In this document: piece by piece, positions 1-64,000 of the stretch | Numbering within the stretch: the stretch's first letter is position 1 | How the letters are laid out: the number at the start of each line of letters is the position of its first letter | Assembly (NCBI GenBank): GCA_944325305.1 | Contig: CALUZO010000016.1 | Coordinates: 18,856-82,855 of the forward strand | Length of the DNA: 64,000 nt | Direction of reading: 5' to 3' | Source: an uncultured Rikenellaceae bacterium | GTDB lineage: Bacteria; Bacteroidota; Bacteroidia; Bacteroidales; Rikenellaceae | The notes under the pieces: model-generated | The model's database searches: none | What the model saw: only the letters and a program-made list of their open reading frames with translations | What the model was told of the DNA's origin: nothing | Made by a program: the position numbers and the translations under genes

Positions 1-1
1 A

Positions 2-1186
2 CCCTATTGCATCAAAGCCTCGGGCCCGATAGCCGAAATGATAGAGCGCCGTATCCCGAAAAAATGGAACAAACTGATAACCGGGTATGCCTCGCCTGAC
101 AAAAAGGACGCCAGCATCGACAGCGGTTGGCGCAAGCATCTGCGTTCGGTGGCCATCAGCGTTTCTATTTATTTCGCGCTGGCATTGGCCATTGCTCTTC
201 TTTCGAGAAAATACCTTGCGCCATTCATCAATGAAAACATTTCCGGTCTCTTGGGGTCCGTACTCACAGCATTCATAACCGTTCTGGTCATGTCGCCTTT
301 CCTGAGCGCCATAATCAGAGGCAGACGCCACAACCATGAAGAAGAACGCAAATTGTGGCAGGACAACAATCTCAATAAGGTTGCCCTGATAGCCCTCAGT
401 CTGATACGCTGGAGTATATGCATATTGCTGGTAACAATCGTACTGGGTCCACTGTTCCCATCGGCGACCGGCCTTATCATAGGTCTATCTATTATAGTGG
501 CACTCATAGCGGCACTCGTACAGGGATTCCGCGAGCCGACCAAACGTCTCGAGAAACGATTCCTCCATAACTTCAACGAAAAAGAGAGACTCGCAGCAAA
601 ACAGCGCCCCGTAACACAACAGGTACACGACACACTGCTGAAGAAAAATATACACATCTCGGAATTCGACGTACCGCCACATTCACGAGTAGTCGGAATG
701 AGCGTCAAGGAACTCGACCTGAGAAAAAAGGTCGGAACAAACATAATATGCATAATCCGCGGACAGAGTAAAATAAACATACCGGGGCCCAAACAAAGAA
801 TATACCCTTACGATAAAATATACGTGGCCGGGACAGACGAACAGTTGCAAGCTTTGCTCTCCATGATCGAAGAAAGCCATGACGAACATCAAACACAACG
901 CGAATCGAAACAGTACGAAATAAAACTATCGCACTATACCGTCGGCAAGGACTCTCCGCTGGCAGGCAAAAGCATTAAGGAATCACGCATACAGGATCGC
1001 ACCGGATGCATCATTACAGGAATCGAGCGCAAAGGTAAAATGATATCGAACTTTTCAGCAGACTTTGTACTCAAAAATGACGACATACTTTGGCTGGCAG
1101 GCGGAAGCGATGGGTTGGCCGCCTTCGCAGAAAATATCGTCAAAGATGCCGTTTGCAATGCGACGACAGATACACAAAAAGCATAA
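2..1186 (+). CDS. Cation:proton antiporter-type membrane protein, C-terminal part with two TrkA-C/RCK_C domains (5' partial)
   Basis: The frame is open from the window edge, with no stop between nt 2 and the ATG at 38. Hydrophobic TM segments are followed by two RCK_C-like repeats (VVGMSVKELDLRKKVGTNIICIIRG and LAGKSIKESRIQDRTGCIITGIERKG). Assigned by architecture. Confidence 0.6.
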   Translation, partial: PYCIKASGPIAEMIERRIPKKWNKLITGYASPDKKDASIDSGWRKHLRSVAISVSIYFALALAIALLSRKYLAPFINENISGLLGSVLTAFITVLVMSPFLSAIIRGRRHNHEEERKLWQDNNLNKVALIALSLIRWSICILLVTIVLGPLFPSATGLIIGLSIIVALIAALVQGFREPTKRLEKRFLHNFNEKERLAAKQRPVTQQVHDTLLKKNIHISEFDVPPHSRVVGMSVKELDLRKKVGTNIICIIRGQSKINIPGPKQRIYPYDKIYVAGTDEQLQALLSMIEESHDEHQTQRESKQYEIKLSHYTVGKDSPLAGKSIKESRIQDRTGCIITGIERKGKMISNFSADFVLKNDDILWLAGGSDGLAAFAENIVKDAVCNATTDTQKA

Positions 1187-1640
1187 GACGACTGTTCTAA
1201 AATATTCGACTTCGGATATAAGATCATGAATCGGCAGAGATGCCTGTAGCAACATGGCGCACGGCATGACATAAAACAGACTCCAACCGGCAACTTGCGG
1301 CAGACTAAGACATTAGTTCCAAAAGACAACAATCAAAAAAACAGAAAACCAATATCAATTATGCGGACAGCGATTGCTTGTGAAAACAGACAGTCGTCAG
1401 CCAAGGTTCCGGTTCAGTATCCGGCGAAAAAACACGGTAAGACATGACCGTCGTATTATAACGCTAAAAACGAACATGATCCTCGCATCTCAACTAACAG
1501 CGCAAAAACCGAGGCGGAAGCTGCAAACGCCACATACCATCTCTTCCCGACTCCAAGACGATAGACACAAGACAACATGCGACAATCCTGTCCCTCCACC
1601 TTCCAATGCGTGGAGGCGTCGCCATTCAATTTCAGAAAGG

Positions 1641-3269
1641 TTATTCCTCTACCCCGCCACCAGGATGACGAGGGAAAACATTGTGCGCTGCAGCCCATTC
1701 GTTCCATTTTTCAACGAGCTGCTCCAGAATCTCCGGATGCTGCGCCGCAAGATCATGACGTTCCGAGCGATCGGCAACAACATCGTACAACTCCCATCGC
1801 TTACTGGTCTGGTCTCGCACCGCTTTCCACTGTTTCCACCGGGCGAAACGGTTCTTTTCGTGTTCCCCGAATATATATTCGTGAAGTTCCTTTTTCGGAT
1901 CGGAGACGGTCGGCATCATGCTCGTCCCGGCCAGCGGATGTATCTTCTGACCGTCATGGAAAGTTTCAGGGTACGTGGCTCCGGAGATATCAATGAACGT
2001 CGCCATAATGTCGGGCAGAAAAGCCACATTGCGGCGTATCTCTCCGGCATACTTCTTAGTCTTTTTCGGGTAAGACATTATGAACGAGGTGGAAATACCT
2101 CCCTCATAGGCACGCACCTTATATTTGCGGAACGGAGTATTGCTCACCTGTGCCCATGGCTTGCCATACGAAGGATCAACCCAACTGTCGGGATCGTTGA
2201 TCTCTGCATTTCCGAATCCCATCTCGTTACCGGGCTCGGCGCATGCACCGTTGTCGGAAAAAAACAATATCATCGTATTGTCGATCTGGTCAGTATCTTC
2301 GAGATATTTTATGATGCGGCCCACATTGTAATCCATGCAATGCACCTGTGCGGCATATACCGACATCCTGAGCGAACTCTTGGCCTGCTGTTCGGGCGTC
2401 AGCTGGTCCCAACTGCGGTTTTCCCACTCGCCCAGTCCCCAATCTTCGTCAACAATACCGAGTTCGACCATCTTGTCGAAACGGGCCTGACGGGTCTTCT
2501 CCCATCCCTGGTCATATTTCCCGGCAAACTTGTCTATATCCTCCTGCTTGGCATGGAGAGGCCAATGGGGTGCATTGTAAGCGACATAAAGAAAGAACGG
2601 CTCTCCTTTCTCATGGCTCGAAATAAACTTGAGGGCGTAATCCGTGAATTGATCCGTAGTGTAATACGGCTGAGACGGTGGCGGAATCTGCGTATTGTCG
2701 AGCGTGAGTCCCCGACCTCCCTGTGGCTTCAGATAGCTCGACGCGCCGGCCAGAATCCCGTAATAACGGTCGAATCCGCGCTGCAACGGCCATTTCTCCC
2801 GCCCTATAAGACCGACATGCCATTTACCCACCATGTAAGTGTGATACCCTTCGGTTTTGAGGACTTCTGCTATCGTCACACAATTGCGGTTTAGGGCGCC
2901 TCTGTATCCATAGGTCCCGAAATCATGCACCGAACGTTCTTTGTTCATTTCGCCACCGTCCTCAGACATGCCGCCTATACCGGCGTCGTGCTGGTAAAGT
3001 CCGGTCAAAAGGCTTGCTCTCGTGGGACATGAACGGGCCGTAGTATAAAAATTGGTATAACGAATACCGCTCTGAGCCAGTCTGTCAAGGTTTGGCGTGG
3101 GTATCTCACTGCCGAAACAACCTATATCGGAATAACCCATGTCATCGACCATGATAAGTATTATGTTGGGTTTATCCGTAGAATTCTTGCTCTTTTTAGC
3201 CAATGGCTTGGAATCGGCCGCAACAACCGATGCCAAAGCCGCACCGAAGCACAGAAAGCCTTTTACCAT
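1641..3269 (-). CDS. Arylsulfatase (S1 formylglycine-dependent sulfatase)
   Basis: Signal peptide, IILIMVDDMGYSD metal-site motif and the SCPTRASLLTG (C-x-P-x-R) formylglycine motif. ATG start at 3269. Confidence 0.9.
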   Translation of the reverse strand: MVKGFLCFGAALASVVAADSKPLAKKSKNSTDKPNIILIMVDDMGYSDIGCFGSEIPTPNLDRLAQSGIRYTNFYTTARSCPTRASLLTGLYQHDAGIGGMSEDGGEMNKERSVHDFGTYGYRGALNRNCVTIAEVLKTEGYHTYMVGKWHVGLIGREKWPLQRGFDRYYGILAGASSYLKPQGGRGLTLDNTQIPPPSQPYYTTDQFTDYALKFISSHEKGEPFFLYVAYNAPHWPLHAKQEDIDKFAGKYDQGWEKTRQARFDKMVELGIVDEDWGLGEWENRSWDQLTPEQQAKSSLRMSVYAAQVHCMDYNVGRIIKYLEDTDQIDNTMILFFSDNGACAEPGNEMGFGNAEINDPDSWVDPSYGKPWAQVSNTPFRKYKVRAYEGGISTSFIMSYPKKTKKYAGEIRRNVAFLPDIMATFIDISGATYPETFHDGQKIHPLAGTSMMPTVSDPKKELHEYIFGEHEKNRFARWKQWKAVRDQTSKRWELYDVVADRSERHDLAAQHPEILEQLVEKWNEWAAAHNVFPRHPGGGVEE

Positions 3270-3406
3270 AATAAAAGTTTTAGATTAGCGTTTAGGTAAC
3301 GGTAAATATATAAAATATTTCGGTTGGATATACTTGAACATGTTTTTTGAAGTATGTCCGTTTTTTTACTAATTTAGGCTCGACAAACTTAAATATTCGA
3401 TAATTT

Positions 3407-4324
3407 ATGAAGCGCGTACTGATATTGCTCGCGGCAACAGTATTATTCACCGGATGCCAGGAGATGCTTAACAACAACTGGGCACGGGTCTTCAAATATG
3501 ATATGGGAAAAACCGAAATCATACAACTTACAGATCTGGAAGCACCCATAAGCCCCTCTGTATTAGATGTCAAGGATCCGATGAACTACTCGGGATTGAT
3601 GAAGGATAAAGGAGGATCGGTTTATGCAGTCAATTCATATATGTTGAGAAGCAAGGACAAAAAATATCTTTTCGACACTGGTAACGGCGGCTGGATGAAC
3701 ATGAACCTCGACGGAATCGGAGAAAATTTCCACAATATCGAGAAAATATTCATGACAGATATGCATATGGACCATATCGGAGGTATGGTCAAATACGATA
3801 GAAAAACATACCCCAACGCTCATCTTTACATTCCGCAACCGGAATACGACTACTGGATGAGCGATGAAGAAATGACCAACGCCAAGAATAAGGCTGCATT
3901 CAATAAAGCACGGGAGGTCATAGAATATTACAAGGATGACATCACACTGTTCGATCCTGCAACCATAAGCGAGGGAGGAACCATACTGGAAGATGGAATA
4001 ACCGCTTTCCATGCTCCGGGCCGTACACCCGGGCATACTATATACCTCATCGAATCGGGCAAGAAAAAACTTCTGATCTGGGGAGACCTGACATACATGA
4101 CCGAAGTACAGACCATGTTCCCGGACATATCGGTGATTTACGACAACGACAGCAAACAGGCCGCAGCTACCCGCAGGGAGGTCATGGAATTCGCGGCAAC
4201 CAACAATATCCCGGTAGCTGGCGCACACATAATATATCCGGGCATAGGTACTCTCCAGAAACAAGGTGACGGTTACCTATTCAAACCTGTAAAAGCCCGC
4301 AAACGCCAGCAAACAAGAGGTTGA
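3407..4324 (+). CDS. MBL-fold metallo-hydrolase, lipoprotein
   Basis: Lipobox LFTGC near the N-terminus and an HxHxDH motif (DMHMDHIGG). Later His/Asp ligands lie in HAPGRTPGH and GDL. Confidence 0.85.
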   Translation: MKRVLILLAATVLFTGCQEMLNNNWARVFKYDMGKTEIIQLTDLEAPISPSVLDVKDPMNYSGLMKDKGGSVYAVNSYMLRSKDKKYLFDTGNGGWMNMNLDGIGENFHNIEKIFMTDMHMDHIGGMVKYDRKTYPNAHLYIPQPEYDYWMSDEEMTNAKNKAAFNKAREVIEYYKDDITLFDPATISEGGTILEDGITAFHAPGRTPGHTIYLIESGKKKLLIWGDLTYMTEVQTMFPDISVIYDNDSKQAAATRREVMEFAATNNIPVAGAHIIYPGIGTLQKQGDGYLFKPVKARKRQQTRG

Positions 4325-4362
4325 TGCAGACCATCTACGACTTTTAGGTATCGGTAAACAAC

Positions 4363-4406
4363 GTAAACCGTCAATCTCTGCCAAATGCTTGAGATTGACG
4401 GTTTAC
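4363..4406 (+). terminator. Intrinsic terminator hairpin downstream of the MBL hydrolase gene
   Basis: Perfect 16-bp inverted repeat GTAAACCGTCAATCTC / GAGATTGACGGTTTAC with a 12-nt loop, about 40 nt after the stop codon. Confidence 0.6.
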
Positions 4407-4716
4407 ACATTTAACGGCAGTTCGATATGCTGACAGAAACATAAAACCATGAATCCGACCATGCAAGCACAGACTATGGCTCCAATAGCCGACAAGATTT
4501 TCGCATATTTACAGTTTCATTTTTACCTAATCTTTTGACAATACAGATCACTCACCGGGTCCCAACTAAACTTAGCGATCTCTCGGCCAAACATTATGTT
4601 TTAATCACATAGATGTTTCCATGAAATTTGTCAGACATAAGTCGGCACTATTGTCATGCAAATCATCTCATGTTCGTTTTCCCATCCCTTCCACATACAC
4701 TGCAAAGATGAATCTA

Positions 4717-4752
4717 TAAAAAAATCTCCCCGGCATGTAAAGCCGGGGAGAT
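4717..4752 (-). terminator. Intrinsic terminator downstream of galM
   Basis: 11-bp stem ATCTCCCCGGC / GCCGGGGAGAT, followed on the minus strand by a T-run. Confidence 0.7.
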
Positions 4753-4774
4753 CAAATGTAAAACAGCGCACCTC

Positions 4775-5923
4775 TTATTTACGCACTTCGAAAGCGTAAA
4801 CGCAGGTCTGAGTGTAGACTTCTCCAGGACGAAGAATCGGCGACGGGAAGTTTTCATGATTGATCGCATCGGGGAAATTCTGTGTTTCCAGAGCGATACC
4901 GCTGCGATAGTTGTTCTTGTTGCCGCGTTTTCCTTCGAGGTCACCAGTCATGAAGTTGCCGCTATAGAACTGCATACCGGGCTGGTCGGTGAGAATCTTC
5001 ATCAGAATACCGGTGCGTGGTTCGTATACTTCAGCCGCAAGTGTAAGAGCCTTTGGTTCAGGTTTGTTGAGCACCCAGTTGTGGTCGTAGCCGCCAGCAA
5101 ACACGAGAGGTTCGAAATCCTGGTCTATACGGTCGCCGATTGCAGTCGGAACACGGAAGTCGAGCGGAGTGCCGCCAACAGCAACTATCTCACCTGTCGG
5201 GATCAGACCCTTGTCGGTCGGAGTGAATGAATCGGCATATATGGTCATTATATGCGAATTGGTCGAGAACTCGTTGGTACCGTGCAGGTTGAAGTACGAG
5301 TGGCTTGTCGGATTGAGGATAGTCGGAGCATCGGTAGTCGCCTTATAGTTGATTACCAGTTCGTTCTTCGGCGTGAGCGAGTAGGTAACAGCGATGGTAA
5401 GTGTTCCGGGGTATCCTTCTTCACCGTCAGGCGATACATACGTCATTTCGACAGCGTCGTTGCCGGAGGCATCCTTAGTCATCTTGGCGTCCCAGACCTT
5501 GCCGCTGAAGCCGTTGGTACCGCCGTGCAGATGATTCTCGCCATCATTGATAGTGAGCTGATAATCTTTGCCGTCGAGTGTGAACTGTCCCTTGCCTATA
5601 CGGTTGCCGTAACGTCCAACAATAGGACCGTTGTTGATATCGGTTGCCTTGAGATAGGCGTCACCGGTTTCGAATCCCATGATAACGTCCTGGAAGTTGC
5701 CGTCTTTGTCCGGTACCCAGATGTCGACAAGACGTGCACCGTAGTTGGTAATCTGCACGGCCATTCCGTTTTCATTCTGAAGCGTGTAGAGGTTGATCGC
5801 TTTGCCGTTGAGTTCGGTAGCGAAATCCTGGTCGTTAAAAAGCTGCGGTCCCGCAGGTTCTTTTTTCTGGTTGCCGCATGCTGCCATAAGCGCCGCTGCG
5901 GCCACTACGAAAAGTTTTTTCAT
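4775..5923 (-). CDS. galM: Aldose 1-epimerase (galactose mutarotase), lipoprotein form
   Basis: Lipobox LMAACG and the mutarotase signature region NDGENHLHGGTNGF. Length and overall pattern fit family members. Confidence 0.9.
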   Translation of the reverse strand: MKKLFVVAAAALMAACGNQKKEPAGPQLFNDQDFATELNGKAINLYTLQNENGMAVQITNYGARLVDIWVPDKDGNFQDVIMGFETGDAYLKATDINNGPIVGRYGNRIGKGQFTLDGKDYQLTINDGENHLHGGTNGFSGKVWDAKMTKDASGNDAVEMTYVSPDGEEGYPGTLTIAVTYSLTPKNELVINYKATTDAPTILNPTSHSYFNLHGTNEFSTNSHIMTIYADSFTPTDKGLIPTGEIVAVGGTPLDFRVPTAIGDRIDQDFEPLVFAGGYDHNWVLNKPEPKALTLAAEVYEPRTGILMKILTDQPGMQFYSGNFMTGDLEGKRGNKNNYRSGIALETQNFPDAINHENFPSPILRPGEVYTQTCVYAFEVRK

Positions 5924-6168
5924 AAAAAAGTTGTATGTTGAGTTTGGTTAAATGTTTTTCCACGTAAATATACATGTAAAATTCCGTAACCGCAACGTAT
6001 ACAACCCGTTTTTTTGACCTTTTATGTGTTGATTAACTGCCGACGGGTTTCTTTTTTTCACATATCCGTGCACGACAGACACTATCTGTTTCCCATCCAC
6101 AGACAGTTATGCCATGCGGAAATCGGTTAATCCAACGCCCTTACCGTCATTATGATATTAACCGGCAT

Positions 6169-7563
6169 TTATTTATGTGCGCGGTTGCGGGCAGCAGCTG
6201 CATAAATACCTATTGCGCAAAGCACTACGAACACCATGAATGTAACCTGCATGCTCGACATGAATTCCGGATAGAGCTCCGGGACTATCTGGCGATTGCC
6301 GATATGCAACGATATGGCAAGGCTCGCGATACCCATGCTGACAGCCTGCCCCGTAAGACGTACCGTACCGGTAGTAGCCGAAGCGGCGGAATAGTTCGCC
6401 TTGTCGACCGAACTCATTATGACATTGGTATTCGGCGAAGAGAATATTCCGAAACCGATGCCGTTCATTATAAGAATGCCTATTATCATCCAATAAGGCG
6501 TCGTTTCGCTGAGGAAAACAAGACACGATATCCCGACAACAATTATCGTCATGCCAAGCGTTGCCATTCTCGATGAAGAATACTTACGTGAAAGTTCGCC
6601 TGCAATAAGCGAAAATATCGACTGAAGGACAGCCTGCGAAATAAGTATCATACCGGCATGACTCGCATCTAACCCCCTGACATATTGCAGATAGAGGCTC
6701 AGTATGAACCCGATAGCAGAGGTGGCCGCGTAATTTATGAGAGCGGCCAGCGACGAAAGCATAAAAACCTTGTTACCGCTGAAAAGTCTCAGGTCGAATA
6801 CCGGATACTTGTGGCGCAGTTCGTAAAAAGCAAACACGACAAAAGCCGATATGCCGACCACCAGGCTGATTATGCCATGAGTCTTGGGCAAACTCGAAAA
6901 ACCGTATATAAATCCTGCTAAGCCGAGTCCATACATGATGCTGCCAATGCCGTCGAATTTCTGTCCCTTGGCTTCGACCCAGTCGCCACGAATAAAAATC
7001 CGCGACATGACAAAGACAACCACACCGACCCCGGCCGAAACAAAAAATATGCTGTGCCATCCCAGGTAATGCGTCATTATCCCTCCGAGAAACGGCCCGG
7101 TTGCCGATGACGCATATACGGTCGCAGAGTTGATTCCGAGTGCCTTGCCTCGTTTCTCCGGCGGAAACAGGGAGGAGATTATCGCAAGATTGGTTCCAAA
7201 CATCATGGCACTGCCGGCCCCAGAAAGCGCACGAAGCGTCAGCAACGTCACTTCGTCCGGAGCAAAACCGCACAGAAACATACACAACGTGAAAATAGCA
7301 ACACCTATCTCAAATATCTTGCGCCGACCCACTATATCGGCAAGCCGCGATGCCGGTATCTGGAAAATAGCCGTCGAAATGATATAGGCGGTGGACATCC
7401 ACGTGAGCATCACTGCGTCCATTTTGAAGTCGCGTGCAATCTCTGGCAACGCCAGATTGAGCGACGACCCCATAAACGGCACAAGAAATGCCGCCGTGCA
7501 AAGTACTACAAGCGCTTTGCCTGGACTGGTATGATCCGACCTATTTTCGATACTGTTACTCAT
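6169..7563 (-). CDS. MFS transporter, DHA2 (EmrB/QacA-like, about 14 TM) drug:H+ antiporter family
   Basis: Highly hydrophobic 464 aa. MFS motif-A-like RLADIVGRRK after TM2. Length is consistent with the 14-TM DHA2 subfamily. Confidence 0.85.
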   Translation of the reverse strand: MSNSIENRSDHTSPGKALVVLCTAAFLVPFMGSSLNLALPEIARDFKMDAVMLTWMSTAYIISTAIFQIPASRLADIVGRRKIFEIGVAIFTLCMFLCGFAPDEVTLLTLRALSGAGSAMMFGTNLAIISSLFPPEKRGKALGINSATVYASSATGPFLGGIMTHYLGWHSIFFVSAGVGVVVFVMSRIFIRGDWVEAKGQKFDGIGSIMYGLGLAGFIYGFSSLPKTHGIISLVVGISAFVVFAFYELRHKYPVFDLRLFSGNKVFMLSSLAALINYAATSAIGFILSLYLQYVRGLDASHAGMILISQAVLQSIFSLIAGELSRKYSSSRMATLGMTIIVVGISCLVFLSETTPYWMIIGILIMNGIGFGIFSSPNTNVIMSSVDKANYSAASATTGTVRLTGQAVSMGIASLAISLHIGNRQIVPELYPEFMSSMQVTFMVFVVLCAIGIYAAAARNRAHK

Positions 7564-7591
7564 TCAACAATAAAACTCCCTCAGGTTCAGG

Positions 7592-8311
7592 CTATACAGG
7601 CCAGAACCGGGACAACACAACAGCCACCAGCAACGCCGGCAGCATATTAACCACATTCACCTCTTTCAGTTTCAAGATATTGATCCCGAGACCTATGAGC
7701 AATATTCCGCCGACGGCAGTCATATCGGCAACCATCATTTCGCTCATGTAACGCATCATGAATCCGGCAAATAGCGTCAGCGCCCCCTGATAGACAAGCA
7801 CGGTCAAAGACGAAAACAATATCGCCGCTCCGAACGACGAAGCAAGTGCAATGGACGATATGCCATCCATGATCGATTTGGTGAAAAAGAGATTGGGGGT
7901 CTGTCCAGAACCGTCTTCTATCGCACCCAATATAGACATCGACCCAACGCAAAACAGCATGGACGAGGTAATGAATCCCTCGGTAAAGCGCGAGGATCTC
8001 TCCTTGTCAACCACAACCGGACCTCCGGCTTTCAGTCCGCCGCCGCTCTTACGCTGGAGAAACGAGGAAAACTTCTCCAGTCCACGGTCTATACCCATCC
8101 ATTCGCCCAATATAGCGCCGATGACGACACTCACCACGGCCAGCAATATGTTGTCTGACTTGAGCGACATCGAGATCCCTATTCCCATGGTAACAAGGCC
8201 GATACCCTGGAATACGATATTGACCATTCGTTCCGGAAGCCGAGAATGGATCGACATTCCGATAAGACTGCCGACGATGACAGCTCCCGTATTTACAAGT
8301 GTTCCTAACAT
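7592..8311 (-). CDS. DUF554 family membrane protein (YdfK/YqgA-like)
   Basis: The N-terminus MLGTLVNTGAVIVGSLIG and a polytopic 239-aa layout are typical of DUF554 proteins. Recognised from memory of the family. Confidence 0.75.
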   Translation of the reverse strand: MLGTLVNTGAVIVGSLIGMSIHSRLPERMVNIVFQGIGLVTMGIGISMSLKSDNILLAVVSVVIGAILGEWMGIDRGLEKFSSFLQRKSGGGLKAGGPVVVDKERSSRFTEGFITSSMLFCVGSMSILGAIEDGSGQTPNLFFTKSIMDGISSIALASSFGAAILFSSLTVLVYQGALTLFAGFMMRYMSEMMVADMTAVGGILLIGLGINILKLKEVNVVNMLPALLVAVVLSRFWPV

Positions 8312-8750
8312 ATGCAGATTTTTTCATTTCGCCGACATGCCGAAAGCAATAGCTTCAGCCCGGTTTGGACATTAACTGCAAAGGTAACAATCAAAACCGG
8401 ACTTGCCATGCCGGCAGTAAGAAAAACGACACGTTTACCTTTCTGACATGCACATGGAGGACGTACGGGACATGTCAATACACCGCCGCCACACCGATCA
8501 CGATGCCTGCAACAGGATTACAGAACCACGACTCGCAAAACTTATTCTTTATCGACATTCAAGGCAATTACGTATTTGGAGCATCGGCAGCCGTCAGTCC
8601 ATGCATCGCAGGGAATCAATCCACCGACACCAATCAGTCCTCGGTACATACAGCGACAATATCATAGAGTGCAGACAACGCCACAATGCCTTACCGCATC
8701 AATACCAAAACATATATGCCACAAAACCATAAAGGAAGCATTTGAAAAAC

Positions 8751-11153
8751 TCACCTGACCTCGAATGAAACCACCTTTCTGTTGCCTTCCGTATCGACAA
8801 GCGTAAGGTAATGTTCACCCTTTTCAACATCAACGGCTATCTCGTGACGGCCAGAGGTCATATCTATATACGTGTCGTCGATGTGCCAGTAGATCACGGC
8901 ATCGCGCCTGGCATGCACCGCACGGAAAACAAAACGTTCGCGCTCGCCAGAAAATCCCCTCGGCAAGAAAAGTACCGCTCCATGTTCGGGATATATAACA
9001 TCTATCTGATCGGCCTGCAAAGATCCGCACCCCGCTTTGAACGGCGGCAAACTAACATAATCGGGATTATGCCTGCGGTAATAATATTCCTGTGCCGGCG
9101 GCAACACAAACCACGAACGAGACACTATCCGCGCCGGATCCTCGCACGAAGAGTTCACACGCCACCGCCCGTCCTGGGAGAGATGGACAATCCGGTGATA
9201 AGGACATACTTCCGTCCGGATTCCGCTAACTGGAACATAGACCGTATCGACATCATCGCATAATTGCGACGCCTTATATCCGCTGCGGGAACAGACAGCT
9301 ACTTTCTCAACCTCATCGAGAGGCATCTGAAACCACTCCTGACCAGGCAAAAACGAAAAAATATCGAACAGTACGGGTGCGGCGTTCCCGACACCGGTTG
9401 TTCCGGCACGTCCCTCGCCCGAGGCGTTGCCGACCCATACACCAACCACATACCGAGGTGTGGTCCCTATCGACCAGGCATCGCGTCCGCCATAACTGGT
9501 CCCGGTTTTCCAGGCTATCCGTTTCATAGACTCGAACTGCTGCCAGTCGGCCTCCTCCTCGGGACGGTTCAGAGCCGACATGGCATCATAGGTGAACCAT
9601 ATCGAAGCCGCCGAAAGAAGAGACCGGTCTGTCAGACGGCTGTCCGAAAGTTTCTTCACAGGGTCGTCGTCGGTGAAAGAAAAGCATGTCAACGGCCGGA
9701 TATCTCCCATATAGTACCTGCCATTGTAACGGTCGAAGTGGTTCAAGGTGCGCGACATCGAGGCGTACATCCCGGTGATATCCCACAACGTACCCTCGGC
9801 TCCGCCCAATATTATCGAAGCGCCATAATGCTCCTCATCAAAACGCAGCGTCGTCATTCCCAACGACTTGAGAAGCGACATGAAACGACCGGTATTATAT
9901 TCGGAAAGCATTCGCACCAACGGTACGTTCAACGAACGTTCGATCGCACGATGCGCAGGCACAACACCCTGGAAAGTCCTGTTGAAGTTCTGAGGCATAA
10001 ATCCCGCTATATTGAGAGGGGTATCGGCTATGAGCGTTCCCGGAAGAATCATCCCATCATTCAACATGCCCGCATACAAAAACGGTTTGAGTATGCTGCC
10101 CGTACTGCGCTGGGCCATGATAATGTCGACATCATTCCCATGGTGTTCGGGGGCTTCGAAAGATGCGTTGCCGGCATAAGCAAGAACCTCACCCGTTTCG
10201 ACATCAGCCACAATGGCCGCACAATTGTTAACGTTGTTCGATGCCGAATACTTGCGAGCATAACGATCGACTATATCCTGCACCTGCTTCTGCATGACAT
10301 AATTCACTGATGTCTCGATACGCTCTCCCTTATGTGCGACGGACAGCCTGTCAAGAAGGTGAGGCGCAAGGCCCGGCAGCGGTACCGGAGCTTCGGGAAG
10401 CGGTTCCATACATGCAAGCTCGTAATCCATCTGATCGATACGGCCATCATCCCTGAGCCGTGCAAGCAATACGTCTCTCTTCCTTTTAAGGCTCTGCCGG
10501 TTGCGTCCGGGATGTATAAGTGCAGGCGAGTTTGGCAGTACGGCAAGCGTGGCGCACTCCGCCCAAGACAGTTCAGAGGCACTGCGCCCAAAATAGCGCC
10601 ACGACGCAGCCTCCAAACCTACAACATTCCCCCCGAAAGGAGCATGGGCGGCATAAAGTGTCAATATCTCCTGCTTCGTATACCTGGTTTCGAGAAGAAA
10701 AGCCCACATGGATTCGACTATTTTCTCATATATGTTGCGGTCGCGGTTGCCGCGTGCTATGCGAGCAAGCTGCATGGTGATGGTGCTGCCACCGCTTACA
10801 ACCGAACGTGCAACGATGTTCTGCCTGACAGCCCTTGCCATGGCCCAAGGATCGACCCCGAAGTGCCGGAAAAACCGCTTGTCCTCGTACGTGGTTATGC
10901 AGGCCACGAACTTATCTGGCAGCGAATCAGGAGCCGGGAACCTCCATTGCTCGTCCGGAGCTATACGTGCCCCGAGCAACCTACCTTCGCGCGAGTAAAG
11001 CAACGTAGAATAACATTCAGGAAAAAGATCACCCGGAAGCACTGTCCATGCAGTCACAAACCACAGCACCGCCCCTGCAACAACAACTATCAGTGCCATC
11101 GCAAAGCCATTGATGAAGACAAGCAACTCTTTGATTATCCGAATATTCCCCAC
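8751..11153 (-). CDS. pbpC: Penicillin-binding protein 1C (bifunctional glycosyltransferase/transpeptidase)
   Basis: GT51 motifs EDKRFFRHFGVD and GGSTITMQLAR, transpeptidase SxxK (STGSILKP), and a C-terminal PBP1C-specific beta-rich domain. The track start at 11153 is GTG. An in-frame ATG at 11099 is an alternative start. Confidence 0.9.
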   Translation of the reverse strand: MGNIRIIKELLVFINGFAMALIVVVAGAVLWFVTAWTVLPGDLFPECYSTLLYSREGRLLGARIAPDEQWRFPAPDSLPDKFVACITTYEDKRFFRHFGVDPWAMARAVRQNIVARSVVSGGSTITMQLARIARGNRDRNIYEKIVESMWAFLLETRYTKQEILTLYAAHAPFGGNVVGLEAASWRYFGRSASELSWAECATLAVLPNSPALIHPGRNRQSLKRKRDVLLARLRDDGRIDQMDYELACMEPLPEAPVPLPGLAPHLLDRLSVAHKGERIETSVNYVMQKQVQDIVDRYARKYSASNNVNNCAAIVADVETGEVLAYAGNASFEAPEHHGNDVDIIMAQRSTGSILKPFLYAGMLNDGMILPGTLIADTPLNIAGFMPQNFNRTFQGVVPAHRAIERSLNVPLVRMLSEYNTGRFMSLLKSLGMTTLRFDEEHYGASIILGGAEGTLWDITGMYASMSRTLNHFDRYNGRYYMGDIRPLTCFSFTDDDPVKKLSDSRLTDRSLLSAASIWFTYDAMSALNRPEEEADWQQFESMKRIAWKTGTSYGGRDAWSIGTTPRYVVGVWVGNASGEGRAGTTGVGNAAPVLFDIFSFLPGQEWFQMPLDEVEKVAVCSRSGYKASQLCDDVDTVYVPVSGIRTEVCPYHRIVHLSQDGRWRVNSSCEDPARIVSRSWFVLPPAQEYYYRRHNPDYVSLPPFKAGCGSLQADQIDVIYPEHGAVLFLPRGFSGERERFVFRAVHARRDAVIYWHIDDTYIDMTSGRHEIAVDVEKGEHYLTLVDTEGNRKVVSFEVR

Positions 11154-11398
11154 GACAGGCGCAACTAAGAATTAAACTGTGCTTATTTTAGTCCGAAGTT
11201 ATGAATTTTATTCGTATATTTGAATAATACAGCAGGCGACCCGGGCAAACTATTGAGTAAACTCAACGTTCGCCTCTCGGCTTCCACTATTTTTAAAGAA
11301 CATCTTTTAAATCAGAGTATTTTGCAGACTGCTTGAGTCAACACTTAAATTATCCCTGGCGATTGTATGCACAATCATAATAGAAAACAGAAAATATT

Positions 11399-14300
11399 AT
11401 GAAAACATTCATCTACCTGTTAATGAGCCTTGTTCTCATTGCGGCCGGCGGCTGCAAAAACACCGATCAATCCATCAAGACCAAACCAGGTCAAACGACT
11501 CCTGAGGTTAATCCATATATAGACGCATTCACCTCAGGCAACATATCGCGTAAAAGTAATATCTATCTCGTATTCTCGCAGATCATACCCGAGGAAAAGA
11601 TGAATGCTGAGAATATTTCGAAACATGTCAAAATAAAACCAGCAATCGACGGAAAATGGGAATTCGAAAGCAACAGGGCAATAGTTTTTCAACCGGAAGT
11701 CGAATTCCAACGCAACAAAACATACTCCGTAACCGTCAACCTTTCGGAATGGTTCGACGCTTCGGGCAAAGAGAAAACTTTCACTTTCGACTTTACGACC
11801 CATCCCCTGGCCCTTCGCGCCAGCCTCGAGTCCTTAGACATAACACCAGATAACGACGAGACGTATGATGCCGTAGTGGTGCTTTTCACGCCCGACACGG
11901 AAAATGACGAAGACGTGGAAAACCTTGTCGAAATTCCGGACAAGACCACCCAAGAGTGGTCGCACAACGCCAACGGCAAACAGCATGTATTGTATATCAA
12001 GAACATTCCGGCCAAGGAGAAAGCACAGAAACTCGACCTGAAAATTGCCCCAAACAAATTCGGGATCAAACGCGAGACACTGCTCTCGATAGATATCCCG
12101 GGAAACAGCGATTTCGAGGTTTACGACATCAAATACATTGCAGAACCTGAACAATACATAGAGATCACTTTTAACGAAACACTCGACGATTCGCAGAACC
12201 TGCATGGCCTTGCATACATCATCGGCAACAATTCTGAAACCGTAACTGTGGACGGCAACAAACTGCGACTCTATCCCGACTCAGACAAATCTGGCGAAAT
12301 GAGCGTCATGCTAACCGGATCTATCCGCAGTAAAAAAGGAAACAAACTCGGCGAAGACAAAACCTACACCGTCAATATTAAAGCCCAACTTCCCAGCGCG
12401 AGATTTGTCGGCAACGGAGTCATCATACCTTTGTCGGGAGAACTTACCGTACCATTCCAGGCAATATACCTGCGCGGAGTGACGGTTCGCGTCATCAGAA
12501 TCATGGAAAACAACATCGGAACATTCCTGCAATCCAACAACCTCAACGGATCCTCGGAACTGATGCGCGTGGGCAGGCTCATCGCCCGCAAAACAATATT
12601 CCTCGACGAACAAAACAGCGACCTCTCGCACTGGAATACATATGCGGTAGACCTGCGCCAACTGATGGACCCGGAACCAGGCGCAATTTATCGCGTCGAA
12701 CTTTCATTCACCCGAGACCTCTCGGCCTACCCATGCAATGAAATCGAACAAAAAACAAAAGAACAGATAATCGCCGAAGATGAAATCAAGTTCCGCGAAG
12801 AACTCGACAAGTTCGACAACGGAGGACACTACTACTATTACGACGAGTATGACGACTGGTATAACTATGACTACAGGAAGCGTAACGACCCATGCTCGGG
12901 CAGTTATTACCGCAACCGCACCGTTGGCCGCAATGTCCTCGCCACGAACCTCGGCCTGATAGCCATGGAGGGCGAAAACGACCAGATAACCATAATGGTA
13001 CACAATATCCTCAACACCAAACCTGAACGCGGTGTAAAAGTAACCCTATACAACTACCAGCACCAGCAAATAGGAACCGCCACAAGTGACGACAAAGGCC
13101 AGGCAACCATAAAATATACGGCAGGAAGACCCTATTACATCATTGCAAGCTCCGGCAAACAAAAATCTTACCTGCGCGTTGATCACGGTTCGTCACTCTC
13201 TATGAGTTCGTTCGACGTCTCAGGCAAGGTCGTCCAGAAGGGACTCAAAGGCTTCATTTACGGGGAGCGCGGAGTATGGCGTCCCGGCGATATCATCCAT
13301 CTCGGATTCATGCTGGACGACCGGACCAAAACCCTGCCCGGCAACCATCCAGTCATCATGGAACTCTTCACACCGCTCGGACAACTGTACGCACGCCAGA
13401 CCCAGACAAATAACGAGATGGGCCTTTATACCTTCAACTTCTCCACAGAAGAGGATGCAGAAACAGGAGCCTGGCACGTGAATGCCATTGTCGGCGGCGT
13501 GACATTCACCAAAACCATCCGCATAGAGACAATCAAACCAAACAGACTCAAGATCGAATTCGACATGCCCGACGAAATTCTGCTGCGCGCCAAACGGACA
13601 GAATTGCCGATGCATGCGGAATGGCTGCAGGGAGCAACTGCCCGCAACCTCAAATATGAACTCGAAACGACATTCTCCCAGACTGTAACATCATTCCCGA
13701 AATTTGCCGGTTACGTGTTCGATGACCCGTCGAAGAATTTCTCCGACAACGATCCCAAAATCATCTCAGGCACAACGGACGATAAAGGCAACGCAACAAT
13801 AGGACTGCGCTTCGACATAGGCGAAGACGCCCCCGGAATGCTTTCGGCGAACATCGTAACACGCGTATACGAGGAGTCGGGAGATTTCAGCATCGACGGC
13901 ATGAAAATGCAGTATTCGCCATACGAAACCTATGTCGGCATAAAATCACCGCAAAAAGACATCAACCAACTCAATACCGGAACCTCACACACTTTCGAAG
14001 TGGCCGCTGTCGGCTACACAGGCACCCCCGAAAACGATCGTTCTATCGAAGTAAACGTTTACAAAGTGCAGTGGCACTGGTGGTGGAGTGCGGCAAACAA
14101 CAGGCTCGCCAACTATATATCAAATTCATATAACCGCCCTGTCAAGAATTTCAGCGTACGAACCGACATGAACGGAAAGGCAACATTCGAACTGAATTTC
14201 GACAACAGCGAATGGGGAACCTATTTCGTGCAGGTAAAGGATAATTCGAGCGGTCACTCTTCTGGAGTCATGGCCTATTTCGACTGGCCCTCGATGTATG

Positions 14301-16942
14301 GAAGACGTAACGCCCAGGGAGGAGACGCCGCAACCACAATCAATATCAAAACCGACAAGGACACATATGCGCCAGGCGAAAAAATACGCGTTACGTTCCC
14401 ATCAGCGGCAGGAAGCCGCGCCATAGCAACCATCGAGAACGGCACTCGATTACTGAGCTCATCGGAATACGAATGCACCGATAAAGAGACTACAATTTCG
14501 ATAGAGGCTACCGCAGAAATGCAACCAAACGCATACGTACACATCACATTGCTCCAACCATACGGCGCCATGACAAACGATCTGCCGATCCGAATGTACG
14601 GCGTCGTGCCGGTTACGGTGACATCGCCCGAAAGCAGGTTGTCGCCAGTCATTACTATGGCGGATGAGATACGTCCCGAAAGCCAATACCAAATAACCGT
14701 ATCCGAAAGCACTGGCCGCGAAATGGCTTACACACTCGCCATCGTAGACGAAGGCCTGCTTGACCTTACCCGATTCAAAACACCGGACCCATGGGAGGCA
14801 TTCAATGCACGGGAAGCATTGGGGGTAAATACATGGGACTTGTATAATTATGTGGTAGGAGCTTACGGCGGACGTATCGAACAGATATTCAGCATCGGCG
14901 GCGACGACGCCCTCGAAATAGGAGAGAGAGCCATCGTCAACCGTTTCACACCCGTAGTAGTGTTCGACGGACCATTCCGCCTCGAAAAAGGAAAAAAACA
15001 GACCCACTCTTTAGAAATGCCGAATTACAGCGGACGGGTCAGAGTAATGGTCGTTGCAGGTGACGGAGAGGCATACGGCAATGTCGACAAGAGCGTACTC
15101 GTCCGTAAACCGCTGATGCTGCTCGGCACTCTGCCACGCGTTATCGGCACAAACGAAGAGATGTCGGTACCTGCAACCGTTTTCGCAATGAAAGATGGAA
15201 TGGGCGACGTGAAAGTCTCGATCAAGGTATCTGACAATATGGAGATCGCGGGAGACAATACCCAAACACTCAACTTCAGCAAAACAGGCGACAAACAGGC
15301 AAAATTCCGCATACGGGTGAAGGATATTCCGGGAACAGGACGAATCACGATAACCGCTTCGGCAAAAGGCGAAACGGCGGAATACGCAACAGACATAGAA
15401 ATTCGCTCTGTGCGCCTTCCGCAGGTGAAGGTCGAAAACACCATGCTGAAAAACGGAGAAGATGCAAAATGGGACATTCAGATGCCCGGCACAAACGGAA
15501 CCAATACACTGACTCTCGAAACATCCAGCATACAACCTTTAAACCTTACGTCGCGCCTCAACTACCTGTTGGGATACCCGCACGGATGCATCGAACAGAT
15601 AACTTCGAAAGGCTTCCCGCAACTCTATCTCAAAGAGTTCGCCTCGCTAACCAAAGCTCAGGAACAATCCACACAGGACGCCGTGAAAGAGGTCATCCGC
15701 AGAATGCGTTCATACCTTAAATCCGACGGAATGTTCTCATATTGGCCCGGTAGCACGGAATATTACAGCTGGGCATCGACATATGCCGTACACTTCATAT
15801 TGGAGGCCGAGGCCAACGGATATCTAATTCCAGAATCGCTCAAACGCGACGCTTTGGCCGGCCTGAAACGAGCCGCGCGAAACTGGAAACCGGAAAAATC
15901 ATCACACCTGCGTTCGGAACGTATGACACAAGCATACAGACTATTTGTGCTGACGCTCGCCGGCGAAACAGAAATGGGAGCCATGAACCGCCTGCGCGAA
16001 GGAGAAATGGATGATATGACCCGATGGCTGCTGGCTGCCGCCTACGCAAATGCCGGCCGAACCGACGTGGCGCGCGAATTGACAACCAAAACCACCAATA
16101 TAGAGCAGGAATATAACGAATACGACCAAACCTTCGGCAGCGACACAAGGGATAAAGCCATAAAACTGATAACACTGACCATCATGGACGATGCCGAAAA
16201 CGCAACTCCAATAGCCGACGAAATATCCAAGGAGCTCGGCTCGGACGAATGGATGAGTACGCAAACCACTGCTTTCTCGCTCATGGCAATGTCGAAATAT
16301 ATGAAAAAATACAGTCCCGACGGCGACATGTCATTCTCGTACAAATTCAACGGCAAAGAGGAAAATGTGACGACATCAAAGAGCGTTTGGAGCGCAACTC
16401 TGGCCGAAAAAGCCCCTGAAAAGGCTTCGCTCGAAGTGAAAAATACAGGAAAAGCCCCGTTATTCGTCCGTATTATCACCGAGGGCACTCCAGAACAGGG
16501 TGAGGAAAAAGCTTACTCGAACGGCATCACCATATCGGTAGACTACAAAACATTAAACGGCAAATCTGTCGACGTGACATCACTGAAACAAGGAACGAAT
16601 TTCACAGCCAGCGTCACCATCAAAAACCCGAGTGCAAAAGCAGTCAACAACCTCGTACTCACACAAATCTTCCCGGCCGGATGGGAAATACTGAACACGC
16701 GTTTCCTCAACGAGGATGGAGATGATGAGACATCTTCGCAATGGCTTAGTTATCAGGACATACGCGACGACAGGGTTTACAGTTACATGGACCGGTTAGA
16801 CTCGGGACGACAGATAACTGTCGAAATTAATGTCACAGCGGTTTATCCAGGTTTGTTCTATCTGCCACCTGTTTATTGCGAAGCCATGTACGACCACCTT
16901 ATTCGCGCCAACACCGAGGGCAAGTTCGTAACTGTCGAATAG
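11399..16942 (+). CDS. Bacterial alpha-2-macroglobulin family lipoprotein (YfhM/ECAM-like), thioester-containing
   Basis: 1847 aa. Lipobox IAAGGC. Thioester motif GCIEQ at nt 15587-15598 within GYPHGCIEQITSKGFP. Large MG-domain architecture. Confidence 0.9.
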   Translation: MKTFIYLLMSLVLIAAGGCKNTDQSIKTKPGQTTPEVNPYIDAFTSGNISRKSNIYLVFSQIIPEEKMNAENISKHVKIKPAIDGKWEFESNRAIVFQPEVEFQRNKTYSVTVNLSEWFDASGKEKTFTFDFTTHPLALRASLESLDITPDNDETYDAVVVLFTPDTENDEDVENLVEIPDKTTQEWSHNANGKQHVLYIKNIPAKEKAQKLDLKIAPNKFGIKRETLLSIDIPGNSDFEVYDIKYIAEPEQYIEITFNETLDDSQNLHGLAYIIGNNSETVTVDGNKLRLYPDSDKSGEMSVMLTGSIRSKKGNKLGEDKTYTVNIKAQLPSARFVGNGVIIPLSGELTVPFQAIYLRGVTVRVIRIMENNIGTFLQSNNLNGSSELMRVGRLIARKTIFLDEQNSDLSHWNTYAVDLRQLMDPEPGAIYRVELSFTRDLSAYPCNEIEQKTKEQIIAEDEIKFREELDKFDNGGHYYYYDEYDDWYNYDYRKRNDPCSGSYYRNRTVGRNVLATNLGLIAMEGENDQITIMVHNILNTKPERGVKVTLYNYQHQQIGTATSDDKGQATIKYTAGRPYYIIASSGKQKSYLRVDHGSSLSMSSFDVSGKVVQKGLKGFIYGERGVWRPGDIIHLGFMLDDRTKTLPGNHPVIMELFTPLGQLYARQTQTNNEMGLYTFNFSTEEDAETGAWHVNAIVGGVTFTKTIRIETIKPNRLKIEFDMPDEILLRAKRTELPMHAEWLQGATARNLKYELETTFSQTVTSFPKFAGYVFDDPSKNFSDNDPKIISGTTDDKGNATIGLRFDIGEDAPGMLSANIVTRVYEESGDFSIDGMKMQYSPYETYVGIKSPQKDINQLNTGTSHTFEVAAVGYTGTPENDRSIEVNVYKVQWHWWWSAANNRLANYISNSYNRPVKNFSVRTDMNGKATFELNFDNSEWGTYFVQVKDNSSGHSSGVMAYFDWPSMYGRRNAQGGDAATTINIKTDKDTYAPGEKIRVTFPSAAGSRAIATIENGTRLLSSSEYECTDKETTISIEATAEMQPNAYVHITLLQPYGAMTNDLPIRMYGVVPVTVTSPESRLSPVITMADEIRPESQYQITVSESTGREMAYTLAIVDEGLLDLTRFKTPDPWEAFNAREALGVNTWDLYNYVVGAYGGRIEQIFSIGGDDALEIGERAIVNRFTPVVVFDGPFRLEKGKKQTHSLEMPNYSGRVRVMVVAGDGEAYGNVDKSVLVRKPLMLLGTLPRVIGTNEEMSVPATVFAMKDGMGDVKVSIKVSDNMEIAGDNTQTLNFSKTGDKQAKFRIRVKDIPGTGRITITASAKGETAEYATDIEIRSVRLPQVKVENTMLKNGEDAKWDIQMPGTNGTNTLTLETSSIQPLNLTSRLNYLLGYPHGCIEQITSKGFPQLYLKEFASLTKAQEQSTQDAVKEVIRRMRSYLKSDGMFSYWPGSTEYYSWASTYAVHFILEAEANGYLIPESLKRDALAGLKRAARNWKPEKSSHLRSERMTQAYRLFVLTLAGETEMGAMNRLREGEMDDMTRWLLAAAYANAGRTDVARELTTKTTNIEQEYNEYDQTFGSDTRDKAIKLITLTIMDDAENATPIADEISKELGSDEWMSTQTTAFSLMAMSKYMKKYSPDGDMSFSYKFNGKEENVTTSKSVWSATLAEKAPEKASLEVKNTGKAPLFVRIITEGTPEQGEEKAYSNGITISVDYKTLNGKSVDVTSLKQGTNFTASVTIKNPSAKAVNNLVLTQIFPAGWEILNTRFLNEDGDDETSSQWLSYQDIRDDRVYSYMDRLDSGRQITVEINVTAVYPGLFYLPPVYCEAMYDHLIRANTEGKFVTVE

Positions 16943-16976
16943 AATCTTTTGCCCACCTGCATAGGCAGCTACAAAG

Positions 16977-17013
16977 ACATAAGCTCCCGGCCCAAAGGGT
17001 CGGGAGCTTATGT
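16977..17013 (+). terminator. Intrinsic terminator hairpin after the A2M gene
   Basis: 13-bp perfect stem ACATAAGCTCCCG / CGGGAGCTTATGT with additional inner CCC/GGG pairing, 35 nt after the stop. Confidence 0.65.
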
Positions 17014-17160
17014 CAATATAACCCACTCTGACAAAAGTATCCGAAGAATAACATGAACATCAATGATCAACCGACGTTCATGTTTTCGTCATAAGCCTGG
17101 CATATATAAAAAAATAAGGAAACAAAGGATCGGGGATTATCCCCCTCTCCATCGTTCCCT

Positions 17161-17188
17161 CTACTAACCTAAAACTACTAACCTAAAA
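17161..17188. repeat. Tandem direct repeat, 2 x 14 bp (CTACTAACCTAAAA)
   Basis: Two perfect adjacent copies, followed by a degenerate third copy (AACCTTAAAA), in a 730-bp ORF-free intergenic region. Confidence 0.8.
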
Positions 17189-17277
17189 ATGAACCTTAAA
17201 ACTTCGACACAAAGATAAGGGCACTTTCCGTATTATGCAAATTTTTTAATAACTTTTTAAATATATTTAATAATTAG

Positions 17278-17307
17278 TTAACATTAGGGTTAACATTGCT
17301 TAACATT
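17278..17307. repeat. Three direct copies of TTAACATT spaced about one helical turn apart
   Basis: gTTAACATTagggTTAACATTgcTTAACATTgaa, in a very AT-rich stretch about 370 bp upstream of the DUF937/OmpA gene. Confidence 0.8.
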
Positions 17308-17673
17308 GAATTCCGGCATTGCATGTCACAGCTACAAAACCACAACACAAAAAACTGGCAATCAAAATATTATCACACCCGATCAACATCCGCACGACAA
17401 CCGGAACAAGAGCCTAAACATTATCAAAAACCATAAATCCAGTCTGACTTGTTCTTCCGCCCAGACTCGCCGGAAAATCAAAGTTCTCAAATTATTCGCA
17501 ACAATTTCATCTGATTCTCCTCTTCAAACTATTTGTCCGAAACAGACGTGCAACAACATGTATCCCCCGTCCTAAATCCACGCATATCGTAATACGCATA
17601 TTTTGCACAGTATTTGTAATACGCCATCATACGAATACGAACATTCTTTTACTTATTTATTAAATATTACATC

Positions 17674-18939
17674 ATGGGACAAATTTATAACGAGATCAAA
17701 GAACTCATTTCATCGAAAATGATCAGTACTGCCGCCGTTACTCTCGAAGAGGACGAATCCAACGTAAAGTCTGCGGTATCCACTATCCTTCCCGCTCTTT
17801 TGGGACGAATGCTCTCAAGCGGAGCTACACCACATGTCATCGGGATAATCGAAGACGCCGGAAAAGACAAACTCATAAACCAAATCCCGGAGATATTCAA
17901 AGGTCACGGCATCATAGACGGAAAAAACTACGGAGAAAGAATGGAGAACGCACTTATCGGACCTCAGAATTCCGAGTTTCCGGCTGCCATCGCAGACAAA
18001 AAGCATATCAAGGCTGAAAATGCCAACAGGCTTGGCAACTGGGTATCGGCCGTCATAGCGGGATATTTCGGAGAACAGGTGATCGACAAGAAAAAAACGA
18101 CGGCCTCCCTCATGCAGGAACTCCAAAAGGAAAAAAGCGATATCGCAGCAGACATACCAGCCGACATGTATGCCAAATTGGGAGTCAACAAAGTATTCGG
18201 CTCAAGCACAAGCACCAACACAACGACAAACCACAAGAAAAAAAGTTCTGGCGGCATATGGTGGATCATCATCATAATTCTGCTGCTTATCCTGATATTC
18301 TTCTTGTGGAGATCGTGCGAACGCAAGAAAAATATGGCAATAATCGAAGTGATCGGTACCGAGATAGTGGCAACACCCAACACTGCACGCAACAATAACA
18401 ATGTCGCGGGGACAAATAATTCAGCCACCGGAAACAACACCCCACAGCAGGATACTTTGGCACAGGAAATAATCGAACGCAAACTCCCGGACGGACATAA
18501 AATCACCGTATATAAGAACAGTTCCGCCGCCGCAATGCTTGCTTTCCTCAACTCGGAAAGTTATAAGAATGCATCGGACAAAGACATGAAGGATACATGG
18601 TTCGATTTCGAAGATATAAATTTCGTAGCAGACAGGCACGACCAACTCACTGTGGAATCTATGGAGCATGTAAACAACATCATCGCTATCATGCAAAACC
18701 ATAATGATGTAAAAATGGAGATAGGAGTTTACGCAGATTCCACCAAAACTCGCGACAAAGACGGAAACATTGCAAAAAAACGTGCAGAATATATCAAATC
18801 TCTCTTCGTTGAAAACGGGATCGACGCCAAACGCATCTCGGCTGAACGGCTAAGAAAAGAACTCGCTAACGCAATGATTAACGAGAATGACGCACAAAAA
18901 AACAGAGACTGTATCGTAGCATTCCGATTCAAGAAATAA
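17674..18939 (+). CDS. DUF937-like N-terminal domain / TM helix / OmpA-like C-terminal peptidoglycan-binding domain protein
   Basis: The N-terminus (SAVSTILPALLGRML) resembles DUF937. A strongly hydrophobic helix IWWIIIIILLLILIFFLW and an Asn-rich linker follow. The C-terminal OmpA_C-like region is ADRHDQLT...KKRAEYIKSLFVENGIDAKRIS. Confidence 0.7.
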   Translation: MGQIYNEIKELISSKMISTAAVTLEEDESNVKSAVSTILPALLGRMLSSGATPHVIGIIEDAGKDKLINQIPEIFKGHGIIDGKNYGERMENALIGPQNSEFPAAIADKKHIKAENANRLGNWVSAVIAGYFGEQVIDKKKTTASLMQELQKEKSDIAADIPADMYAKLGVNKVFGSSTSTNTTTNHKKKSSGGIWWIIIIILLLILIFFLWRSCERKKNMAIIEVIGTEIVATPNTARNNNNVAGTNNSATGNNTPQQDTLAQEIIERKLPDGHKITVYKNSSAAAMLAFLNSESYKNASDKDMKDTWFDFEDINFVADRHDQLTVESMEHVNNIIAIMQNHNDVKMEIGVYADSTKTRDKDGNIAKKRAEYIKSLFVENGIDAKRISAERLRKELANAMINENDAQKNRDCIVAFRFKK

Positions 18940-19024
18940 ACTCGGATTAGCCCTGCCGTAACCGCAAAAAAACGACATGACAAATCGGCCACGTCGTTAT
19001 CGCATCGAAACGAATGCCGAAACA

Positions 19025-19055
19025 AGCCATCCCTCCATGCCATGAAGGGATGGCT
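19025..19055 (+). terminator. Terminator-like hairpin after the OmpA-like gene
   Basis: 10-bp stem AGCCATCCCT / AGGGATGGCT with an 11-nt loop. Confidence 0.5.
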
Positions 19056-19512
19056 CTGTCTTTACAAAAAATTACTCGAAACTCCAGTCTGCACTTATCT
19101 CAGACGATACGATACCACCACCCTGCCACTGAACCGAAACACAAAGTCGAATCACACCGAAAAGCAGTTCATTCATACAAAACCTGATTTTCATGATCAA
19201 CTCCGACGAATCTCGATTCCATAACCGACACCTTGTCAAAAACAATACATATACAACCCTGAAAAAAATCGCTGACTTACCACTATTTACAATAGCCCCG
19301 GAATTACGCAAATATCGGCACCGTATTAATGTATGAATTTTTCATCAATGGAAATAAAACCGGGCGTACATACGTTAACAAACGTAACAATTCACCACGT
19401 CCCCAAGGCGGTTCACCCCCTATCTCAACCGCTTGGGCGGCAACACCGGACACATCGCCCGACAAATAGATAAATTTGGGGAACGAATGAAACATTCAAA
19501 AACAATCAACCG

Positions 19513-20811
19513 ATGAGAAAAAACCTATTAACGCTTCTTCTGTGCATGGTATTCGTGACAGCCAAAGGACAGGAGGCACAGGCGCCGGTTTACTCGATGA
19601 CCTTGCAGGACTGCCTGCAATTCGCTCTGAAAAACAACTATTCGCGCCAATCATCGGCACTCGGTGCCGAATCCAAAGAGCTGGGATACGAACAATCCAA
19701 ACAGGAGCGTCTGCCAAACCTCAGCGCTTCAGTCAGCGAGAGCGTTTCGCACTCCACCGGAGAATCTGCATCGTATAGCGGCAATTACGGCGTCAGCACC
19801 TCGGTAACACTTTATAACGGCGGATCAATAAACAACTCTATAGAACAAAGCCGGCTGCAAAGCGAACAGGCTGTATTCCAGCTCGCACAATACGACAACG
19901 ACCTGGCGATACAGATAATAGAAACTTTCTTGTCGGCACTCGGCAACGAAGACCTACTCAAATATCAACGGGCCGTACTCAAGGCCAGCGAAGAACAGGT
20001 GCGCCGGGGAAACGAACTCTTTAAAGAGGGAGATATTCTCGAAAGCGATAAACTCATGTTCGAAGCGCAGTATGCCTCCGACCTAAACAACATAACAAAT
20101 ACCGAAATAGCTCGCGACAACAATCTGCTTACGCTCAAAAGCCTGCTTTCGCTCGATCCGCTGGCCGAAATATCCATCATTGCACCTGATACGACAGCCA
20201 TGATACAGATGGGCATGATACCTTCACAGGACTTCGTCCTGGAAAGAGGAATGGAGACAATGCCCGAACTGGCAATCAGCGAATACAATGTAAATATAGC
20301 AAAGTCTGCACTTAACATTTCCAAAGCAGGCTACTACCCCACCGTAAGCCTCAGCGGAAGTCTCGGCTCAGGACACAGAGATTTCAGCGACTACGGAGGT
20401 CAGCTCTCCGACCGATTCAATCAGCAGATCGGGGTGTCGGTCAGCATACCTATATTCAGCAAAGGACGTAACAAAACTCAGGTGGCACAGAACAAGATAT
20501 CACTCCAACAAGCGGAACTCGACCATATGCAGACAGAACTGAGCACACGCCAGACACTGGTACAGGAGTATCAGGATCTTATTGCCGCACAGTCGCAATA
20601 CAACGCGGCAGCCATCAGCGAAAATGCATACCGCAAATCATATAACGCATCGCAGGCACAATTCGAGGAAGGTCTGCTCACCCCTGTCGAACTGCTCCAA
20701 CAGCAAAACAACTACATTAATGCGATGAACAATTTCATCCAAAGTAAATATACGTTTTTCCTGCGCCGGAAAGTTCTCGACGTATACATGGGTTTCGAAG
20801 TGAAAATGTAA
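19513..20811 (+). CDS. TolC-family outer membrane efflux protein
   Basis: Signal peptide and two-repeat OEP architecture (TLQDCLQFALKNNY start, repeated coiled-coil/beta segments). First gene of the efflux operon. Confidence 0.85.
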   Translation: MRKNLLTLLLCMVFVTAKGQEAQAPVYSMTLQDCLQFALKNNYSRQSSALGAESKELGYEQSKQERLPNLSASVSESVSHSTGESASYSGNYGVSTSVTLYNGGSINNSIEQSRLQSEQAVFQLAQYDNDLAIQIIETFLSALGNEDLLKYQRAVLKASEEQVRRGNELFKEGDILESDKLMFEAQYASDLNNITNTEIARDNNLLTLKSLLSLDPLAEISIIAPDTTAMIQMGMIPSQDFVLERGMETMPELAISEYNVNIAKSALNISKAGYYPTVSLSGSLGSGHRDFSDYGGQLSDRFNQQIGVSVSIPIFSKGRNKTQVAQNKISLQQAELDHMQTELSTRQTLVQEYQDLIAAQSQYNAAAISENAYRKSYNASQAQFEEGLLTPVELLQQQNNYINAMNNFIQSKYTFFLRRKVLDVYMGFEVKM

Positions 20812-20827
20812 AAAACATATAACGATC

Positions 20828-22129
20828 ATGGAAAAAAAGAAAAAAAGGAGGATTTGGATCATAGTCATCCTGTTGCTGATAATCGTCGCAGCGGCAATCT
20901 TAATTTTGCGTCCGGGAGCAAAACAACTTAACATCAATACGGCCACCGCCCAGGTCGAAACAATACAACTCGACGTAATGGCTACCGGGTATGTGCAGCC
21001 TGTGGACAAGGTGGATGTCGGCACACAGGTGTCAGGAGAGATTTCGAAAATATATGTGGATTACAATTCGGAAGTCAAACAGGGCGACCTGCTTGCCGAA
21101 CTCGACAAACAGACCCTCTCGGAAAAAGTGACACAAGCCAAAGCTTCGCTCGCCAGCGCACAGAGCGACCTGGATTACGCACAGCAGAACCACGACCGTA
21201 CGGCAAGACTCTATGACGTAGGCGCTGCCACACAAGTGGCGCTCGAAGAAGCCATCAACAAACTGGCCCAGGCACAAACATCGTACGCCAATGCCAAAGC
21301 CAATCTCCAACAGGCAAACGTAAACTACGGATACGCCGAAATACGATCCCCTATCAACGGCGTAATACTCGACCGCGCTGTAAACGTCGGACAGACGGTA
21401 GCATCGTCGTTCAACACCCCGACCCTCTTCACTATCGCCGAAGACCTCACAAAAATGCAGGTCGAAGCCGATATCGACGAAGCCGACATTGGCCGTATCC
21501 AAACGGGACAAACTGTCAAGTTCACGGTGGATGCACATCCGACCGATATGTTCGAGGGAACGGTCAACCAAATAAGGCTCCAGCCAACAGTAACGAATAA
21601 CGTGGTGACATATACCGTAATAATCGAGGCCCCGAACCCTGACCAGAAACTGCTGCCGGGCATGACGGCCAATATCACGATAATAACAGACTCACAAAAA
21701 GGACTCACTATTCCACTGGAAGCGACAACATTCAATCCGTCGGCCGAAATCTCAGAAATGCTCAACATAACGCCACAAGGCAATCCAGCATCTCAGAACA
21801 ACACACAAGCACAAATAGCACCGAAAGATAAAAACATGACCATGCCCAACGCAAATGCCGGCCAAAAAGAAGGTCAGACAAAACGCAGCGGAAACTTGCA
21901 GAACCCGACATTGCAAATCAACAATGACTCTTCTCAAGCCACTGTATGGGTGAAAAACGGAGAACAGATCAGCCAGCGCCAGATCACCACAGGCATAAAC
22001 GACGGTATAAACATAATAGTCACTTCGGGACTTGACGAGGGTCAGGAAGTGGTTCTTTCGGCCACCATGGAAAAACAGGCCAAAGGCGAACCGACAAACC
22101 TGATGCCACGCCCGGGTCGTAGACGTTAA
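20828..22129 (+). CDS. Efflux transporter periplasmic adaptor subunit (HlyD/MacA-like)
   Basis: N-terminal TM anchor, lipoyl-like and coiled-coil hairpin segments (QSDLDYAQQNHDRTARLY ... ANLQQANVNYGYAEIRSPINGVI), and a beta-barrel domain. The C-terminus has an unusual Q/N-rich extension. Confidence 0.85.
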   Translation: MEKKKKRRIWIIVILLLIIVAAAILILRPGAKQLNINTATAQVETIQLDVMATGYVQPVDKVDVGTQVSGEISKIYVDYNSEVKQGDLLAELDKQTLSEKVTQAKASLASAQSDLDYAQQNHDRTARLYDVGAATQVALEEAINKLAQAQTSYANAKANLQQANVNYGYAEIRSPINGVILDRAVNVGQTVASSFNTPTLFTIAEDLTKMQVEADIDEADIGRIQTGQTVKFTVDAHPTDMFEGTVNQIRLQPTVTNNVVTYTVIIEAPNPDQKLLPGMTANITIITDSQKGLTIPLEATTFNPSAEISEMLNITPQGNPASQNNTQAQIAPKDKNMTMPNANAGQKEGQTKRSGNLQNPTLQINNDSSQATVWVKNGEQISQRQITTGINDGINIIVTSGLDEGQEVVLSATMEKQAKGEPTNLMPRPGRRR

Positions 22130-22404
22130 CCGGACACAGAACAGACAACAACTCGGGCAAATGCCAACAGTATACGTCATTTACAGCAGTTACAATGTAA
22201 TGCGGGCACTTTCCCTGTCGGCACAGCCTTGACAAACATGAATGACGGAATCTACCGATTGCAGGATCATCGCCAAAAACTCTATGCGGCAAAAAAACAT
22301 TCGGTTTATGCTGCAGATACCGAGAAGAACCTCTATCGGTATGGGAAAGCGTCCATCACGCTCCGCCTAAATAGAGGTTAAACAAGTTTAACTAACGATA
22401 CGAA

Positions 22405-23145
22405 ATGAATGAAATACTAAAAGTCGAGAACCTGCGCAGAGTATTCGACGTAGGCGCCGAAAAAGTACATGCCCTCAAGGGTATCTCGTTCACGGTGACC
22501 GAAAACGAATTCGTCAGCATCATGGGAACGAGCGGCAGCGGCAAATCGACACTGCTAAACATCCTCGGATGCCTCGACACACCAACTTCCGGAGAATACT
22601 ACATCGACGGCATATCGGTAAGCGACCGGACAAAAGACGAACTTTCTGTCATACGCAACCGGAAAATAGGATTCGTCTTCCAAGCCTACAATCTGCTGGC
22701 AAGAACCTCAGCATTGGAGAACGTGGAACTGCCTTTGCTATACAACAGTTCGATCTCGGCCTCGGAAAGACACGAACGCGCAAAACACGCACTCGAACTC
22801 GTAGGATTGCAGGAAAGAATGTATCACATGCCAAACCAGCTTTCAGGTGGCCAGCAGCAAAGGGTAGCAATAGCGCGGGCACTGGTCAACGACCCGGTAA
22901 TATTACTGGCCGACGAAGCTACCGGAAACCTCGACACACGTACATCATACGAAATAATGAGCCTTTTCCAGGAATTGAACGCCCAAGGCAAAACCATAGC
23001 TTTCGTTACGCATGAACCCGACATAGCCGTTTTCACGGGACGGACAATACAACTGCGCGACGGACACATAGTCAAAGACGAACCGGTCAAAACACAATCG
23101 GCACGGGCAGCACTCGAAGCTCTGCCTCCAAGCGATGATTATTAG
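22405..23145 (+). CDS. ABC transporter ATP-binding protein (MacB/LolD-type)
   Basis: Walker A GTSGSGKST, ABC signature [15 protein letters not shown] and Walker B ILLADE. Confidence 0.92.
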   Translation: MNEILKVENLRRVFDVGAEKVHALKGISFTVTENEFVSIMGTSGSGKSTLLNILGCLDTPTSGEYYIDGISVSDRTKDELSVIRNRKIGFVFQAYNLLARTSALENVELPLLYNSSISASERHERAKHALELVGLQERMYHMPNQLSGGQQQRVAIARALVNDPVILLADEATGNLDTRTSYEIMSLFQELNAQGKTIAFVTHEPDIAVFTGRTIQLRDGHIVKDEPVKTQSARAALEALPPSDDY

Positions 23146-23210
23146 CGGCAGAGGCAAACCCCTCCGAAATCAAAACTCCGGCCGGGACACAACGACAAAA
23201 AAGAAACATT

Positions 23211-24431
23211 ATGAATTTCTTCAATCTACTGAAAATAGCACTCCAGGCTATTAAACGCAACAAGACGCGCGCCCTGCTCACAATGCTCGGCATCATCATC
23301 GGCATCGGCGCAGTCATAACGATGGTCAGCCTGGGACAGAGTTCGAAACAAAGCATCAACGACCAGATCTCTGACATGGGTACAAATCTCATTACGGTGC
23401 GCAGAGCATGGAACAGACGCGCCGGAGTGAACGTGGGCACAACAAACGTGCAAACCCTCAAGATCGCCGACGTTAATGCCATTGCCGATCGTGCCAAATA
23501 CATTGCATCAGTATCACCAGTAGTCAGCTCAAGCGGACAACTCATATACGGGTCGAACAACTGGCCCGGAAGCATCCAGGGAGGAAACGAACAATTCCTT
23601 TCGATAAGAAAGTTCGCCATAGCCTCTGGCACCAATTTTACGGCCGACGACGTACGCAGTTCGGCAAAGGTGTGCATCATAGGAAAAACCGTCCAGGACA
23701 ACCTGTTCCCAGATGGAGAAAGCCCTCTCGGGAAGGTTATAAGGTTTGGTAGAATTCCACTTAAGGTCATAGGTGTTCTTGAGAGCAAGGGCAACAACCA
23801 GATGGGACAGGACCAGGACGATATCGTAATCGCTCCTTACACCACAGTACAAAAACGCATCCTGGCGGTTACATATCTCCAACAGATAGTGGCTTCGGCT
23901 GTGGGCGAAAACTACGTGGACCTTGCAGCAATGGAGATAGAAAACATACTGCGCGGAACGCACAGACTTACGGCAGACAAAGACAACGACTTCGAGGTAT
24001 TCACCCAACAGGAAATGCTCGAGACCATGACCTCCGTCATCGGGTTTCTTACCATCCTGTTGGCCTTCATAGCCGCCATTTCACTACTCGTCGGCGGTAT
24101 CGGAATCATGAATATCATGCTGGTAACGGTAACCGAACGCACCAAGGAGATAGGACTGAGAATGTCTATCGGAGCAACCAAGAAAGACATTATCCAGCAG
24201 TTCCTCTACGAAAGTATAATTCTGTGCCTTATCGGCGGTCTGGTCGGAATATTGTTCGGCCTCGGAGCATCATACGTAATATCATCGGCACTGAACTGGC
24301 CGTTCATCATAAGCCCAATGGCAGTGGGCATCTCGTTCGTGGTGTGCGCAGCCACAGGAATATTCTTCGGACTCTACCCAGCCATGAAAGCAGCATCGCT
24401 CGACCCCATACAAGCATTACGATACGAATAA
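23211..24431 (+). CDS. ABC transporter permease, MacB-like periplasmic core + FtsX domain
   Basis: An N-terminal TM is followed by a large periplasmic domain. The C-terminal FtsX 3-TM bundle carries the conserved ERTKEIGLRMSIGA motif. Confidence 0.9.
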   Translation: MNFFNLLKIALQAIKRNKTRALLTMLGIIIGIGAVITMVSLGQSSKQSINDQISDMGTNLITVRRAWNRRAGVNVGTTNVQTLKIADVNAIADRAKYIASVSPVVSSSGQLIYGSNNWPGSIQGGNEQFLSIRKFAIASGTNFTADDVRSSAKVCIIGKTVQDNLFPDGESPLGKVIRFGRIPLKVIGVLESKGNNQMGQDQDDIVIAPYTTVQKRILAVTYLQQIVASAVGENYVDLAAMEIENILRGTHRLTADKDNDFEVFTQQEMLETMTSVIGFLTILLAFIAAISLLVGGIGIMNIMLVTVTERTKEIGLRMSIGATKKDIIQQFLYESIILCLIGGLVGILFGLGASYVISSALNWPFIISPMAVGISFVVCAATGIFFGLYPAMKAASLDPIQALRYE

Positions 24432-24450
24432 ATATCGGTTAAGAAGTGTG

Positions 24451-24488
24451 CAAAGCGTCCCCTTTCGGGGGCGCTTTGTTGTTTTTTT
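24451..24488 (+). terminator. Rho-independent terminator of the efflux operon
   Basis: 12-bp stem CAAAGCGTCCCC / GGGGGCGCTTTG (one G-U pair), a TTTC loop, then a T-rich tract. Confidence 0.8.
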
Positions 24489-24539
24489 CAGAGAATAAAC
24501 ACTAATTTAGCGGAAGCTTAATCAAACACGACAGACCAT

Positions 24540-25640
24540 ATGAAAAAAGTATTTCTTACACTTACGTTAGCCATAATATGTACGACCGGGTACTCGGCCG
24601 AGATAGACAAAAGACCTTCTGCCAACCAAAAGGTACACAATGTGATCTTCATGATCGGCGACGGAATGGGACTGGCTCATGTGGCGGCAACCACAATATT
24701 CAACAATTACGAACCGCTAACTATCGAACGCGCCGATTACGTTGGACTGCAAAAGACATATTCGGCCAACAACAGAGTCACAGACTCGGCTGCCTCCGGC
24801 ACCGCATTGGCTACCGGCGTTAAAACAAACAACGGCGTAATCGGCCTCGATCCAGAAGGCAACCAGGTGGAAAGCATCCTCGAAAAAGCATCCCGAAACG
24901 GATTATCGACCGGATTGATAGCCACATATTCCATTACGCACGCCACTCCGGCAGCATTCATAGGTCATGTGAAAGACCGTGACATGCAGGAAGACATAGC
25001 CGAATATTTCCTCAAGACAGACATAAACGTATTCCTCGGCGGGGGCCTTAAATATTTCGCCGACCGCAAAGACAAACGAGACCTTACGCAGGAACTCGAA
25101 GCCAAAGGCTACTCCATGATATACGATGTCAAGGACATTCCAACGGCAGACGCTCAAAAACTGGGTGGACTGTTCGCTCGAGATGCCATGCCAAAAATGC
25201 GTGACGGCCGGGGCGACTATCTCCCGACAGCCACCGCAAAGGCTCTCGAAATATTGGGAAAAAACAAAAAAGGATTCTTCATAATGATCGAAGGCTCGAT
25301 GATCGACAGCGGAGGTCACGATAACGACATCAAACTGGTGGTGGACGAAATGGAAGATTTCGACAAAGCCGTGAAAGTAGCATTCGATTTCGCCGACAAC
25401 AATCCGGGAACTCTCGTGGTCGTGACTGCCGACCACGAAACTGGCGGACTTACACTACCCTCGGGAAAACCCGACTTCTCGCTTCCCGACCAAGGTGTAA
25501 AATACAAGTTCAGCACCGGCGGCCACACAGGTACATTCATACCGATATATGCATACGGTACCGGTGCGCACAACTTCAGCGGCGTGATGGAAAACACGGA
25601 TATACCCAAAATAATGGCACGCCTGCTACGTGTGGAATAA
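24540..25640 (+). CDS. Alkaline phosphatase (PhoA family)
   Basis: Signal peptide and active-site Ser motif DSAASGTALATG. Metal-ligand regions are MIGDGMG and DHETGG/GGHTG. Confidence 0.9.
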   Translation: MKKVFLTLTLAIICTTGYSAEIDKRPSANQKVHNVIFMIGDGMGLAHVAATTIFNNYEPLTIERADYVGLQKTYSANNRVTDSAASGTALATGVKTNNGVIGLDPEGNQVESILEKASRNGLSTGLIATYSITHATPAAFIGHVKDRDMQEDIAEYFLKTDINVFLGGGLKYFADRKDKRDLTQELEAKGYSMIYDVKDIPTADAQKLGGLFARDAMPKMRDGRGDYLPTATAKALEILGKNKKGFFIMIEGSMIDSGGHDNDIKLVVDEMEDFDKAVKVAFDFADNNPGTLVVVTADHETGGLTLPSGKPDFSLPDQGVKYKFSTGGHTGTFIPIYAYGTGAHNFSGVMENTDIPKIMARLLRVE

Positions 25641-25748
25641 ACACGCGGAAACATCCTGCCAATGCACATCAAAGGATGGTTGCAAAACGACAAAATATGC
25701 AGTCCGACAACCTTCCGGCAAAACGAAAACCGAAAATATTTCCATACG

Positions 25749-25778
25749 ACCCCGTACCGATGGTACGGGGTTTTCTTT
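25749..25778 (+). terminator. Rho-independent terminator after the phosphatase gene
   Basis: Stem ACCCCGTACC / GGTACGGGGT with a 3-nt loop, followed by TTTTCTTTT. Confidence 0.75.
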
Positions 25779-25903
25779 TACGGGACAAAGCATTGAACAC
25801 ATAATAAAATCACTGAACTAACGTATTAAAATAGAGTTATTTTGTTAATAACTTTCCCCGGCATGATGGGTGATTGCCAGCAAAATTTAATTACTTTGCA
25901 TGT

Positions 25904-27172
25904 ATGAACGATGCTGTTTTGGAGAAGCTCAAGATACTGGCCGAATCGGCCAAATACGACGTGTCGTGCGCGTCGAGCGGAACATCACGCAAAAACAGAC
26001 CGGGATCTGTCGGAAGCGCTCACGGCTGGGGAATATGCCACAGTTTCACCGAAGACGGACGTTGCATCTCGCTGCTCAAAATAATGCTTACGAACTTCTG
26101 CATATACGACTGCGCATACTGCATAAACCGACGAAGCAACGACATTCCAAGAGCAACATTCACTGTCGACGAACTGGTAACACTTACCATAGAATTCTAC
26201 CGGCGCAACTATATCGAAGGGCTCTTCCTGAGCTCGGGAGTAATCAACAATCCGGATTACACCATGGAACGCATGGTGCGCGTGGTGAAAGACCTGCGTA
26301 CCATACACCGATACAACGGATATATCCACATGAAAAGCATCCCGGGCGCAAGTCGGGAGCTTGTCGCCGAAGCCGGCAGATATGCGGACAGACTGAGCGT
26401 CAACATCGAAATACCATCGGAACACAACCTGCGGATAATCGCCCCCGACAAAAGTTACGAGAGCATTTACAAACCTATGAGTTACATCTCGCAGGGAACG
26501 CTCGCGAGCGCCGAAGAACGCAAGAAATTCAGGCACGCGCCCCGATTCGCTCCAGCCGGGCAAAGCACTCAAATGATCGTGGGTGCAACAGACGAAAGCG
26601 ACAAGGATATCCTCTCGCTCTCTTCTGCTCTATACATGCGACCAAGCATGAAAAGAGTCTATTATTCCGGTTTCGTACCTGTCAACATGTACGACTCCAG
26701 GCTCCCTGCACTCAAACAGCCTCCATTGGTGCGTGAAAACCGACTCTACCAATCAGACTGGCTCATGCGATTCTACGGCTTCCGCGCTGACGAAATAGTC
26801 GACGATGCACACCCCAACCTCGACCTCGAAATCGACCCGAAACTGTCATGGGCACTCAGACATCCCGAAATTTTCCCGGTGGATGTGAACAGAGCCGACT
26901 ACGAAATGATACTGCGTGTCCCGGGCATCGGTGTAAAATCGGCAAAACTGATCGTCTCGTCACGCCGATTCGGACGCATTACATCGCTGACTCTCAAAAA
27001 AATGGGTGTCGTAATGAAAAAAGCCCAGTACTTCATAACGTGCGGCGAACTGGGTATGCACTACGGAGTGAACGAAATGCACCCGGATATCATTCGCAAA
27101 GTGCTTACACAGAAAAAAAACTCGCGCAAGAACATTGACGATAACCAGATGTCGCTGAAATTCCCGGAATAG
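25904..27172 (+). CDS. Putative DNA modification/repair radical SAM protein (TIGR03916-like)
   Basis: CxxxCxxC cluster motif (CIYDCAYC) and a C-terminal helix-hairpin-helix-like region (ILRVPGIGVKSAKLIV). The track start at 25874 is TTG. The first ATG at 25904 gives MNDAVLEKLKIL, which is typical of the family. Confidence 0.8.
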   Translation: MNDAVLEKLKILAESAKYDVSCASSGTSRKNRPGSVGSAHGWGICHSFTEDGRCISLLKIMLTNFCIYDCAYCINRRSNDIPRATFTVDELVTLTIEFYRRNYIEGLFLSSGVINNPDYTMERMVRVVKDLRTIHRYNGYIHMKSIPGASRELVAEAGRYADRLSVNIEIPSEHNLRIIAPDKSYESIYKPMSYISQGTLASAEERKKFRHAPRFAPAGQSTQMIVGATDESDKDILSLSSALYMRPSMKRVYYSGFVPVNMYDSRLPALKQPPLVRENRLYQSDWLMRFYGFRADEIVDDAHPNLDLEIDPKLSWALRHPEIFPVDVNRADYEMILRVPGIGVKSAKLIVSSRRFGRITSLTLKKMGVVMKKAQYFITCGELGMHYGVNEMHPDIIRKVLTQKKNSRKNIDDNQMSLKFPE

Positions 27173-27507
27173 GCAGCAATGTTTGTATTGCAAGCAGCAG
27201 GCCGAGCGTGATTCCATACCTGTTCAATTTGAATAAGCAACCGGAATCTACCCAGATTCCGCACAAATACGACAGCCCGCCATACATGCACAGAACACAA
27301 ATTACCACGTTCTACCGGCGCAGGTCATGGCACAGAACAAACGAAAAGTCTTGACAATAATGTACATTGACAGCAATGAACAGCCAGATCAATGAATATG
27401 ACACTGGATACGCTGAATACTGAACGCTGAAACATACCAAGACAACAACAACCAACTGACAGAAACGACAGTAAATCGGACAAATTCCCGTTTTCTTATC
27501 CCCAAGC

Positions 27508-28272
27508 ATGGCTACTACTTTCAGATATGATAAAACCTTCGAAGGACTGCTTAACGTTGTCTTCGACGCATATGTACGCAAGGAGTTCCCCGAAGCCCTG
27601 ATCGGAGAGGAAGAACCCGAACCAATGTTCTCACAAAGAATGCATAAGGTCTATACCGACACGGGGAAAGCCGAACGGGTATGGAAATCGTTCCGAAAAA
27701 AGACCGACAGACGTACACGCAACATGATAATGCACGTATGGCTGTCGGAAGAGCCGCACAGCGACGAACTGATTTTCCGCTACATTTGTAAAACATTCAA
27801 CTCGCAGCACCCCATCGCAGGCAATTTCACAGACCCGGACATACTCGAAATCAAACAGATAGCAATGAAAGTCGCGAGGGAAGGCGAACATGTGCGACAA
27901 TTCATCCGGTTTCAGAAAGGGGGCGACGGCACATTCTTCGCTCCGACAGCCCCAAAGTACAACGTGCTGCCGCTCGCCATAAACTACCTCAAGGAGCGTT
28001 TCGCCGACCAAAAATGGCTCGTATACGACACAAAACGCCATTACGGCTACTACTACGACCTGCAGAAAGTCCAGGAAGTGACACTGGAAGATGACAGTCA
28101 CCTGATCAGCGGAAAACTCGACGAAACCCTTCTGTCGCAGGACGAAAAACTTTTTCAGGAAATGTGGCGCAGCTATTTCAAGGCAATTACAATCAAAGAG
28201 CGCATAAACCCAAAACTACAACGACAGAATATGCCGCGTCGATTCTGGAAATACCTGACGGAAAAACAATAA
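27508..28272 (+). CDS. TIGR03915 family putative DNA metabolism protein (DUF4130), partner of the radical SAM protein
   Basis: The N-terminus YDKTFEGLLNVVFDAY and the C-terminal QRQNMPRRFWKYLTE are characteristic. Conserved adjacency to TIGR03916. Confidence 0.75.
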   Translation: MATTFRYDKTFEGLLNVVFDAYVRKEFPEALIGEEEPEPMFSQRMHKVYTDTGKAERVWKSFRKKTDRRTRNMIMHVWLSEEPHSDELIFRYICKTFNSQHPIAGNFTDPDILEIKQIAMKVAREGEHVRQFIRFQKGGDGTFFAPTAPKYNVLPLAINYLKERFADQKWLVYDTKRHYGYYYDLQKVQEVTLEDDSHLISGKLDETLLSQDEKLFQEMWRSYFKAITIKERINPKLQRQNMPRRFWKYLTEKQ

Positions 28273-28661
28273 CGGAATATGGAATCGGAAAGGAAAATAG
28301 CCTCCGGAAAATTACCTCATCGACGATAATGAGACAACCGTAAGATAAATGCAGTATCTGCATGTGCAACCGATTCTCGCTGGAAATGACATGAGACAAA
28401 CCAAAATCCCGCAAAATAACCACGCAGAATACGCAGAATATCCGAATACGTAAAAACAAATCAAAGGTACGCGTGCAGAACTTACCTCTATCGGAAAAAC
28501 AAAAACAGAACCCGAATCAATGTCACAACCACCATCCCTCCATAATACCAACCGTACATCTCGACACATAGACCAATCCAATAAATATTAAATATATATA
28601 TGCGTTGGATAAAATCGGGATAAATAATTAACTTTGCTGTACCATTCTAAATAGCGATGCT

Positions 28662-29111
28662 ATGAGTCGAAAATTACTTATAACCGGAGCCATTCTGAAC
28701 CTTATTATAGGCGCCGGACACATCGCAACCCTTTTCAAACTTGATCTGGCGTTCAAATTTACAGGTATCGAAGGTCTCATCGAAAAATACGCCGGCGACC
28801 ACCCGGGACTCGATTACACCATAACGACCGTGGTGGCAATATTATTCATAATTATGGGCCTCTACGGACTTTCAGGTGCACGAATACTGAAGAAATTCCC
28901 CCTGTTGAAACCAGCCATAATCGCCATAACCATCGTATACCTCGTACGCGGCGTCTTGGGACTCGCCTATGAAATACTCAGCCAGGAACAGTGGTTGAGC
29001 GGTATCATTCTATCGTCGGTGGCACTTTTCATAGGAATATGCTATTTTGCAGGCGGCATCTGGAGATGGCATGGAAAAGGACGTCCAAAATATTTTAACG
29101 CCAAAGAATAA
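28662..29111 (+). CDS. Small integral membrane protein (about 4 TM), unknown function
   Basis: 149 aa with four hydrophobic segments. No recognisable motif. Confidence 0.5.
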
Positions 29112-29136
29112 CAGAATTTCTCTTAAAACATATATA

Positions 29137-30537
29137 ATGGAATACAGGATCGAAAAAGACACAATGGGACAAGTGGAAGTCCCGGCTGACGCATACTACG
29201 GTGCGCAAACCCAAAGAAGCGTAGGCAACTTCAAAATAGCCCGCGATATCAATAAAATACCTATCGAGGTTATCAGGGCATTCGCATACCTGAAAAAGGC
29301 AGCGGCAATTACAAACCTCGAAGCAGGCGTATTGAGCAAAGAAAAATGCGACCTCATTGTACAGGTATGCGACGAAATACTCGCCGGCAAACTCGATGAT
29401 CAGTTCCCGCTCGTAGTGTGGCAGACAGGTAGCGGAACCCAGTCGAATATGAACGTAAACGAAGTCATAGCTTACCGAGGACATGTACTCCACGGAGGCA
29501 AACTAACCGATAAGGAAAAATTCCTCGCCCCGAACGACGACGTCAACAAATCTCAGTCCTCGAACGACACGTTCCCAACAGCCATGCACATAGCTGCATA
29601 CAAAATGCTGATGGAAGTAACCATCCCGGGAATCAAACAACTGCGCGACACGCTCGAAAAAAAGAGCAAAGAGTATATGCACATCGTCAAAATCGGACGT
29701 ACCCACTTCATGGATGCCACTCCGCTTACCTTAGGTCAGGAATTCTCGGGATACGTTGCGCAACTCGATCATGCACTCAAAGCGATAAACAACTCGCTGG
29801 CCCACCTGTCGGAACTTGCTCTCGGGGGAACCGCAGTAGGAACAGGTATCAACACTCCTGAAAACTATGCCGAAAACGTGGCAAAACAGATAGCAAAACT
29901 CACAGGACTTCCGTTCGTTACGGCTCCCAACAAATTCGAATCGCTCGCAAGCCACGACGCCATCGTGGAAGCACACGGAGCACTCAAAACTACAGCCGTG
30001 AGCCTCATGAAAATAGGCAACGACATCCGTATGCTAGGCTCCGGCCCTCGCGCAGGCATCGGCGAACTGCAACTGCCGGAAAACGAACCAGGGTCTTCAA
30101 TAATGCCAGGAAAGGTAAACCCTACACAGTGCGAAGCTCTCACCATGATAGCCGCACAGGTCATGGGTAACGATGTCGCCATATCGGTAGGCGGCTCAAT
30201 GGGCCAGTTCGAACTGAACGTGTTCAAACCAATGATAATATACAACTTCCTGCACTCGGCACGTCTTATAGGCGAAGGATGCATGAGTTTCGAAAAAAAT
30301 TGCGCTCGCGGTCTATACCCAATCGAGATAAACATCAAGAAACACGTCGACAATTCGTTGATGCTCGTTACGGCTCTCAACCCAAAAATAGGCTATTACA
30401 AAGCAGCCGAAATCGCACAAAAAGCGCACAGAGAACACACCACACTAAAGGAAGCAGCCGTCGCAACCGGATACCTCACGGCCGAAGAATTCGACGAATG
30501 GGTAGTACCGGCAAAAATGGTCGGCAAACTGAAATAA
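29137..30537 (+). CDS. fumC: Class II fumarate hydratase
   Basis: The start [28 protein letters not shown] is typical, and the [11 protein letters not shown] signature is present. The track ORF starts upstream at 29047 and overlaps the previous gene. The ATG at 29137 fits the family N-terminus. Confidence 0.93.
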
Positions 30538-30561
30538 CACGTCAGTTGCCAAACAGACCTT

Positions 30562-31409
30562 ATGACAAAAGGTATCAGTATAGATTTAAAGTCTTGTGCC
30601 GGAGCAAAAACTCCGGCACAAGACTTTATTACACAACAGAAACGATATCCCAGGGTGTGCCAGGCATTCGAGGAAAAAAAGGAAAAAATAGCCGGCATTT
30701 TAGCAGGGACAGGAGTCATGATGTCTGATATCAACATAATGTTAATCGCATACAAAGCTGAAAAAATCCTCGAAGTTTGGGCAAAGCCAGCATCAAGCAT
30801 CAAGACTGTCTCTAATGCCGAAAAACAAACACTTCGGCCAAAAACGGCAAGGTTACAACGCCTGAAACCGAAAACACCGGTACGGAAATAATCAACTCCG
30901 ATTGTAAATACCGAAAAATTATCGAATACAGGATATGCAGGAGTTCGTGGAAACTCGGACCAAAACGTAAAAAAGGCGACGGTCAGGTTCCTGAGGGATT
31001 TTACCATATCGACCGTTTCAATCCGAAAAGTTCCTATCTCCTGTCGCTCGGAATAAACTACCCAAACACAGCCGACATAATCAGATGCGGCACAGACAAC
31101 CCCGATGGCGACATATTCATTCACGGATCGCATGAGACAACCGGATGCCTGCCAATGACAGACGATAAAATCAAGGAGATATATATACTCGCCGTTGCAG
31201 CCACGAACAACGGGCAAAGCAAAATCCCTGTCTATATATTTCCGCTCCGAATGAATGACGCGAATATGAGAAAATATTACGTCACAAATTGTGACGATCC
31301 GGAGCTATTACAATTCTGGAATTCATTAAAAGAAGGATACGAATCATTCGTAAACGAAAAAACGGAACTCCATTTCAGGATAACGGATAAGGGAGAATAC
31401 TCTTTTTAG
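30562..31409 (+). pseudogene. L,D-transpeptidase (YkuD/YafK-like) pseudogene: frameshifted and lacking an N-terminal signal peptide
   Basis: Family-like sequence is split over two frames. Frame 1 reads YPRVCQAFEEKK...IMLIAYKAEKILEVWAK. Frame 0, open from 30816, reads LGPKRKKGDGQVPEGFYHIDRFNPKSSYLLSLGINYPN...IFIHGSHETTGCLPM, with the catalytic HG(x6)C motif at 31122-31148. The frame-1 ORF start overlaps the fumC terminator hairpin. Confidence 0.6.
30588..30627 (+). terminator. Intrinsic terminator of fumC
   Basis: Perfect 17-bp stem AAAGTCTTGTGCCGGAG / CTCCGGCACAAGACTTT with a CAAAAA loop, 50 nt after the fumC stop. Confidence 0.8.
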
Positions 31410-31673
31410 ACCCCGCTTAATGCCTTAAATACAAGCTGAAACCACTTTCTCAAGAACTCCAGCATCATAATGGATTGCCACAACCACTCAGAACAAATCT
31501 TCACAAAAAAATCCGAGCGTCTAACCATTATATTACCTGTAGAACGACTCGACGTCCATCCTTTCTATCATCCATACAATGACAAAGACGACAGTGCTGC
31601 ACATCAATAATCACAACAAACATTGCCCGACAACCATTCCCACAGCCCCCGAATAAACATACAGGGTGCATAA

Positions 31674-32846
31674 CTATACTTCGACTCCGTCAAATTGCCC
31701 CTTGACATTATCATCCTCGCCCATGGCAGATTCCTTGTCGGTCTTATTGCCGGCCTTTCTAACTGAAATCTCTTTCAAGGTTTTTTTCTTCCTCGACCCT
31801 GTCACACAATTTACATTAGGATCATTAGGATCCAAAAGCCCATATTCGACAAAATATATCTTTATCAGCAACAGAAAACCAGATATTAACAAAGGACCAA
31901 AGATAATCCCCCAAAAACCAAATAACGGAATACCGACAAACACCCCGAGTATCACTATAAGAGGATGAGTATGAGCATACTTGCCAAGCAATACGATGCG
32001 AATAACGTTATCCGTATTGGAAATTATGAGCAATCCATATCCCAATATTAGAAAACCAACTCCGAAATGGCCGATAGCCGCAAAATATATGGCCATGGGA
32101 ACAAACACAAGACCTGTGCCTACCAACGGCACAAGTCCGCAAATAGCCGTCATAAAACCCCAAAACAGGTAACTGTCCAACCCAATCCAATAGTAAAGCA
32201 GACTGGAAACTATCGTCTGCCCTATCATGATCACAGGAATACCTACAGCATTACTGTAAATCATATTCTTGACTTCGCGTTTAAGCATCGACAAGCTGAC
32301 ACCGCTGAAAGGAGCATACTGAAATATTCGGCATTCCATTTTGCGGCCAGAGGAGAGCATGAAATAAAGTACCACCAACATCATCGCCACATTGAATACA
32401 AAGTTGTATGTGGCATTGAAAACAGAACTCAGAATCCTCGAGATAAGTCCCTCCGAACGAGTAATGGTTTCGACACCAATCAGTTGGAAACCGACAAAAT
32501 CATTTATCTCTCCGACAGATTCGGTGATCTCGCCAACTATCTGGTTTGGATTGATATTAGGAATCTGCGTTGCAATGACCATGCCTGTCCACCAGCCAAA
32601 ACCGGTCAATATTATCAAGCAGATAATCGTAATGAACAACGCAGCCACCCACCTCTTCCAATGATACTTCTCGACAAAGCGAAACTGAAGCCCCCTAAAT
32701 ACCACATAAAGCGTTATGGCTCCGAGCATTGAACCTATGAAAAACGAAAGTTGATCCAACAGCACCAAACCGAGAGCAAGAAGAACCAAAATGAACAACA
32801 CCTGCCGAAAAAACGGATTGTAATTCGTCTCTTTGGAAACATTCAT
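31674..32846 (-). CDS. AI-2E family transporter (PerM/UPF0118)
   Basis: Polytopic 390-aa protein. The family-typical C-terminal region is GVFVGIPLFGFWGIIFGPLL. Confidence 0.8.
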   Translation of the reverse strand: MNVSKETNYNPFFRQVLFILVLLALGLVLLDQLSFFIGSMLGAITLYVVFRGLQFRFVEKYHWKRWVAALFITIICLIILTGFGWWTGMVIATQIPNINPNQIVGEITESVGEINDFVGFQLIGVETITRSEGLISRILSSVFNATYNFVFNVAMMLVVLYFMLSSGRKMECRIFQYAPFSGVSLSMLKREVKNMIYSNAVGIPVIMIGQTIVSSLLYYWIGLDSYLFWGFMTAICGLVPLVGTGLVFVPMAIYFAAIGHFGVGFLILGYGLLIISNTDNVIRIVLLGKYAHTHPLIVILGVFVGIPLFGFWGIIFGPLLISGFLLLIKIYFVEYGLLDPNDPNVNCVTGSRKKKTLKEISVRKAGNKTDKESAMGEDDNVKGQFDGVEV

Positions 32847-33126
32847 ATCTTAAAGTTTGCCAAATAATTAATATACGAGTGTCTGAATTTAGCAATATTT
32901 CGAATACAAATTTGCATCCAATCTAAAACATGCAATAAAAAAACATGTGATTATCCTCCGACATGTCATAAACCCGCAAAATATCAGACAGAACACGTGT
33001 CGTCGGTCAAGATAACCCCCATACTAAATAAACCACAATACAACGACATAAAACATGCTCGTGTCGACTTATATCGAAAATACAGGCAATATCATGAAAA
33101 AAAGTGTCAAAAACAGGTGATATGTG

Positions 33127-33756
33127 TCAAAAATACAATTCCTCGAGGACATAGGTTGCCGCCGCCGAATCGTCCGACTTTAACTTTTCAGCTAATGCCA
33201 TGACAGCATCGCCTCGAGAGGGACTAACACGATAAAGAGCATTGAGAAAAGCAGCGAAAGAACGCCATAAAAGCCTATTATCGACTGCAAACTGTGATTC
33301 GCTGGATGTCATGAGATCGGCAATCACGGTATCGGGGACAACTTTGCCCGAGAGCAGACGGCGCGTTACGGACAGAACAGAGGCATAGCGCAGCCATTGA
33401 TTATCGTCAGTAAGCCACAATCGAGTTGCTTCCGGTATTATATCGCTGGCCGAAAGCAGAAAAGAGATATGCTCGGCGACCTCGGAGTTAATCACACCAT
33501 CAGCCCAGAAAGGTATCTCCTCACATTTCATGGAATGCGGATCGGCTATCATGATACCTGCAAGACGCAGTTCACGAATCTGTTGCCTGTAAAGAAGCTT
33601 CCCAAGGTCATGGTCGGGAAAATATGCCGCTGCTACATCCCTTATCGCCGGCACACTGACTCCGTAATTCAGCGGCCATAAGACACCGTGCGCTTCCATA
33701 GCACCGGTAACTGCTCCATTGGTCTGCCTGCGCAACTGCGCAAGTATCTCGGCCAT
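33127..33756 (-). CDS. DNA alkylation repair protein (AlkD-like HEAT-repeat)
   Basis: All-helical about 210 aa with a family-like pattern (NYGVSVPAIRDVA...LYRQQIRELRLAGIMIAD). The track start at 33774 is GTG. ATG at 33756. Confidence 0.65.
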   Translation of the reverse strand: MAEILAQLRRQTNGAVTGAMEAHGVLWPLNYGVSVPAIRDVAAAYFPDHDLGKLLYRQQIRELRLAGIMIADPHSMKCEEIPFWADGVINSEVAEHISFLLSASDIIPEATRLWLTDDNQWLRYASVLSVTRRLLSGKVVPDTVIADLMTSSESQFAVDNRLLWRSFAAFLNALYRVSPSRGDAVMALAEKLKSDDSAAATYVLEELYF

Positions 33757-33856
33757 TCTCGCACTGTTATTCACCTCGGTAATATGTTTGTTACAAGTCT
33801 GTTCCTAAAAATACGGCCCGTGTTCCGACGGGCCGTCATTCAATACCGGTTCGCAA

Positions 33857-34720
33857 TTAACGGGCAATGGCCAATGTCTCGCCAAACTGGTAAATCGGAA
33901 TACGCGCATTTGCAAGTTCGCCTGCAGGTCCTGTCACTACACATTGAACGAAATCGGCAACCCTGTAATATTCTACCGTCTTGGCGCCTTTGGCAACAGG
34001 CATCGGCTGTACGGCTTTATCCGGTGTGAGAGACAACACTATCGGAGTCGCACTCAGATCCGACTCGGGAACAAGACCTACAGAAGACGAAAACCTGCAT
34101 ACTATATAATTGGTCTTGTCTGACTCGGGGATAATCTCGAAAGAACGGGTCTCTACAGTTCTGCTCTCCTTGCCGAAGAAAAGAGAAATATATTCACGCT
34201 CCATGCGATTCAATTCGCGCAAGGCAGCTTTCATGCCATCACCGAAAACATTCTCACCCATCTCACCTGATATGAGTTCAAACCGACGCTTGCGAATACT
34301 GTATATCATGTTGGCTGCGTCACGGGCCATATCCTCGAGCGGACGATCGGTCACGCTCAACCTGTCCACATTGACCTTCGGGAAATCGGTTTCATCCCGT
34401 GATAAACCTGGCTCCGACAGGCTTCTATCTGTTTTGGCAGACTTATTTGGATCGGAATAGGATATCTTGGCGGAAAGTACCGTATAAACATCCTTGTCGT
34501 TGAGAGGAGCTATGGCTCCAAGATACTTCTGGGCAAATCGCGCATAAGGACCTTTTCGGATAGTCTCTTTTTCAACAACAACATCAACTTTTATGACGGT
34601 ATATGGGTACGCGGCCTTAAGTTCGGGATTGACGAGCTTCACTGCGTTGGGTATTTGAGCCGATACCGGATACGCCCCTATCAAGGCAATGGCAAAAGCC
34701 ATCGTTATCAGTTTTTTCAT
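33857..34720 (-). CDS. Secreted/lipoprotein of unknown function (DUF4831-like)
   Basis: Signal peptide MKKLITMAFAIALIGAYPVSAQ. The DUF4831 assignment is from memory only. Confidence 0.5.
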   Translation of the reverse strand: MKKLITMAFAIALIGAYPVSAQIPNAVKLVNPELKAAYPYTVIKVDVVVEKETIRKGPYARFAQKYLGAIAPLNDKDVYTVLSAKISYSDPNKSAKTDRSLSEPGLSRDETDFPKVNVDRLSVTDRPLEDMARDAANMIYSIRKRRFELISGEMGENVFGDGMKAALRELNRMEREYISLFFGKESRTVETRSFEIIPESDKTNYIVCRFSSSVGLVPESDLSATPIVLSLTPDKAVQPMPVAKGAKTVEYYRVADFVQCVVTGPAGELANARIPIYQFGETLAIAR

Positions 34721-34787
34721 ATCTAACATTTTTATAATGGTCTCGATACAAAGTTATTATTTTTTTAGAATTTGGGATGCCGACATC

Positions 34788-35612
34788 TCAGAATTTCAGG
34801 TAAAAGTCGGAAGTGAGCATCTTATATTCCCGAGAGTATTCGTGGCGTCCGCCAAGTTCAATCAACAGTTCGTCGCGATGCGAAACCGAACGAATATCGC
34901 CCTTTGACAACTGTAAAAGCGAGCGTTTGGGAAGGGCTCCCGGTTTAGGAATGACAGAGGTAATCCGTTCAGCCGAAAAGCCATACCCAATGGACAGAGA
35001 AAGGAAATCAGCATGATGTTCATACGGGACAATCACGCAAAAACGTCCATCATCGGACAACAGACGGGCAGCAGCACCAACAAGCTCCTCATAACTTAAT
35101 GATACAGAATGCCTTGCCATGGCACGTGCTACATCCGGCGAATGAAGAGAACCTGAAAAAAACGGAGGATTGGATACTATCAGATCATAAAGTCGGGAAG
35201 TGACAGGTCGATGCGTCCGATACTCATCTGCAATGACAGTCGAAATGGCTGGGCTTTGGCCGGAGGTGACTTGCTGACGATCCGGAAACAAACTATCACC
35301 AGACACGAACTCCTGCAACGAACATCGCATTACATTTATTCGATCCGCCCACGGTGATGCCACCGCATTTTCCTCAGCCTCGTCGGCACTGGCCGGGTCG
35401 ATCTCAACGGCGTCTATGAACAACGGATTGGATTCTCCGCGCTGTGCAAGCATCAACGCTATCAGGCCAGTACCGGTCCCGATGTCGAGTGCATATCTGT
35501 CCGTAGCGCGCACTCCGCACCATGCTCCAAGCAACACCCCGTCCGTCCCGACCTTCATGGCCGAACGTTGATGCGACACCGAAAAACGTTTGAAACGAAA
35601 TGGACGCAGCAT
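34788..35612 (-). CDS. tRNA1(Val) (adenine37-N6)-methyltransferase (YfiC/TrmN6-like)
   Basis: The N-terminus FRFKRFSVSHQRSAMKVGTDGVLLGAW is typical. SAM-binding DIGTGTGLIAL and catalytic NPPF (SNPPFF) motifs are present. Confidence 0.85.
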   Translation of the reverse strand: MLRPFRFKRFSVSHQRSAMKVGTDGVLLGAWCGVRATDRYALDIGTGTGLIALMLAQRGESNPLFIDAVEIDPASADEAEENAVASPWADRINVMRCSLQEFVSGDSLFPDRQQVTSGQSPAISTVIADEYRTHRPVTSRLYDLIVSNPPFFSGSLHSPDVARAMARHSVSLSYEELVGAAARLLSDDGRFCVIVPYEHHADFLSLSIGYGFSAERITSVIPKPGALPKRSLLQLSKGDIRSVSHRDELLIELGGRHEYSREYKMLTSDFYLKF

Positions 35613-35617
35613 AACAG

Positions 35618-36385
35618 CTATTTCAAAAAACCATCTATACCAGCCCCAAAAAGAGCAAAATCGTATTTGACCGGATCTTTCGGATCCAATTCACGCAAGG
35701 CAGCAGTTATCTCTTCGACCGATTTCCAATCGTTCTGTTTGCGCTTGAGCAAACCGAGAGCTCGCCCCATATTGCCGGAATGCACATCCAGAGGCAGATA
35801 CAGTGCCGAAGCGGGTATGCGTTTCCACATCCCGAAATCAACACCCCTTCCATCATCGCGAACCATCCACCGCAAATACATGTTCAGACGCTTGCACGAC
35901 GCACCCTTGTCTATCGAAGACACATGCTTCTCGCATCGGCTCTGATGATCTATATCGAAAAAACGGGCGCGAAATTCGGAGAGGACCGCGCGCATGTCGC
36001 CGGTCCGCTCCCATGTCTGCTCGAAAAACTCGCCGACACCGCCATAACGCTCTATAAGACTCCGAAGAGCAAGAACAAATGATATGAGATCCCCTCCATT
36101 AAAAGTACGATGAACATATTTTTCGAGACGTGACAACTCCTGCCACGAAGCATTCATCGTAAAGTCGTAAGGCTCGTCATCCATGTATTCCATCATTCGC
36201 CTCGCACTTTTCACAATAGCCTTGCGGTTGCCCCACGCTATCGTGGCGGCAAGAAATCCGCTGACCTCACGATCACCCTTATCGGTAAAACCGTGCGGTA
36301 TCGAAATCGGGTCGTGTTCTATAAAATCAGGCGTATTATACTTTTCGTAGAGCCGGTCGAGAAGCTCACGTACATCTTCGTTCAT
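35618..36385 (-). CDS. TIGR02757 family protein (DUF2400)
   Basis: N-terminal pattern LLDRLYEKYNTPDFIEHDPISIPH and a length of about 255 aa match my memory of this Bacteroidota-common family. Confidence 0.7.
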   Translation of the reverse strand: MNEDVRELLDRLYEKYNTPDFIEHDPISIPHGFTDKGDREVSGFLAATIAWGNRKAIVKSARRMMEYMDDEPYDFTMNASWQELSRLEKYVHRTFNGGDLISFVLALRSLIERYGGVGEFFEQTWERTGDMRAVLSEFRARFFDIDHQSRCEKHVSSIDKGASCKRLNMYLRWMVRDDGRGVDFGMWKRIPASALYLPLDVHSGNMGRALGLLKRKQNDWKSVEEITAALRELDPKDPVKYDFALFGAGIDGFLK

Positions 36386-36390
36386 TGCAA

Positions 36391-37050
36391 TTACAATATC
36401 ATTCCGTCACTCATAACTATCTTACGGTCGGCCATGGCTGCAAGGCTCTCATCATGCGTAACAACAACCACGGTCTGACCAAGCGTATCGCGCAGGGTAA
36501 AAAACAACTTATGTATCTCGTCGCGGTTCTTCGAGTCGAGGTTCCCAGAAGGTTCGTCGGCAAGCAGTACCGCCGGCGAATTGATGAGCGCACGCGCAAT
36601 CGCCACACGCTGCTGCTCACCTCCGGACATCTCGGCCGGTTTATGTAAAGCCCTGCCAGACATCCCGAGCATATCCAACAGTTCCTTTGCACGAGCTTCG
36701 ACCTTATCCCGGTCTCGGCCTCCTATATAGCCGGGAATACACACGTTCTCGAATGCCGTGAACTCCGGCAGAAGATGGTGGAACTGGAACACGAATCCTA
36801 TCTTGTCGTTGCGAAAACGTGACAAATCCTTGTCGGCAAGCATCTCCGCATGTATTCCGTCGATCGTTACCGTCCCTCTGTCGGGACGGCTCAGGGTACC
36901 TATAATTTGCAGCAGAGTAGTCTTACCGGCACCGCTCGCACCAACTATCGACACAACCTCGCCCTGCGATACATCGAGCGAAACGCCTTTAAGAACCTCA
37001 AGTTCACCGTAGCTTTTGCGCACCCCGCAAACCTCTATCATCGACTTCAT
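36391..37050 (-). CDS. lolD: ABC transporter ATP-binding protein, LolD-like
   Basis: Walker [10 protein letters not shown], signature [15 protein letters not shown] and Walker B LLADE. The gene symbol is tentative. Confidence 0.8.
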
Positions 37051-37053
37051 AAC

Positions 37054-37884
37054 TTATGCGTTTTTATAATATTCATACAACCTTACAACATCGACGGCCT
37101 CTTTCGTATCATGAACACGCAGCAGCGACGCACCATTCACAAGCAATTCCCAATTGAGAGCCGTCGTGCCGGCGAGAGACTCGGACGGCCCTACCCCGAG
37201 AACCTTATATATCATCGACTTGCGTGATATGCCGGCAAGAATCGGATAACCAAACTCCAAAAGTTCGTCCATGCGGCGCATAAGCTGATAGTTCTGGCGA
37301 GTGGTTTTGGCAAACCCGAATCCGGGATCGAGAATTATATTTTCATCATCTATGCCTGCACCTTTCATCTCCGCTATCCTGGCCGCAAAAAATGTCTTCA
37401 CATCATGTGTAACATCATCATAATCCGTATGTTCCTGCATAGTCGCCGGATTAGCCCGCATGTGCATGGCTACATACGGAACCTTGTAGTCGGCTACCGT
37501 CCGGTGCATATCCGCATCGAGACTGCCCGCCGAAATATCGTTTATAATGCATGCACCGTAGGTATCGAGGCAACGCCTGGCAACATCGGCCCGAAAAGTG
37601 TCTATCGAAACAACAGCCTCCGGGTGTTCGCGTCTTATGATGCGAAGCGCGCGCGACACCCTGGAGAACTCCTCCTCTGAAGTGACATCGGATGCTCCGG
37701 GACGTGACGAATATCCGCCCACGTCGAGAATCGCAGCTCCATCGGCCAAAGCCTTATCAACCGCTGCAGATATCTCTCCATCCGTCGACAGACGACTGCC
37801 GGAGAAAAAAGAATCCGGAGTGATATTGATAATGGACATCACCACAGGCCGACTAAGATCCAGTTCCGTATCTCCTATTTTCAT
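37054..37884 (-). CDS. folP: Dihydropteroate synthase
   Basis: Pterin-binding domain pattern VMSIINITPDSFFSGS...DVGGYSSRPGA...ISIDT...INDISAG. Confidence 0.92.
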   Translation of the reverse strand: MKIGDTELDLSRPVVMSIINITPDSFFSGSRLSTDGEISAAVDKALADGAAILDVGGYSSRPGASDVTSEEEFSRVSRALRIIRREHPEAVVSIDTFRADVARRCLDTYGACIINDISAGSLDADMHRTVADYKVPYVAMHMRANPATMQEHTDYDDVTHDVKTFFAARIAEMKGAGIDDENIILDPGFGFAKTTRQNYQLMRRMDELLEFGYPILAGISRKSMIYKVLGVGPSESLAGTTALNWELLVNGASLLRVHDTKEAVDVVRLYEYYKNA

Positions 37885-38474
37885 CCCCTAAATATTTTAT
37901 CCAGTTCAATAACCTGAGGCATGAGAATATCATACTCTCCGCTGTGGATAACATAATCGGCAAGCGCCTCTCGCTCGGCATCATCCATCTGATGGGCCAT
38001 GCGAGCCTTGATCTTCTCGGGATCGCTCGCATCGCGAAGTACTGCACGGGCTATACGTACCTCAACAGGAGCGCTGACAGTAACCGTATAATCCATCGAC
38101 ACGGCAAGCCCGCTTTCGAAAAGTATGGCGCTTTCGTGTATAACATAGGGATAACCCTCAGAATCCATCTCAGATGCCCACTTGCGAAAATGATCGGCTA
38201 CCGCAGGATGAACAAGGGCATTAAGTTCTCGCAATAAATCCTCGTCGGTAAAAACACGTGAAGCAAGGTATGCGCGGTCAAGAATACCGTCGCGATATGA
38301 GTGTGAACCGAACAAGCCAACTATGCTCGATATGAGTTCGGGTGACGTGACCATAAGACGCTTAGCTGCCGAATCCGAATCGTAAACCGGCACCCCCAAG
38401 GCTGCAAACATACGCGAAACCGTACTCTTGCCACTGCCTATCCCGCCTGTCAGTCCGATCCTGAGCATGGTCAT
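37881..38474 (-). CDS. coaE: Dephospho-CoA kinase
   Basis: P-loop GLTGGIGSGKST at the N-terminus and a length of about 195 aa. 4-bp overlap with folP. Confidence 0.92.
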   Translation of the reverse strand: MTMLRIGLTGGIGSGKSTVSRMFAALGVPVYDSDSAAKRLMVTSPELISSIVGLFGSHSYRDGILDRAYLASRVFTDEDLLRELNALVHPAVADHFRKWASEMDSEGYPYVIHESAILFESGLAVSMDYTVTVSAPVEVRIARAVLRDASDPEKIKARMAHQMDDAEREALADYVIHSGEYDILMPQVIELDKIFRG

Positions 38475-38875
38475 TCACCTATTTTCGGTGCAGGAATTTC
38501 CGGTACTTCCAGAACCGAAATAATCCGAAGATCCTTCGTGTTGGCAGCTATCACGGACATGAGTGAGGAAGGATTGACAACAAGCATATCTTTTTCTGTC
38601 GCTGAAGCAGAGGTATCTACATTCCAAAACCGAACCTTGATGTCGCTCCGACGCAATATACGATGGGCAAAAATCCTATAGCCGGTACCCTCAACCTCGC
38701 ATTTGACCTTGACTCGGGTATTTTCGATACGTACCGGTACGGTAACCGTCGCAACATAGGTATGACCCATATTGATAAGCAGCCACAACAAAAACGAAAA
38801 ACCAAGCAACATCAGAAATGTCGGAGAGGTGTATTTGCGTACTGTCTTTAATATTTTTTCAAACGTTTCGTTCAT
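38471..38875 (-). CDS. Membrane-anchored hypothetical protein (possibly YbbR-like)
   Basis: ATG at 38875 gives MNETFEKILK..., followed by a TM helix and a beta-rich domain. 4-bp overlap with coaE. The function is not recognised with confidence. Confidence 0.45.
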   Translation of the reverse strand: MNETFEKILKTVRKYTSPTFLMLLGFSFLLWLLINMGHTYVATVTVPVRIENTRVKVKCEVEGTGYRIFAHRILRRSDIKVRFWNVDTSASATEKDMLVVNPSSLMSVIAANTKDLRIISVLEVPEIPAPKIGE

Positions 38876-39023
38876 AAAATCCAGTCGTAAATGCCGGAAC
38901 TGCCGGCTACGATACAAAGTAAATGATTTTTTTCGCCAAACACAATAACAAAACGACATCCATTGTCCCAAATGCAAGCAGCCTCCCGAAGGAGGCTGCT
39001 TGCATTATATACACGAACAGAAT

Positions 39024-39647
39024 CTATTTCCCAGCGGCACCAGACTTCTTTTCTGCGGCATACCGCTCATTCAATCCATCGAGAACTATTTTGGTGATAT
39101 TCAAACGTGGATCGGCATGAAGTACAGGTGCGTTGCCGCTCGTGGTAAGTATCATGCTATATTTATAGTCGGCATTGAATTCGGCAAGAAACGTATCGAT
39201 GTTATTTATTATGTTATTCATCAGAACCTGACTCTCCTCGGACAACTCGAGCTGAACCTTGTCCCTGTGTTCATACAGGCTTTGTTCCTGCTTTTCCAGA
39301 TCCTGTTGCAACTCCATGGCTTCGGAACGGGTGACAAGCCCCTTTTCGATCTTCTCCTGAGCTGATGTGAAAGACTTTTCCAATGCACGAGTCTTATTGG
39401 TCAACTCGGTTTCGGCTTTCTGTGCCTTCTCCTGAATCTCGGCATTGCGATCGATATAAAAATCGTAATTCGCAAGAAGCGAATCGAGATCCACATAAGC
39501 TATCTGTGCGCTCACAGCTGTAAGTGGCGCTGCAACAACAGAACCATCTGCCACATCCGCCTTGGATTCGGTCTGCTCAGAATTTTTCTCTCCACATGAC
39601 AATAATCCCAGCAACACGGCCGGTATCACTAAAAACATTTTCTTCAT
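39024..39647 (-). CDS. OmpH/Skp-like periplasmic chaperone lipoprotein
   Basis: Lipobox LLSCG and a long coiled-coil central region with a typical OmpH pattern (AQKAETELTNKTRALEKSF...). Confidence 0.75.
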   Translation of the reverse strand: MKKMFLVIPAVLLGLLSCGEKNSEQTESKADVADGSVVAAPLTAVSAQIAYVDLDSLLANYDFYIDRNAEIQEKAQKAETELTNKTRALEKSFTSAQEKIEKGLVTRSEAMELQQDLEKQEQSLYEHRDKVQLELSEESQVLMNNIINNIDTFLAEFNADYKYSMILTTSGNAPVLHADPRLNITKIVLDGLNERYAAEKKSGAAGK

Positions 39648-39839
39648 TTCCTCTAAATCTTTATTATAATATCTCCAAAAGGATCAGCGACCCTCTCTTG
39701 TAAACTATGGAAAATAACCTCGGAACAATCTCCGGAAATCGAAAGAACATACCCCCTCACCGAAATTTACCCTACATTTCGCAAATATAGTGAAATTTCT
39801 TTTTTTCGCTATCTTTGTCCGTAAACCATTCATTCGACC

Positions 39840-40436
39840 ATGTACGAATACATCAAAGGAGAAATTGCGGAACTGACACCAACATACGCCGTAATAGAAG
39901 CGGCAGGCGTGGGCTATCTACTCATAATTTCGCTCCAGACATACTCGGAAATAGAAAACAAAAAATCGACGACAATATATACACACTATGTCGTACGCGA
40001 AGATGCACAAATATTATACGGTTTCGCCACAAAACGCGAAAGAGAAGTATTCAGACTACTAATAGGTGTCTCGGGAGTCGGAGGAAATACCGCCAGAATG
40101 ATCCTCTCGACATACTCACCTCAGGAACTCACAAATATCATTGCATGCGAAAACGCCACACTGCTGAAAAACGTTAAAGGCCTGGGATTGAAAACAGCCC
40201 AAAAAATAATAGTCGAATTGCGCGACAAAATAGGATTTGCAGAAACAAACTGGCCGCAAGGAACAACAGACAACACTATCTCGGGAAACATGGAAAATTA
40301 TGCCGAAGCATTGGCCGCACTTACAATGCTGGGATTCCCAAAAACAGCCTCGGAAAAAGCATTGCGCAACGTAATGAAAGCAAACCCGAATGCGTCGGTC
40401 GAAGACATCGTCAGACTCTCGCTAAAAAGCCTGTAA
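39840..40436 (+). CDS. ruvA: Holliday junction branch migration complex subunit RuvA
   Basis: N-terminus MYEYIKGEIAELTPTYAVIEAAGVGY, HhH motifs (VSGVGGNTARMIL, VKGLGLKTAQKII) and C-terminal domain III. Confidence 0.93.
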   Translation: MYEYIKGEIAELTPTYAVIEAAGVGYLLIISLQTYSEIENKKSTTIYTHYVVREDAQILYGFATKREREVFRLLIGVSGVGGNTARMILSTYSPQELTNIIACENATLLKNVKGLGLKTAQKIIVELRDKIGFAETNWPQGTTDNTISGNMENYAEALAALTMLGFPKTASEKALRNVMKANPNASVEDIVRLSLKSL

Positions 40437-40738
40437 CCAGACAAGAGCCGGTTACCGTGTCGATGTACAAACCCGAAAATACAGCCTGACACAACATCGA
40501 AACCATACTCTCGGAACAAGTATACGCACAAATATCATATCTGGCAAGATAAAAACATTTGCCGCCCTCACACATGTCAAAAACCACGAAATAAGACAGT
40601 TAAACCAAATCAACAAGTAAGGGAGAGATCATTTCATTCGTATTAAGGAATCGTTAACATTATATCTCATTATAAAGGGAGAGCTAAAATAGTACTATTT
40701 TTGTCATGATATTGTAAAAAAAATATTAACGATCCGTT

Positions 40739-42979
40739 ATGGACCCTATTTACATTTTTATAGTAGTCATACTTCTTGCTCTGGCGGTTATCGGCCTTAT
40801 TGTGGGTGTCTCGAACGACGCTGTGAACTTCCTTAATTCGGCCATAGGCTCTAAAGCAGCACCTCGCTGGATCATAATGACCGTAGCGTCGGCCGGAATT
40901 ATCATAGGCGCCCTTTCTTCAAGCGGAATGATGGAGGTCGCCAGAAGCGGAGTATTCTATCCGGACCAGTTCACATTCTCAGACGTGATGATGCTCTTCC
41001 TCGGGGTGATGTTCGCAAATGTTATCCTGCTCGACATGTTCAATACCTTCGGACTGCCGACATCCACAACAGTATCACTGGTATTCGGATTGCTCGGCGC
41101 CGCCATAGCAGTCGCCGCTACAAAAATCATCGGAAGCGACACACTCACGATGGCCGACCTTTCAGGATATATCAATTCTGGCAAAGCCATGGTAATCATA
41201 TCCGCAATACTGGTTTCGGTAGCGGTAGCATTTGTCGCAGGCTCGATAATAATGTATGTCACAAGGCTGATATTCACCTTCCATTATAAAAAAGTTTTCT
41301 CCCGCATCGGCTACCTCTGGTGCGGGATTGCTTTTACAGCAATTTCATATTTCGCAGTATTCAAAGGTCTGAAAGACTCAGGAATATTCAGCAATGAGAC
41401 ACTCGATTTCGTCCAGAGCAATCTCCTGCTGACTCTCACCGGACTGTGGCTCGGATGGAGCATACTGATGGCACTGTTACAACACATATTCAAAGTAAAT
41501 ATCCTCAAAATAACGATACTCGCCGGTACGTTCTCGCTCGCACTGGCATTCGCAGGCAATGACCTTGTGAACTTCATCGGAGTGCCGATTGCAGGATTGG
41601 ACTCATATAAAATTGCAGCTCAAACAGGCAACGACCAAATGATGATGGGCGGCCTTATGGAACCAGTCAAGACAAATTTCATATTTCTGTTGGCAGCCGG
41701 AATCATAATGGTACTGACTCTCTGGACATCGAAAAAAGCCAAAAGCGTGTCGGACACCGAAATAAACCTCGCCAAACAGGACGAAGGTGCAGAACGTTTC
41801 GGCTCTACACTGTTTTCACGTTCACTGGTGAGGCTCGCTCTCAGCACAAACAAAAGTGTGGAAAAAGTCCTGCCCGAGTCCCTGCTGCGATGGATCAACA
41901 AACGCTTCCTGCCACTCAGGGAAGGAGAATACGGAGGTGAAAAAGCACACTTCGACATGATAAGGGCAACGCTCAACCTCACTGTCGCATCGCTGCTCAT
42001 AGCGTTCGCAACATCTCTCAAACTCCCGCTATCAACTACTTACGTAACCTTCATGGTGGCGATGGGCAGCTCGCTCGCCGACCGTGCCTGGGGACGCGAA
42101 AGCGCCGTATACAGAATCACAGGTGTGCTCACCGTAATATCCGGATGGTTCGTCACCGCAGTAATCGCATTCATAATAGCATTCGCCATCACGATGGCGC
42201 TCGTTTACGGCAAAATAATCGCAATAATCGCCGTTACCGCACTCTGTGCATACATGTTCATACAAAGCAGCATACTGCACCGCAAACGCGAAGCTAAAGC
42301 CGAAGAACACGAAAAAAAACACACCAACAACGAAGAAGCCGACGAAGTGGTGAACCGTTGCATCTTCGAGGTAATAGATACCATGGGAAAGGTCACCGAC
42401 ATCTACCAGCAAACCCTAATGGGCGTATTCAATGAAAACAGAAAACTGCTGAGACAGATGCTTAAAGACTCCAACGAACTTTTCTATCAGGCTCGCGAAC
42501 GCAAATACGAAGTAATGCCGACGCTGCAAAAACTCCAGCACAACTACATCGATAACGGCCATTATTACGTCCAGGTAGTCGACTATATGAGCGAAGTAAC
42601 CAAAGCACTGGTACACATAACACGCCCATGCTTCGAACATATAGACAACAACCACGAAGGCCTGTCTAAAGAACAAGTCGACGATCTTATCTTCATCAAT
42701 AATGAAGTGTCGAAAATATACGACAGAATCAACATAATGCTCCGCACAAACGACTTCAGGGATATCGAAACCGTGATGCGTATGCGCGACGGACTGTTCG
42801 AGTCGATAGACGAGGCTGTCAAACGCCAACTCAAACGAATCAAGTCAAAATCAACAAGTACAAAGGCCAGCATGTTATATCTAAACATACTCAACGAAAC
42901 CAAAACAATGGTGCTTCAATCCAGAAACCTGCTCAAATCGCAGAAATATTTCCTCGAAAAACGCAGCAACACGCAATAA
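40739..42979 (+). CDS. Inorganic phosphate transporter (PiT/PHO4 family) with C-terminal helical PhoU-like domain
   Basis: Duplicated PHO4 motifs GVSNDAVNF and AGNDLVNFIGVP. The long soluble helical C-terminal extension is typical of about 740-aa Bacteroidota homologs. Confidence 0.85.
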   Translation: MDPIYIFIVVILLALAVIGLIVGVSNDAVNFLNSAIGSKAAPRWIIMTVASAGIIIGALSSSGMMEVARSGVFYPDQFTFSDVMMLFLGVMFANVILLDMFNTFGLPTSTTVSLVFGLLGAAIAVAATKIIGSDTLTMADLSGYINSGKAMVIISAILVSVAVAFVAGSIIMYVTRLIFTFHYKKVFSRIGYLWCGIAFTAISYFAVFKGLKDSGIFSNETLDFVQSNLLLTLTGLWLGWSILMALLQHIFKVNILKITILAGTFSLALAFAGNDLVNFIGVPIAGLDSYKIAAQTGNDQMMMGGLMEPVKTNFIFLLAAGIIMVLTLWTSKKAKSVSDTEINLAKQDEGAERFGSTLFSRSLVRLALSTNKSVEKVLPESLLRWINKRFLPLREGEYGGEKAHFDMIRATLNLTVASLLIAFATSLKLPLSTTYVTFMVAMGSSLADRAWGRESAVYRITGVLTVISGWFVTAVIAFIIAFAITMALVYGKIIAIIAVTALCAYMFIQSSILHRKREAKAEEHEKKHTNNEEADEVVNRCIFEVIDTMGKVTDIYQQTLMGVFNENRKLLRQMLKDSNELFYQARERKYEVMPTLQKLQHNYIDNGHYYVQVVDYMSEVTKALVHITRPCFEHIDNNHEGLSKEQVDDLIFINNEVSKIYDRINIMLRTNDFRDIETVMRMRDGLFESIDEAVKRQLKRIKSKSTSTKASMLYLNILNETKTMVLQSRNLLKSQKYFLEKRSNTQ

Positions 42980-43131
42980 AAAACACAAGTAACGAGTTTC
43001 TTTCTTGAAGAAGCCCGGCAAACAACCTTAACAGCATATACTGTCAACCAATAAGGAGACTCGGGAGTCTCCTTATTGGTTTTTAGCCGAAAATTAAGTA
43101 AGTTTGTAAGTTAATCGTGCGCATTAAACGT

Positions 43132-43710
43132 ATGAATATTATAAAAAGCCTCTTTATAACATTAGTAACCGCAAGTTTGCTGTACTCATGCGGCACATCA
43201 GACGAGGATACCATAATTCCGGACCAAAGAGAAGCGATAACGCAATTCCTCGACAACAACGAACTCGAATACGAGGAGGTCAACAGCGTTTTTCGGCATT
43301 TCCCTTCACCAAGAACCTCAAACCCCGACGCACCTGTAGTGAAACAAGGAGATGAGGTCGGAATATACTTCGAACTTTACAATGCCACATACACAAAACA
43401 AAACGGCTCGCTCGCTCCGGTCCCAACAACCGCACTGTACAGCAACAAAAAATTTATACAAGACACGCTAAGAAAACTAAACCTGAACACAGAATACTGG
43501 CCAAGTTACGAAGAACCTCTCAACGCCAAAGTCGGCTCGGGTGAATTGATAACAGGCCTGAATCGAGGACTGGTAGGATGTCGCAAAGGAGATTCCGTAT
43601 TGCTTTTCATAACCTCAAACCTGGCGTTCGGAGAAAAACCGACATCGATTATTCCGGCAAACACAGCCATACTATACATAGTGAACATCCAAACAGTCAA
43701 TAATCAGTAA
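43132..43710 (+). CDS. FKBP-type peptidyl-prolyl cis-trans isomerase lipoprotein
   Basis: Lipobox LLYSCG. FKBP_C-like region VGSGELITGLNRGLVGCRKGDSVLLFITSNLAFGEK. The track start at 43117 is GTG. ATG at 43132. Confidence 0.75.
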   Translation: MNIIKSLFITLVTASLLYSCGTSDEDTIIPDQREAITQFLDNNELEYEEVNSVFRHFPSPRTSNPDAPVVKQGDEVGIYFELYNATYTKQNGSLAPVPTTALYSNKKFIQDTLRKLNLNTEYWPSYEEPLNAKVGSGELITGLNRGLVGCRKGDSVLLFITSNLAFGEKPTSIIPANTAILYIVNIQTVNNQ

Positions 43711-43724
43711 ACAAATATAGAAAC

Positions 43725-44963
43725 ATGAAAAAAATCCTGCTGGCTTTTGCCGCTATATCAATAATAACTCTCTCGATAACATCATGTGCGGAAGAACATG
43801 AAGATAACATCTATGATGTTGAACAGAAATTGTTGGACGCATGGATGAATGAACACGAAATGAATGTCGGACCTGACGAAGAACAACCAATCCGATACAG
43901 CAACGGAATATACATAAAATGGCTCAAACGTGAACCGCTCGGCGCAAAACCTGCATACGGCAACTGGCTGAAACTGAATTATACCGGAATGTCTCTGGAC
44001 GGCAAAGTCTTCAAAAACAGAAGCAAGGAGGTGGCTATCGCAGAAAACCAATTCTCGGAAAAAACCAATTACGTCCCGGCATACATAAACTACTACGAAA
44101 GCAACGGACTCACTGAAGGCGAAAATTTCGCTATCGGCCAAATGAGGGAAGGCGAAAAAGTCATCGCATACATCCCTTCAAAACTCGCATTCGACGGTCA
44201 GACTGAAACATTCTCGAACGGCTACGGAGGACATTACTCGATAACCGCGCAAACAGGACCCGTGAAAATCGAAATAGAACTCGTGGATGTCGTCGAAAAT
44301 GCCTCGATCAGAGAAAAAGAACTCATCGTTAAATGCCTAAAGGCAAACGGATTGACCGATGCATCTATCGATGATGGAGGCGACATGGTGAGAGAAGGGC
44401 TATACGCAAAGGTCCTCACACAACATAAAGACACGCCAGAAGCAGAATGGAACAAAGAAGACCTCGAAAAATGGGGAGCTTACACTAAAGTCGATAAAGA
44501 CGACGAACTGTATATATATCGCGACGTATATGTAATACAAGAGGAAAAAGGAAACGCAGATGGACAAGGAAACCCTGGCGACGATCAACCTAAACAGGTC
44601 GACGGAGAATTCGGATTATTCCTCGTAAGCACAGACAGAATTGAACTCGCAATAGACAAATGGAACGACTTCACACCATACACTCCCGTATTCGTCAGAC
44701 CTTCGATATCTTCGGAAACCGTGGTTTTCGCCATAAGGGAAGCATTACAGAAACTGGACGTAAACTACATGTCTTCGCTATTGATAGTAACAACATCCGA
44801 ATTCACTTACGGCCAAAACGGATACGACCAAGGAACTGAACCTTATGGCGTTATACAGCCATATACACCGCTACTAATAAAAGTCTATGTCGAAAGAAAG
44901 ACTTATGAATCGGGAACACAACAGCTCGCAGATGAAACAGGAGGGTTCGGAACGCCAAAATAG
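43725..44963 (+). CDS. Lipoprotein with N-terminal FKBP-like domain and unknown C-terminal domain
   Basis: Lipobox ITSCA. FKBP-like segments LKLNYTGMSLDGKVF and AIGQMREGEKVIAYIPSKLAFDG. Confidence 0.6.
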   Translation: MKKILLAFAAISIITLSITSCAEEHEDNIYDVEQKLLDAWMNEHEMNVGPDEEQPIRYSNGIYIKWLKREPLGAKPAYGNWLKLNYTGMSLDGKVFKNRSKEVAIAENQFSEKTNYVPAYINYYESNGLTEGENFAIGQMREGEKVIAYIPSKLAFDGQTETFSNGYGGHYSITAQTGPVKIEIELVDVVENASIREKELIVKCLKANGLTDASIDDGGDMVREGLYAKVLTQHKDTPEAEWNKEDLEKWGAYTKVDKDDELYIYRDVYVIQEEKGNADGQGNPGDDQPKQVDGEFGLFLVSTDRIELAIDKWNDFTPYTPVFVRPSISSETVVFAIREALQKLDVNYMSSLLIVTTSEFTYGQNGYDQGTEPYGVIQPYTPLLIKVYVERKTYESGTQQLADETGGFGTPK

Positions 44964-44982
44964 CAACATGTCCTATTACATA

Positions 44983-45027
44983 TTTTAAACGTCAGGAGGG
45001 TTTAAAAAGCCCTCCTGACGTTTAAAA
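44983..45027 (+). terminator. Intrinsic terminator after the FKBP gene pair
   Basis: Perfect 18-bp stem TTTTAAACGTCAGGAGGG / CCCTCCTGACGTTTAAAA with a 9-nt loop. Confidence 0.75.
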
Positions 45028-45322
45028 TACAACACAACTCGGAATGCTAATTGGGTAAACGTTCGTAAAAAACAATTACACACGAACGCAATTTCTGATT
45101 CACTATCTGTGAAGAATACTCAACCTGGCGGACAATCCAACCATCTCCATTCATCCGCTTGATATCCTGATTTACAACATCGTCTTCGTAATTATGATAT
45201 GTCCTAATAATCTGTTCCATAAGACATAAATATAAAAATACACCTACAGCCTAAAACAAATACGGTGCCACGTAAAAAAACGGCCCTCTGCAGGACCGCC
45301 TGATATGACCGGAACAACAATA

Positions 45323-46996
45323 TCAATACTTGAAACTGCTACCTCCGATAAACTCACGCAGAATAGAGGTTGGCGGGATCTCGTCCGGAGATATCGGAAT
45401 AAAGCTCTCCAGAAACTTCAGCAGACGCTGAGCTTCGCCATATTCAGGGACTATGTCGGGAACCTCGTGAAGCATCGGCTCAACATAAGGCTTCAGAACC
45501 GATATTTCATAAAAAAGCGATGAGTTGAACATAACGTCCGAATTCTCCTGATAAGGAAAAATATGCTTATCTTCTCCGGCCCGTACGCTCGGCCAGCGCT
45601 TCAACGTGGCCGTAGCATCTGCCCCTCGAGTATTGTAATCACGAACGATACGACGCAACAACCGATTGTCGGTGGTCGAAATCCGCGCAAGGTTATCAAG
45701 TGAAATAGAGGTCAGTGCCGATATGTAGATCTTGAATATCAGCCTGTCGTCGAGATCCTTGGTCAATTCCGGATTCAACCCGTGTATGCCCTCGATGACC
45801 AGCACTGAGCGTTCGTCGAGTTGCAAAGGTTTTTCATGGTACTCGCGTTTACCCGTAATGAAATCATAGCGGGGAACATCGACCGTACCTCCTTGGAACA
45901 GCGTAGACAAATTGTCATTAAAAGTATCGAGGTCGAGGGCATAAAGCGACTCGTAATCATACTCCCCATTTTGATCGAGAGGCGTCTTATCCCTATCGAC
46001 AAAATAATCATCGAGAGAGATCAAAACCGGCTTCAATCCGAAAATACGCAACTGTATACCCAACCTCTTGGCAAACGTTGTCTTCCCGCTCGAAGAGGGC
46101 CCTGAAATCAGCACCAGCTTAACTCCTCGCTTCGAGTGTTCCTTAAGAATCATATCTGCTATACTCGCCAGTTTCTTCTCGTGGAAAGCTTCGGCTATCT
46201 TTATGAGTTCGCTGCTATTCCCGTCCAATATTTTACGGTTTAGCAAACCTATATTGGAGACATCTATGATATCTACCCAGTTCTTGTATTCGTTAAATAC
46301 GTCGAACATCTTGTCCTGATGTACCATAGACTCCAATTCGCTCGGATTCGTGCGTTTGGGTATAGCTATATATATGCCGTTGAAATAGCGACGCAAATCG
46401 AACAGGTGAATGTAGCCCGTAGACACGGCCATAGCCCCAAACATATAGCCTACCATATCGGCAAGATGATAAACGGTTGAATACAGATGCGGACATGACT
46501 CGAGCAAGGCAATCTTATCGACAAAACCCATGCGAGAGTAAAGCTGCATAGCTTCCGTGGCGAGTACACGCTCCCGTACAATCGGAATGTCCTGCCTTAT
46601 CAATACATCCATGCGATCCTTTAGAGCATCAACATCTTCGTCTGTAAACTTTTCTATCCCTTCTACCTCGGCATAAAATCCTTTGGATACTGCATGTTTG
46701 ATCTTTAGCGTCTTCCCTGGAAAAATATCGTGAACAGCCTTGTTCAAAGTAAAAAACAGTGTGCGCTGGTAAACACGCATCCCCTCGAAATGGGTTATGT
46801 CGATATAACGTATCGAGACCGGTTCATAAATATTATATGTCAGTTCCTTGAGCTTATTGTTAACATAAGCAGCGAGATATGGATTATCGTTCTTCAACGA
46901 AAGTATACTGAGTACGTCCAGCAACGATGTGCCTTTAGCGACGTGCATCACCGAATCGTTATTCTCACATATTATTTTGACCGTATTCGCAGACAT
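45323..46996 (-). CDS. Nucleoside (uridine/cytidine-type) kinase with N-terminal TGS/ThrRS-like extension
   Basis: P-loop ISGPSSSGKTTFAKRL in the C-terminal PRK/uridine-kinase-like domain. The about 280-aa N-terminal region resembles the TGS plus second-additional-domain fusion seen in Bacteroidota 'nucleoside kinase' genes. Confidence 0.75.
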   Translation of the reverse strand: MSANTVKIICENNDSVMHVAKGTSLLDVLSILSLKNDNPYLAAYVNNKLKELTYNIYEPVSIRYIDITHFEGMRVYQRTLFFTLNKAVHDIFPGKTLKIKHAVSKGFYAEVEGIEKFTDEDVDALKDRMDVLIRQDIPIVRERVLATEAMQLYSRMGFVDKIALLESCPHLYSTVYHLADMVGYMFGAMAVSTGYIHLFDLRRYFNGIYIAIPKRTNPSELESMVHQDKMFDVFNEYKNWVDIIDVSNIGLLNRKILDGNSSELIKIAEAFHEKKLASIADMILKEHSKRGVKLVLISGPSSSGKTTFAKRLGIQLRIFGLKPVLISLDDYFVDRDKTPLDQNGEYDYESLYALDLDTFNDNLSTLFQGGTVDVPRYDFITGKREYHEKPLQLDERSVLVIEGIHGLNPELTKDLDDRLIFKIYISALTSISLDNLARISTTDNRLLRRIVRDYNTRGADATATLKRWPSVRAGEDKHIFPYQENSDVMFNSSLFYEISVLKPYVEPMLHEVPDIVPEYGEAQRLLKFLESFIPISPDEIPPTSILREFIGGSSFKY

Positions 46997-47324
46997 CTGA
47001 AAAAAATTATGGGTTTAATATAATGTAAAAATAAAAAATAAAAGCCATTTGTCATCCAATTATAGCACTAATACAGACTTTAAGTCCAAACAAAAAAAGC
47101 TGAAAGAGTGCACTTTCTATATTTTTCAGACGTGTGCAGTATTATACACGGATTAATAAACAAAATATTATTTAACATTTAAACATCATATTAAGTCCTT
47201 TTTATAGTGCAATCAGCCACACGCAAAACGGAAAAACAAGAGCAATTATCAACATATAATACTAATTATCAAATACTTACATCACCAGAAAATTATACAT
47301 TTCCTGATTAAAAAATCAATGCTC

Positions 47325-47355
47325 TTGACATTCGATCAGTGTGATACTATATTTG
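47325..47355 (+). promoter_or_regulatory. Candidate promoter for the phage-like operon
   Basis: TTGACA (47325-47330), a 17-nt spacer, then TATATTTG (47348-47355). The latter also matches the Bacteroides -7 consensus TAnnTTTG. Lies about 200 nt upstream of the first ORF. Confidence 0.35.
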
Positions 47356-47550
47356 CCGAAGTGGGTAAATAGGGGTGGAGGTCCTTCTGCCCAGGCGTAG
47401 ATAGTGCCATAATTTCCGGAGATTATCAAAATGCTTCCAACACATTTTGTATTAACAGCAGGATGTCGACAAATTGTTTACAACCATGTAACATTCTGCG
47501 GCAGGCCCGAAAATCAGTACGTATTTAAGGCCGTATAAACCGGATTAATT

Positions 47551-47808
47551 ATGAAAAACAAGAGCGCAGCCGGCACCGGTATCACATGTGCCGAGACTCA
47601 AAAAAAGGTAGCCTCGAAAAGACAGAAAAACCTACTAATCGAACTCGAACAAGCAGAGGCTAACGTATCGAACCTATTCCAACAAACACTCGACGCAGTC
47701 GACAACCTCGCAAGAATCAGACTGAAATGCAAACTTTCCAATTCTCGCGTAGTCGGCGTTTACAGAGAATTAAAAGAACTGGGAAAAGTAATGTCTCTAT
47801 ACAAATAA
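47551..47808 (+). CDS. Hypothetical small protein (basic N-terminus, predicted coiled coil)
   Basis: 85-aa ORF with an ATG start, first in the island. No recognisable motif. Confidence 0.45.
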   Translation: MKNKSAAGTGITCAETQKKVASKRQKNLLIELEQAEANVSNLFQQTLDAVDNLARIRLKCKLSNSRVVGVYRELKELGKVMSLYK

Positions 47809-47825
47809 CCATATAAGCTCGGTTA

Positions 47826-47858
47826 TCAACATCAAATCAACATCAAATCAACAAAATT
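47826..47858. repeat. Tandem 11-bp repeat TCAACATCAAA, 2 perfect copies plus a partial third
   Basis: TCAACATCAAA TCAACATCAAA TCAACAAAATT, in the 142-bp gap between the first two island ORFs. Confidence 0.8.
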
Positions 47859-47950
47859 ATCAATAACGCACACAACAGCTTAACAGGCTGTTAAACGCAA
47901 GTTTACTAACCTTTCGAGCCAAACTGCTCTGAAATCAAAACCAATCAACA

Positions 47951-48370
47951 ATGCACAGAAATAACTTGACAGAGGCCGTCGCAGAGGCGGCCCAGGCTTG
48001 CGAACTATGCTTCCATAACGGATTCGAATACCAAATAAACGAAGCATTGCAAGAGACTCCCGCCTTGTGGCTATCATATCTCGAAGCCACCAAACATAAT
48101 GGCGTTAACGAAGGCGTCAGAACATACACCGCAAAAATGTTCATTATAGACATACCTCAAAAAAACATCGCAGAAAACCCGGAATCAACTTGGCTCCAAA
48201 TGGAGAAAAACGCCGCAAAAATATGCAGCCTGATAGCCGAAGCCGAATGTGTCAAAAACATATCAGATGTCGAATTCTCCGCAACAAAAAACAGCATCAC
48301 AAACCGAGGGGAAATTGCCATGCAGATAAAAATGAATATACATGTCCCATACATAAATCCTAAAAACTGA
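47951..48370 (+). CDS. Hypothetical phage-like protein (possible head-tail joining/completion protein)
   Basis: 139-aa ORF whose stop lies 4 nt before the next start. No family recognised. The role is guessed from context only. Confidence 0.5.
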   Translation: MHRNNLTEAVAEAAQACELCFHNGFEYQINEALQETPALWLSYLEATKHNGVNEGVRTYTAKMFIIDIPQKNIAENPESTWLQMEKNAAKICSLIAEAECVKNISDVEFSATKNSITNRGEIAMQIKMNIHVPYINPKN

Positions 48371-48374
48371 CACG

Positions 48375-49373
48375 ATGAACATAAAATCAATCCCTGAAAA
48401 CTATACGGGAGCATTGGCTCCTGTCGTCTTCCAGATATGGCAGGCAGATCCCGAAAATGCAATCACTGTACAGATAATTACCGGTCAGGAAGAACATATT
48501 GCCGGTGAAAAAATACTCTCAGGAGAAGACTCATACAGCGTAAACGTAGCAAACTATTGCAAAGGAGAAATAAATATCGAACCAATTACCGGCGAATGGT
48601 CAGTAATCGGAAACGCCATGCAAAGATGCTGCCCGGTCAGCATAAAGAGCGGAGAAACATCATCAACGAAAATTTACGTCACAGGGGGCCAAAAAGTTTG
48701 TCCGACAAAAAAAATACTATCAGATTCTCCGTCGAAACATCGCATATCGCCCGGCGATAAAGACGAAATAGCCATAATCGCTCCGGAAACCTCAATCTCG
48801 GTCAAGGCAAAACTCAACAACATATCGGATATGGCTGAAATCGAACTTGCCAACACCACTTGCAGTAACGGAGTATATGTAGTCTCGATCGATACGGAAC
48901 ACATAGAAACACTCCTCGAAAAGCCATTATGCGAATTCACGGAAATGACAGTGGAAATAAAAGAAGCTGATAACGTCCTGGCTAAAAGAGAATATCGAAT
49001 CGTTCCGACAACCAGTGATGCGGTAAGACTATGCTGGCAAAATCCGTACGGACAGATAGATTACCACACCTTCAATCTGGTTGAAGAAAAATTCAATGTC
49101 AGTAAAAACAAAATATATTTAAGCTCAGGTTACACAACAATTGGATTGACACAGGAAGTAGTAACTAGAGTCGTATCGGAATGCGAACCAAGCAAAACAG
49201 TCAAATGGCTCACAGAAATAATGTCGGCACCGCAAGTTTGGCTGGTCGCACAAGAGAAAATAGTAAAAATAGACATCCTCACCGACAACACATCATTCAG
49301 CAACACCCAACCGGGCAACATTAACCTCTCGTTCCGTAATGCCGCAGGCGGAAGAAATTTCATAAAAGCATAA
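48375..49373 (+). CDS. Hypothetical phage structural protein (tail/adaptor candidate)
   Basis: 332 aa, beta-rich. The C-terminal pattern RLCWQNPYGQIDYHTF...KWLTEIMSAPQVWLV resembles tail/baseplate proteins of Bacteroidota phages, from memory only. No nucleotide-binding motif. Confidence 0.55.
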   Translation: MNIKSIPENYTGALAPVVFQIWQADPENAITVQIITGQEEHIAGEKILSGEDSYSVNVANYCKGEINIEPITGEWSVIGNAMQRCCPVSIKSGETSSTKIYVTGGQKVCPTKKILSDSPSKHRISPGDKDEIAIIAPETSISVKAKLNNISDMAEIELANTTCSNGVYVVSIDTEHIETLLEKPLCEFTEMTVEIKEADNVLAKREYRIVPTTSDAVRLCWQNPYGQIDYHTFNLVEEKFNVSKNKIYLSSGYTTIGLTQEVVTRVVSECEPSKTVKWLTEIMSAPQVWLVAQEKIVKIDILTDNTSFSNTQPGNINLSFRNAAGGRNFIKA

Positions 49374-49375
49374 TA

Positions 49376-51850
49376 ATGAAACTATTTATAAACGAGATAG
49401 AAGCGGATATAAGTATCACTTCGCCAATAAAAATAACATTATGCATATCGGAAATAACCGACCCTGAAAAAGGACGTACAGGTTATTCATTACCATTCGT
49501 AATTCCGGCAACAGCAATAAACAGAAATATATTGGGACACTGTGCCGAACCAACTTCAACCGAAACGTTCAATCAAAAGCAATACTCCGCACGAATAGAA
49601 CAAAACGGATCTGTCATTATAAACGGCGAACTATATGTAATGTCATATACGGAATACAGCGATGGCAGCGGCGAATATTCCGTCGCAATCATTGGCCCAG
49701 GAAAAGAATGGGTCAGAAAAGCTGCTGCAACCCCGTTCCGTGAAATTGAAATAGATTTCGAAGAAACGATAACTCCAACAATGATTGGACAAAGCTGGAC
49801 GTGGAACAAACCAGTACGGTTCCTGCCGGTAGAAAGAGATTCGTTCGCCGTGGAAAACAACAACTCTCACCTGTTCCCTCCAGTCAAAATCCTGTCATTC
49901 GAGGATTACCATCCTTTCCTGCACGTACGTACAATATTCGAAGCAATCTTCGCAGCAGCAGGATACGGCATCCAATCAGAATTCATGAACAGCTCGATGT
50001 TCAATTCTCTGTATATGAGCGGAAATTATCCCCGCAAAAGCATTGACGGCGACAAATCCAAAATGGATTTCTTAGCCGGCAGGTTCACAGACGCTACAGC
50101 AACCGCAAACTCAAGCGGCAAAGTCTATGCCGACCCGATAACAAACCTCAACACGATAGGAAACATAGTGCAAACCGCAAATCCAAGAGAAGAAAACAAC
50201 GGAATTGTGCTGGAAAACGTATTCGCAAAAAACGATTGCTTCACAAAAATAGGCGACAGAATCGCTTTTGTCCCTACAAATAGCGTAGTCGTAGGTTTCG
50301 AGTTCAAAATACACTATACGGCCGATTACCATATGATCAGCAGAGACGAACTCAAAACATTCAACGAACTTTATCTCTGGTCGGGACAATCGAGAAACTA
50401 CAAAGTAATGAATACAAACAAGGATCGTCGCGAAGAATTCACAACCGGAAAAACTTTTATGGTTATCGTTTTCGACCACACCGATGGCGACTCTTACCAG
50501 TTCCGATACGACGAACTACTGAACGACCAGGTCGATCCCGAAAATCCCGGAGAAGGAGAAGTAACCACACGCACTTTCACATCTTTCAGCACACGTACAA
50601 AAAGCATAACTATCACCGGATCAAAACCAGTGACAAATCCACAAATATGGATCAAAACACAGGAAAGTTCATCATATGTCTTATGCGAAAAAGATTGGGC
50701 ACTATATGACGGCCATGTCACGGAAAACGGTGAAATCGAAGTGGAAATAACAGTGAGAAGCTCCCCGGAACGAATAATCCCATCCGACCCAAAATACTTC
50801 GACCAAATATATTTCGGCGGTGCAGATCCCGGAATGAAATTCACTCTCGGGAAAAGCACTACCATACGCCCACTATTCGCAGGCTATCCATGCGAAGGCT
50901 CGACAGTAAAATTCGAAGACGTGGCAGCACATGAAACATCGGCACTGGACTTTGTGAACGCAATCAGGCATATGTTCAACCTGACATTCGTAACCGATAA
51001 TCTCAAAAAAAAGGTTTATGTTGAACCACAAAAAGACTTCTATTGTCCAGAACCGATAATTGACTGGAGCAACAGAATAGATCTCTCAAAACCAATATGC
51101 GTGGGAGAACCCGGCGACGGTCTGTCTCAAATATATACCATGCGTTATCAAAGCGGAGACGGCGCCGTCTCCAGATGGAACAGACAGAACAGCGAACGAT
51201 TCGGAAGCTACAGCTGGAATATTCAGAGCAGATTCGCTAAAGATGGCGAAAGTGTATTCGAAAACCCTCTATTTACAGCATCTCTCAGCGTGGCAGGCAA
51301 TTTCCCCGATGCCCCTGCAGCAATTCTAACACAAGCAGGAGACAGAGAAACTGATATTACTCAGGATGTAGAAGAACTCAACTTCCCACCGAAAATAGTC
51401 AGATATCTCGGAATGGCAGAACTGCCAACATCACAAAAATGGGGATGGCCATCTTATGGAACAAACTATCCCTTCCTCGCATTCCACCACGATGGAGACA
51501 GCGCAGATATCACCGGAGTCGACAGCAACATCGACCAGAATGAACTACAAACAGATATGACAAACGGATTTTCGCTCTGTTTCGAAGACAGAGAATCTAC
51601 TACTGGCCTACACAAATTCTACGACAGAATATTCGAAACATATGACAACAGCAAAAAAGTCGAGGCCTACATCAATATCAAGCCTGAAGAAGTCGAATCA
51701 TTGCTTTGCCCGAACTCTCTCGGACGTGACTTCAGAGCACTCTACCGCCTCGTAATAGATGGCGAAAACGCCTTGTACAGACTTGAAGAATTATGCGATT
51801 ACAACCCGTCGGAACCGTCGGCTAAATGTGTATTTATTAAAGAATTATAA
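49376..51850 (+). CDS. Large hypothetical phage structural protein (tail tube-B/nozzle/fibre or receptor-binding candidate)
   Basis: 824 aa, starting 2 nt after the previous stop. Beta-rich, with no Walker A motif and not helical like a tape measure. Confidence 0.55.
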   Translation: MKLFINEIEADISITSPIKITLCISEITDPEKGRTGYSLPFVIPATAINRNILGHCAEPTSTETFNQKQYSARIEQNGSVIINGELYVMSYTEYSDGSGEYSVAIIGPGKEWVRKAAATPFREIEIDFEETITPTMIGQSWTWNKPVRFLPVERDSFAVENNNSHLFPPVKILSFEDYHPFLHVRTIFEAIFAAAGYGIQSEFMNSSMFNSLYMSGNYPRKSIDGDKSKMDFLAGRFTDATATANSSGKVYADPITNLNTIGNIVQTANPREENNGIVLENVFAKNDCFTKIGDRIAFVPTNSVVVGFEFKIHYTADYHMISRDELKTFNELYLWSGQSRNYKVMNTNKDRREEFTTGKTFMVIVFDHTDGDSYQFRYDELLNDQVDPENPGEGEVTTRTFTSFSTRTKSITITGSKPVTNPQIWIKTQESSSYVLCEKDWALYDGHVTENGEIEVEITVRSSPERIIPSDPKYFDQIYFGGADPGMKFTLGKSTTIRPLFAGYPCEGSTVKFEDVAAHETSALDFVNAIRHMFNLTFVTDNLKKKVYVEPQKDFYCPEPIIDWSNRIDLSKPICVGEPGDGLSQIYTMRYQSGDGAVSRWNRQNSERFGSYSWNIQSRFAKDGESVFENPLFTASLSVAGNFPDAPAAILTQAGDRETDITQDVEELNFPPKIVRYLGMAELPTSQKWGWPSYGTNYPFLAFHHDGDSADITGVDSNIDQNELQTDMTNGFSLCFEDRESTTGLHKFYDRIFETYDNSKKVEAYINIKPEEVESLLCPNSLGRDFRALYRLVIDGENALYRLEELCDYNPSEPSAKCVFIKEL

Positions 51851-51853
51851 ACT

Positions 51854-52012
51854 ATGGGAGATAATTATATCCAGGAAAACACAACATTAACCCAGGATGA
51901 AATAGAAAAAATCGTGCGTGAATACTTGGAAAAAAACATAACGGGCAATACTGCTAAAACCATAGAAGAACTTAGAATTATCGAAAAAATCATTGAACAG
52001 GCAACATTCTAA
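51854..52012 (+). CDS. Small hypothetical protein (52 aa, acidic, helical)
   Basis: Not in the ORF track because it is under 60 aa. The ATG lies 3 nt after the 824-aa gene's stop. Translation is MGDNYIQENTTLTQDEIEKIVREYLEKNITGNTAKTIEELRIIEKIIEQATF. The tight packing suggests a real gene. Confidence 0.4.
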   Translation: MGDNYIQENTTLTQDEIEKIVREYLEKNITGNTAKTIEELRIIEKIIEQATF

Positions 52013-52023
52013 ACCACAACAAA

Positions 52024-52293
52024 ATGACAATTTATGTGAAAGAACTGCTCCTTATGCTCGACAAAAAATACGGAGCATTATCTCCGGGAGAAATGGCGGA
52101 TAAACTGTTCGAAATTGGAGTGGTGGACCACACCTTATGCAAAGTACTGGCTGTAAGGGAATTCGTAGCCGCAAAAGTGAAAACCGGCGAAAAAAAAATC
52201 GACGCTATGTGGGCAGCCGCAGAACACTTTTGCTGTACATATGAATACATACGCAAATGTGTTTATTACTACACGGATGTAAATCTCGATTAA
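52024..52293 (+). CDS. Small putative DNA-binding protein (Mor/HTH-like C-terminus)
   Basis: 89 aa. The C-terminal KIDAMWAAAEHFCCTYEYIRKCVYYY resembles the HTH end of Mor-type phage late activators or small DNA-binding packaging proteins. This is a weak, pattern-only call. Confidence 0.4.
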   Translation: MTIYVKELLLMLDKKYGALSPGEMADKLFEIGVVDHTLCKVLAVREFVAAKVKTGEKKIDAMWAAAEHFCCTYEYIRKCVYYYTDVNLD

Positions 52294-52425
52294 TTCAAAA
52301 ATAAGATAAACTTTTTGCCCGCCCATCACAGTAATTTAGCGTCATAGACGTCGACAAGGTCCAAAAACAATATCCTCAAACTACAACCGGCAGGACCTAA
52401 TTCTCAAACAAATAACTCACACAAA

Positions 52426-53394
52426 ATGTCTGGAAAAATAACGATCTCGAATACGGCTGAAAATGTTGCCGTAATAGACATAGAAGGTATTATCGGAGTA
52501 CCCGAAAACCAACAATTCGACGAAACACCATACAGCGTCGCAACTTACGGAACCTTCAAAGAAGAAATAGCAAAAATCAAAAACAACACCAAACAGGAAA
52601 TTATAGTCAATATCCGTTCGACGGGCGGTAACGTCAACGATGCTCTGCTGATATACGACTTGCTGAAAGAACTCGACGCAAAAATAACCACAAAGTGTTT
52701 CGGTTATGTGGCATCCGCTGCAACTATCATAGCCCAAGCCGCATCGCCCGGAAACAGAGAAATATCGGCAAACTCGCTTTACCTTATACACAAGGCAGCA
52801 TGCAGCACCGAAGGAAATGCAAACACTATTGCTCAAACTATCGAAATGCTCGACAAAACCGATAAAAGAATCACCGCGATATACGCGGAACGCTCCGGAA
52901 AACGTGAAGCAGTGTTTGAAAAACTAATGGCGGAAAACAACGGCAACGGAAGATGGTTGTCGCCAGAAGAAGCTATCGAATACGGCCTGGCAGATAAAAT
53001 TGTCGCCGCCACACCAATTAATGCCGCTTCACGAAATATGGTCGTCGACCTGGGACTCCCTCCAATCCCCAAAAAACGAAAAAACATGATACGGGAAATA
53101 TCGGAAACATGGAACCGAATACTCCGATCTGCAGGTATCACACACGTCAATGACGACAATGCGCATAATAAAACAAACGATTCGAAAATCTTGGACGCCA
53201 ATATCCTCGAAAATGCAGCTCGTGAAGTACTGAACGCACGCGCCCAAAAAGAAAAACAAAAACTCGAAATCGAAACTGCAAGGGCTGCTGCCATGCCAAC
53301 ATCTACAAAACCAAAAGAAGACCCCGCAATACAAGAAGTACACCCCTCTGCTAACGAATACGCATATATGGAAGACCTGCGAGGATTTATCTAA
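52426..53394 (+). CDS. ClpP-like (S14) prohead protease with C-terminal scaffold-like extension
   Basis: ClpP-family core IVNIRSTGGNVNDALLIYDLLKELDAKITTKCFGYVASAATIIAQAAS...SLYLIHKA. The C-terminal about 120 aa are charged and helical (NARAQKEKQKLEIETARAAA). Confidence 0.75.
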   Translation: MSGKITISNTAENVAVIDIEGIIGVPENQQFDETPYSVATYGTFKEEIAKIKNNTKQEIIVNIRSTGGNVNDALLIYDLLKELDAKITTKCFGYVASAATIIAQAASPGNREISANSLYLIHKAACSTEGNANTIAQTIEMLDKTDKRITAIYAERSGKREAVFEKLMAENNGNGRWLSPEEAIEYGLADKIVAATPINAASRNMVVDLGLPPIPKKRKNMIREISETWNRILRSAGITHVNDDNAHNKTNDSKILDANILENAAREVLNARAQKEKQKLEIETARAAAMPTSTKPKEDPAIQEVHPSANEYAYMEDLRGFI

Positions 53395-53522
53395 AACCAA
53401 AACAGGTGCGCATATGACGGGCAAGAAAACGGCAACATTACATATAAATACAATTCAGCGTTACGACACCCAGAATTAACCCGCACCTATACTTCTTAAT
53501 ACAAACACATAAAACAAACAAA

Positions 53523-54512
53523 ATGAGCAAAATCGAAGCACCTAAAACCTACCAGGGCGCGGATCTCGAAAATATCTTCTTCCGCCCAATGTTCACAGGC
53601 CCGGACGCACAAGACCTCGGAATAAGGATAATGTACAACATGCCTGTCCCGACAACACTGCAATTCTGGAAACGCAGCGGCGACATTCTCCACAAATATA
53701 CCTCAAGCGGATGGAAAGGCGGTACTGCAGCCAGCAGATACTCGAAACAAATCACTCTGTCGAAAGTAAAAGCAGAAGCAAGCTACAGCGCATCGGATTA
53801 TTTCAACATGGTATATGAAGTAATAACAAACCGCAGCGATGTAAACCTGCAGGACCTCTCTGGCACCGAACTCGAAGAAGCTGAAACCGCCCTGTTCAAA
53901 GAAGCTATCGCCGAAAGTATTCGCGCTACAATGTGGCTCGGAGATACAGCACGCTCCAGCTCATCGGCTCAGTACAATACTTTCGACGGCTTCCTGATCC
54001 GCATTATGACCGACATAAGCCTCGGAGAAACGGATATCAAACAGACATCATTCACCGACAGCACAAAACCGGCCAGCGCAGAAGCCATACTCAAAGGCCT
54101 ATGGGACAATGCCTCTACATCACTCAAGGACTGTAAATCACAGGGAAACCTCGTATACCTGGTAACATCAGATATCTACAACGATTATGAAGAAGCTCTC
54201 GACAGCGTCGTCGTAGAAAGCGCCTACCTCGCAAAACAGAACGGCAGGCAAGGAATATCGTACAGGGGTATCCCGGTAATCGACCTGCAACTGTCTGCAT
54301 ATCTCCCATCGTTTACCAGTCTCCCTCAGACTTTCGGTATACTTACGGACCGACGCAACCTGGCTCTTGCCGTAAATACGAAAGACTTCCCAGGAACCGA
54401 GGTCAAGATGTGGTACAACCCAGACCTTATGCAAAACCGTCAAAGAGCCGTATTCATGGCCGGATGCGACTACCTGTTGCCTGAACTCATCTCATTCACA
54501 TACAAATCTTAA
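53523..54512 (+). CDS. Major capsid protein candidate (HK97-fold type inferred)
   Basis: 329 aa, directly downstream of the protease/scaffold gene. Size and mixed alpha/beta pattern are compatible with P2-gpN or lambda-gpE-like capsid proteins. Not verified by search. Confidence 0.6.
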   Translation: MSKIEAPKTYQGADLENIFFRPMFTGPDAQDLGIRIMYNMPVPTTLQFWKRSGDILHKYTSSGWKGGTAASRYSKQITLSKVKAEASYSASDYFNMVYEVITNRSDVNLQDLSGTELEEAETALFKEAIAESIRATMWLGDTARSSSSAQYNTFDGFLIRIMTDISLGETDIKQTSFTDSTKPASAEAILKGLWDNASTSLKDCKSQGNLVYLVTSDIYNDYEEALDSVVVESAYLAKQNGRQGISYRGIPVIDLQLSAYLPSFTSLPQTFGILTDRRNLALAVNTKDFPGTEVKMWYNPDLMQNRQRAVFMAGCDYLLPELISFTYKS

Positions 54513-54523
54513 CACAAACCGAT

Positions 54524-55042
54524 ATGACACTCGGAGGATATGAAAAAAGCACAGGTAAGCGAAGCGGCGGAATACGTTCGATAGCTCTGACATCAGTAAG
54601 CGATATAACCGGCGTGGAAACCAACAACGCATCAGGAATCTGTACCGGCATCTCCTTTGTCGAAAACGGCGGATTCGGCACATACGAATTCATGGAAGGA
54701 GAAGCATCATATACGGAAGAAATATCGATCGCAGATGGAGTGACTGAAGTGAAACACGAAATCCAGTTCGCCATTGAAAGACCGGACAATGAAAGTGCAA
54801 AAACGATAAGTGAACTCCTGAAAACATCGCGGGAAGGAATTGTCGCAATCGTTACAACCAACAGCAACGTTTCATTCCTCGTCGGGTATAGCGACAAATT
54901 CGGCACAGAACAACCCTTGCGCCTCGAAAAGGCCAAAATGTCGACAGGGAGCAATCCCGCAAACAATACCACTGAAATCATAACTCTCGTCTCTCGAGAT
55001 GACTGCAAATCAATGGTATACAACGACAGCACAGCCGTTTAA
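54524..55042 (+). CDS. Hypothetical beta-rich phage protein (tube, decoration or completion protein candidate)
   Basis: 172-aa ORF 11 nt after the capsid gene and followed by a strong hairpin. No motif recognised. Confidence 0.5.
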   Translation: MTLGGYEKSTGKRSGGIRSIALTSVSDITGVETNNASGICTGISFVENGGFGTYEFMEGEASYTEEISIADGVTEVKHEIQFAIERPDNESAKTISELLKTSREGIVAIVTTNSNVSFLVGYSDKFGTEQPLRLEKAKMSTGSNPANNTTEIITLVSRDDCKSMVYNDSTAV

Positions 55043-55063
55043 TCATAAGCTAATCTATGGACC

Positions 55064-55097
55064 GGAGGGCTGTCAGTCTCAGGGCAGACAGCCCTCC
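55064..55097 (+). terminator. Internal terminator/attenuator-like hairpin between the capsid module and the portal gene
   Basis: Perfect 11-bp GC-rich stem GGAGGGCTGTC / GACAGCCCTCC with a 12-nt loop, followed by TTTTAAATTT. Confidence 0.6.
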
Positions 55098-55113
55098 TTT
55101 TAAATTTCTGAGA

Positions 55114-56343
55114 ATGAAAACAAACAACAATATCAATAAATACAAAGTCTTCAGCGTCGAAAATGCCGCAGACCCTTTCATGAGGATAGGAACAGTCAAA
55201 AGTACAGACAGCAAGTTCTGGCGATGGGGCGACGACAATATGTTTCCATACGCCCTTGCGATTATGGCCCGCAGAAGCACCACTCACAGACGCATAATGA
55301 ACGACAAGGCCGACTATATCGCAGGTAAAGGATTCACTTTCGACCCAGACCTCCCGGCATTGGGAAAATTCGTCGAATCGGTAAACGGAAAAGGAGAATC
55401 CATGAGGCAACTAATAAACAAACTCGCATTCGACAAGGCGCTTTTCGGCAACGCATTCGTAGAGATAGTTACCGATCCCAAAAGATCGTTTCTATCGCTC
55501 TTTCACCAGGATGCAAGCAAATGCAGAGTGGCCAAAGACAACTCTCATATCATAATGCATCACGATTGGGCACGTTTCTCGGCTAAAGACCAGAAAACAC
55601 TCCCGCTATACCCAAACTTCGAACAGCAAGAAGACGGTACACTGAGATCAATCATACATTACAAAGACTATGAACCAATGTTCGAAAATTATGGCATCCC
55701 GTCATATATAGCAGGAATGAATGTGTCTGCAATAGCCTACAAAACAGACAAATGGAACATAAGCAGACTTGACAACTCGTTTCAACTATCAGGTGTAATG
55801 GTTCTCGACGGAACGGTAGACAACGAAGCAGAAGCAAACGACATCATGAAAACAGCACAAAAAAAATTCGCCGGACAACCCGGACAAGTAATGTTCATGA
55901 TAAAAGACTGCTCGGAAAACGACAGTTCAAAGTTCATCCCCATAGATTCAAAAAACGAAGGTGATTGGAAAGAACTTCACGACCAGGCAACGGCCGACAT
56001 AGTTGTAGCTCACTCATGGTTCCGTTCGCTGAGCGGACTCGATTATGGCACAGGATTCAGTTCGGAAAGAATATTGCACGAATACGAAATAGCTCTAAAT
56101 ACCATAATACTCGCAGAACAGGAAGAATTGATGGAACCGCTGCGAAAAGTAATGGAACTTATCCTCGCCGTGGATTGTTCATCCCTACAGATAGTCAACA
56201 GACCACCTACCCGTTCGAAACCACTGTATATGAAAGTATGGGAAGCCCGCAAAGCAGACGGATTGGAATATGACCCGGAAGACCCCGAACAGCAACTGTT
56301 CGTGGCACAAATAACAAAATACGCATTGAAAAACATAGACTAA
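55114..56343 (+). CDS. Phage portal protein candidate
   Basis: About 410 aa. The N-terminal WRWGDDNMFPYALAIMARRSTTHRRIMNDKADYIAGKGF and the later FRSLSGLDYGTGFSSERILHEYEIALNTIILAEQEEL resemble PBSX-type portal proteins. The ATG at 55114 is preferred because the 55057 start would span the hairpin. Confidence 0.6.
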   Translation: MKTNNNINKYKVFSVENAADPFMRIGTVKSTDSKFWRWGDDNMFPYALAIMARRSTTHRRIMNDKADYIAGKGFTFDPDLPALGKFVESVNGKGESMRQLINKLAFDKALFGNAFVEIVTDPKRSFLSLFHQDASKCRVAKDNSHIIMHHDWARFSAKDQKTLPLYPNFEQQEDGTLRSIIHYKDYEPMFENYGIPSYIAGMNVSAIAYKTDKWNISRLDNSFQLSGVMVLDGTVDNEAEANDIMKTAQKKFAGQPGQVMFMIKDCSENDSSKFIPIDSKNEGDWKELHDQATADIVVAHSWFRSLSGLDYGTGFSSERILHEYEIALNTIILAEQEELMEPLRKVMELILAVDCSSLQIVNRPPTRSKPLYMKVWEARKADGLEYDPEDPEQQLFVAQITKYALKNID

Positions 56344-56355
56344 CACTTCGCAGTA

Positions 56356-56820
56356 ATGGAACTTATCATAACACCACAGGAAGTCGTAGAAATGGCTTTC
56401 GAAGGGGAATACGGAATAACACCGGAAAGAATCGGCAATAACGTCATCGCATCGGCACAGCAAAAATTCATAAAACCAGTGCTGGGAGATCTGTTCGACA
56501 AACTGGAAGACGACTCTTCGTACCCGGAACTTAAAGAATTGGTCAAGGCTGCCCTTGCCCAATATGTCAAATTACTGATGATCCCGAAACTGGCTGTCTC
56601 AATGGGCAACGGAGGAATAACTCAGATCAAAGGAACACATTTCGCTTCCGCCAACGAAGAAAGCATCAAGGCCCTCAAAGAAAACACCAAAGCCGAAGCG
56701 TGTGCATTGATGCGCGAAGTGGTGGAACATATAGAACAAAACAGAGAGGATTACCCGGAATATAACCCGGCCGACAATATACTGCACAAAGTCTCGATAT
56801 GCTCGGGAATAATTCTTTAG
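56356..56820 (+). CDS. Hypothetical phage protein (head-tail connector/adaptor candidate)
   Basis: 154 aa, helical. The N-terminal pattern IITPQEVVEMAF...IASAQQKFIKPVLG is reminiscent of gp6-like connector proteins. Context-based call. Confidence 0.45.
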   Translation: MELIITPQEVVEMAFEGEYGITPERIGNNVIASAQQKFIKPVLGDLFDKLEDDSSYPELKELVKAALAQYVKLLMIPKLAVSMGNGGITQIKGTHFASANEESIKALKENTKAEACALMREVVEHIEQNREDYPEYNPADNILHKVSICSGIIL

Positions 56821-56824
56821 AGCC

Positions 56825-57253
56825 ATGGAAACCATACTCAAATACTGTTCCGGTGGAATTATGGCTGTTTTGTCGATACTCGCTCCCATACAAGGGCTTA
56901 TAATCTGCGCCGTGATATTCATAGCCATAGATTTCGTCACAGGAGTGACTGCAAGTTACAAAAAAGCACAGCGCAACGGCGGAGTTTGGGCATTCGAAAG
57001 CGAAAAGGCGTGGAATACCGTCACCAAACTTGCGTTCGTGATGGCAGGCATTGTACTCGCGTGGCTCATAGATTTCTGCATACTTGACTTTATGAACTTA
57101 CGGCTAGCAAACATCTTTACCGGATTCGTGTGCGGAGTGGAATTCTGGAGTTACCTCGAAAATGCCGCCGACATATCGGACCACCCGCTGTTCAGAAAAC
57201 TGGGCAGACTAATCAAAAAACAAATTGATAAAAAAATCGACCCGGAAAATTAA
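56825..57253 (+). CDS. Phage holin family protein (Phage_holin_4_1-like)
   Basis: Multi-TM 142 aa with FIAIDFVTGV...SEKAWNTVTKL...GVEFWSYLENAA, matching the holin family pattern (D-x-x-TG ... E-x-x-S-x-x-EN). Confidence 0.8.
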   Translation: METILKYCSGGIMAVLSILAPIQGLIICAVIFIAIDFVTGVTASYKKAQRNGGVWAFESEKAWNTVTKLAFVMAGIVLAWLIDFCILDFMNLRLANIFTGFVCGVEFWSYLENAADISDHPLFRKLGRLIKKQIDKKIDPEN

Positions 57254-57258
57254 CAACC

Positions 57259-57669
57259 ATGAGCATAGGCCTCGACAATAACAATCCCGGCAACATAAGA
57301 CTGTCGGCAACCAAATACCTGGGAGAGGTTCAACTCTCACAAAACAAGTCTTTCAAACAATTCAAATCAATGGCATGGGGATACAGAGCCATATTCGTAC
57401 TGCTACACACGTATAACATACGATATGGCCTAAGGAATATAGAAAGAATAATAAACCGATATGCTCCACCTACCGAAAACGATACAGAACGATATATTTC
57501 ATTCGTTTCATACCGCAGCGGTATTCCTCGCGACAAACCAATAGATACACTATCTGCAAACGACATGATCCCGATTGTCACCGCAATAAGCAGAATGGAA
57601 AACGGAGTGGAAGCCGTATCGGAGGATGTTAATGCCGGCTGGGAACTTTTCATAAAACACAAACCATAG
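57259..57669 (+). CDS. Putative muralytic protein/endolysin (phi6 P5-like 'structural protein' family)
   Basis: NNPGNIR motif, then FKQFKSMAWGYRAIFVLLHTY and RYAPPTENDTERYISFV. This is the pattern of the family annotated as structural protein P5 in Bacteroidota prophages. Sits immediately after the holin. Confidence 0.65.
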   Translation: MSIGLDNNNPGNIRLSATKYLGEVQLSQNKSFKQFKSMAWGYRAIFVLLHTYNIRYGLRNIERIINRYAPPTENDTERYISFVSYRSGIPRDKPIDTLSANDMIPIVTAISRMENGVEAVSEDVNAGWELFIKHKP

Positions 57670-57673
57670 AATC

Positions 57674-58273
57674 ATGAAACTATCTGCATATTTTATCCCG
57701 TATGCGGTACTGTCACTCGCCGCGATTATCCTAACCGTATCTTGGGGAGCATCGCAAAAACGCGAAAAACAACGACTCGAAACAAACCAGTCTACGTTAC
57801 TCGAAAAAGAACGCCGATATAAACTGAGAGACAGCCTGAATGCAGTTTCGATCGGAGTTCTCACGCTTAAAACCGCTGAATTCGCCGAACATTTCTCCGT
57901 AATGGAAGATATGATAAAAGAGATGGGGGTGAAACTAAAACGTATTGAAAACATATCTCAAAACGCTATTCAATCCAATTATAAGATAACAACACCTCTC
58001 CGGGATACCATAGTCATTATCGACTCCTCGACAGTTAAAAACGGATTATCATTACAATACCGAGACCCATGGATCGAGCTGAAAGGGACCATATTAAATA
58101 ACCGGTTTACTGGTTCGATCGTAAGCTACGACACGCTCATCCAAGTCGTACACCGAGTTCCAAGACGCTTCCTGTTTTTCCGTTTCGGAACAAAAGAACT
58201 CAGGCAAGAAATCGTTTCATCCAACCCGAATACACAACTCACATACAGTCGTAATCTGAAAATAGCAAAATAA
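57674..58273 (+). CDS. N-terminally membrane-anchored coiled-coil protein (spanin-like / DUF6549-like)
   Basis: TM helix YFIPYAVLSLAAIILTVSW, then a charged coiled coil (KREKQRLETNQSTLLEKERRYKL). Last gene of the lysis cassette. Confidence 0.55.
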   Translation: MKLSAYFIPYAVLSLAAIILTVSWGASQKREKQRLETNQSTLLEKERRYKLRDSLNAVSIGVLTLKTAEFAEHFSVMEDMIKEMGVKLKRIENISQNAIQSNYKITTPLRDTIVIIDSSTVKNGLSLQYRDPWIELKGTILNNRFTGSIVSYDTLIQVVHRVPRRFLFFRFGTKELRQEIVSSNPNTQLTYSRNLKIAK

Positions 58274-58283
58274 AATGTATGAC

Positions 58284-58329
58284 ATAAATGTTGCCGGACA
58301 CCCATTAATGGGTGTCCGGCAACATTTAT
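58284..58329. terminator. Strong hairpin closing the phage-like island (possibly a bidirectional terminator)
   Basis: Perfect 20-bp stem ATAAATGTTGCCGGACACCC / GGGTGTCCGGCAACATTTAT with a 6-nt loop, 10 nt after the last island stop codon. Convergent with the prolyl oligopeptidase gene. Confidence 0.75.
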
Positions 58330-58531
58330 ACACATACAATAATCCTCAAAAAAGTGTTTCAGAACACACTGAAAGCATTATCCCCTTCACCATATTATTT
58401 CGGCATATAGCAATTCACCAAATCAATTCACAAATCCAAATGCAAGGCTTGTCCGTCAATCATAATTCAAAATCTAAAATTCCTCACGACAATCAAACAA
58501 CACACTCAAACGCCATATCATGTAACATAAA

Positions 58532-60616
58532 TTACAATTTAAAGACGGTTCCCGTATTTTGAAATATGAAACTGTAAACATCTGTTTGTTCGGCAATACG
58601 CTTAGAGGTAGGTTTCCCGGCTCCATGTCCGGCATCCCGTTCGATACGTATCAATACAGGTTTCCCGCATCCCTGCGCACGTTGCAACGCCGCTGCAAAC
58701 TTGAACGAATGGGCAGGAACAACCCTGTCATCATGTTCGGCAGTCGTAACAAACGTCGCCGGATAACAAACCCCATCGCGAACATTATGCAGGGGTGAGT
58801 ACCTGTACAGATAACGGAACTGATCCGGATCTTCGGCACTGCCGTATTCAACGACCCATCCCCACCCTATCGTAAAACGATGATACCTTAACATATCGAG
58901 AACGCCGACCTGCGGCACAGCAACGGCAAACAGATCAGGCCTCTGCGTCATGCAGGCTCCAACAAGCAGTCCGCCGTTGGAGCCTCCCATTATAGCCAAT
59001 TTATCCGACGAAGTATAACCTTCCGCAATAAGGTACTCGGCGGCGGCAATGAAGTCGTCAAATACATTCTGCTTTTGCGCGAGCATTCCGGCATGGTGCC
59101 ATCTCTCTCCGTACTCGCCGCCGCCTCTGAGTGTCACGTCTACGAAAACGCCCCCCTGCTCCAACAACATTATAACCGCCGGATTGAACGCCGGCGTATG
59201 ACTTATATTGAAACCGCCATATCCGCACATGACCAGCAGATTGCGCCCGTTGCGAGACATATCTTTACGGTGCGTCACGAACATAGGCACTCGCGTCCCG
59301 TCAAAACTCTCGAAAAACAACTGCTCGGTAACATAAGCTCCCCCATCGAAGCCCGTTTCGCTGCGAGACACCAATGAAGACAAACCTGTCTCAAGCTCAT
59401 ACCTGTAAACAGCCGCAGGTGACGTGTATGTTGTTAGCGCATAAAACGTCTCTTTGTCGTCTGCCCCTCCAGTGAAACCTGCAGAAGTACACAGGCCGTC
59501 GAATGCCACATTTCTCACGAATCTTCCCTCCATGTCGAACTGCCAAACCGCACTTACGGCATTTTCGAGATAAGTGGCCATCAGGTAGCCACCCACTGCC
59601 GACACACTTTCCAGAGGAGCGTCGATGCGTTCCCGGACAACATCAGTAAAAGATTTCGCCGAACTGAGAAGATCGACTGCAATTACCTTGAAATTTGGCG
59701 CATCCCTGTTCGTCATCAGGAACAACCTATCTTCGTTGGCATAAACGATCTCGTAATCATGCTCGAATCCGGGCATGAGCACCTCGAAACCGCCAGTCAC
59801 ATCGTCTTTTCGTCGGAACAATATCTCCGCCCCGTGCGTACCCTCCGAACCATGCACAAAAATCCAACGTCCGTCATGGCTCTCGGAACCGTGAAAATAG
59901 CGCAAGGGATGTTCGTCATCGGCATATATCAGCACGTCGTCCTGCTGTGCATGCCCTATCTTGTGATAAAAAACCTTATGGAATCTGTTCTGCCCCGAGT
60001 ACTCGTCTCCGTTAGCAGGAGCATCGTAGGCACTGTAATAGAAACCGGAGGAATCGGCGTCCCACGATGGTATGGAAAATTTGACCCATCGTATTATGTC
60101 ATTAAGCAACATGCCATTCCCCGTTTCGACAATCCTTATTTCAGCCCAGTCGGAACCGGATGCCGAAACGGAATAAGCGCAATACCTGCCGTCGTCTGAA
60201 AAAGAGAGGCCGTTCAGGGCCACCGTACCGTCATCCGACAACGTATTCGGATCGAGAAACACTTCGGCTGCCGACCCTATTGTACGTGAGCGGTATATCA
60301 CCGACTGATTACGAAGACCGTCGTTACGAGCGAAATAATACCACCCGCCTTTTTTTTGCGGTATGCCCTCTTTCGGATAATCCCACAGTTCGGTCAGTCT
60401 CTCGCGTATTTTTTCACGGAATGGGATACCGACCAGATATCTTTCGGTCAGTTCATTCTGAGCCGAGACCCACGCTGCGGTATCCGGCGAGCAGTCGTCC
60501 TCGAGCCACCGGTACGGATCTCCAACCAATACGCCGTGATAATCATCGGCAATATCCTCCATACGGGTCGGAGGATATTTGAAATTAGTATTTTCCATAA
60601 ACTGCTTTGATAACAT
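58532..60616 (-). CDS. Prolyl oligopeptidase family serine peptidase (S9A)
   Basis: N-terminus YPPTRMEDIADDYHGVLVGDPYRWLED, a beta-propeller region, catalytic GGSNGGLL (GxSxGG), and DDRV and GHG near the C-terminus. Confidence 0.92.
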   Translation of the reverse strand: MLSKQFMENTNFKYPPTRMEDIADDYHGVLVGDPYRWLEDDCSPDTAAWVSAQNELTERYLVGIPFREKIRERLTELWDYPKEGIPQKKGGWYYFARNDGLRNQSVIYRSRTIGSAAEVFLDPNTLSDDGTVALNGLSFSDDGRYCAYSVSASGSDWAEIRIVETGNGMLLNDIIRWVKFSIPSWDADSSGFYYSAYDAPANGDEYSGQNRFHKVFYHKIGHAQQDDVLIYADDEHPLRYFHGSESHDGRWIFVHGSEGTHGAEILFRRKDDVTGGFEVLMPGFEHDYEIVYANEDRLFLMTNRDAPNFKVIAVDLLSSAKSFTDVVRERIDAPLESVSAVGGYLMATYLENAVSAVWQFDMEGRFVRNVAFDGLCTSAGFTGGADDKETFYALTTYTSPAAVYRYELETGLSSLVSRSETGFDGGAYVTEQLFFESFDGTRVPMFVTHRKDMSRNGRNLLVMCGYGGFNISHTPAFNPAVIMLLEQGGVFVDVTLRGGGEYGERWHHAGMLAQKQNVFDDFIAAAEYLIAEGYTSSDKLAIMGGSNGGLLVGACMTQRPDLFAVAVPQVGVLDMLRYHRFTIGWGWVVEYGSAEDPDQFRYLYRYSPLHNVRDGVCYPATFVTTAEHDDRVVPAHSFKFAAALQRAQGCGKPVLIRIERDAGHGAGKPTSKRIAEQTDVYSFIFQNTGTVFKL

Positions 60617-60866
60617 GACAAAAATAGCAAGCCATGGTCCAAATCACACATTTTTTTGAATTAATAAATCGACCATATCCGCCAAATTTTCTTAAATTTG
60701 TATAGGATTACGCAACTGCAATCGCCTTGAGAAGACCATACCGCTCAAAGATTCACGCTATAGATGTGAATATCTGCTGAATGCAGACCGGAAAGACTCA
60801 TAATGAAATTGCATTTTGCGTCTGACTTTTACCATTATCAATCTCGGCAACCTCCCGGCCGGATCA

Positions 60867-61721
60867 ATGTCAAAACAAAAAAACACGAAGACGATGCAAG
60901 AAACTTTGATGCAAATGAAGACAGGGATCGAAAAGATCTGGGACAAACGGGAACTACTCAAAAACAAGGAGAGCAAAGAGCTCATCCGACGTGTTGTCGA
61001 CATGCTTGACAAAGGCCAACTCCGAACCGCAGAGCCTGTCGACGGCCGATGGCAAGTCAATGAATGGGTAAAAAAAGCCGTACTGCTCTACTTCCCGATA
61101 CAACAGATAAAAACGGTAAAGGCGGGACCTATGGAGTTCCATGACAAGATGGAACTTAAAACCGGTTATGAAGAACTCGGCGTACGTGTGGTTCCACAGG
61201 GACTCGCGCGTTACGGAGCATACATAGCCCCCGGTGTCATAATGATGCCGTCGTTCGTCAACATAGGTGCATATGTGGACGAGGGAACAATGATCGACAC
61301 ATGGGCTACCGTGGGATCTTGTGCCCAGATCGGCAAGAATGTCCATCTCAGCGGCGGCGTAGGCATAGGCGGCGTACTCGAACCGTTGCAGGCCTCCCCC
61401 GTCATAGTCGAGGACAACTGTTTCCTCGGATCGAGATGCGTTGTCGTCGAGGGCGCACACATAGCCAGAGAAGCCGTTATCGGCGCAAATGTAGTCATCA
61501 CAGGTTCGACGAAGATAATCGACGTATCCGGAGAAGAACCAGTCGAATACAAAGGTTATGTTCCGCCGCGTTCGGTCGTGATTCCCGGCACCCGGGTAAA
61601 GAAATTCCCCGCCGGAGAGTATGGCGTTCCTTGCGCCCTCATCATAGGCCAGCGCAAGGAATCGACAGACATGAAAACATCATTGAACGACGTTCTGCGT
61701 AGTTTCGACGTTACGGTCTGA
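60867..61721 (+). CDS. dapD: 2,3,4,5-tetrahydropyridine-2,6-dicarboxylate N-succinyltransferase
   Basis: Left-handed beta-helix hexapeptide repeats (IGKNVHLSGGVGIGGVLEP...VIVEDNCFLGSRCVVVEG) and a typical DapD N-terminal helical domain. The track start at 60816 is TTG. ATGs at 60867 and 60894 are alternative starts. Confidence 0.85.
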   Translation: MSKQKNTKTMQETLMQMKTGIEKIWDKRELLKNKESKELIRRVVDMLDKGQLRTAEPVDGRWQVNEWVKKAVLLYFPIQQIKTVKAGPMEFHDKMELKTGYEELGVRVVPQGLARYGAYIAPGVIMMPSFVNIGAYVDEGTMIDTWATVGSCAQIGKNVHLSGGVGIGGVLEPLQASPVIVEDNCFLGSRCVVVEGAHIAREAVIGANVVITGSTKIIDVSGEEPVEYKGYVPPRSVVIPGTRVKKFPAGEYGVPCALIIGQRKESTDMKTSLNDVLRSFDVTV

Positions 61722-61796
61722 GTCCGTCATCACGGTTCCGTAGAGAAGGCAGAACACACACATACATACCACCTGTCAATAAAAAACTCATAAGCT

Positions 61797-62549
61797 ATGG
61801 ATGCACCTTTCGGAAAAATATGCGGCGACGAGTGCTACGGCATATACTATTTCAAAGAACTGGAATCGACCAACGATACGGCTCAAAAACCAAACTACAA
61901 ACATAAGGACATCATTGTCTCCGACGCCCAGACCAAAGGCCGCGGACAGGGAGGCAACACATGGACAAGCGAGCCTGGCAAAAACCTGATCTTCAGCATG
62001 GTAATCGAACCCGACGGACTTCCGGCATCCAGACAGTTTCTATTATCAGAGATCATTTCACTTGCCATTACCGACACGCTCGGAAGCTACAACATCAAAG
62101 CCTCGATCAAATGGCCCAACGACATTTACATCAGAGACAAGAAAGTTGCCGGGATATTAATCGAGAACGAGGTGCAGGCGGGCGAGACGACACGTTCGAT
62201 AATCGGCGTCGGCCTCAACGTCAATCAAACCGAATTCGACAACGAACTTGCCCATGCTACCTCTATGAGCATTACGGCCAAACGAGAGTTCAATCGCAAC
62301 AAAGTCCTCACCCGGCTGTGCAACTACTTCTCACTTCGAAGCGAACAGCTCGCTGCTGGCAATACCAAACAGATCGAGGAGGAGTATTTCTCACGGTTGT
62401 ATCTTGCCAACACACCCCATACCTTCAAACTTCCGGACGGGACAAGATTCCGCGGAACCATACGTTCAGTAAACGAAAACGGAGAACTCAATATCGAAAC
62501 ACATAACGGCAGCATACGGACATTCTTGTTCAAGGAAGTGGCTTTCTGA
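61797..62549 (+). CDS. birA: Biotin--[acetyl-CoA-carboxylase] ligase (group I, no HTH)
   Basis: GRGQGGNTW variant of the GRGRxGRxW biotin-binding loop, and KWPNDIY. Confidence 0.88.
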   Translation: MDAPFGKICGDECYGIYYFKELESTNDTAQKPNYKHKDIIVSDAQTKGRGQGGNTWTSEPGKNLIFSMVIEPDGLPASRQFLLSEIISLAITDTLGSYNIKASIKWPNDIYIRDKKVAGILIENEVQAGETTRSIIGVGLNVNQTEFDNELAHATSMSITAKREFNRNKVLTRLCNYFSLRSEQLAAGNTKQIEEEYFSRLYLANTPHTFKLPDGTRFRGTIRSVNENGELNIETHNGSIRTFLFKEVAF

Positions 62550-62598
62550 GAGACGACACCTGTCCGCAAATCTGAATACCATATTACACAAACTAGCA

Positions 62599-62637
62599 AT
62601 GCCGGCGCATGAGTCGATAAAACTCATGCGCCGGCAT
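62599..62637 (+). terminator. Intrinsic terminator after birA
   Basis: Perfect 16-bp stem ATGCCGGCGCATGAGT / ACTCATGCGCCGGCAT with a 7-nt loop. Confidence 0.75.
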
Positions 62638-62926
62638 ATTATAGTTACAGTGCCGATGCCCTTAATTACGGATGAACCGTCAATCGACAAACTGTGGAGC
62701 ACAATGCACAGAACAGCAAAATTCCAGAATATGTGCAGTACGCAGCACGGCCGTAAAAAACAATCCAAATATTGGAAATTGCACGCATATTGCATGAGCA
62801 TGAGTCATGTCAAACAGAATCACATCTATTTTAGGCATAAAATATACCATTATATCCGGCGGCATGATATGATGCAACGGTTGGCGACTTGGAGAACGGC
62901 GAACTCAGTCAAAGGAGCACCCTTGA

Positions 62927-62968
62927 AAAAATGCAACAGTCTGAGGAATTGGGCTGTTGCATTTTTTA
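62927..62968. terminator. Bidirectional terminator-like hairpin
   Basis: AAAAAATGCAACAG ... CTGTTGCATTTTTT: 14-bp inverted repeat including A/T tracts on both sides, with a 14-nt loop. Confidence 0.5.
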
Positions 62969-63314
62969 TGTTGGGACGAGGTAACGAAAAGGCAACGGTT
63001 CTCTTTTCCGCTGCTTGCGTTAGTAATCACAACCTCAAATAACAATTGTAAAGGTAATAAAAAAACGACAGAAACAATCGATAAGATCCTTTTCTTGCGT
63101 TGACCATCTTATTTTTGACGTTCATATAAACCATTTCATCCCTTACTCAGTCCACACACTGCCCCATTTCATCCGGTAGCGACCAGCCCATGGGATCGGA
63201 GGGATAAGCTGCAAGGCCGGCCCGTGAGGGACGCTTTGTATAGCCTTGCAGTTTATTCACTCGATCCATACCTTTGCGTTCGGGTGGAATGGGGATTTCA
63301 TTCCCGGCCTCCCG

Positions 63315-64000
63315 TTATAACTTTGGGCCTTTAGATTTCTTTGGGAATGACACGATCCTTCCCTGTTTTGTATCGTGTCGGGGCGTTCGGGGTTTGCGAG
63401 GATCGTCCCAACTTTCTTGATACGTTTCGTCCGAAGGATTCTCTTGCCAGAGATAGGGCCTTGCGGTTTGCCCGTGTCCTCCCCACCATTGAACGAGGGC
63501 ACGGACGACAAAACCGCCCTTTATCAAGTCCCTGTCCATGCGTCGCATGGTGTATTTGCCGTATTCGACCCAATCGCGCGGATCGTGTCCGATGTAGGCT
63601 CGTCCTCTCGTCAGGTTGTCATCCATGACCAGATAACCGTCGAACGTTTTCCCTTCATGCTGCATCCCTTCGAGATAAACCGGTTGCCCGTCCTTTATTT
63701 GTTCTACCTGTTCATCTGTAAGCCGTACACCAAATATGATCGGGTTTTGGGTAGAATGTTCCTGTTTCTGCCGTTCTATTTCCTGTCTTTCTCGTTCTGC
63801 TCGGTTCGCTTCAATAATTTTACAGAGGTTGGCATAGCTGAACTTCCGATCTACCTGCGAGGCCTTGAGTGTCTGCCTTTGCATAGTAAAGGTCATACCC
63901 TGTATCTCCTTTTGCGGGTCGCCGCCCCGATGGGCGAAGGTTGCCGTTATGCCTTCCCTATTCAACTGTTCGACCAGTTCCGTAAAACAGGCACAATCCT
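63315..64000 (-). CDS. Mobile-element protein, partial (C-terminal part of a MobA/VirD2-type relaxase or related conjugative-transposon protein)
   Basis: The frame stays open past the TTG at 63965 to the window edge (..DCACFTELVEQLNREGI..). The segment GITATFAHRGGDPQKEIQGMTFTMQRQTLKASQVDRKFSYANL resembles the conserved C-proximal block of Bacteroides mobilization relaxases. Local GC looks higher than in the flank. Confidence 0.45.
   Translation of the reverse strand, partial: DCACFTELVEQLNREGITATFAHRGGDPQKEIQGMTFTMQRQTLKASQVDRKFSYANLCKIIEANRAERERQEIERQKQEHSTQNPIIFGVRLTDEQVEQIKDGQPVYLEGMQHEGKTFDGYLVMDDNLTRGRAYIGHDPRDWVEYGKYTMRRMDRDLIKGGFVVRALVQWWGGHGQTARPYLWQENPSDETYQESWDDPRKPRTPRHDTKQGRIVSFPKKSKGPKL

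Follow-up and report, generated by a model that had tools for sequence, protein, structure and literature searches.

Within a 64-kb stretch of DNA from an uncultured Rikenellaceae bacterium (hereafter the window), a compact run of phage genes lies among housekeeping genes, and the question it raises is whether these genes are a relic or a working part of something larger. A sequence-only reading had put forward three answers without choosing among them: a GTA-like or domesticated particle whose packaging functions are encoded elsewhere, a helper-dependent satellite, or a novel small virus. Our analysis confirmed the observation itself and partly supports this interpretation. The island spans about 11 kb of phage genes for head, tail tip and lysis and, judging from its relatives, is one locus of a larger set. 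It is best explained as the operon that supplies the structural and lysis genes of a particle system which derives from a phage, is fixed in the chromosome, passes on vertically and occurs across the Rikenellaceae; in kind it would be a GTA-like element (viriform).

Gene content and boundaries of the island

Fourteen intact, co-directional genes on the + strand fill positions 47551-58273 of the window (ORF listing and translation). Fifteen + strand ORFs with short gaps are listed between 47551 and 58562, and fifteen undisrupted ORFs had been counted previously; the count stands for fourteen but not for "orf15" (58275-58562), which we rejected as spurious since it overlies both a palindrome and the 3' terminal part of the convergent peptidase gene, and the closest relative has no homologous ORF. 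The operon is bounded by a single predicted promoter and a single predicted terminator. The putative promoter (47325-47355, + strand; TTGACA-17-TATATT, 11 of 12 consensus matches in a consensus scan) overlaps a Bacteroidetes-type -7 box (TAnnTTTG = TATATTTG), and its motif is kept upstream of the island in loci L003 and L083. The 5' leader, which extends over about 195 nt from promoter to orf1 (47356-47550, +), shares conserved blocks with the closest relative, L003, and matches no Rfam family. The palindrome (58284-58329), a perfect inverted repeat of 23+23 nt (100% complementary, zero spacer) between the orf14 stop codon and the convergent peptidase gene, is probably a bidirectional terminator at the end of the operon. 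The core-gene flanks noted earlier were recovered as housekeeping genes: to the left lies a PRK-family kinase gene, and to the right lie those for prolyl oligopeptidase, dapD and birA. No tRNA, att-like repeat or integrase was found at the island, whose GC content is slightly lower than that of the rest of the window (0.439 vs 0.476). Three more assemblies of the same species carry it at the same locus with all genes intact, at 99.85-99.9% nucleotide identity.

Families were assigned to the products with PHROGs and Pfam, and the matches agree with the ClpP-like protease/scaffold, capsid, portal, holin, muralytic and TM proteins proposed from the sequence (orf7, orf8, orf10, orf12, orf13 and orf14); all genes below are on the + strand, and dN/dS values per gene are medians. 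The head genes begin with orf7 (52426-53394, 322 aa), a ClpP-type prohead protease (phrog_94, 3.5e-47; PF00574, 1.7e-32) with a scaffold-like C-terminal tail of about 120 aa (dN/dS 0.10). The major capsid protein, orf8 (53523-54512, 329 aa; phrog_1623, 8.7e-8), is intact in 78 of 78 loci (dN/dS 0.08) and has 1680 homologs, some with a C-terminal Ig-like domain; there is moderate support for an HK97-like fold, the AF2 model being poor (pLDDT 50) and the Foldseek matches being nearly all HK97-fold capsids or encapsulins with weak E-values. Between capsid and portal lies orf9 (54524-55042, 172 aa; dN/dS 0.27), a conserved virion protein present in most loci and in a related phage, with no PDB match. 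The portal, orf10 (55057-56343; phrog_11226, 4.6e-24; PF04860, 4.8e-10, at its cut-off), probably starts at its second Met (55114) and is 57-86% identical across species (dN/dS 0.06). It is followed by the DUF6712 protein orf11 (56356-56820, 154 aa; PF20459, 2e-13), intact in 70 of 70 loci and also 3' of the portal in the phage, a position that makes it probably a head-completion or adaptor protein. The lysis genes are orf12, a holin (56825-57253, 142 aa; PF05105, 2.2e-11; phrog_199, 6e-8; intact in 50 of 50 loci, dN/dS 0.08), orf13, a muralytic enzyme with an endolysin-type domain (57259-57669, 136 aa; phrog_873, 3.4e-39; dN/dS 0.07), and orf14, a DUF6549 protein with an N-terminal TM segment (57674-58273, 199 aa; PF20186, 9.3e-53; phrog_14010, 7.3e-46) that may be a spanin-like lysis accessory.

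On the tail side, the 824-aa product of orf4 (49376-51850) is a tail-tip or baseplate-hub (Tal-like) protein, and its model allows a tail-hub fold to be predicted with confidence. The AF2 model (pLDDT 88.6, pTM 0.86) matched the monocin tip (9j1k_L, probability 0.99), Listeria gp18 (3gs9, 0.97) and Mu gp44 (1wru, 0.96), as well as MuSo2 (3cdd) and VgrG, in a Foldseek search of the PDB; the protein also matches uncultured Caudovirales proteins over its full length (E down to 6e-43) and is intact in 62 of 62 loci (dN/dS 0.18). Directly 5' of it, the fast-evolving tail protein orf3 (48375-49373, 332 aa), found in 58 of 62 loci at 20-48% identity (dN/dS 0.19) and with no PDB sequence match, lies where a distal tail protein would be expected, which suggests such a role. 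The virion or tail protein orf2 (47951-48370, 139 aa) is kept in 37 of 39 loci (dN/dS 0.14) and has no PDB match; its phage homolog sits between TerL/p312 and the Neck1/tail-completion gene. Two small proteins are island-specific: orf1 (47551-47808, 85 aa), basic/coiled-coil, without family match and possibly a regulator, whose homologs open the island in other species (35-62% identity) and are absent from related phage loci, and orf6 (52024-52293, 89 aa), the most conserved small island protein (96% identity to L003, 30-74% to others; dN/dS 0.08), which is absent from phage-type loci, matches nothing in Pfam or the PDB and possibly binds DNA. The 52-aa orf5 (51854-52012) is a short, degenerate member of a family: the ORF 3' of orf4 in other species has 52-262 aa and a conserved C-terminus, LKVYVLESDITEAQ.AVK.VV.QA[ST]F, matching the C-terminus IKVHVVEKDITKTQKKV of the phage's 1070-aa tape-measure-like protein (p1070). 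The family thus appears to retain only the C-terminal motif of p1070; a direct BLAST of orf5 against p1070 was not significant. The earlier statement that a tape measure is missing holds for the full protein, but not for this motif.

The absences reported from the sequence were borne out. A regex search found no Walker A motif in any island product, and no product matched a terminase, integrase, replication, repressor, excisionase, replication initiator or primase family in PHROGs or Pfam. A TerL HMM built from 120 sequences detected nothing in the six-frame translation of the 64-kb window, nor did tblastn with TerL and TerS of the related phage. Several of these gaps count against the reading that we prefer: the island has no recognisable tail tube or complete tape measure, no fold was assigned to orf2, orf3, orf9 or orf11, and neither TerL nor the S24 repressor nor the 94-99 aa ORF described below was found in the window.

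Conservation of the island and its relation to a temperate phage

Capsid relatives are present in 283 GTDB species-level genomes, the best 80 of which are all Rikenellaceae with a shared gene order, and the same truncated architecture recurs in at least 80 species with capsids 59-85% identical. In at least 19 species-level genomes the island has rnhB as its neighbour, with a TMEM260-like gene also adjoining in 15 of them, and further clade-wide right-flank groups comprise 12, 9 and 5 loci. Every island gene has a dN/dS of 0.06-0.27 (16 species pairs) at dS values from 0.2 to more than 1, a synonymous divergence that excludes the loci being recent horizontal copies. Intactness is near-complete across 80 species, the portal being intact in all scored loci except one. 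The proposal that the genes are retained under selection is well supported by these data. On the other side of the balance are occasional nonsense mutations (orf3 in A. hominis New-7, the portal in L070) and differences between clades in the presence of the protease, a p312-like gene and the lysis cassette. One Alistipes clade has lost the ClpP domain and kept the last 40 aa of orf7 as a 104-aa ORF (47.5% identity, E = 3e-7); loss of ClpP with the scaffold tail retained, and a tape measure cut to its C-terminal motif, support remodelling for function rather than decay. From these comparisons the island is not a private remnant; it is old, family-wide in gut Rikenellaceae and maintained by selection.

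The same module was found in about 15 near-identical viral contigs of 25-44 kb, such as IMGVR_UViG_3300000279_000005 (about 44 kb, human gut), where it lies behind TerS (phrog_606, 1e-34) and TerL (phrog_38, 4.6e-102) in the order integrase ... TerS-TerL-p312-orf2-neck-orf3-orf4-p1070 ... protease-capsid-orf9-portal-DUF6712-fibres. This phage also encodes an antirepressor, CI, RecT, an exonuclease, a DnaC-like loader and a methyltransferase, and its p1070 matches the tape-measure family phrog_20660 (3.7e-30). A normal 35-45 kb prophage in close relatives, which would speak for a deletion derivative, has a weak counterpart: the 44-kb phage carries the module, but at 61-68% capsid identity (about 65% for the portal; the overall range for capsid, portal and TerL is about 60-68%) it is not a close relative, so that the island is a family-wide fixed form and not a recent deletion derivative. 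Phage capsids nest inside the island capsid diversity in an NJ tree, which counts against our reading and could reflect gene exchange between phage and islands rather than a single old domestication.

An orphan terminase and the competing explanations

The TerL ortholog in Rikenellaceae chromosomes is an orphan: amid housekeeping genes, an S24 CI/LexA-like repressor is transcribed divergently from a 94-99 aa ORF, which is followed by TerL. This module was seen in all four sampled genomic contexts and in 59 of the 62 metagenome loci with enough upstream DNA, and in none of 80 metagenome TerL loci did a phage or island gene lie within 10 kb. The protein is full length, with ATPase and nuclease parts (phrog_38, 1.9e-92), and all of its 80 copies are intact; for TerL, S24 and the small ORF the median dN/dS is 0.13, 0.06 and 0.26, respectively. 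With 61-63% identity, this TerL is as far from its phage counterpart as the island capsid and portal are from theirs. Some loci bring the parts together: L072 has the full module a few kb from the island, L044 has a TerL homolog alone at its left edge, L028 and L083-85 have S24 and the small ORF 6-7 kb downstream of the island with no TerL seen there, and in one Alistipes genome a lone DUF6549 copy and the TerL module are about 5 kb apart. For the island studied here, an enzyme encoded elsewhere, linked to it through homology with the TerL of its relatives, fits best. The analysis identified no TerS; the small ORF of 94-99 aa is not TerS-like (hhalign probability 0.3) and matches nothing in the PDB or PHROGs. 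Moreover, no operator common to the TerL-module and island promoters was seen, so co-regulation of the two loci is a conjecture; both results count against our reading.

Of the answers offered at the outset, the GTA-like or domesticated particle fits best, and we consider it reasonably probable that island and orphan TerL form a multi-locus, probably SOS-controlled, GTA-like particle system, known so far as a set of genes. This reading rests on the breadth of distribution, selection, the fixed site, the type of ancestral phage, the orphan TerL and its matching divergence, the remodelling and the hub fold. The system would descend from a temperate phage of a type still circulating, having lost the integrase, replication genes, TerS, neck protein, fibres and nearly all of p1070, while TerL would have split off into its own small locus with the repressor and the 94-99 aa ORF. 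The autocleavable S24 repressor may be removed upon DNA damage or in response to some other signal, allowing TerL and the small ORF to be expressed, and the island operon would be turned on from the promoter near 47325-47355, possibly via orf1, orf6 or the small ORF. Proheads would assemble from protease/scaffold, capsid and portal, and TerL, without a sequence-specific TerS, would package host DNA by the headful. DUF6712, orf9 and orf2-orf4 would then build a very short tail ending in the Tal-like hub, and the holin, muralytic enzyme and DUF6549 protein would lyse the producer cell. In a long-read study of packaged DNA from three human guts, Rikenellaceae were abundant in total DNA and 0 of 25 GTA-like events were assigned to them (PMC12946183), an observation that we count against the GTA-like reading.

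An explanation that we think unlikely is that the island is domesticated for something other than DNA transfer, namely a PBSX-like killer particle, decoy interference with the assembly of related phages or programmed lysis, and that the S24-TerL module encodes an unrelated SOS-induced nuclease/ATPase. Purifying selection shows function but not which one, orf3 and orf4, at the surface or tail tip, change far more quickly than the genes of the head, as in target recognition or an arms race, and the missing TerS and the lack of reported Rikenellaceae GTA-like packaging (PMC12946183) point the same way. However, a portal and a full-length, intact TerL are needed only for DNA packaging, TerL, capsid and portal diverge equally from the same phage lineage, no sheath or tube of killer-particle type was found among the island products (PHROGs, Pfam), and a complete lysis cassette suits particle release. 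We regard it as improbable that the island is a helper-dependent element, making heads, tail tip and lysis proteins and drawing TerS/TerL, neck and fibres from a superinfecting or co-resident related phage, or serving phages as a recombination partner or spare-parts store, with the orphan TerL module a separate matter. There is indeed a complete temperate phage whose structural genes are homologous, it has the neck, fibre and TerS genes that the island misses, and the nesting of its capsids is compatible with module exchange. The satellite proposed earlier is nonetheless disfavoured by the lack of integration, excision, replication-initiation and primase genes and by a site fixed across many species without att-like repeats; moreover, island relatives occur in 283 species against one narrow cluster of phage contigs, the hosts themselves maintain an orphan TerL of matching divergence, and mixed assembly is doubtful at 61-68% protein identity.

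An inert prophage remnant, that is, a recent deletion derivative whose decay is not yet visible, is very improbable: the related 44-kb phage, the few nonsense copies and the slightly low GC would suit it, but the shared truncated architecture, the dN/dS of all genes, near-universal intactness and a chromosomal site conserved over deep divergence do not. A novel autonomous virus of about 11 kb, to which a compact, self-contained operon that has a promoter, a terminator and lysis genes of its own might point, is hardly credible, since the orphan TerL makes an unrecognised packaging mechanism unnecessary, the homologs belong to a conventional TerL-using phage, no replication or integration gene, ends or repeats were found, the same host genes adjoin the site in many species, and the viral-database copies that could be checked end in host genes.

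Comparison with known particle systems

Among the closest known systems, the phage IMGVR_UViG_3300000279_000005 shares homologs of orf2, orf3, orf4, protease, capsid, orf9, portal and DUF6712 with the island in the same order (25-68% identity) and differs in having TerS, a Neck1-like protein, p1070, a 1352-aa fibre and more, and in lacking orf1, orf6 and the 94-99 aa ORF. The capsid-forming PICI satellites (cf-PICIs) are also small chromosomal islands with their own protease, capsid, portal and connectors and no full virion, but they are mobile, with integrase, AlpA, primase/replication genes and TerS (and terminase/HNH), whereas the Rikenellaceae island has no such gene and a fixed site. VSH-1 of Brachyspira (Brachygtaviriformidae) is a DNA damage-inducible head-tail-lysis cluster of about 16 kb, similarly without replication or integration genes; it belongs to an unrelated lineage, with a longer tail module and demonstrated transfer of 7.5-kb fragments. 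The PBSX-like defective prophages of Bacillus, for which control by Xre is established, resemble the system proposed here in that a particle of phage origin, fixed in the chromosome and under SOS/repressor control, packages host DNA and lyses its producer. PBSX, however, acts as a killer particle and is encoded in one cluster of about 28 kb that includes a terminase and a contractile tail, whereas the island has no sheath or tube genes and its TerL is separate. The host DNA packaged by PBSX measures 13.4 kb (PMC12946183). FpGTA of Faecalibacterium, an operon of about 10.5 kb in which a few tail genes accompany those for portal, scaffold and capsid, is likewise a phage-like operon of a gut commensal, short-tailed, near-ubiquitous in its genus and without replication genes, but its TerS-like and TerL genes lie within the operon and its host belongs to the Bacillota (PMC12946183, Nat Commun 2026).

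RcGTA of Alphaproteobacteria (Rhodogtaviriformidae) resembles the Rikenellaceae system in being a vertically inherited, phage-derived head/tail cluster under purifying selection, without integration or replication genes, with a small main cluster (about 11-15 kb), several chromosomal loci and lysis genes within the system. Control of RcGTA lies with CtrA, GafA and quorum sensing, whereas the candidate controller in Rikenellaceae is the S24 CI/LexA-like repressor adjoining TerL; TerS and TerL head the main RcGTA cluster with lysis elsewhere, the reverse of the island, where lysis is inside and TerL elsewhere. Both lack an evident sequence-specific small terminase (for RcGTA, see also PMC12946183). 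RcGTA activity has been shown experimentally, and FpGTA particles with 8.4-8.9 kb of packaged host DNA were observed directly (PMC12946183), whereas the Rikenellaceae system is known from genes alone; our search of the literature found no earlier description of it, and it is a strong candidate for the first particle of a gene-transfer-agent-like kind in Bacteroidota. Sequence homology that would imply a common origin with RcGTA is absent, and the proposed domestication in Bacteroidota is an independent one.

Genes of the island and the particle they may build

Our ORF listing and translation of window positions 47551-58562 gave 15 co-directional ORFs on the + strand separated by short gaps, in agreement with the fifteen counted in the sequence-only reading, but the last of these, "orf15" (58275-58562), overlies both a palindrome and the end of the convergent peptidase gene and is therefore probably not a gene, which leaves 14 real genes. 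The palindrome (58284-58329) is perfect over 23+23 nt (46 nt) and lies directly past the orf14 stop codon, between convergent genes. The recognisable products are a ClpP-type prohead protease with a C-terminal extension (orf7; phrog_94, 3.5e-47; PF00574, 1.7e-32), a capsid-like "virion structural protein" (orf8; phrog_1623, 8.7e-8), a portal (orf10; phrog_11226, 4.6e-24; PF04860) whose true start is most likely at 55114, a DUF6712 protein (orf11), a holin (orf12; PF05105), a protein with a muralytic domain (orf13; phrog_873, 3.4e-39) and a DUF6549 protein (orf14; PF20186, 9.3e-53). The sequence-only reading had also reported core genes on both flanks and a lack of Walker A motifs and of terminase, integrase, replication and repressor genes, and our searches bear this out: a motif scan found Walker A in no island product, PHROGs and Pfam gave zero matches to those four families across all 15 ORFs, and housekeeping genes abut both ends: the left neighbour is a PRK-family kinase, and to the right lie prolyl oligopeptidase, dapD and birA. 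The window is free of tRNA genes, and neither direct nor att-like repeats were found flanking the island. A promoter-like site (47325-47355) precedes a leader of about 195 nt (47356-47550) that extends to orf1 and of which sequence blocks are kept in the nearest relative (L003, 2590-2788). It might serve as a site of antitermination or as a regulatory RNA; Rfam gave zero matches in the leader or the island.

The presence of a protease/scaffold, a capsid and a portal suggests an HK97-type head. The AF2 model of the capsid is poor (pLDDT 50, from a 20-sequence alignment with all members >65% identical), and its assignment to the HK97 type is based on genomic context and on Foldseek matches that are weak but consistent, nearly all being to HK97 capsids and encapsulins. 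Distant members of the capsid family match phrog_1623, and one matches a major-head family. The predicted fold of the tail hub, orf4, is confident (pLDDT 88.6), and its N-terminal part resembles the baseplate-hub and tail-tip folds of the monocin tip, Mu gp44, Listeria gp18 and VgrG; the protein also has full-length matches to many uncultured phage proteins, and orf3, directly upstream, stands where a distal tail protein would be expected. Neither a tube nor a sheath nor a full tape measure could be recognised in the island, and PDB profile searches with the capsid, orf4, orf9, orf6, orf3, orf2 and the 94-99 aa ORF of the TerL module (see below) returned nothing usable. The most economical picture, a speculative one, is a head with a very short tail, with which a stub of a tape-measure-like protein would fit.

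In one Alistipes clade (L083, 9644-9958; also L025, L028, L029 and L066), the ClpP protease domain is gone, and in L083 a 104-aa ORF still has the final 40 residues of the protease/scaffold (47.5% identical to orf7 residues 283-322). The capsid there, 414 aa long, carries an extra C-terminal Ig-like domain. The loss of ClpP with retention of the tail looks like functional remodelling rather than decay.

Conservation, position and selection in Rikenellaceae

We detected 1680 homologs of the capsid. The top 120 share 65-100% identity with it, come from Rikenellaceae or Alistipes where the source is named, and are found on contigs as long as 2.2 Mb. Scanning a single genome for each GTDB species turned up capsid relatives in 283 genomes, and the 80 best of these all belong to Rikenellaceae (Alistipes, Tidjanibacter and unnamed genera). 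Capsid tree groups track host labels loosely. The sequence-only reading had proposed a comparison of synteny and dN/dS among relatives as a check, and this revealed a shared gene order, conserved sites and purifying selection. Mapping the window proteins onto the other loci gave the common order (orf1)-orf2-orf3-orf4-small ORF-orf6-protease-capsid-orf9-portal-DUF6712, followed in many loci by the orf12-orf14 lysis genes. The head genes are strongly conserved across loci (capsid 59-85% and portal 57-86% identity) and the tail-tip genes evolve fast (orf3 20-48%, orf4 30-73%). Nei-Gojobori estimates on 16 species pairs placed dN/dS between 0.06 and 0.27, far under 1 for every island gene, with medians of 0.08 for the capsid, 0.06 for the portal, 0.10 for the protease, 0.27 for orf9, 0.14 for DUF6712, 0.18 for orf4, 0.19 for orf3, 0.08 for the holin and 0.07 for the lysin.

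The genes are also intact: stop-free copies make up 93-100% per gene among the scored loci, and all copies are intact for the capsid (78/78), orf4 (62/62), DUF6712 (70/70) and the holin (50/50). Apparent portal pseudogenes in four MAGs were an artefact of the window's over-long N-terminus aligning upstream of the true start, and internal portal stops occur in L070 only. In the cultured isolate Alistipes hominis New-7 (L029, 5302-6282), the orf3 homolog has a nonsense codon at position 30; the near-identical locus L090 has an intact orf3 homolog, pointing to a strain-level loss.

The island adjoins rnhB in at least 19 species-level genomes, with a TMEM260-like gene also adjacent in 15, and other clade-specific right-flank groupings comprise 12, 9 and 5 loci. 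The window lineage has its island elsewhere, between the kinase and the peptidase, a setting partly common to L003 and L026, and the identical locus, with all genes intact, is present in three more assemblies of the window's own species. In the Rikenellaceae MAG locus L026 (1-9083), birA and prolyl oligopeptidase are on the left of the island, not the right, and the 6.3 kb from birA/peptidase to the protease gene have no detectable similarity to orf2-orf4; the tail module may have been replaced here. The breadth of distribution, the dN/dS values, the intactness of the genes and the stable site together exclude a recent, decaying remnant.

A related temperate phage and an orphan terminase module

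IMG/VR contains about 15 near-identical contigs of 25-44 kb (e.g. IMGVR_UViG_3300000279_000005) from a related phage that carries homologs of orf2, orf3, orf4, the protease, the capsid (409 aa), orf9, the portal and DUF6712 in the same order. This is a complete temperate phage, with lysogeny genes (integrase, antirepressor and an S24 CI-like repressor), HNH, RecT, exonuclease, DnaC-like loader and methyltransferase genes, and both terminase subunits (TerS, phrog_606, 1e-34; TerL, phrog_38, 4.6e-102); further genes encode, among others, proteins of 312 aa and 1070 aa (the latter, p1070, with tape-measure-like matches), a Neck1-like protein and a 1352-aa fibre. Compared with the phage, the islands lack all genes 5' of orf2 (the 312-aa gene persists in some Alistipes), the neck protein, the fibres and nearly all of p1070, and orf1 and orf6 have no phage counterpart. 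The ORF after orf4, which may be a 'mini tape measure', is 52 aa long in the window (51854-52012) and 52-262 aa across species; the comparison took in L083 8495-9283 and L091 3602-6814. All that it keeps is a C-terminal motif, LKVYVLESDITEAQ...QA[ST]F, matching the C-terminus of p1070. Direct BLAST of orf5 against p1070 was negative and the link is seen only via longer family members, so we hold the idea that orf5 might be a p1070 remnant with low confidence.

A neighbour-joining tree puts all phage capsids in a single clade that lies inside the diversity of the island capsids, and the phage is thus no simple outgroup; gene exchange between phage and islands would be compatible with this nesting. 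The GenBank phage collection has no nucleotide matches to the island; at the protein level only two unannotated faecal-virome scaffolds match, both of them island fragments and no evidence of a free virus. These 'Bacteriophage sp.' scaffolds from a human faecal sample (L001, MT838805.1; L002, MT838736.1; 64% GC) are pieces of homologous islands, and L001, the one that can be checked at its ends, runs into host ComEC and a THUMP-type methyltransferase gene. Both are chromosomal DNA labelled as phage.

No terminase was found in the 64 kb window by tblastn or with a 120-sequence TerL HMM, and a TerL gene at most 10 kb away from the capsid occurs in just 2 of 80 species, the other 78 having none there. 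Homologs of the phage TerL number over 7900 at around 60% identity, and all four that were inspected belong to a module in which an S24 repressor gene (HTH_3 and Peptidase_S24 domains, GDSM motif) diverges from a 94-99 aa ORF that is followed by a TerL of 476-479 aa. The neighbours of this module are housekeeping genes (argR, yidC, CTP synthase, proS, PFOR, thioredoxins). Scanning metagenomes yielded at least 584 TerL stretches of this kind; of the 62 loci having enough upstream sequence, 59 carry both repressor and small ORF, and none of the 80 retained metagenome loci has phage-specific or island genes within 10 kb of TerL. The orphan TerL is full length (phrog_38, 1.9e-92) and intact in 80/80 copies, and the module has median dN/dS values of 0.13 (TerL), 0.06 (repressor) and 0.26 (small ORF). 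The orphan TerL is 61-63% identical to the phage TerL, which matches the island-versus-phage divergence of capsid and portal; this matching divergence from the same phage, together with loci where both are found on the same contig, ties the orphan TerL module to the island. In L072, the full module lies a few kb from the island, with TerL and the small ORF on the - strand and the S24 gene on the + strand, ahead of rnhB and the island. In L028 and L083-85, the island is followed 6-7 kb downstream by the S24 gene and the small ORF, and TerL was not seen; in L083, the gene next to them is a 173-aa ORF unrelated to TerL.

The left edge of a 67% GC 'Tidjanibacter' MAG locus (L044, 1-5000) shows a different arrangement from the usual orphan module, in which a + strand TerL homolog is the only module gene and is followed by a 742-aa ORF upstream of the island. 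The idea that the small ORF is a truncated TerS was rejected, BLAST and hhalign both being negative, and neither the island nor the orphan module yielded a TerS. Over the protease domain, the module's S24 repressor shares only 25% identity with the phage CI, too distant a relationship for it to be called an ortholog. The module's intergenic region (L133, 9462-9608; also L135, L136, L137, L072, L083 and L028) has a conserved promoter region in which a TTTG-N5-CAAA palindrome overlaps the -7 box; ACAAAGTTAAGCAATTTAT follows. This is a candidate operator for the S24 repressor; a search of the island promoter did not reveal it, and an operator common to both promoters was not found. In an Alistipes MAG (L135, 4063-4665), a lone DUF6549 gene homologous to orf14 is surrounded by housekeeping genes some 5 kb upstream of the orphan TerL module; the lysis genes of the system appear to be dispersed in some lineages.

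A probable host-fixed particle system and the closest known systems

We think it probable that the island is part of a multi-locus, host-fixed, phage-derived particle system of the gene transfer agent (GTA) kind. In such a system, repressor cleavage or another signal would switch TerL on, the island operon would build proheads, and TerL, unaided by a specific TerS, would load them with host DNA by the headful mechanism; the tail tip would then be added, and the holin, lysin and DUF6549 protein would bring about particle release. The sequence comparisons show that the island is conserved, under selection, at a fixed site and no longer autonomous, that an orphan TerL module exists and is maintained, that the island shares ancestry with a phage bearing TerL, and that orf4 has a hub fold; from these we infer the joint action of the two loci, SOS control, the DNA content of the particles and transfer. 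A bolder version, which is possible and which we put forward tentatively, is that of an ancient, independently domesticated Rikenellaceae GTA, the first in Bacteroidota, made up of a head/short-tail/lysis operon and an SOS-responsive S24/small-ORF/TerL locus; its tape measure would have shrunk until only a few dozen residues were left, its TerS would have been lost, and an induced subpopulation would lyse, setting free particles with random chromosomal fragments to be exchanged within the family.

Counted against the GTA-kind reading are the absence of a TerS and of a common operator, the variation in gene content between clades, sporadic nonsense mutations and a three-donor long-read VLP study in which Rikenellaceae were abundant yet gave zero GTA-like events (PMC12946183). 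The TerL link also runs via relatives, the window itself having no TerL. The best of the alternatives, though still rather unlikely, is a role other than transfer, be it killing, programmed lysis or decoy interference, the TerL module then being unrelated. A helper-dependent relation with the related phage is a little less likely again; phage and islands share their head and tail-tip genes, and the islands stay at fixed sites among housekeeping genes. An inert remnant, to which the occasional nonsense codons might point, is very improbable, being contradicted by selection, intactness, stable position and family breadth. That the island is a novel small virus is hardly credible: functions for its own replication, integration and excision are found neither in the island nor in the sampled homologous islands, and are present in the related phage.

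To our knowledge, GTAs are documented in a handful of lineages only; a gut GTA, in Faecalibacterium, was reported only in 2026, and the gut-GTA literature consulted knows of none in Bacteroidota. If such a particle system is real, capsid-based gene exchange, or programmed lysis or killing, would operate in one of the most abundant gut families, Alistipes, Tidjanibacter and their relatives being major gut commensals. The split architecture would provide a testable control point, in which an autocleavable repressor neighbours the orphan terminase. Comparison with the living phage that carries this module shows what domestication would have removed (integrase, replication, TerS, neck, fibres and most of the tape measure) and what it would have added (orf1, orf6 and the 94-99 aa ORF). 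IMG/VR and GenBank at present label such islands as prophages or as viral contigs, and their presence in cultured isolates (e.g. Alistipes hominis) makes the hypothesis directly testable.

Several known classes do not accommodate the island. An intact prophage was rejected because neither the island nor the surrounding 64 kb has terminase, replication or lysogeny modules and because housekeeping genes lie at its ends, and a decaying defective prophage because of the 93-100% intactness per gene, the dN/dS far under 1 and the family-wide distribution. The integrase, primase/Rep and AlpA/Stl-type genes of phage satellites (PICI, cf-PICI, P4-like) are absent, and this reading was discarded on the lack of integrase and replication genes and of att repeats or a tRNA, and on a site fixed across species. 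A tailocin or contractile injection system shares only the hub fold, the island having capsid, protease and portal genes and no sheath or tube matches; the portal, tail-hub and lysis genes speak against an encapsulin nanocompartment. The vertical inheritance, purifying selection and clade-wide conservation expected of GTAs were all observed (283 genomes, dN/dS, rnhB site), and on these genomic criteria the system would be placed among the GTAs.

PMC12946183 presents the Faecalibacterium FpGTA as the first element of the GTA kind from the human gut microbiome, and neither full-text literature searches nor recent gut-GTA papers gave a description of a GTA-like element from Alistipes or Rikenellaceae. 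By function, the closest known systems to the island would be RcGTA-type agents, FpGTA, PBSX and VSH-1. Unlike these, the Rikenellaceae system has a TerL that is detached and paired with an S24 repressor, has lysis genes within the structural operon and would have an independent origin in Bacteroidota.
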